From the NCBI GenBank assembly GCA_049724395.1, contig JAUGWO010000102.1:434001-470256 (forward strand): a stretch of DNA of 36,256 nucleotides, given 5' to 3'. The notes under the pieces were generated by a model. The model was not told where the DNA came from. It did not search any database and worked only from the letters and a program-made list of their open reading frames with translations. This stretch comes from Spongospora subterranea f. sp. subterranea. Taxonomy: Eukaryota. The translations under genes and the position numbers were made by a program. Each line of letters begins with the position of its first letter. Within the stretch, counting starts at the first letter, position 1. Positions 1-36,256 of this stretch are shown one piece after another.

Positions 1-1531
1 TGAAGGCACAAACCAGGCCCATCACGTAGTAAAAATTGGCATTTCCACAGCCAAGGTCGATCCACATTGTCCACATAACAGCGCTCATCGTGAAAGACAC
101 AATTAAAGCCACATAGACTGGCATTAGATTCCGCATTTCTGGTACATCGGTTAGCGAAATAAAAGCAAAGATTTGAGAGACAATACCTTTCAGAATATCA
201 TACTGTGTCAGAAGTAAGCAATAAACTATTCCAAAATCTCCTACGACAGGATACGGACGGAACATCATGATAAGATGCATAAATATAAAAAATAAGAATT
301 GAGGATTGTGCCAGAATCTAATTGTCAGCGGGATCACGTATACGAATACCTAAAAACACAATTGAACAACGCAACGATGATGAAGCGTTCATCCGTACCT
401 GTGAATTAAAGCAGATCAAAAAAAAGGAACGAAATCGGTGAAACATTTCAGTAACGAAGTACCAGAATATGCCAATATTTGGAGTTAAGTCGTGAACAAA
501 ATACAGATACCGATAGCTAAAAGACCACCACCTCGACGACCTAATAGAGACTGAATACGAATGTAAAAAATAAGAAATATGGCTACCCGAAGTAATGGGA
601 AGAAAGCGCGATCAGAGAAGCGAGGAAGCCAATACTTAATGATATAAACATCAGCATTTTTGCAGTAAGCGAAAATGGCACCGCATTAAGAGGAGCGTCG
701 CGCTTTGCAGCTGACGATAAATCTAATTGCTTGAAATGCAGCACGATCAAAATTGGAACCAAAAGAATGGCGTTGTACAGCTCTAGATAGACGGACGTTG
801 CGAATGAAAATGCAAGAGATAAAATATGGCCTAATATGCGGATAAGCTCAGCAATATTAAGCGATTCATTAGAATACCATTATATGTAGAATAGAGGGCA
901 AAAATAACGAAGACCTGTGATAGCGAAACAGTTGACAGTGATGCGCATGATAACAAAGTTAAGGGGTTGAACAAGAACCTAGCACGAATAGCAAAATTGA
1001 GTCCCAATTTGATGCAATCCGTCAGGCACAAACATTCTGAACACAATGTCGTGTAAGTTCGCTTGTTTGTGAATGCAAATTTCACTAACAACGGAGAGTG
1101 AGATGATATGAAACACTGTAGATGAAGATCATGAACCTGTTAGGGAAAGGAAACCCCATATCACGACTCCGCATAGTGACATTCCGAAGCATTGCGGCGA
1201 TGAATAAATCAATGCATATGAAAAAGAAGTGGATCAAGTGAATAGAACCCACGTCATTTAAGAAAGAAAGGAACGCGAAAAGCAGCGGAGGTTGGTGAAA
1301 TATATCCCCATCATAAATTGAGCGATTTTGAGAATGTAGGTACATTGCCTCCACCACTACAAAGCAAAAATTAATCAGAACAGGAGTAGAATTTGAGAGA
1401 AACAAAAACGTCCTACCTCGTCGGTAGCTAGAAGACGCACCAACAATTTGGACAGACTCTGAACTGTGAGAGGTGGTTAGCATTAGCAGATACCTGAGAG
1501 CTGCAGCTAATATGAGATCAACCCATAGCAT
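1..1531 (-). CDS. PIGU: GPI transamidase subunit PIG-U (Gab1/Cdc91), multi-exon, 3' end beyond window start
   Basis: Minus-strand exons give 'IYDGDIFHQPPLL', 'DLTPNIGIFWYFVTEMFHRFRSFF' (~425-495) and 'MWIDLGCGNANFYY' (~27-70), the conserved PIG-U motifs; many hydrophobic TM segments; ATG at 1531. Confidence 0.93.
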
Positions 1532-1670
1532 TGATAAAACGATCCGATGGGCAATGGATTATCCAATATGAGCCATGCGCAGGTTAAGTGGGTATCCAGT
1601 ATCCACAGTGCAGTGTGCCTTAACACCCAACTACGGATATGCGATGCGCCACTTTATCGTCGTTAAGATC

Positions 1671-2182
1671 AACAGGTGGCCCGAGATAGTTTTGCTGTAA
1701 TAGCCGAATCTTGTCCACTCCAGGCCATACAGAATCAACATTTTGTAACGGCCTAAATCTATATTCATCAGGGATGATCCTCTTTGAAGTACTGGAGCTA
1801 GATGAAGTGTTTAGACAATCCCAGCCCTCGATCCTACTGCTGCTCCCCCCACGTGTCTGCGTAATTTTTTGAAAAAATTTAGCGATCGAGTCAAAAATCG
1901 ACCAAGATTTACGACGGTAACTCAAGGACATGGACAAGATTTTCAACTCCAAGACTTTGACTTATCAACTTGCAACTTACCTTGCAACATCAAGGAGCTG
2001 TTGGAGTATAACAGAAGGCACATGGTCCTGTTCACCGGCCGGCGAACGCTTTCACATTGCAAAGTAGGTGACACGGTGATAGGTCAAAGTCGTTGGAGTT
2101 GATAATCATGTCCAGTTCCCGTACGTCGCCGTAAAATCTTGGTCGATTTTTGACGCGACTTCTTAATTTCGGGCCACCTGTT
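1671..2182. mobile_element. MITE-like non-autonomous fold-back element
   Basis: Terminal inverted repeats AACAGGTGGCCCGAGAT (1671-1687) / ATTTCGGGCCACCTGTT (2166-2182), 16/17 match; internal ~105-bp imperfect inverted repeat 1886-1992 vs 2053-2158; no recognisable protein; no clear TSD. Confidence 0.55.
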
Positions 2183-2911
2183 TTTATTGACCATCGTGTT
2201 CAGCTCAGATAGATGACCGCCTTTGGTTACTGGTATTCCCACACCATAAATCTTGATCGATTTTTGACTGGACTGAGATCAGATGTAAGTGGCCCTCAGG
2301 CAGGTGTTCTAACAAATGATTTCATGTTCAGGTCGGTGCTGAAGTCGTGTACTCTGAGATCACTCGTGGGATAATGGCAGTCGGTACAACGGAGCTGCGG
2401 CCTGTGACGCCCATTCGCTTCGTTGGTCAACGCGACGACGACCAGACTTCTGCAGGATGAATAACCACATTCCAGATATCAAACTGACCTGAGCTACTCA
2501 CAAAAAAATCAAAGTAAACAGACTTGGCTTGAAATATCGTGACAGCACTAAACAACAATTTGGTTCAAAGTGTTTGGTTTTCTGTGTCTTTGCCCCCAAA
2601 ATCAGAAAGAGGCAGTTAACTAAAACCTACAAATCATGTGATTTCCGTGAATAAGTCCCAGTGACTGCTTTGGAAACATCTCGAAGCCCGATCCTATCAG
2701 AAAAAGTACTCGAACGAATGTGTTTTGAGTTTGTACCTGAGACATTAGTTAGTATAACAGAAAACACGCAGATCCCGCATCGATCGCATCTGTTCATATG
2801 TCCATGACTCTCCAGTACTCATTGCAGAAGCACGATTGCCGTCTTCTGACACAGACGGAGACGCACCCGACCATCGTCAATCCGATATCTCATATCCAGC
2901 TGTAACACTAA

Positions 2912-2933
2912 AAACACACCGCACGGTGTGTTT
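2912..2933. repeat. 22-bp palindromic hairpin AAACACACCG-CA-CGGTGTGTTT
   Basis: Perfect 10-bp arms read directly; lies ~90 bp upstream of the maturase-like ORF. Confidence 0.85.
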
Positions 2934-3020
2934 CAGTCCCACTGACTCTAGCTGCAGTCGGCAGTAACCCTCATGCTGCCTGGCCGATAATCGTCATTCT
3001 GCATTGATCTGTTCCAGTAT

Positions 3021-5273
3021 ATGAACTACAACATCGTCCATTTGTCCCCGGATCGCTTAAGATATGGATTCGCTTGCCCAACGTGTATATGGGTCCATTC
3101 CTCTCAAACCAGCTTTGCGAACCGCCTTTATTCGACTGCAAGTTTGAATCCCCGCGCAAGGACCATGCAATTCCTACATATATCCAAGACATCGCACGCA
3201 TGGTCGAGAAAAGCATCGCAGAATGTATCTAGCTTAGCTGCGTTCTCAGACGCGCTGCCAAAATTTGGCAATTCCTTCGTTGTTCCTGATAGAAATCGTT
3301 CTCTCGCGTCGTCCGAAATTTCTTCGTTGAGATTTTCTGACACATTACCAGATTTGCCTTCGTCCGAAGCGGGCGCTAATCTCATGCCTTTTTTATGGCC
3401 AGAATATTCCGGCAACAATTATCAGCAAAAAGTTCCTGGCGAGCATCGAGGTTCTGTAACTACTCTCAGCGAGGAGGTTCCAAGCAGCGAATCCAGTCGA
3501 GGTCTTTACCATCGGCTGTTGAACCGTGATATTTTCCATTCATCGTTGATCCGTCTCCAGAACGCCCCAAATAGCATGATAACCCACGTAGAGCCTGGAT
3601 TATTGAATAATTTTATCGACGATCTCGTTGAACAGCTGCGGTTGGGCACATTTGCGTTTCTGCCAAAGCGTAATCGACGTGCAAGAACTAAATGCCCGAT
3701 CGGAGCTAAAAAAAAAGAACGCGATCGTAGGCCGCCAGTTGATGTGATCGTTCCTCCGATTTTTCGAGATCAACTTGTTTTACAAGCGATGACTACTCTT
3801 CTAGAGACGGTGTATGAGCCCAAATTTTCTCCGAATAGTCATGGCTATAGATCTACTGCTAGTGGATTATCGCGTCAGAGTGCATTGAAGCAGATTCGTG
3901 ACAGTTTCGGCATTTCTTCCTGGTTTATTGATGGGAAGCTTACGTACTGCATTGATGATCTTGACCATGGTTTCTTGTTTGAAATTCTTAGGAAAGAAGT
4001 GAAAGATGCCCGGTTCATTGCTCTTATTCAAAATGCAGTTAAGGCAGGCCTGTTAGAATTTCGTCGCTATGGTCGCATATCACTTTGCGAGACGCCGATG
4101 GGGACGAATCCGCTCAGTCCTCTACTAGCCAATATTTGCCTAAACGAGCTTGACATGTTTGTTGACATTCTGAAGAAAGATTACGATAAAGGATCTCGTC
4201 CTGGACTGAACCCAAAATTCAGACTCTGGCGTGCACACATTGATCGTTTGAGGCGTAATCCTCTCTCTGATCCTAAAGAAATTCGATCGGCATCAGTCAA
4301 ACTGCGAGAAATGTCTTTCGTAGATGAAATGGATCCCAACTTTCGACGTCTATTTTATGTTCGCCATGCTGATCGCATCCTAATCGGCCTACGTGGTCCG
4401 AAAGCTGACGCGATAGCTTTTGAAAATCACGTTAAACATTTCCTATCAAAAGTTTTAGGTCTTCCAGCGGACCCAAAAATCGTCAGCGTCAGGCACGCCA
4501 GATCAGAAGGGGTTGAGTTTCTAGGGACCGATTTGTATAAAATTTCGATCCGATCTCCGACAATGAACAGCACTCGCCGTATTCTACGTTTAATGGCCCC
4601 TAAGAAATCAATCAAGATGAAGCTGATCAATACTGGGTTTATCCAAGGCGAAAAGTCCAAGCCGTACTACTACTGGTCCAAATATTCTTTGGAGCGCATT
4701 GTTTGGCTTTACAGTGCTGTTTTCAAACGGATTCTGCGTCATTATTCCTTTGTTGCTAACACCAGCGCACTCGGAACGTATTTCCACTGGATTATTCGAG
4801 GATCTTGCGCCAAGCTTTTAGCGGCCAAATTAAAACTGTCATCGCAGCGAAAAATATTCACCCGATTTGGAAAATTCCTTTCCGTTGACAAGAATTTTCC
4901 ATTAGCGCGATTCTACCGACCTCAGTCATTCGCCAGAGCAGACCGCGATTCAGCGTTTCTGGAGGGTGAAATCGATTACGCTGTCAGTGTCGACGGTCGT
5001 AGAGTCGGGTTCATTGACGAGAGCGTTCTATGCGCAAACTGTCAATTATGTGGTGCGTCTGAGAAAGGGCAAATCCACCTTCATTCTGTTATTTCGTTTG
5101 CAACTGATTTGGATGCACAATTTCGTCACCTGGTCAGGCGCGAGAATAACATCCCGAAACCAACCAGGTGGAATCAGATCGCTTTATGCCCCGACTGCAG
5201 CTTGAAGTACTGCAGAAAAAGCCGACGTGCTGAACGCAGAGACTCCTGGATCGACACAGCCAACATCGAATAA
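3021..5273 (+). CDS. Nuclear-encoded group II intron maturase-like protein (RT0-RT7, X/thumb, degenerate HNH), RT predicted inactive; start may be ATG 3165
   Basis: 'RDQLVLQAMTTLLETVYEPKFSPNSHGYR', 'WFIDGKLTYCIDDLDH', 'LSPLLANICLNELDMFV', 'YVRHADRILIG', 'EFLG', X-domain 'RGSCAKLLAAKLKL...RFGK', C-terminal 'CQLCG...NQIALCPDC'; collinear with mitochondrial-type group II intron-encoded proteins; single exon, standard code. Confidence 0.93.
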   Translation: MNYNIVHLSPDRLRYGFACPTCIWVHSSQTSFANRLYSTASLNPRARTMQFLHISKTSHAWSRKASQNVSSLAAFSDALPKFGNSFVVPDRNRSLASSEISSLRFSDTLPDLPSSEAGANLMPFLWPEYSGNNYQQKVPGEHRGSVTTLSEEVPSSESSRGLYHRLLNRDIFHSSLIRLQNAPNSMITHVEPGLLNNFIDDLVEQLRLGTFAFLPKRNRRARTKCPIGAKKKERDRRPPVDVIVPPIFRDQLVLQAMTTLLETVYEPKFSPNSHGYRSTASGLSRQSALKQIRDSFGISSWFIDGKLTYCIDDLDHGFLFEILRKEVKDARFIALIQNAVKAGLLEFRRYGRISLCETPMGTNPLSPLLANICLNELDMFVDILKKDYDKGSRPGLNPKFRLWRAHIDRLRRNPLSDPKEIRSASVKLREMSFVDEMDPNFRRLFYVRHADRILIGLRGPKADAIAFENHVKHFLSKVLGLPADPKIVSVRHARSEGVEFLGTDLYKISIRSPTMNSTRRILRLMAPKKSIKMKLINTGFIQGEKSKPYYYWSKYSLERIVWLYSAVFKRILRHYSFVANTSALGTYFHWIIRGSCAKLLAAKLKLSSQRKIFTRFGKFLSVDKNFPLARFYRPQSFARADRDSAFLEGEIDYAVSVDGRRVGFIDESVLCANCQLCGASEKGQIHLHSVISFATDLDAQFRHLVRRENNIPKPTRWNQIALCPDCSLKYCRKSRRAERRDSWIDTANIE

Positions 5274-5607
5274 AACGCTTGTATTATATTGGTTTCATAA
5301 CGGTTGTCATTTCGTTTTCATTGATGTTCCTGGCGTCAGGGCGAATATTCCTCGTTTTTGCGGTTCAGTTTTGGATTTGACCCTGAGACGGGAACTGGTT
5401 CTTGCCGATATATTCAGGTGCCGAATTCGCTGGAATATCTAACGCTTTGCTAGGCCTGCTCAGGGCACCGATCAATCGTTCTAAGTGAGGGTGCGTGAAT
5501 CACGCCCGAGTGGCACGCGTTTTGAACCATCATTGGATTCTGACCCAGCGAACTTGCACAAAATCCTCAGACTTCAGACCGGTGTCCAATTGTCCCGGTA
5601 CTGTCGA

Positions 5608-6378
5608 ATGAGAGAGGCGAAACTCTTGCACACGTACAAAGAGCCATGGCATTTGGTCATTCAGGCTTACCAGCAGAGATTTGAGAACCTGCCCCATCCA
5701 CGAATTCCTGCGTTGCTTGGGGCAGAATTCGACAATTTCGCATACGAACCGTCATCTCAAGAATTGTCGTGGGTCGTTCTTGGACAAGTCGACGTGCCTG
5801 TGGCATCGTGGGTGAAAAAACTGTCTGGGTGTTCCCATTGTATATTCCGGACCATAAATACGATCAATTATTCAGCGAGAACGCTGAAAATCCGAATCAC
5901 GAACGACGACTTTAGGCACATCGCCGTCGTCGAAGAGAGCAACTGCTTCAGAGTCCATCCCGAGAATGATCAATGGACTGAGTATGAACAAGTATCGCGA
6001 TTGACTATTCGATCATTGCTCGGGATGCAATCCCAGGTTGAGGGGATTGTCATGAAGTCCTATTCCGAGGTGATAATCGCCCCATCACCTGCCCCTACGC
6101 CGTTAACCAGCTATTGTTGTCTGATTTAGAACTACGAAGCAGGTAGGTCTGTGGACAACGAGTTCATCCAGAAACTACTGGGCGCCGGCCACCTCCCTCG
6201 CCGAGGATATCTGGAAGCGATGACGGTCGCCCATCTGAACGAGGGAGCGACAATACCTTTCACACATATGGAGCATTCCATCACCGCATTGCCCTATTCC
6301 GCCAAGGAATTGGATATCGAAAGCGAAGATGATTCTCAAATCAATCAACCTGATGCAGTCAAACTGCATCATCTGTAA
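5608..6378 (+). CDS. PRELI/MSF1 domain protein, 2 exons (5608-6069, 6130-6378)
   Basis: 'HTYKEPWHLVIQAYQQRF..P.P.IP' and 'EESNCFRVHPENDQWTEYEQ' match PRELI/MSF1 (SEC14L N-terminal type); a 60-nt GT-AG intron at 6070-6129 joins the frames. Confidence 0.85.
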
Positions 6379-6454
6379 TTTACCTAGACATTATCGTTTT
6401 CATACGTTAATTATTATACGACATATATTCTAAACAGATTTTGTCGATCGGGTA

Positions 6455-7878
6455 TCAATTTGCTTGAAGTGGCGGTAGGTTGGGGTTGAGGAGATAGCAT
6501 AGAATATCGTTGGTGACCTTGGGGTGTTGTTCTTCTCGGGCGGCGATCGCCGGGATCAAACCCATAACACGTAGGGTATGGATTTGCGAATGGATAATCA
6601 ACAGTATTGTGGCGATCTCGGGGACTTTCCAACCGCTTTCCCTGATCAAAAACTTCTCCAGATCCTCATATATTCTTTTTAGCTCGCTGATCCAGTAGAA
6701 TATCGACGGGTGTTGCCAGCGCTCCATTGTCGAGCAGACAACCCATATCCTCCTCAATATGGATTTGTCTTTAGGTTCCAGATTTTTCACCTTCAAGAAT
6801 GTGTAGTCTTCGCTAGAAGACGTCACACTGGATCAATACAGAAACTAAATGGTGATTTGTTGAACAACCTACAGATTGTTGAATGAGCGCGAGCGAGGAG
6901 ATGGAAATTCGCGTTCGATAACCACGCCAAGATCGCGAACCTTGTAGATATCGGACGAGGTCTTTTCCCATGCTTGTTCTATCTTCCGGCAGATATCGTC
7001 GATTCCACACAGCATGCAAGCGGATCTGCTCTTATTGGATGTCAGCTTCAGCTGCGCCTGATCCGCACTGCCGTTTGCCGATTTGACAGAACTGACGGCC
7101 ATCGCTCGGGCCGTGATCCTTTCGAGTTGTCGATCGGGAATCAGAACCGACAGGAGAAAGTTCACCATGACGTCTTCGGCGATGTAGGGCAATCCAGTAA
7201 TAAGCGGATTATCAGAGCCCAGCTGGAGAATATTCGTCGTCATTTCAATCAGCTCGGGCTTACCGATTTCTTGCAAGCGTCCGTCATCCTCGATCCATAA
7301 CCGCATCTCATTTACCCGTTTTCTAACGGCCGCAACTGCACACACAAAACCCAGCTGATTACTTACCAATCGCTGATCGGCGTGAACCAATAGCCGAACC
7401 TTTGTGGCAGTTGACCTGGTTGTAAAAGTGACATAACCGCACCATGATCGTCGATGGCGTCTGCCAGAGCTTGTCATTGAACACCCAATGGAGATCCAGT
7501 ACGATGTCATCGGGAGTCGACCCGAGTTCCTCGGCCCATTGCGTGACCAGTGCCAGGTCAATACCAGATTGCCCCATCAGATCGACGATTGGCCTCATTT
7601 CAGCGCGCATTAGGATTGCGATAGAATATCGCGGTACCTGATGAACGATCCGGCCAGCGACCGAACTGTGCCGGTCACATGAGATATCGTGGAAAACAGG
7701 ATTTCGCTGCGGATACTGCAGTTCGCGTCTGATAGCGCATATCGATCTCGCGAGTATTGTCGAGGGGCGACCGATGCCACAGCAATCAGAATCTATTGGA
7801 CGTTGTCTCATTTGTGGATGTCGAATAAATAGAAAGAAGTGATCAAAGCTGGGAGCACGTTTGGGATAGCGCAAACAT
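6455..7878 (-). CDS. Hypothetical multi-exon protein (start uncertain)
   Basis: Three consecutive minus-strand ORFs (7359-7874, 6869-7561, 6455-6826) with globular composition, joinable by short introns; no family recognised. Confidence 0.55.
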
Positions 7879-7941
7879 GGTCATCGGTGGCTCATTGATT
7901 CCACAGTACCACCATTGTTTGTTTACTTGCAAGTGCTACCG

Positions 7942-8004
7942 GTCAGAAGGGGGAAAGACGGCTGACGACCCTGTCAGAAGGGCGAAAGACCAGCAGAAGA
8001 CCCT
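7942..8004. repeat. Two-copy ~31-bp imperfect direct repeat (GTCAGAAGGG.GAAAGAC..GC.GA.GACCCT)
   Basis: Units 7942-7972 and 7973-8004, in the intergenic region between divergent genes. Confidence 0.75.
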
Positions 8005-8584
8005 TTCAATCAACGACTCAGTTGCAGCTAAAATGGGACAAAGTAACTTGATAAACTGACTTACCCAGGTTCATTGTTTGAAGGAATGAGCAAAGCTGGA
8101 AAATAAGGAACTACTGTGTTTCTCCCGACAAAGGAATACTAAAATTTCAGGCAAAGCAACGTTTAGTAATCAATCTTCGATGTTTGCGTTGGATTTACTC
8201 AAACATGTTCAAGTCAAGTTGATCGTGACTTGGGATGAACGGCGATTTGGAACTGCTCTTTTTCAGGTTTATGGCAAAAAAGCGCGCGCGTTTCCTCACT
8301 CTTGCTGGGCGCGGACAGCTGACTGCGGTGAACGTCGTGGGACTTATCCACTGAACAGTCTGTAAACTGGTGTGGGGAGAGTGAGATTGTCGAGGACACC
8401 GAAGCGCGCAGCGCTCATTGATCATTGCGCGGCTCTGTGCCTGCCTGCTATTGAAACCCTGTCTTGAGTTCATCCGTGCACCTCACAATAACGTTCTTCG
8501 CCTAATCCCGGGACCATATTCGATTGGGGTCCGGTGTCCCCTTTCAAAGACAGAGAGATTGAGGTCGACCATTCCAAGTTGAAC

Positions 8585-11500
8585 ATGGTGCTGCCTCCAG
8601 AGGAATTCGCCAAGCATCGAGCGTCGTTTGGTGACATCGTACACATAAAGAGCAACGGCAGAGATGGTCAGTTCTTCGCGTCAGTCAGAGATTCCTGACA
8701 GTAACTGTTTTCTAGGGGCAAGATTCCCTGCATATAAAAGAGCGGTGATCTTTGGAAGGTTTGCTATCGTATAACTTATGACACAATCCATCGTATAGCT
8801 AATGGTGATATGTTTCTAGCGGAACTTGCTGCGATATTCGAATTTTTGCCATCAATGCGCGCGAGCAACACGCTTCGTTGATGTTTGATTCAAAAGGATT
8901 CGCTTTGATCATGAATTTAGATCAGCAAGCAAACACGATCCTAAACGGTGTTGAAATCTCCAAGCCGACATTGGTTGGTCACATGAACGTGTTCGTAGTC
9001 GGCGACAGATTTTTTCGACTTGAATATGGTACTTCTGGATGAAACCATATTGCTATTTCTCGCTAATGCCTCTACAGCGCCTCATGTCTCGTGTTTATTT
9101 GATCCAAACAAACGTCTCGACAATACTCCGTTAAGTGTCGTTCAGAGCGCCTTGCCAGTCGACACTGTGGCGGTTCCGTCTCAGACAGAAGCTATTGGAC
9201 ATGATATCGTCGACTCGAACGTTAGCCTAAAACTTACTACTAATTCGCTCAACCTGTATGCTCAGCATTAAGCTTATCTTCGGTGTTTTCACTCAGAGCA
9301 AATTGGTCAGGACAAAACGCGAAAATTTTGCCACCTGCAACTCTTGAAGGCGAATCATGTTCTAACAATGCCGAATTTTTGTCACCTACCCGAACAAAAA
9401 GAACAAAACGGATTGCAACTCCAAAAGCTTTCCCAACTCCTGTGAAAAAATCCCTTCGCTCAATTTGCATGAAACCAATCCATCGGGGGCCTTCAAATCA
9501 ACCTGTAGATTTTTCTGTTGAACAGGATGTCGAACCAGTAGTCGATTCTGTACTGCCCTCAGTTGAACCGATCGATTCATTGTCAAAGGTCCGAGAAGAT
9601 ACAGAAAAAGGAAGTTCAGACAATGTATCTCGCACATCACTCCTAAGAGTTGCACGCAAACATGCCATGACACCCAAACCGTTTCCTCAATCGGTTCGTC
9701 AGTCGCTTAGGGTTCGCCGGGCTTCGTGCGCCAGTTCATTACTATCCGGTCACAACGAGTCCGTGTTTCCTTCTTCGAGGAAAAACTGTTTATCGGAATT
9801 ATCTTCAAGCTCGATAGCCTGCAGACCTGGATATGACAAGTCTGAAATCGAGCGGCTTGCAGATGATGGCGTAAATTCGCTACATCTGAGCAAATCTAAA
9901 GCAGATTTCGTCGCACAGGCAAATGCGGTGCATGAAAAATCCCATGTTGCACCGGAACAGGAACCAGTCTCACGCGATGCTTCTCCACCACACTTCTCAT
10001 CAATTGACGCACTTGCTTCAGCCTCGGTGCATAAAGGAGATATATTTTCTTCTTTGCCTGCGTCGCCTGTTGTTTGTGCATCGTCCGCTAGTGTCATTAC
10101 TGTGGACTTTTCTGCCATCGGGACGGATGCGGAGCTGCAAGGTTCTGGTAATTGCGCTGACGAACAAGACGGTATGTAAACATGTGAACACCCAAACAGC
10201 ATTAACAAAGTATGAATTTTTACAGATTCTCCTCCTGAAGAAACAATCGAAGCGACTGGACCCGGGACGTTGGAACACCCTCCAGTCCAAAATGATGGCA
10301 AGCACCCAATCTTTATCACCTGTTCTTCTGAGTCGAGCGTTAATTGCTCTGATGTTGTTTTGCAAGACGCAATGGTTTGCGAAGGTACGCCAGGAATCAG
10401 ATCTGTTTCGAATTCGATAACGACGTTGAATGTAGAAGACATGCAACCCTGCCTAATTGAAGAATGCGAGAAAGTCAACAGAACAGTTACGGCACAGCAG
10501 AAACTTTCTGAATCTGTTTCACCACTTCTCTCACCTAATCTCCCTACTCAATGCTGCAGTTCTTCTTCGAGCCCTCGCTGTACACCAAATATTCTCGAAA
10601 ACGTCAGCATGTCCCTCGTACCAACAAATAAAGGTTACCCAGATGGCGCGGGTAGTCACGATGTTGCCATCGCGGTCGTCATTGATATTGCGCGCGAGGA
10701 CATCGAAAACATTTCGTCCCAGCTTTCTCCCAATTCATCGCCTGATTTCGACGCCAATCCGATATCATCCCCGCCTGTGGCTCCTCAGCTGTGCCATGAA
10801 TCCTCCACTTCATCAGCTTTCATCAATCGACCGGAAACTTCTCAGGCAAATACTCCTGTTTTGAAAGACCCATTGCAGGATTTTGGCGAACGCGCCATGC
10901 AACTGCCGCCTGTTACTCCCCAGAAACTTGTTGAAGCAACTGGGCCTTTGAGTTCTTACGATCAAGTGGACTTGAAGAATGATGTCGCCACTCCGGAATC
11001 AGTCTACGCTACCAATGTTATTACTGTTGACATTCAAGACGTTTCTGTTTTCGACTACAAAACAGGTGGCATTCCAGACGAGGTCACCGCAATATGTTCC
11101 TTGACGCATGCCAAAGATGTTGTGACAGACGATGAACCGTCATCATTAACAGTTTATCCAACAACACAAAGTACTTGCAGAGTAGGATCGACTTGCGCGA
11201 GTTTTGTTCCTGAGTCTTGTGACGGTACTATACCTGAAGCGCAGTTATCGCCCGGTTCTGTTGAGTATCCTGCAATTAGTCCTCCGCATTCTTGTCACAA
11301 GGTTCCTGATGTGATTGACTCTAATTTGGAAGTTTATTCTTTGACCGGCAATGGTCCTGTTGCTGCTCAAGGTTGTGAAGGCGACGATGTGCTTGAAGAC
11401 GGTGTAGTGGTGGCTGTTGAGTCTGATGCTGGCACACGTGGAGCTCAGTCTTCATCCACCCGTAATCTTAGTCTTACAGGTTCGTCTGTAATCACGTATG

Positions 11501-13637
11501 ATAGCCAATTGGCCAATGACAACCTCGACCCCATAATTCTACCTGGCAATGATGCTATTGCAAAAGCTAACACCCGCATGGACTCCTTTCGAGAACGCCC
11601 TACTCTTTGCCTCAATGATACCGTCGAACTTGTAGACTCTATTGTTGTCACCAATGCGAGTCATGTTGATGGCATGCAGGAGGTCATGATGTCATCATAT
11701 CCCCCAGGTGTTCTCGTCCCTATTCAATTACAAAATTGTCCACAATCGCACGTCCTATCTGATGTTAAGAAAAGTGAAAATACCAGCAGTCAAGATCACA
11801 ATGGTGCTGACTCTGCTATCATAGAGGGACCGATTTGCTCCCTGAGTGACGTATCTGCTATTGCCAGCAACGAGGTTTCATCCAAAATCCAGAAAACCAC
11901 ATTTGCAGACGTCGAACTTGTAGACTGCATTGTTGTCACCAATGCGAGTCATGTTGATGACATGCAGGAGGTCATGATGTCATCATACTCCCCAGGTGTT
12001 CTCGTCCCTATTCAATCACAAGATCACGTCCTATCTGAAGTGAAGAAAAGTGAAAATACTTCCAGCAGTCAAGACCACAATGTTGCTGACTGTGCTATCA
12101 TAGAGGGACCGATTTGCTCCCTGAGTGACGTATCTGCTATTGCTAACAACGAGGTTTCATCCACAATCCAGACAACCACATTTGCAGATTCTGTCAGCCC
12201 ATTCAAAAGACTTCCAGATGATGGCTTGACCAGTGTTGAAGCTGAATCGTCAATATCCTCTCAACAATTTTATAACCCTTATTCATCGAGCCTCGTACAA
12301 GATGAATCAGTTTTTCCTGTGTGTTTTGCAGAAGAGTGTCCAAATTCAGCTGTGCAAGATGGGCAAGATTCAATAGCAATGCAATTTCGCAAAAGGAAGC
12401 TCCCACACGCTCCAACGTCTTCCTTAAGGGTTGAACTTAATCACGATCCACTTCAGGGCAACCTTGTTCCTGTCGCAGAACTTGTCGACCACAATTCGCT
12501 TCCTACTGCGAACAAGCGCAGTCGAACTCACCAAGTTTTAGCAAACAGTCCCATACAATCTCCTCAAAATCAAGGAAACCTTCCAGCTCACTCTGATCGG
12601 GTCCAAGTTTCCGATACTAACAGTGACCACGATGATGATCATGCTGACCGCATTCAAGTTGCTGTTACTGAACCCGATCAGGTTGATGTTCAAGACTTGC
12701 TGTCTCAAGGCAAAAGAGACGCAAGTACTCCTCAAGCTGTGGTCACGAGTCCACTACATCCTAATGAAGTACAAACACTTTGCACACAAAATCAAGGAGA
12801 CTTCAACGACCATGCTGACCGGATCCATGGTGCTGTTGCTGACAACAAATCCTTTTCTCTGGTCAAATGCGGGGCAAGCAATCGACAAGCGCGATCTCCC
12901 ACTGTTTTCTCAAACTCTCCGAGGCAGTCTAAAGAGGCAGAGTTATCTAATGAAAGCGTTTCTGGAGAGCAAGCATCTAGTCGCAGCATGAGGAAGAGTA
13001 AAAATCTGCGAAAACAGTCCCAAAGGGTAGCTGATGTCTCAACTGCATGCATTAAGCCTGAAAAAACCACGAGGCGAAAACTTGAGGTCGATTGCCTTTC
13101 ATCCGATAACGCTCCTGAATTGGATGATCGTCGGCAAACGCGTAATTTGCGTAATAGGTCAACCGCTGTGGCGTCCAAAAACCCGGCAATGGACGCGTTA
13201 TCAAACAGAATGAACCAAAAAACATTGTGGAAGAGATATTGGGCGATTTTGCAGCACCTAACAAAAGGGGAAAGGCTAATACTGTTGAAGTGGATGGTCC
13301 AGAAGCAAACACTCATGGAGACATTGGCAAACCGCCCAAAACGCGCCCATTACGTGCCTCATTAGCTGTCGATGCACATGTTGGAGAGAATTTCCAGCAA
13401 AAGGATGTGCAGACTAGAGTTGGAGTTGCAACTCGAAGATCTTCCAGGATCGTGGAAAAATCTGTCGTTCAAGCTCCTGAAGAGGTCAACACTGAAGCAG
13501 CACAATCTAAAAAAGAGACAGAGGTCGTGTCCCGAAGAATTAAGAAAAACAAAGAAAATTTTACGCCCAACAAACTTTCACCTAAACGCCCAGTCCGAAG
13601 CGTGGCAACCACACGGTCGCTTCGAAGTCACTCGTGA
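8585..13637 (+). CDS. Ki-67-like protein: N-terminal Ki-67-type FHA domain plus long disordered S/T/P-rich region and basic C-terminus
   Basis: Splicing introns 8667-8715, 8759-8819 and 9029-9077 gives 'FGDIVHIKSNGRDGARFPAYKRAVIFGSGTCCDIRIFAINAREQHASLMFDSKGFALIMNLDQQANTILNGVEISKPTLVGHMNVFVVGDRFFRLEY'; continues through ORF 9283-10179, intron 10172-10225, ORF 10270 onward, and frame 13227-13637 after a probable 1-nt homopolymer error near 13180. Confidence 0.8.
11623..12189 (+). repeat. In-frame tandem duplication (288 nt + 279 nt; ~96 and 93 aa)
   Basis: 'VELVD(S/C)IVVTNASHVD.MQEVMMSSY...TTFAD' occurs twice; units 11623-11910 and 11911-12189. Confidence 0.95.
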
Positions 13638-14073
13638 AATATCGAACACCTTAGGCATCTTCAACTATATAAATATATATCAATTGTCGTTATTATTGTT
13701 GCAATGCATATTAGAAAGGTTGGACATGATTTGAGAGTCCAGGCGGGGGCATCGTTTTTATGTTTTGGTTCAATGAGAAGTTCCATCAACGACAGCCATT
13801 CCCTGTGGAAAAGCGATTGATGTGAAGTTGTTGACATGATGAAATAATCGGGAAGATGGTGTGTCAACTTAACCGGTAATACCCTGTAATACCGTACACC
13901 ATTTTACGAAATTTAGAGTGGCAGGAGAGACCCCGTAAAGTCAAACACTAATTCGAAAGCGCGACAGAGGAAACTGTCCCCTTTCACAAGAACCAGGAAC
14001 CAGACCACATTCATTCCTATTGCAGTACCATTTACGACTTGGCGAGCAATTGCAAGTGGTTAGGGGATCGGTA

Positions 14074-16223
14074 ATGGATGCCGTCCCATATATTGACGAC
14101 TTAGTCAAAGAGTATCTTCTTTTTCGTGGATATACCGATGCATATCAGGCTTTCTGTGTGCAATCGACTGCCGAATTACCACTAATCGATGCGGGTAGGT
14201 GCGATTAATATGAGCTAGTCCGATTCTGTAATGATACAAACCTTGTAGGCCCTGTCGCCGATACACTTCGAACGCTATGCAAGAATGGAGATATCAACAC
14301 GTTGATGGATATATGGTCCATCATTTCTACCCGTTTCACGTCTAAAATGACGCAAAGAGAATTTTTTCATCAATCCAGCTCAGGGCTTTTGAGATCTCTT
14401 CAGCGGTGTTTAATTGTGGTAATGCACAGATGAAAAACAGTTCAAATGCCAATTTGCTGACGGCGTAAATTTTTTTTACAGGAAACTGTCCAATCCAAAA
14501 AACGATCGCTTTTATCGTCAATATTTGAGCGCATATTCCGCGATTCTCCTTCCGAATTAACAGATTCTTCACTCGAATGGGCTGATTGGTTAATGCTGCC
14601 CTACATACCTCAGCCTAATAATCATTCTCGTCTATCGCCTTTCTTCTCCCGGGCTTGGCGTTCATCTGTTTTTACTGCCTTGCATAATTTCCTCTCCACT
14701 GTTTTTAGTGGAGTACCTCTTCCATCATTATTGCAGTTACGTTTTGCTTCGCATTATTCCTGATGACCTCTGATGTGAGATTTCTTCCAGATTACGTACG
14801 AAGAAGATGCAGCTCGAAGCTCAAGAACAAGAAATCTTGAAGTTGAGAAGAGAAATTCTGGAACTAAAGCAGAGTTTCTCCGATTCGGCGTCAAGCATCC
14901 GCCGATCAGCACCGTTTTGCTCCATGAACGGACAAAGTTAATCTCCTTTAGTGCTGTTGCAAAATATGGATATTTTATTCCGTTTTGGTTCAGATTGTGA
15001 CCTGTCTGAGCCGGTTATTGATTCCAGTCAGGTTGAAAGAGCCATGTCGTTGCCATTGCTGTCGAACGAAATTGCAAGTAGCTTTCATCAGCGCCTCCTT
15101 GGTCATTCCTCAGCGATTACTTCTTGCCGTTTTTCGTCATCAGGTGATATGCTGGCTTCTTCGTCACTTGATGGAACCATTCGTGTCTGGGCGCATGATG
15201 GGACGTGCACTCCAGTCTTCGACATGTCGCCATGCAATTGTGTTGAATGGGATGCGAGGTCCCATAATATCTTATATTACGGGAACTCCAATGGAAAGAT
15301 TAAGGTCCATTTATTTTCGGATGTTTGTTTTTTTACAATACTTTTACTGGTGCCAACAGCTATGGAATTCGGAAAATAAGCGAATGATTCGCGAAATCAA
15401 CACTGGCGTTGAATCGTGTCCAAATATAATATCGGTGTGTTCTTCGCCGTCTGATTCGCTCTTTGTGGCGTCTTGCGCGTCGGAATCCCTAATCTCCGGA
15501 TTCCTTGGCGTCTGGTCTTCTAAAACTAGCCAGATGGCGCAGTCGTTCACTGCTGAGGTATATTCGCCTGACTTCAGAAGGTATCGCTGAATATATTCTC
15601 AGCCTGTAGGCGAACTTGTTTTATGTACAGCGTTCAATCATAATGGCACGTTATGTGCAATGGGTTCAACAGGTATGTGGCGGGATCTGAATTTATGAAT
15701 ACGGTAACGGCTTATTAGCTGCTGGGCATAGATGGATTCATTCGGTTGCTTGACCTTGCCAGCAACACTGCCGTTATGTCTTGGCAAGCGCATTCTAGAG
15801 ATGTTCACCGTATTGCTTTTGGTGCAGATGAGACGACGATTATCTCTTGTGGTTGCGACGATCGAGTAATAGAATGGAACCTACATCGCCTCGGTCATTT
15901 GATCCGAGAAATTGTCGTCCTTCCTGGTGCAGAAAGATCTTCTTCCAAGACGCGTCTCGACTTTGCATGTGATGAAGCTAACGCTAAGTTATGCATTGCA
16001 AACGGTATGAGTAATGCAGCGGTTTATGATTGGGAGACTGGTACATCGTCTTATGTTGTCCCAACTGCTGGAAAAGGCATCCCCGTATTAGTATGTGACT
16101 TTGCGTAATTGCCCAACATGTGAATAACGCTTGGATCAGGTTGACTGGTCAGCAGCGAGAAGATTATCCTGTATTGTGATGAATGACCACACTATCGAAC
16201 TCCATGCGTTGCCAATGTCTTAG
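14074..16223 (+). CDS. WDR91: WD repeat-containing protein 91 homolog, multi-exon
   Basis: N-terminus 'IDDLVKEYLLFRGY'; 'EWADWLMLPYIPQP...FFSRAWRSSVFTALHNFLSTVF..VPLPSLL'; short coiled coil; WD40 repeats ('GHSSAITSCRFSSSGDMLASSSLDGTIRVW'); stop TAG at 16221-16223. Confidence 0.9.
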
Positions 16224-16245
16224 TCGCTATCTATTTTGAAGTAAA

Positions 16246-17369
16246 TTATCCTTTATTACCACATCTCGGACCGAGGACGGACAGATCAGGGGTGCAGACT
16301 ATCCGGCGAGTTACGACGCCGAGTCGATGACATGTCAGACTTTCCTTATCGAGAGATATCATTTCTTGCCTAAATGGATAGTCCTGTTTCATGTTTAAGT
16401 GACAATGAGATCATTAAAAACATATACGTCTTACCGTGCCACTGTTGACAACAAAATCGACTTCGCCGCATCTTAGAAGTACTTTTCCAGACTTGTATAC
16501 AACGATTTTTCCTAGAAATCCGGATGGCAATCTCGGTCTATTTTCAGAAAACATCTGAGAAAGTTTGTCAAGGATATCATTTTCCTTGTTTAATTCAACG
16601 GCATCGTTTTTCAACTGAAAAATGTTACTTTTCTGAAAAGTATGATAACGCCGGACATACTAACTTTTTGATTCGTCGATCCTTCAGACTTGATTGATGT
16701 CGCCGGGACAGGAAGCTGGCATGGCAATTGCCAGAACATGAACTGCGGAGACGATGCTGACTTGTTCGAAGCGGTTTTCAGCAGAAAATCGGCGAGATTA
16801 GGCTGAAAATCGGCATCAACGGGCTTAATATCATCAGAAGCATTTGCTGCGGGCAGCGATTTGTTCTCATAAACCATTGGAAGCACTAGTGGCGCGAATG
16901 ATGAGGACAAGCCATCCATATCTTCATCATCAATATCCATATCGCCCGCGCCGTGATGTAGCGGCGACCCAGAAGGAGTCGAGGGATAGGAGGCAATCGA
17001 TGCGCCCACGCGAAGACCTCGATCATTGGGAACGAACGACGACGATTTCTTCGCATCATTGGCAACAAAGGCAACCGTGGTCTTAACTGCAGCATCGAAT
17101 TTTCTCGGGCGTACTTTTTCCAATTTTTCTGGACGCTGGACCACTTCCAACAATTTCGGTAATGTTGGCTTGACAATACCATTGTCTAAACACGTTGTCC
17201 GCCTAGGAGCAACCACAGGTGCGAACTATAATTACATTGAAGTTACTTTTTTTGCTTACAGGAGAACGCAATTCACCTTGCGAAGCCCACGGCCACGACC
17301 TCTGCCTCTTAGCCTTTCCTGGCCCGTTCCTAAGGCACCGAGTGGCTTGTTATCTGATGGATCTGCCAT
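16246..17369 (-). CDS. POLR3D: RNA polymerase III subunit RPC4 (C53), multi-exon
   Basis: C-terminal RPC4 domain 'FWQLP..LP', 'GFLGKIVVYKSGKVLLRCGEVDFVVNSG', 'QEMISL...LGVVTRRIVCTPD'; RG-rich N-terminus; stop at 16246-16248. Confidence 0.88.
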
Positions 17370-17550
17370 TTTTCCTAGTGTTCGTGAATTTTGGAAGTCC
17401 CCGACACTGCGGACTTTACGGTTACCGGCGCATCTGTTACTAAACAGTTTGTTGGATGCCATTACCGTTGACGGATACAGGTCTATTTTCTGCTTGTCAT
17501 CATGATTGTCAATATTATAAGTAGGGACTAATTGAGTAAATAAACGCCAA

Positions 17551-18069
17551 ATGGTTTCCCAGATGTTTCTCCAAGTTTCTCTGCGTGTTCCACCTATTGA
17601 AGTTTGCCCAATAAATCGTGCTGTGGTTTTAATATCGACCTTTCGGGCCGAATACGAATCCCCCCGCGACCATCGTTGGGTTAATGGAACAGGCCCAACG
17701 ATAGTGTGTCGTGGGGGGATTTGTATTTGGCACCAAAAGGACGATATGAAAACCACGGCTCTAATTATTGAGCACACGATCTGTTGTTCTTCAGACTTTT
17801 GCCTTGGGTGGCGATACCAATTTTGATCCAATTTTCCAAATTTGGTTTGACCGTTGTACTGTATACCGTAAGTACGGCCACCGGAGGGTGAAGTTTAGTG
17901 TCAGATCATTGAGCCTGGACGTGCCGTATTTTGAGGGCACGTTTTCAGACGGTAAGTATTTATAGCTTAAGAATTTTTGGAATCTGAGATTTGTTTAGGT
18001 TTTTGGCATGGATTTCAGATTGTTCCCTCCGGTGACCGCACTGCACGCATAGAGCAACCCAAAGTTTAA
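17551..18069 (+). CDS. Small hypothetical protein (putative exons 17551-17574, 17795-17951, 17999-18069)
   Basis: Clear GTAAGT...TTTAG intron at 17952-17998 joins 'PYFEGTFSD' to 'GFWHGFQIVPSG...PKV*'; first exon and start are tentative. Confidence 0.4.
17605..17774. repeat. ~170-nt imperfect fold-back hairpin (~75-bp stem, ~13-nt loop)
   Basis: Left arm GCTGTGGTTTTAATATCGACCTTTCGGGCCGAATACGAATCCCCCCGCGACCATCGTTGGG (17620-17680) pairs with 17694-17759; pairing extends to 17605-17614/17765-17774. Confidence 0.9.
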
Positions 18070-18090
18070 GCGTCGGATCAAGAAAATTGT

Positions 18091-19257
18091 CTAACGATGC
18101 AATGCCACGAAGTTCAAATAACAACAGATCGTCAATACTAATATTTTTTGTTCTTCGAATTTCAACGTCGAGAAGGGAAATTCCTTCATCGAACCTTGAT
18201 TAGTTAAGTTAAATGTTCCAGTTACGGAACAGTAAAATATGTTGGATTATCTTGGGGCAGCGTTCAGGTGGCTGACATTTCAGCTCAGATCGCGAATGCC
18301 AAATTTTCCTTGGAATTCCTACCGAAACCACCAGCGTTGTGACCCAATTAACGTAGCCTTTCTTGATCAACTGTAACGACGAGTTTGTGCATCGAACAAA
18401 TTGGGTTTGGTTTGACTTGACTTATGTTTTCAGTTCTGTGTATGCGTTCGATGATTTCGATCACTCGTAGCTTTGATAACTCCAACACCACCGTAAATAT
18501 CCATGACTTTGAATGTTCGCTCGGTTTCGCCACGACGACGTCCAGAACATATAGAGAGGGTTGCCATTTAGATGATTTCTGATCGATGTCGTTCCAGTCT
18601 ATCTTCAACATATTAACGCCTCCATTGATTCCATAAGTGACCGTTGCCGAAACGCTGGCTTACAATTCAGCCACTGCATTTTCACTGGAGGCGTTTCAAA
18701 TCATGCCAGATTATACACTGAAAATATTTCGAAACACACGCAGAAGCAGCATCTCGTGCGATCAAAGTTGCCTCAGCTCCAATGAGTTTATCAAGGTCGA
18801 TTGAGTAGTGCTGAGCCTTGGAGCTGTTGAAAACCTAAGACACTATTTTGAAATGTTTGACATGTTTTCACGTCCCGTGCCCCGTTCTTCCACCGTAGTA
18901 GGTATACGCAATGATATCGAATGATGTCCGCTGATTCAACAGATAGTTCTCGGATGGACATTGCGAATCCCAACAAAAAGTCTACACCCCCTGGTAGAAC
19001 TTTAACCAGAAGGTATTCCAGGTCGGGTTGATCAGCACTCTTTTTTCGATCGAGCATTAATTCAGGTGATTAATCCCACTACGAGTCCCGTGTAATCTCC
19101 GCACGAGGCCGCTACACACTGCGACTATCAGGTCACCCCGCTGGCGCCATCTTTCTGCCCAAGGGCCAGCGCAGAATAATTCCAGTTCCGCATCCGCATC
19201 GGATACAATAACGGTTGGCGGGCCGAGTTCAACTGCAGCCAGAAATCCCGCGGTCAA
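18091..19257 (-). CDS. Hypothetical multi-exon protein (both ends approximate)
   Basis: Series of minus-strand exon-sized ORFs (19057-19257, 18791-19057, 18348-18611) with plausible splice sites; no family recognised. Confidence 0.5.
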
Positions 19258-19351
19258 GGTTCAAATTCAAGTCCAGATAAGTCAATCTGGCTGGCTCGGC
19301 GTGGTCAGAGCCGACCTGACCTTCTCATAAAATCGGCGTCGGCTGTAATTC

Positions 19352-21619
19352 ATGGTGAAGTTCGGGAAGTATTTGTCAATATCGGCGATTCCAGAATGGC
19401 ACTCGCAGTATCTGAATTACAAGCAGCTGAAGAAGATTCTCAAGCAACTGAAAAATATAGAATCGCAATCCGCTGTCCCAGACGATAGCCTTCCCAGGAA
19501 TGTTCGAGTGTTAACAGACGCAACAGGCCGAGCTTTTATGGTAAATATTAGCGACAGTCCGGTTGGCGAGGATCATGCCGCAGCACTAGGTACGCTCTTT
19601 CCTTCATAGGATTGTTTAGTCTTTGCTAACTACTGCTTTTCCATTGTGAAGATACTCTTTTGCCAGCAAACATTGACCATCGTGATATTGAACTCGTGTT
19701 TTTCCGATTCCTTGAATCAGAATTACAAAAGATTTCGCGTTTCTTCAGAGACCAAGAGGAATTTTTCTGTTCGCAAGTGGAAGCAATGACTGCCAAAGCC
19801 CACCAGAAGAGACAATCGTTGAAGAGGGATAAAAAATTTCATGGGAATAAGTTTCGCCTAACTTGTCAATGGTTATTCCAAGGTCTTCAACATCTACAAA
19901 ATTTTCATGTTTTGAATTACGTCGGAATCGCCAAGATTCTGAAAAAGCATGACAAGATTTCTTCGTGGAAAACGTCGAAAGACGTTATAATGCCCGTTTT
20001 GAGCCATCCTGACCGATATCCTCCTCTTGATATTGTCTTGAAGCTCATGAAGAAAGTCCAGGTATTTGAGTCCGTTAGGTCTGGCCTCCGCTCGCTAAAC
20101 TCGAATTTGTTTTCTAGGAGGAATTTGTCAGTTTATATACGGACGGGAATCACTCTGCCGGTGTTGAAATGTTGAGGATTCTACCCAAGAAAATGTCCCA
20201 TGGAACATCATTTACCGCTGGCGTCACTGTCGGTTTATTGATAGCGCTGATTGGCGTCATCGCAACAATATTCCTTCTGAACCCTCGACACGAAATTCCG
20301 GATGAGTTCCTTGCAGCATTTCCCCACGTTTAGGTTTCTAATTCTACTTGTGTTCGCCCTAACTGTATGGGGCGTCGATATTGCGATATTTGCCAAGAAG
20401 CAAATCAATTATGGATTTATAATGAATGCCGATCCTAACACACTTCTACGAAGCAACCAGATTATTCTAATTGCAGCGTCAAGTTTCGTCCTTGTTCTAT
20501 CTTGCCTTACACTCTTTCTGGTCGTGACTCTCTTCTCGACTAATTCTCACGTTGATTCTGGAGTGTTTCACCTCTGCGCGTTTGTTGCACTGTTTCTGAT
20601 GATGTTTTGCCCATTCAATATTCTATTCCGCCGGACCAGAGTCTTCCTTCTGCAAACCTTCTCATCGATCATCGTAGCGCCGTTTTCAGCAGTGCAGTTC
20701 CAGCATTTCTTTTTGGCCGATTTTTTAACATCGATGGTTCGCGTGTTTTACGACCTCAACTATGCTGTCTGCTTCTACGTCACGGGAGGGTTTCTCAGCC
20801 ATTCGATGGAAATGTGCACCCATTCGGTATCCGTTGGTCGATGGGTCCTCGCTTTTCTGCCATACTGGTGGCGTTTTGCCCAATGCCTTCGACGCTATAT
20901 GGACACCAAGCAATCGTTTCCCCATCTTGCGAACGCTGGCAAGTATGCTGCCGCCTTAATGGTCACCTTTTTCTCACTTCTTTGTAGGTCTCCAGCCCCT
21001 CTGTTTATTTCTCAGTAGTTCCTAACCTGATATACAGCTGATTCATATAAAGGGAATACCAGCTTGCTGATCATCTGGATTGCTGTTGCCATTGTAGGCA
21101 CTGCTTTTTCTTTTGGCTGGGATGTTCTCATGGATTGGGGTTTGGCTGAAAAAGGGAGTCCACATTTCTTTCTTAGGTCCAAACTGTTGTTTTCGCCTTG
21201 GGTAATATTTGATAATCGTTTCATGAAGCGATATCCTTAACGTTTTAGCGTTATAGGTTTATTATTTTGCAGTCATCACCAACCTACTGCTTCGTGTAAC
21301 CTGGGTATTCACGATTTCGCCCAACAGTATCATTTTCGTCAACCACGAAGTGCTTCTACTAGCCCTGTCGATTGGAGAGATCTTACGGCGTGGGCAATGG
21401 GTGATTTTTCGTGTAGAAAACGAGCATCTTAATAATTGCGGTAAATTCCGGGTCGTGAATGAGATACCGATGGAGATGAGCGCACATCTTCCTCAAGCGG
21501 GGGACGACGACGAATACGAGCGTATCGACGGCACTGTCAGCACGCGCAGCAGAACGAGACCAGATGCGCTGATGTTGGAAAGAAGATCACTCTCTTTTAC
21601 AGATTCAAGAAAAGATTAA
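19352..21619 (+). CDS. XPR1: SPX-EXS phosphate exporter (XPR1/PHO1/SYG1 family), multi-exon
   Basis: SPX 'MVKFGKYL...PEWHSQYLNYKQLKKILK', 'LNYVGIAKILKKHDK'; EXS 'FFLADFLTSM', 'PYWWRFAQCLRRY', 'HLANAGKY', 'WDVLMDWGL', 'EILRRGQWVIFRVENEHLNNCGKFR'. Confidence 0.96.
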
Positions 21620-22109
21620 TTTTGTGTCAGTCAATATCCACTGTATATTTATCAAATGACCTGTTTCATAAACACTATATATTCTGCGATTTCGTCAATA
21701 TCAAGTAAATACTACTTTTCATCCACCATCATGTTGTTGCGCAGTACGCTAAGATCGGCAGCGCAGCTATGTCGACAACCATGGTTGGAACTTCTTCATC
21801 AGGCGATGTCAAACTTTGCGGATGATCAACCCAGATGAGCAATTTGGGGCCAGCCTTTGTTGAGTTGGAAATTGTCAGAAAGTTGGCCCTCATCTCCAGT
21901 TGTCCGTGACGGGTCTATTTCGTTTCGACCTACGTTTCTGCACATTGCCGTGTATCGGGAGGGAGTCAGGTGACCCCGCTGGTTCAGTGCACTATTCACT
22001 CTCAATCGGTTCATCGTATGCATTAGGATTGCGGCTCGGGGTGGACGATTTGCTGCACCACACCTCGGCAACGGTGACGTTCGCGGGAGTCGACATCGCC
22101 CCGTTCATC

Positions 22110-25100
22110 ATGTTCCCGTCATCCACACCTGACGACTTACCGCAATTATCACAAGCCACTGAGAAACTGGCACAATCTTTTCTCTCAGATGAACAGAAAC
22201 AGGTGAAACTTGACAACTATGTTTATCAGGTAAATTCATCGTTTGCGTTTTCAACGGAATCTACCCAGTTATTGTTCGGTTGCGTTGTAGGGTGCAGCGA
22301 TGCACTGCGAACGGTATGCCTATCTGCCGCAAACAATTCTGGATCAGTATGATCGTACGTTGATGCAGCGCCGAACAAATCTCAGACTGCTGACTGTTTC
22401 GGCTCAGGTCTTGAATGCAAAAGCTTTCTTGGCATTCTTCCCGAAATCAATAGAGTTTACATCACCATTGACAATAGGTTGTTTCTGTTCAACTATAACG
22501 ACGGGTCTGTATTCCAACAGACTGGGTCTAGTTTGCCCTGATTTCATGTTTAGGTCGGTGTATGCTTATGATGATTTTGATCAAATCATAATCAGCGTAG
22601 CGTTGATAACTCCAAAACCAGGCGTCTTTATTGATGAAATCGAGTATCTGCTTGTCGTCGCTACGACATCAGAAATTGTCATCCTTGGCGTCTGCTTTGA
22701 AGGCGGTTCACAATCTGGAGATATTGAATTAAAGAAAAGTCAGTTATCGGAACTGCCCTGTCGCTGCGGTAGTGACGTTATATGTTGCAGCGTCATACTA
22801 TGCTTGTTCCGATGGTGTACATATGCTAAAGATTGTCTGCACTCCTCCCCCGTCATCGAGAATTTTTGCTGCCGGTAATAGATGTCACGAACCAATCACT
22901 GGTTTATCAACGGTGCGTAGGCAAGGATGGTCGTGTTTATGAAATTGATTATTCACCTGGCTCGAGATGGTTTTCCAAAAAATGTCGGAAATTGAGCCAC
23001 ACGTCAATGTTGGTAGAACTTATCACTGAACAATTTTTGCCGTGATATTGATTTTTGAAAGGACCGATAAATTATCTGTCCTCTTTCCTGTATTTAGTCT
23101 TTTTCGTTCGACTGATCCTCTGGTGGATTTGATTGTGGATGATGTCAAGGTGCTCCCTGTATCGGCACTGCTCCTATTTTTCTTACATGTGCTCAGTGCA
23201 ATCTTTACGGGTTGAGCAAATCTAGCTGTCTTTTCAAGTACGAACTAGGGACTGGAAAGTTTGATGAATGTCTAGGGCCGATCATTACTGATAGCTCAGA
23301 AATCAAACGGAGCCTTGGCGCCGACGCTGGAACTGATTTCTCTATAAGTAAGTCAAATAATCAGAATTTTAATGTCGAACTGGAGCATGCTCCATTTGTT
23401 GAGCCGCATTCCAACTGAATGTGCTGATGATTGTTTTAGTTGGTTTATCCGTGCATCATATGTTCCCATCCAGTGACCTATGTGTTATTACGAATCATGG
23501 TCATCGTGTTTTCCTGAAATCGACAAAGGGCGAGCCATTGGTTGTTGAATCTGTTCGTATATGCCCAAGATACATCGATGCACCAAGCTCTGGGACAATA
23601 CGGAAAAAATATAAACCTTTTTTCAAGTAAAGGTATCTTGCTGTACTAGGCAGCTTCTAAATACTGAGACCTTCATTAGGCCAAAGCCCCTCTGATGTTA
23701 GATCGGCAATATACGCCAATGGGAACCTTCTTGTTGCAGATATGCGTGATCCTCAGTTTGATACGCTGATTGCGGTATCGTTGATTAAGTCAGGTGATGA
23801 TTCGTTATCGGCAACGGCTTCTGGTAATACACAACCGATGACGGCATCTGCAGATGAAAATGTCGAAAGCCATACTCTCGGTATCACATTGTCAAATGTA
23901 TGTCAATTTTCAGCTTATATTCGATTTCCAAGATTGTCGTGTTCACGATATTAAGGCCGCACCCATTGGTGGCTTTTTGAATAAAGCGCCTCTGGCTGCC
24001 ACATTGCTTCGAAACTCGAGCTCTCAGGTCCCAATGGCTGGCTTATCGCCGCTTGCTTTTCAGCATGCGGTTCCAGCTCCTAGATTTATCGTCCTCACTG
24101 CTGCAAGGGTCATCATTTACTCATTGAACCGTCCAATTGAGCAGGTTTCAAACTTTGTGGATTTCACTGCACCGCCTAGTCAGTTGATTTTGTTATGATT
24201 TAGGTATCCGATCTGCTAAATTCCGAACATAGTAGTTCGAGTTTACTAGAATTAATGAAGAAATTTGGGATGGTTGAATCCTGCGCTATGCTGCTGAGCA
24301 TTATTTGTTGCCCAAAAGTTGTTGATTTTGACAAACCGAGTCATTCCACGAGTCAGGGAATATATATCATTCAGGTAAAAACTAATTTTCAAACACATGC
24401 GTCACCTATAACGTATTTTTTGTTCAGGATCGTCGTAACGAGGCTGCACCTGAACGCAATTTTACACATTTTGATCAGAATCAAACTGTTAGGCAGGCAG
24501 CCATTGATGCGTTTATAACTTTTGGAGGAGAGTCTTCTTTTCAAGTCAACAGTGTGCGTATTCGGCTGTTCCCTTGTTCTGTGCTGCAACTGATTGTCGT
24601 GCAATCGTGAATCAGCTCGATCACAATGTCACTTGTTCGTTTGCGCATAACTCGTTGTATCTCACCACTTCGCGGCTTCTGCGCTCGATTTGGTTCACAA
24701 GCCTGGTATTTCGAGATCAACACCAAAACGCAGTTTCGCCTACAGCCGCAGGCTCAGTCTGAATTGCTTTACTCTCTGACCAATCTTTATCGTTTCATTA
24801 GCGATTATCAACTTCCCAAGGTAAATTCGACCACCTCATCGATATTTTCTTTGCTCAGAATTTTTAGTGCCGACAAGCACAAGCTCATGATTTTGCAGCC
24901 GGCAGCGTAGAGCTAAGTTCAACGAATGCTTTGCACAAACTTATCTCGAGGACCATCGAAGTATTAATTTTCCCTTATATTTTAATTACTATAACTTATT
25001 TATGCTAGGTATTACGTCTTTGTTTTCTGCTTTGTCAATCAGAATGCCTTCCCCAAATTCTTCAAATTATGGATAACGGGGATCGCTTCACGTTAGAATC

Positions 25101-27281
25101 GAGTGCGTTCAAAGACATCATGGGATCGGTATTGTTTATTGACTTTCTGTTTTCTGTTTGGTTCATTGCTGCGAAGTCTCAGGGAATTAAGTGTTTGCAG
25201 AGTTTGATTCGTGCTTTCATGGAAGTTGAAGGTAATTGGGTACGCTCAAACTTTGTCGCCTCGTTGGATTTGATTTTTTTGCAGGTGGATTGTCACTCGT
25301 TGGCCTTTTACGAACGTCATGTCCTTCTTTTATCAACGCTAGTGATCTGTAGGCAGTCGCTTTCACCGACCATTTGTACTGTGACTTATCATGAACAATA
25401 GTTATTTGTTCAATGGCAATCAGCTGCTTGTAGATGCCAAATCACAAAGACTTGAAAGAAAAGCTTCGAAACTCCACCAAGATGCGTTGGAATGCTTCAA
25501 AAAGGTTTTTATTTCATGATGTTTATGATTTGCAGCACCATAAATTTGGTCTCTAGGCGTCAACTGATATCGAGTTCCCGCTTGCTTCCGTTGTGGCGAA
25601 ACTGATGGTACTGCCGAGAATGTTCGTGCAGGTTATTATCTTATTCTTTGTATAGGAACGTGGACGACTTACAGATGTAGTAGAACTGTGTTTATGGCGT
25701 GCGTCGTCACTGGACCGCAGCACTTCCTCAACCGAATTTTCTAGTGAGGAGAGCAGGCTTCACATGCAATCCATCGCCTTACGACAAAAAGCTGCTTATC
25801 AGGTTGAACCCCCTTTTGTGTTGTTCTTTGTTGTCATTAACGTACCTCATACCTAGATCATCTGTAGTTCGCTAGATGAAGCGATTTCATCAACCTCTTC
25901 GGCTTTTTCTCAGCAAGAAATCAAAGCATCTCTCGCCGCCTGCTTTCGAACATCATTGCATTCTTTTTTGGAAAACTCCTTTTTCCCCTTCTATGCTCAA
26001 AAATTTGACTCTTCATATGATATTGAGTGTCAGCCGTTCCAAAGTTATCTCGTCAAGCATCAACAGGTGTCTATAGGAGACTGTCCATGAGATACACTCG
26101 TTTAATGTTTTGACGTAGTTCGATCGCCTTCATCAGTATATGGCTGCTCTGGAGAAGTTCGGTGACGGGGCAAGGTTTTTCGCTCAGTTGCCAAATAATA
26201 TTGAACTGTCCGGGCATCACCTCAACATCAGGGATAGAATCCGGTACGTTGGTGTTGTTGGAACTGATGAAAATTTCAATTTTGCACTTTAGGTTTTTAG
26301 AAATCGCAATGGAACTAAGCCGGCATAGCAGCGTAGAAGATCACTCTCTGAAATCCGAGTTAAGGAAAGCTGTGGGAACTAGGAGAAATTCAATCACAGA
26401 TAATCGGTAATCTCATCGTCGAAGAAGAAGGGAGAAATCAAGTTGCTGGAGGAGCACCACCGGGACCAGGCTCTGGTGGCACTACAGATCTGTCTCTTTG
26501 TTTATCTCAGCTTCTATCGGGTCTGTTTTTTTCCTCAAGTGCGCCATCTGAAAGCCCTTTGACATTTTTCTAGGTGATGCACTCTATGATATCGCGTGCA
26601 GGCACAACCTGTTCGAAATGTGTCTTCGCATATTGTTCGTAGAAGATAGTCGCCAGCATCGTGACGTTGTCGCTGCATTATATTCAAATATTATTTCGTC
26701 AATTATTCAAGAAAAAGAAGGTCACAACGCTGATTGGAGGTACTTGCTGATAGTGTGGATATACATTCTTTTTAATAACATTAATTAGAATTGCGGTGAA
26801 AGAGGTCGTGTCCAGACTTGGGCGCCAATATCGTACTTCTGCGTTCATGTTCCCAGCCTCGCTAATATGCAACCTGCTCGAACAGCACAATATCACTCGG
26901 GCGGTCTCGCCTGCTGATGTAACTCCATCTTTCGTCGCTCCTCTTCTAGTGGATCTGGTTCAATATCCCGTTGACCAGTTGATCACCATATACTCTCGAA
27001 TGATCGAACAGTAAGCATTCATCGGTTTCTGCTGCCCGCCTGACATTGAATTGTGTGGTAGTTGGTCTCTGACCCGAATTCCTCTTTTTGGGTCGATTCA
27101 ATATATTTTGGCCCCTGCCAATGTCGATGCATTATCAGGCAGTCCCCTTCTGTATTCTCATATGGTTGCCAGTGCTGCTGATTTATGTGAATTTTGCCTC
27201 AGCTTCACTGATAATCCTTTTCGTGAACAATTCTCTCGTCTCAGGCAAATCTATTTACAGAAGAAAAATCTGGGCATATAA
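22110..27281 (+). CDS. NUP155: Nucleoporin Nup155/Nup170, many short exons (start approximate)
   Basis: 'LGILPEINRVYITIDNRLFLFNY', 'YDDFDQIIISVALITPKPGVFIDEIEYLLVVATTSEIVILGV', 'GKDGRVYEIDY....WFSKKCRKLSHT', later 'LRTSCPSF'; helical C-terminal half; stop at 27281. Confidence 0.92.
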
Positions 27282-27367
27282 AGTACACAAAATGTTTAAT
27301 TGAATTTTAATTTTGCCGATTATTAGACGATTAATGAATAAATCTGGGATCACGGCCGCTTTAGGCT

Positions 27368-28796
27368 TTAGTGCAAAGCAATCTTCCTTTGAAGAGCGGA
27401 GATCTCTTGTTGAAGAATATCTTGTTTTGAGGATTGCTGGCTGCGCCGCCAATGATTATTACTTTGAAGATCTTCAAAGTTCTTGCAGGAGAATGGAGTC
27501 TGTGCCCGCTTCGCATTTCAATTGCTCAGTAATCGAACTGAACTCTTTTTCAAGAAACATCGTCGTGTGTGCATCCGAAGCAAACTGAGTCTTTAAATCT
27601 TTCATGGCCAATCAGTAATCGCTCTGAACAATTCAGGCTTAAAATTACCTAATAATGCCTTCCCACGCGAGGCAATCTTTGTTTCAGCCTTTGCAATCTT
27701 CAGTGTCAGCATTTTTTCTTTTTCACAAAGTGATAAAAATGCCCTAGACCTCAATTGGATATCTTCGTTTACATCTTTGATACAGTTGTCAATGGAAACA
27801 ACAGCTTTGGCAAACTCAAGCTCTCTATCGTATTGCGACGTGTGATGCCTTTCACATATCGACAAACTAAACGATATATCAGAACCGTTTCTCGTCATTG
27901 TTGACGATAGCATCTGTGAGGTCGGAGAGCGAGGATTAATTTCTTCGGGACTCTCAGCTGATTCGCAGAGACAGCGCTTTGATTCGATTCCACAAATAAA
28001 CGAAGAGAGATCCAGTTGAGAAACAGATACATTGAACTTGTGATGAACCGGTGGAGGATTCAATGAGATCGTCTACAAGACATGCATTGATATACGAAAT
28101 CGCAAAAATCCTTATCATCATACGCTAGACAATTGCCAATAAGGAAGACCAAGCGCCCAGAAACTAGAATATTTTTTTCGCCATGAAGAACATGATACTG
28201 AACAGCGGACGAACGTAGAAAGTTGTAAAAAAGGAATCAGATTCACATCAAAACAGCGCAATGCATTGCTTTCTAAGCAAACAGGTCGATATATGTTGGG
28301 CAACAGTTCGTAACCATACCGATTATTTCAAGCTGTATGCCAAGTTGGGATTGCAGGACATCTAATGCTTGTGTTACAGTTCGAGTTTTGAACCTAATCT
28401 CCGACGTATTCGCTTGCAAAATTTTGGTCTTCTCGCTTACTTCTGCAACTTCCGAAACGACACTTGCAATTTGGCGAGTGATGGAGCGAACCTGTTTATG
28501 CAGTTTAATGCCAGTAAAAGAGACTTGATTGAAAAAAGTGGATTTGAATAACAACAATTCAAAGAAACAATGAACCGACGGTAGCACAGTATTTGGTTTG
28601 TCTGCTCTTATTAGAGCTTGACGCTTCACAGTTTCGATTATCAATGACGTGCTGTAGTTGGAAACACGATCCCACGACCTGGTCTGCAAGTAGGAACAGA
28701 TCCATAACTTCCATGATCAACGCCAACAATATTGGTAGTCAACGGAAGACCAAAAATAGTATCATGCAGTTCGCAGTCAAGTTTTGCCCAAGTCAT
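27368..28796 (-). CDS. Hypothetical coiled-coil protein, multi-exon (start uncertain)
   Basis: Heptad-rich exons in ORFs 28273-28689 and 27602-28063; last exon 'KQDILQQEISALQRKIALH*' with stop at 27368-27370. Confidence 0.55.
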
Positions 28797-28971
28797 GGAC
28801 TGTGGCTCTCGGCCGAGGTAACACCAAATGTCCAATTACACAGGGCTGCGCCCGACACATTTGACGTGTGGTACTGTGAAATTACACCGAAATCACCAGC
28901 AGTTTAAATCAAAGAATACTCAGAATTGAAAGATCGAATCGTTTTGATGCATTAAGAAAAAATCTTTGGCC

Positions 28972-29049
28972 TTGTTTTTTATTTCATATAAAAGGATTCT
29001 CGGGAATATTTTGTTTTTTATTTCATATAAAAGGATTCTCGGGAATATT
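28972..29049. repeat. Exact 39-bp tandem duplication
   Basis: TTGTTTTTTATTTCATATAAAAGGATTCTCGGGAATATT at 28972-29010 and 29011-29049. Confidence 0.95.
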
Positions 29050-29502
29050 TTACGGTTCAATCGAAAGCAATGTTCGGATGTTCTCGAAACGCTTATCCAG
29101 CTATAGAAACGAGTGAAACTTTTTCAGATGGTGATTATCTCGATGTTCAGAAAATGGGAACATATAATGAAACAACGGAATTGCTCAAACAATACTGGGT
29201 GAGTTGACTAAATTTGTTAAATTGTTCTGAATTAAACACTATTAATATCCCATCAATAATACTAAAATTACGGCGATGAAATTTGCGACTGATCGCCATG
29301 TTTCTTGGCTGACCCCGTTTCGATGATTACATCAGGCGAGTCATTAATCCACGATCACATCTGTTCGCAGACTTTTCTCGACAAAATTGACTGTGGCCAA
29401 ACCATTTTGACCGATGATAGGTCTATAGTCATTGCAGAAGGCATCTCCAGCGATTAGTTTGAAAGAGCAATTGAAGTCAATGAATGTGACCAGTGTAGCG
29501 AT

Positions 29503-30166
29503 GTGCTCGACATATCGTTCCGTTCAGAGAGTTTGAAAATTATCGTGGAGATGTCAGAATCACCAGACCATGCAATTGGCGCCCCAACTTTCGAGCAAAC
29601 CATATTCCTTGATGATCTAGGAGTGCCTTTTATGCAGAGCCTTGCGTCAACAGGTTTTTTGTTCAAAATTTTCCTATATCTTCATGAAGATTTATCAAAA
29701 TTAGGTAAACCGTTGAAAAGACGGAAAGGGAAAGCGAATGGAGGGTTGTTTCCCATGCATACCAATGTCGGAGAACCAACGATCGTCATCGAGTTCGGGA
29801 ATTCACACAACAGGATGTTGCATCGGAGTCGCCGATAAATGCCGGTCGTGGTTGTCAAGGTCAAGCGATCCGCTCAAAAAGCCGCGAATCGCTGTCGCGA
29901 TAAAAGAATACAAGACTCAAGCAATGATCGATTGCATTATTTCGCGACTTGTTGATAATGGTGACCCAATTCAATACGGTCCAGTGGTCAGGATTATGAA
30001 TACCGATGAAAGGTTTGCAAAGAAAGTCGCTATTCCTGTTCGAGATCTGTATTTTTATGTCTCATTGCCCCCTCAACTAGAGCATCTCACTAAACTAGAT
30101 ATTGATCTTTACGACACCCTGCTCTTTTCTCGATTAAACCACCCTCTTATCAGAAAGAGTGATTAG
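29503..30166 (+). pseudogene. Uma2-like / Crinkler-type PD-(D/E)XK nuclease domain, frameshifted
   Basis: 'EMSESPDH', 'KANGGLFP' (expected K.PD position degenerate), 'EPTIVIEFGNS', 'DKCRSWL', 'RIAVAIK'; an 11-nt deletion (GCAACCGCTAC) relative to the paralog splits ORFs 29503-29838 and 29738-30166. Confidence 0.6.
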
Positions 30167-30185
30167 AGGCAACGATATGTTCTAT

Positions 30186-30676
30186 TCACTTTGGCATCAA
30201 ATAACGGTGCAGGGTGTCGTACAAATCAATCTTTAGAGTGGTGAGATGCTCTAATTGAGGCGGCAATGAGACATTAAAATACAGATCTCGAATTGGAATT
30301 GCGGCTTTCTTTTTAAACTTGTCATCGGTATTCATAATCCTAACCGCTGGACCGTACCGGATTGGGTCACCATTCTCAACCCGAAGCAAAACCATGCAAT
30401 CCATCATTGCTTGAGTCTGTATGCCTTGATCGCGACAGCGATTCGCGACTTTTTGAGCGGATCGCTCGACCTTAGCAGCCACGAGCGGCATTTATCGACG
30501 ACTCCGATGCGATATCCTGTTGTGTGTAGCGGTTGCGAATGCCCGAACTCGATGACAATCGTTGGTTTGCCAGATTTTTCTGATCGTCCTCTGGTGGACG
30601 TTGGGCTTATCTGCAACAGCGGAAAAGGGACCTTTGACAGGGTGGCCATTTTGAGTGTTGGCCTTGATAATTTCAA
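30186..30676 (-). pseudogene. Second, inverted partial copy of the same nuclease domain
   Basis: 'KPTIVIEFGHSQPLHTTGYRIGVVDKCRSWL...IAVAIK', then a 1-nt frameshift near 30418 into 'TQAMMDC...GDPIRYGP..RIMNTD...SLPPQLEHLT.L.IDLYDTL'; homology to the first copy spans 30209-30567 vs 29774-30122. Confidence 0.6.
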
Positions 30677-30722
30677 TGCTCTGCAACGCTGAGGATGATC
30701 CTACGCCGCCGGCTTTATGTTC

Positions 30723-31669
30723 AGCCACTGGGTCATCTACAAAAAGTCTCCACATTGCACACCTGTTTCTCGGCCTGCCACTCTGAAAAGACGATTGACG
30801 CTCTTCTAATCGTTCTTTCATGAACGGCTGAACGGCGTCATCAGCACGATGTGCCCGTCTTCCATCGCCATGCTGGTGCTCGCAATCGCAAGCTAAAATC
30901 CAATTGATGATTCCGGTTTCCCTCGTGAAGGAACTTTGTTTCTGGAGTACGTCAATGGCTCAGGTTATTGAGCGAAGGGTGCACGTTGATAAACGCTGGT
31001 TGAGAGAACTTGCCTATCTGCAGTGTTTTGAGACACGCCTCTGGCGCCCTCTTGACAATTTCCTCAAACCGAATTCTCGATGTCAGATCAGCACGATTAG
31101 GATGTGGACGGCGATGCGAATGGTGACCGAAATGGTGGGACTCAATATATTGTTGGATATGAACCGTTTTGAGAGTCGCATCACACGTGATGTGATCCAG
31201 ACGTTCCTTGTGGCTTGGACATTCCTTGTGGCTTGGACATTGCGTATCTTTCCCAGGGGGGGGAGACCACTTCGTCTCGCTGGTCGTTCTAAAAATTTGC
31301 AGGTAGGAATGGGGCATTGGTAATTGCCCAGACACGCTTTGAATGCGTTATGCCATTTGTCGACTTGTTACTGCCTTAACAGTGCATGGTCCAGCCTATC
31401 CCATGAACATCGCGCGGCCCGTCCTTCCGGGATTGCATATTCGAAAATGGACGTTGCCTTCCGGATACTCTAACTCTAACAAATTCTAACTTGACGGAAT
31501 CGGTGCAGAAACAAAAGTACAATCTGGGGGTTTCATTGAAAATGATCCAGTCGCTGAAAAGAAAGGCGGCGGCCTAACATGGTGCTTCTCTAGCGGAGAG
31601 TCAATGGTCGACTCAGGCCGAGAAACAGGTGTGCAAGGTGGAGACTTTTTTGTAGATGACCCAGTCGCT
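30723..31669. repeat. ~55-bp inverted repeat pair (30723-30777 and 31614-31669)
   Basis: AGCCACTGGGTCATCTACAAAAAGTCTCCACATTGCACACCTGTTTCTCGGCCTG matches the reverse complement of 31614-31669 with 2 substitutions and one 1-nt indel. Confidence 0.9.
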
Positions 31670-31866
31670 AAAGCCGAAGGATCACGATCCATCTCTGTCG
31701 GCGTGAATGTCGTGCCGGGGACTATGCGACTGATCAATTCATTCAGTTGCGTTTCATTGGGTACCAGCCCTTCTGGAGCGGTCAATGCAAGCATCGCTTT
31801 GGCCATTTTGATGATGAAATGCTGAAGTTCAGACATTTCGCTAAGTTCTTTTGGGGTGTACTCCAT
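31486..31866 (-). CDS. Hypothetical protein or gene fragment (helical N-terminus plus S/P/T-rich linker)
   Basis: ATG-initiated 126-aa ORF starting 45 bp from the minisatellite; part of it has an inverted paralogous fragment at 30723-30777. Confidence 0.4.
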   Translation of the reverse strand: MEYTPKELSEMSELQHFIIKMAKAMLALTAPEGLVPNETQLNELISRIVPGTTFTPTEMDRDPSALATGSSTKKSPPCTPVSRPESTIDSPLEKHHVRPPPFFSATGSFSMKPPDCTFVSAPIPSS

Positions 31867-31910
31867 GACGTGTCATTTATTGGTGAAATTGCGTCAGTGT
31901 TTGTGTTGCA

Positions 31911-32784
31911 ATGTCATCTCTTCAGTTTAACATGTCATCTCTTTAGTTGGTAACATGTCATCTCTTTAGTTGGTAACATGTCATCTCTTCAGTTGGTAAC
32001 ATGTCATCTCTTTAGTTGGTAACTATGCATCTCTTCAGTTGGTAACATGTCATCTCTTTAGTTGGTAACATTCAGTTGGTAACATGTCATCTCTTTAGTT
32101 GGGTCAAGTTGGTAACATGTCATCTCTTTAGTTGGTAACATGTCATCTCTTTAGTTGGTAACATGTCATCTCTTTAGTTGGTAACATGTCATCTCTTTAG
32201 TTGGTAACATGTCATCTCTTTAGTTGGTAACATGTCATCTCTTCAGTTGGTAACATGTCATCTCTTTAGTTGGTAACATGTCATCTCTTCAGTTGGTAAC
32301 ATGTCATCTCTTTAGTTGGTAACATGTCATCTCTTCAGTTGGTAACATGTCATCTCTTTAGTTGGTAACATGTCATCTCTTTAGTTGGTAACATGTCATC
32401 TCTTTAGTTGGTAACATGTCATCTCTTTAGTTGGTAACATGTCATCTCTTCAGTTGGTAACATGTCATCTCTTTAGTTGGTAACATGTCATCTCTTTAGT
32501 TGGTAACATGTCATCTCTTTAGTTGGTAACATGTCATCTCTTTAGTTGGTAACATGTCATCTCTTCAGTTGGTAACATGTCATCTCTTTAGTTGGTAACA
32601 TGTCAGTTGGTCTCTTCTTTAGTTGGTAACATGTCATCTCTTTAGTTGGTAACATGTCATCTCTTTAGTTGGTCATGTCATCTCTTCAGTTGGTAACATG
32701 TCATCTCTTTAGTTGGTAACATGTCATCTCTTTAGTTGGTAACATGTCATCTCTTTAGTTGGTAACATGTCATCTCTTTGGTAA
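31911..32784. repeat. 23-bp minisatellite, ~38 copies, unit AACATGTCATCTCTT(T/C)AGTTGGT
   Basis: Head-to-tail units without spacers; one recurrent T/C variant and a few truncated units. Confidence 0.98.
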
Positions 32785-35700
32785 TAGAACATATCGTTGC
32801 CTCTAATCACTCTTTCTGATAAGAGGGTGGTTTAATCGAGAAAAGAGCAGGGTGTCGTAAAGATCAATATCTAGTTTAGTGAGATGCTCTAGTTGAGGGG
32901 GCAATGAGACATAAAAATACAGATCTCGAACAGGAATAGCGACTTTCTTTGCAAACCTTTCATCGGTATTCATAATCCTGACCACTGGACCGTATTGAAT
33001 TGGGTCACGATTATCAACAAGTCGCGAAATAATGCAATCGATCATTGCTTGAGTCTTGTATTCTTTTATCGCGACAGCGATTCGCGGCTTTTTGAGCGGA
33101 TCGCTTGACCTTGACAACCACGACCGGCATTTATCGGCGACTCCGATGCAACATCCTGTTGTGTGAATTCCCGAACTCGATGACGTCGTTGGTTCTCCCG
33201 ACATTGGTATGCATGGGAAACAACCCTCCATTCGCTTTCCCTTTCCGTCTTTTCAACGGTTTACCTAATTTTGATAAATCTTCATGAAGATATAGGAAAA
33301 TTTTGAACAAAAAACCTGTTGACGCAAGGCTCTGCATAAAAGGCACTCCTAAGACATCAAGGAATATGGTTTGCTCGAAAGTTGGGGCGCCAATTGCATG
33401 GTCTGGTGATTCTGACATCTCCACGATAATTTTCAAACTCTCTGAACGGAACGATATGTCGAGCACATCGCTACACTGGTCACATTCATTGACTTCAATT
33501 GCTCTTTCAAACTAATCGCTGGAGATGCCTTCTGCAATGACTATAGACCTATCATCGGTCAAAATGGTTTGGCCACAGTCAATTTTGTCGAGAAAAGTTC
33601 TTGCGAACAGATGTGATCGTGGATTAATGACTCGCCTGATGTAATCATCGAAACGGGGTCAGCCAAGAAACATGGCGATCAGTCGCAAATTTCATCGCCG
33701 TAATTTTAGTATTATTGATGGGATATTAATAGTGTTTAATTCAGAACAATTTAACAAATTTAGTCAACTCACCCAGTATTGTTTGAGCAATTCCGTTGTT
33801 TCATTATATGTTCCCATTTTCTGAACATCGAGATAATCACCATCTGAAAAAGTTTCACTCGTTTCTATAGCTGGATAAGCGTTTCGAGAACATCCGAACA
33901 TTGCTTTCGATTGAACCGTAAAATATTCCCGAATCCTTTTATATGAAATAAAAAACAAAATGTTCCAATCCTTTTATATGAAATAAAAAACAAGGCCAAA
34001 GATTTTTTCTTAATGCATCAAAACGATTCGATCTTTCAATTCTGAGTATTCTTTGATTTAAACTGCTGGTGATTTCGGTGTAATTTCACAGTACCACACG
34101 TCAAATGTGTCGGGCGCAGCCCTGTGTAATTGGACATTTGGTGTTGCCTCGGCAAAAGCCGCGTAGTAACTTGGGCAAAACTTGACTGCGAACTGCATGA
34201 TACTATTTTTGGTCTTCCGTTGACTACCAATATTGTTGGCGTTGATCATGGAAGTTATGGATCTGTTCCTTGCAGACCAGGTCGTGGGATCGTGTTTCCA
34301 ACTACAGCACGTCATTGATAATGAGAAACTGTGAAGCGTAGAGCTACTAATAAGGCGGACAAAACACAAATACTGTGCTACCGTCGGTTAGTTGTTTTTA
34401 AAATATTGTAGCTATTCAAATCCACTTTTTTCAATAATTTTACTGGCATTAAACTGCATAAACAGGTTCGCTCCATCACTCGCCAAATTGCAAGTGTCGT
34501 TTCGGAAGTTGCAGAAGTAAGCGAGAAGACCAAAATTTTGCAAGCGAATACGTCGGAGATTAGGTTCAAAAACTCGAACTGTAACACAAGCATTAGATGT
34601 CCTGCAATCCCAACTTGGCATACAGCTTGAAATAATCGGTATGGTTACGAACTGTTGCCCAACATATATCGACCTGTTTGCTTAGAAAGCAATGCATTGC
34701 GCTGTTTTGATGTGAATCTGATTCCTTTTTTACAACTTTCTACGTTCGTCCGCTGTTCAGTATCATGTTCTTCATGGCGAAAAAAATATTCTAGTTTCTG
34801 GGCGCTTGGTCTTCCTTATTGGCAATTGTCTAGCGTATGATGATAAGGATTTTTGCGATTTCGTATATCAATGCATGTCTTGTAGACGATCTCATTGAAT
34901 CCTCCACCGGTTCATCACAAGTTCAATGTATCTGTTTCTCAACTGGATCTCTCTTTGTTTATTTGTGGAATCGAATCAAAGCGCTGTCTCTGCGAATCAG
35001 CTGAGAGTCCCGAAGAAATTAATCCTCGCTCTCCGACCTCACAGATGCTATCGTCAACAATGACGAGAAACGGTTCTGATATATCGTTTAGTTTGTCGAT
35101 ATGTGAAAGGCATCACACGTCGCAATACGATAGAGAGCTTGAGTTTGCCAAAGCTGTTGTTTCCATTGACAACTGTATCAAAGATGTAAACGAAGATATC
35201 CAATTGAGGTCTAGGGCATTTTTATCACTTTGTGAAAAAGAAAAAATGCTGACACTGAAGATTGCAAAGGCTGAAACAAAGTTGCCTCGCGTGGGAAGGC
35301 ATTATTACGGTAATTTTAAGCCTGAATTGTTCAGAGCGATTACTGATTGGCCATGAAAGATTTAAAGACTCAGTTTGCTTCGGATGCACACACGACGATG
35401 TTTCTTGAAAAAGAGTTCAGTTCGATTACTGAGCAATTGAAACGCGAAGCGGGCACAGACTCCATTCTCCTGCAAGAACTTGAAGATCTTCAAAGTAATA
35501 ATCATTGGCGGCGCAGCCAGCAATCCTCAAACAAGATATTCTTCAACAAGATCCGCTCTTCGAAGGAAGATTGCTTTGCACTAAAGCCTAAAGCGGCCGT
35601 GATCCCAGATTTATTCATTAATCGTCTAATAATCGGCAAAATTAAAATTCAATTAAACATTTTGTGTACTTTATATGCCCAGATTTTTCTTCTGTAAATA

Positions 35701-36256
35701 GATTTGCCTGAGACAGAGAGAATTGTTCACGAAAAGGATTATCAGTGAAGCTGAGGCAAAATTCACATAAATCAGCAGCACTGGCAACCATATGAGAATA
35801 CAGAAGGGGACTGCCTGATAATGCATCGACATTGGCAGGGGCCAAAATATATTGAATCGACCCAAAAAGAGGAATTCGGGTCAGAGACCAACTACCACAC
35901 AATTCAATGTCAGGCGGGCAGCAGAAACCAATGAACACTGTTCGATCATTCGAGAGTATATGGTGATCAACTGGTCAACGGGATATTGAACCAGATCCAC
36001 TAGAAGAGGAGCGACGAAAGATGGAGTTACATCAGCAGGCGAGACCGCCCGAGTGATATTGTGCTGTTCGAGCAGGTTGCATCTAGCGAGGCTGGGAACA
36101 TGAACGCCAGAAGTACGATATTGGCACCCGAGTACTTGGGAAGACGACCTTCTTTCACCGCAATTCTAATTAATGTTATTAAAAAGAATGTATATCCACA
36201 CTATCAGCAAGTACCTCCAATCAGCGTTGTGACCTTCTTTTTCTTGAATAATTGAC
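32783..36256 (-). repeat. Inverted duplicate of 26698-30186 (nuclease pseudogene, coiled-coil gene, 3' end of NUP155), running to window end
   Basis: 32783 AATAGAACATATCG is the reverse complement of 30173-30186; the window end TTGAATAATTGAC is the reverse complement of 26698-26710; mirror ORFs occur (e.g. 29738-30166 vs 32803-33231, 27602-28063 vs 34895-35356). Confidence 0.97.

What the first reader, a model, noticed from the sequence alone, without database searches (positions are those of the whole stretch)
3021..5273. Stand-alone nuclear group II intron maturase: candidate domesticated organellar splicing factor outside plants
Seen: a complete RT0-RT7/X/En architecture as an uninterrupted 750-codon ORF between ordinary spliced nuclear genes (PIG-U, PRELI). 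It is intronless while the recognised neighbours have short introns, has nuclear-like base composition and the standard code, and I can find no intron domain V/VI after it. Known: group II intron-encoded proteins normally lie inside organellar or bacterial introns; free nuclear versions (nMAT1-4) are established in land plants, where they are imported into mitochondria and splice in trans. Inference: an independent endosymbiotic gene transfer and domestication in a non-plant protist, giving a trans-acting maturase system that parallels the maturase-to-Prp8 transition.
Basis: partly seen in the sequence, partly recalled or inferred. Interest (0 to 1): 0.9.

Follow-up and report, generated by a model that had tools for sequence, protein, structure and literature searches.

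The report
Nuclear intron maturase outside plants
Two plant-parasitic protists (the potato powdery-scab and clubroot organisms) share a nuclear gene for a group II intron protein that has lost its reverse-transcriptase and nuclease active-site residues and is likely imported into mitochondria to help splice their introns, an arrangement I found described only for land plants.

Summary
The ORF is real: 750 codons at 3021-5273, no stop. It matches a Spongospora subterranea record (CRZ10348.1) at 748 of 750 residues and sits among nuclear genes. No Rfam match lies anywhere in the window. Synonymous GC equals that of nearby exons, and all 10 Trp codons are TGG, whereas the host mitochondrion reads TGA as Trp. 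The decisive result is a full-length orthologue in Plasmodiophora brassicae (PBRA_001207, 36% identical, tree support 100/100). Its record lies on a 1.37-Mb contig, and it carries an inferred 62-nt GT-AG intron. Both proteins have lost two of the three RT catalytic aspartates (YADD reads HADR or HADQ) and have a degenerate HNH site. Both keep the RT fold, domain X and four cysteines, and both start with a basic, acid-poor N-terminus. Both hosts have intron-bearing mitogenomes; P. brassicae has 54 introns and 12 intronic ORFs. Best reading: a domesticated trans-acting mitochondrial maturase that works like plant nMAT3/4 and probably arose separately. Import, RNA targets, the class of the S. subterranea introns and the donor are untested, and the tree does not reject a link to plant nMAT2.

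The parts
3021..5273 (+). Intronless 750-codon gene for a group II IEP-derived protein (matches S. subterranea CRZ10348.1; orthologue of P. brassicae PBRA_001207)
3021..3248 (+). Presequence-like N-terminus (residues 1-76: 8 R/K, 1 D/E, 18 S/T; R-x-Y-S-T at 35-39); import is predicted, not tested
   Evidence: P. brassicae N-terminal 60 aa have 9 R/K and 1 D/E
3498..4550 (+). RT0-RT7 fingers-palm region, degenerate
3936..3938 (+). Motif A catalytic Asp replaced by Lys (K306; Asn in P. brassicae)
4209..4214 (+). N397|P398: site where the P. brassicae orthologue has an inferred 62-nt phase-0 intron; none here
4365..4376 (+). YADD motif read as HADR (HADQ in P. brassicae)
4587..4883 (+). Domain X (thumb/maturase), Pfam Intron_maturas2
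4896..5225 (+). D/En remnant: four Cys kept (674, 677, 723, 726), HNH site degenerate, no Pfam HNH hit
1..1558 (-). Context: PIG-U gene, divergent from the maturase, with candidate short GT-AG introns (runs off the window)
5608..6378 (+). Context: PRELI-family gene, start codon 334 nt after the maturase stop (end approximate)

Best explanation
[quoted passage not shown] Shown: nuclear context, nuclear codon usage, an orthologue in a second genus, loss of catalytic residues in both, retention of the RT fold and domain X. Inferred: an ancestor of the two genera moved the ORF of an ML-type mitochondrial intron to the nucleus without its ribozyme; the ORF was recoded for the standard code and gained a presequence; the RT and X surfaces bind and fold intron RNA as in LtrA, while RNA catalyses splicing. 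The divergent RT0/RT1 would fit relaxed specificity for several introns.
For: Orthologue P0262 = PBRA_001207, 667 aa, longest contig 1,368,189 bp; 209 of 577 residues identical; clade 100/100 in two careful trees; 31 shared derived residues, and RHAD-not-D occurs only in P0001, P0002 and P0262 of 284 proteins held. Of 79 near-invariant positions in 24 reference IEPs, 43 are kept in both, 20 changed in both (including D306, Q360, Y449, D452) and 16 in one. Inferred intron: the genomic read-through proteins P0187 and P0264 leave the annotated protein after residue 314, begin with Val (GTN), and their last 13 codons are the shifted reading of the next exon, giving 62 nt with AG as one of two possible ends. 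Two P. brassicae variants differ at 2 of 572 exon residues but 3 of 20 intron read-through codons (p 3e-4). GC3s 0.427 against 0.429; 10 of 10 Trp TGG; both mtDNAs are about 26% GC and read TGA as Trp. A neutral copy stays stop-free in 1 of 1000 trials at 0.1 substitutions per site. Substrates: P. brassicae mtDNA has 54 introns, 12 intronic ORFs and 7 (Rfam-supported set) to 45 (MFannot) group II calls; S. subterranea has 5 introns (cob 2, nad1 2, nad3 1) and one RT-type gene, rdp. The orthogroup has 1 S. subterranea member and none in 18 other rhizarian data sets; two chlorarachniophyte mtDNAs lack introns. Plant nMAT3/4 show comparable dead D-En regions.
Against: No localisation, binding or splicing data. 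Targeting rests on composition and one motif, and intact mitochondrial IEPs also carry basic N-terminal extensions with similar R-x-Y-S/T motifs (P0003, P0095). I saw no source that classifies the five S. subterranea introns as group II. P. brassicae still has its own intronic maturase ORFs, and the host's rdp gene could supply maturase activity. Between the two orthologues domain X (43/106) is no better conserved than RT5-7 (28/67) or RT2 (20/50), so the X-specific retention seen against intact IEPs (47/104 versus 54/104; catalytic parts 78/229 versus 135/229) rests on one comparison chosen after seeing the table. Deep placement is unresolved. The protein ids were not found in the supplement of one S. 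subterranea transcriptome and proteome paper. Only two genera are represented.
Confidence: 0.72

Rival explanations
1. A domesticated RNA-binding protein with another job, such as stabilising, processing or translating mitochondrial RNAs, helping group I introns, or working in the nucleus or cytosol.
For: It is kept in S. subterranea, which has only five annotated mitochondrial introns of a class I could not establish. Conservation between the orthologues is spread over the whole RT fold and includes 31 new shared residues. The four cysteines of a dead nuclease are kept.
Against: Domain X is intact, both N-termini look like presequences, the sister species has many group II introns without ORFs, and the family was not found in rhizarians that include species with intron-free mtDNA.
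Confidence: 0.17
2. The function is the same, but the gene came from a host plant nMAT by horizontal transfer into these intracellular parasites, so it is not an independent domestication.
For: Both species live inside plant cells. AU tests do not reject a clade with Ricinus nMAT2 (p 0.17; p 0.46). No nMAT3/4 sequence was available to me.
Against: Similarity is higher to intact mitochondrial IEPs (34% over 592 aa, 306 bits) than to nMAT2 (25% over 421 aa, 114 bits). The D/En remnant is absent from nMAT1/2. No free tree joined the pair with nMAT2 or with the Sphagnum protein P0207. P0003 and P0087 are fused to cox1 and to a nad-type exon.
Confidence: 0.07
3. A recent NUMT, a decaying retroelement relic or an assembly chimera with no function.
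For: The gene is intronless here, its neighbours differ from those of the P. brassicae gene, a fold-back element lies 850 nt upstream, and the right end of the window looks misassembled. I have no reads across the junctions.
Against: An intact orthologue with an inferred spliceosomal intron exists in another genus; codon usage is nuclear; there are no TGA codons; an independent record is 748/750 identical.
Confidence: 0.02

Closest known systems
Plant type II nuclear maturases nMAT3 and nMAT4 (Arabidopsis)
   Same: Free-standing nuclear gene, about 750 aa, RT + X + D-En with an inactivated endonuclease; imported into mitochondria and splicing in trans (bioRxiv 2020.10.20.346734, passages).
   Different: Rhizarian host. 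RT catalytic aspartates are lost here as well. Probably a separate transfer, but nMAT3/4 were not in my trees. Import and splicing are untested here.
Plant type I nuclear maturases nMAT1/nMAT2 (Ricinus nMAT2, P0093)
   Same: Degenerate RT motifs (YGGH in place of YADD in P0093), domain X, nuclear gene.
   Different: 25% identity over 421 aa; nMAT1/2 lack D-En; never joined in a free tree, although AU does not reject the join.
Pelargonium nmatRT/nmatRX and moss nuclear maturases (Physcomitrium mat-nuc1; Sphagnum P0207)
   Same: Lineage-specific transfer of a mitochondrial maturase to the nucleus, recognised by nuclear neighbours, introns and predicted targeting (PMC5174742, PMC10012718, passages).
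   Different: All are streptophytes; nmatR is split in two; P0207 does not group with this pair.
ML-type group II IEPs (LtrA of Ll.LtrB; mitochondrial cox1/nad intron proteins P0003, P0087, P0088, P0095)
   Same: Domain order RT0-7/X/D/En, fold, 32-37% identity.
   Different: Those lie inside a ribozyme and mostly keep EGDI, PQG, YADD and the HNH histidines; this gene has no flanking ribozyme and lacks those residues. The ML label is recalled from the LtrA match, not assigned by a call.

Membership tests
Mobile group II intron (IEP inside its ribozyme) | Ribozyme domains V/VI after the ORF | tested here: not met
   0 Rfam matches; no D5-like pattern in 1-12000; 3' flank z 0.37
Mobile group II intron (IEP inside its ribozyme) | Active RT: motif A Asp and YADD | tested here: not met
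   D306K and HADR; Asn and HADQ in the orthologue
Mobile group II intron (IEP inside its ribozyme) | Active HNH endonuclease | tested here: not met
   No AI2M-like_HNH or HNH hit, whereas P0003 has both; HH pair reduced to one His in both orthologues
Group II IEP-derived proteins | RT0-7 fold followed by domain X | tested here: met
Nucleus-encoded trans-acting maturase (functional class of nMAT) | Free-standing nuclear gene kept intact by selection | tested here: met
   Nuclear neighbours, GC3s, TGG-only Trp, orthologue at 36% with an inferred spliceosomal intron; dN/dS not computed because no orthologue DNA was held
Nucleus-encoded trans-acting maturase (functional class of nMAT) | Expressed | tested here: inconclusive
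   Record CRZ10348.1; Schwelm 2015 deposited an S. subterranea transcriptome, and that this accession belongs to it is recalled; no reads examined
Nucleus-encoded trans-acting maturase (functional class of nMAT) | Mitochondrial targeting | tested here: inconclusive
   Basic, acid-poor N-termini in both orthologues; no predictor available
Nucleus-encoded trans-acting maturase (functional class of nMAT) | Host organelle has group II introns without their own maturase | tested here: inconclusive
   Literature only: supported for P. brassicae; intron class unknown for S. subterranea
Nucleus-encoded trans-acting maturase (functional class of nMAT) | Binds and promotes splicing of organellar introns | not testable with these tools
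   no data
Plant nMAT1-4 orthology groups | Groups with nMAT1/2 or nMAT3/4 in a tree | tested here: inconclusive
   Not joined to nMAT2 in free trees; AU p 0.17 and 0.46; nMAT3/4 not sampled
Recent NUMT | Mitochondrial composition and code, decaying frame | tested here: not met
   GC 45.7% against 26.8%; 0 TGA; intact orthologue; direct comparison with the mtDNA sequence was not possible

The most novel reading that the evidence does not exclude
Plasmodiophorids independently turned a mobile intron protein into a single nucleus-encoded, catalytically dead general maturase that serves many degenerate mitochondrial group II introns (up to about 45 in P. brassicae). It would be the first such system outside green plants and a separate replay of the step from intron-specific maturase to general splicing factor.
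Probability: 0.45. Interest if true: 0.82.

Novelty: new variant of a known kind. Interest (0 to 1): 0.72.

Why it matters
The reviews and papers I read in passages describe nucleus-encoded group II maturases only in land plants (PMC4424553, PMC8393795, PMC7912774, PMC10012718). A second, probably independent case in Rhizaria would show that the cis-to-trans domestication invoked for Prp8 can be repeated, and would allow a comparison of what is lost (RT and HNH catalysis, RT0/RT1 specificity) and what is kept (RT fold, thumb, cysteines). It also gives a candidate answer to a question left open by Stjelja et al. 2019: how the 54 mitochondrial introns of P. brassicae, most without an ORF, are spliced.

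Tried and rejected
Three word-based homologue searches missed the P. brassicae orthologue. It appeared only in the exhaustive phmmer search, as a 347-aa fragment far down the 150 listed hits (P0187), so further orthologues below that list would be missed. A metagenome scan gave one weak 53-aa match (L001), not followed up. No whole genome was held, so copy number and the host mtDNA could not be searched. No sequencing reads were examined. Supplement searches for the protein ids or 'maturase' found nothing in PMC8471823, PMC4815078 (2 files unreadable) and PMC4471660. An ESM Atlas search returned only IEP and nMAT-like clusters; the search with the orthologue did not complete. Two AlphaFold models (mean pLDDT 60 and 57) are confident for RT and X but not for the N-terminus or D/En, so no structural claim is made about the cysteine site. 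The gradient of conservation across alignment columns is not used as evidence of selection, because a neutral relic would inherit much of it. The fold-back at 1875-2169 was considered as an intron remnant and rejected: it is one long hairpin with no Rfam match. Look-ups of earlier findings by place and sequence were empty.

Full report
Observation. The frame 3021-5273 gives 750 residues with no stop; 100 shuffles of the window gave at most 236. Pfam finds domain X at 523-621 and a sub-threshold RVT_1 match, and no HNH family. LtrA aligns over residues 160-689 and is the best fold match for the predicted model. PIG-U lies upstream on the other strand, split over several frames with short GT-AG candidates, and PRELI starts 334 nt downstream. 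WD40, SPX-EXS and nucleoporin genes follow. Rfam finds nothing in the flanks or the window, and the 3' flank is not structured.

Identity. The protein matches S. subterranea CRZ10348.1 / A0A0H5R890 at 748 of 750 residues. Schwelm et al. 2015 (PMC4471660, passages) deposited a transcriptome of this species; that this accession comes from it is my recall. I examined no reads, and no whole genome was held.

Not a recent NUMT. The ORF is 45.7% GC. Synonymous third-position GC is 0.427, against 0.429 for 1825 codons of nearby exons, and all 10 Trp codons are TGG. Both plasmodiophorid mitogenomes are about 26% GC and read TGA as Trp (PMC6823432, section 7 part 1 and supplement 1 part 3). Random substitution leaves the core stop-free in 31 of 1000 trials at 0.05 changes per site and 1 of 1000 at 0.1.

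Orthologue. Table S3 of PMC6823432, which covers the 9,231 nuclear genes of P. brassicae, has one row labelled Type II intron maturase (PB314BT04403_1). Its group has one Spongospora member and none in 18 other rhizarian data sets, some probably shallow. The exhaustive search (5828 hits at E<=0.001, best 150 listed) contained P0187, whose cluster holds P. brassicae PBRA_001207 (P0262, 667 aa, longest contig 1.37 Mb). That P0262 is the Table S3 gene is inferred. It is 36% identical over 577 residues, shares indels and 31 derived residues, and forms a 100/100 clade with the window protein in 31-row and 17-row trees. No other member of this clade was among the 284 proteins held.

Intron and selection in P. 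brassicae. Genomic gene calls P0187 and P0264 follow P0262 to residue 314, continue with Val and 19 further codons, and end in 13 codons that are the shifted reading of the next exon. This implies a 62-nt intron beginning GT, with AG as one of two possible ends. It is inferred from proteins; I did not see the DNA. The two variants differ at 2 of 572 exon residues and 3 of 20 intron codons (p 3e-4; two variants, one short intron). The window gene has no intron at the matching site (N397|P398).

What was lost and kept. Among 79 near-invariant positions in 24 reference IEPs, 43 are kept in both orthologues, 20 changed in both and 16 in one; a few of these lie in uncertain alignment. Changed in both are the motif A aspartate (K/N), the PQG glutamine (M/L), and Y and the second D of YADD (HADR/HADQ). 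The HNH histidine pair is reduced to one His, while four cysteines remain. From established RT and HNH chemistry both activities should be gone; this was not assayed. Against intact IEPs, domain X is as similar as IEPs are to each other (47/104 versus 54/104) while the catalytic parts are not (78/229 versus 135/229). Between the two orthologues, however, identity is nearly flat: X 43/106, RT5-7 28/67, RT2 20/50, RT3-4 31/85, RT0 18/56, En 20/65. The whole RT-thumb scaffold is therefore maintained, not X alone.

Targeting. Residues 1-76 have 8 basic residues and 1 acidic residue, with R-x-Y-S-T at 35-39 (its likeness to an R-3 cleavage motif is recalled). The P. brassicae N-terminal 60 residues have 9 and 1. 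The two extensions do not align well. This is suggestive only, since intact mitochondrial IEPs have similar extensions.

Substrates. P. brassicae mtDNA has 54 annotated introns, 12 intronic ORFs, and 7 or 45 group II calls depending on the method. S. subterranea has five introns (cob, nad1, nad3), one rdp gene and two intergenic ORFs; two chlorarachniophyte mtDNAs have no introns. I found no classification of the S. subterranea introns and did not see Gutierrez et al. 2016.

Origin. The top hits are metagenomic IEPs with mostly intact motifs, including proteins fused to cox1 (P0003) or to a nad-type exon (P0087). Before the orthologue was added, the query grouped with P0003/P0087/P0088 at 90/88 and 92/94, and a clade with bacterial relatives was weakly rejected (p 0.04). 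With the orthologue, the 31-row tree leaves the deep position open and the 17-row tree places the pair with these IEPs at 89/94. A clade with nMAT2 is not rejected (p 0.17, 0.46). The trees used 17-33 hand-picked rows of those held, and no nMAT3/4, MatR or plasmodiophorid mitochondrial IEP. A mitochondrial origin is likely; independence from plant nMATs is likely but unproven.

Mechanism. Most likely (0.72) the protein is imported into mitochondria and binds and folds group II intron RNAs through its RT and thumb surfaces, so that introns without their own maturase splice. Rivals: another RNA-related function (0.17), a plant-derived nMAT (0.07), a functionless relic (0.02).

Literature. Ten full-text searches of the open library were made. 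'Maturase' with 'Phytomyxea' returned only PMC6823432, whose two main-text uses of 'maturase' concern mitochondrial ORFs; six accession terms returned nothing. Passages of PMC4424553, PMC8393795, PMC10012718, PMC7912774, PMC5174742 and bioRxiv 2020.10.20.346734, and the first third of PMC5457027, place nuclear maturases in land plants only. PMC7194472, PMC9887622, PMC12883290 and bioRxiv 335406 were seen as passages and add nothing on this gene. Subscription papers (Guo and Mower 2013, Mohr and Lambowitz 2003, the Spongospora and Polymyxa genome papers) and bioRxiv supplements were not seen and could mention it. The databases label both proteins only 'Domain X domain-containing protein'.

Verdict. 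A real, conserved, apparently undescribed nuclear maturase-like gene of plasmodiophorids that works like plant nMAT3/4 by inference. New variant of a known kind; interest 0.72.

Noticed in passing
window 1875-2169: Nested inverted repeats form one long hairpin (-128 kcal/mol, z -12) between PIG-U and the maturase, with a further copy of one arm at 2247-2274; MITE-like fold-back element.
   Followed up: partly
window 26698-30186 and 32783-36256: A 3.5-kb inverted duplication, 98-100% identical in segments broken by small indels, around a 23-nt tandem array (31911-32779, 37.6 copies); it may be a long-read fold-back misassembly.
   Followed up: no
window 3021-5273 against P. brassicae gene ids: In P. 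brassicae PIG-U (08365), a PRELI (08428) and Nup155 (08325) have close ids while the maturase row is 04403. If ids follow position, the gene moved in one lineage; with the missing intron this could be an RNA-mediated relocation in Spongospora or an intron gain in Plasmodiophora.
   Followed up: partly
P0207 cluster: A 649-aa Sphagnum maturase with degenerate motifs, on records with contigs up to 17 Mb and conserved in several species; probably a moss nuclear maturase.
   Followed up: partly
window 9244-13734: Long Ser-rich open frames (311 and 1049 codons) with a 279-nt tandem duplication at 11622-12188; not annotated here.
   Followed up: no
window 6455-7880 (-): A gene convergent with PRELI; none of the four frames scanned had a Pfam hit.
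   Followed up: partly
window 19630-21619 and 21864-25401: An SPX-EXS phosphate-exporter-like gene and a Nup133/155-like nucleoporin gene confirm the nuclear context.
   Followed up: partly
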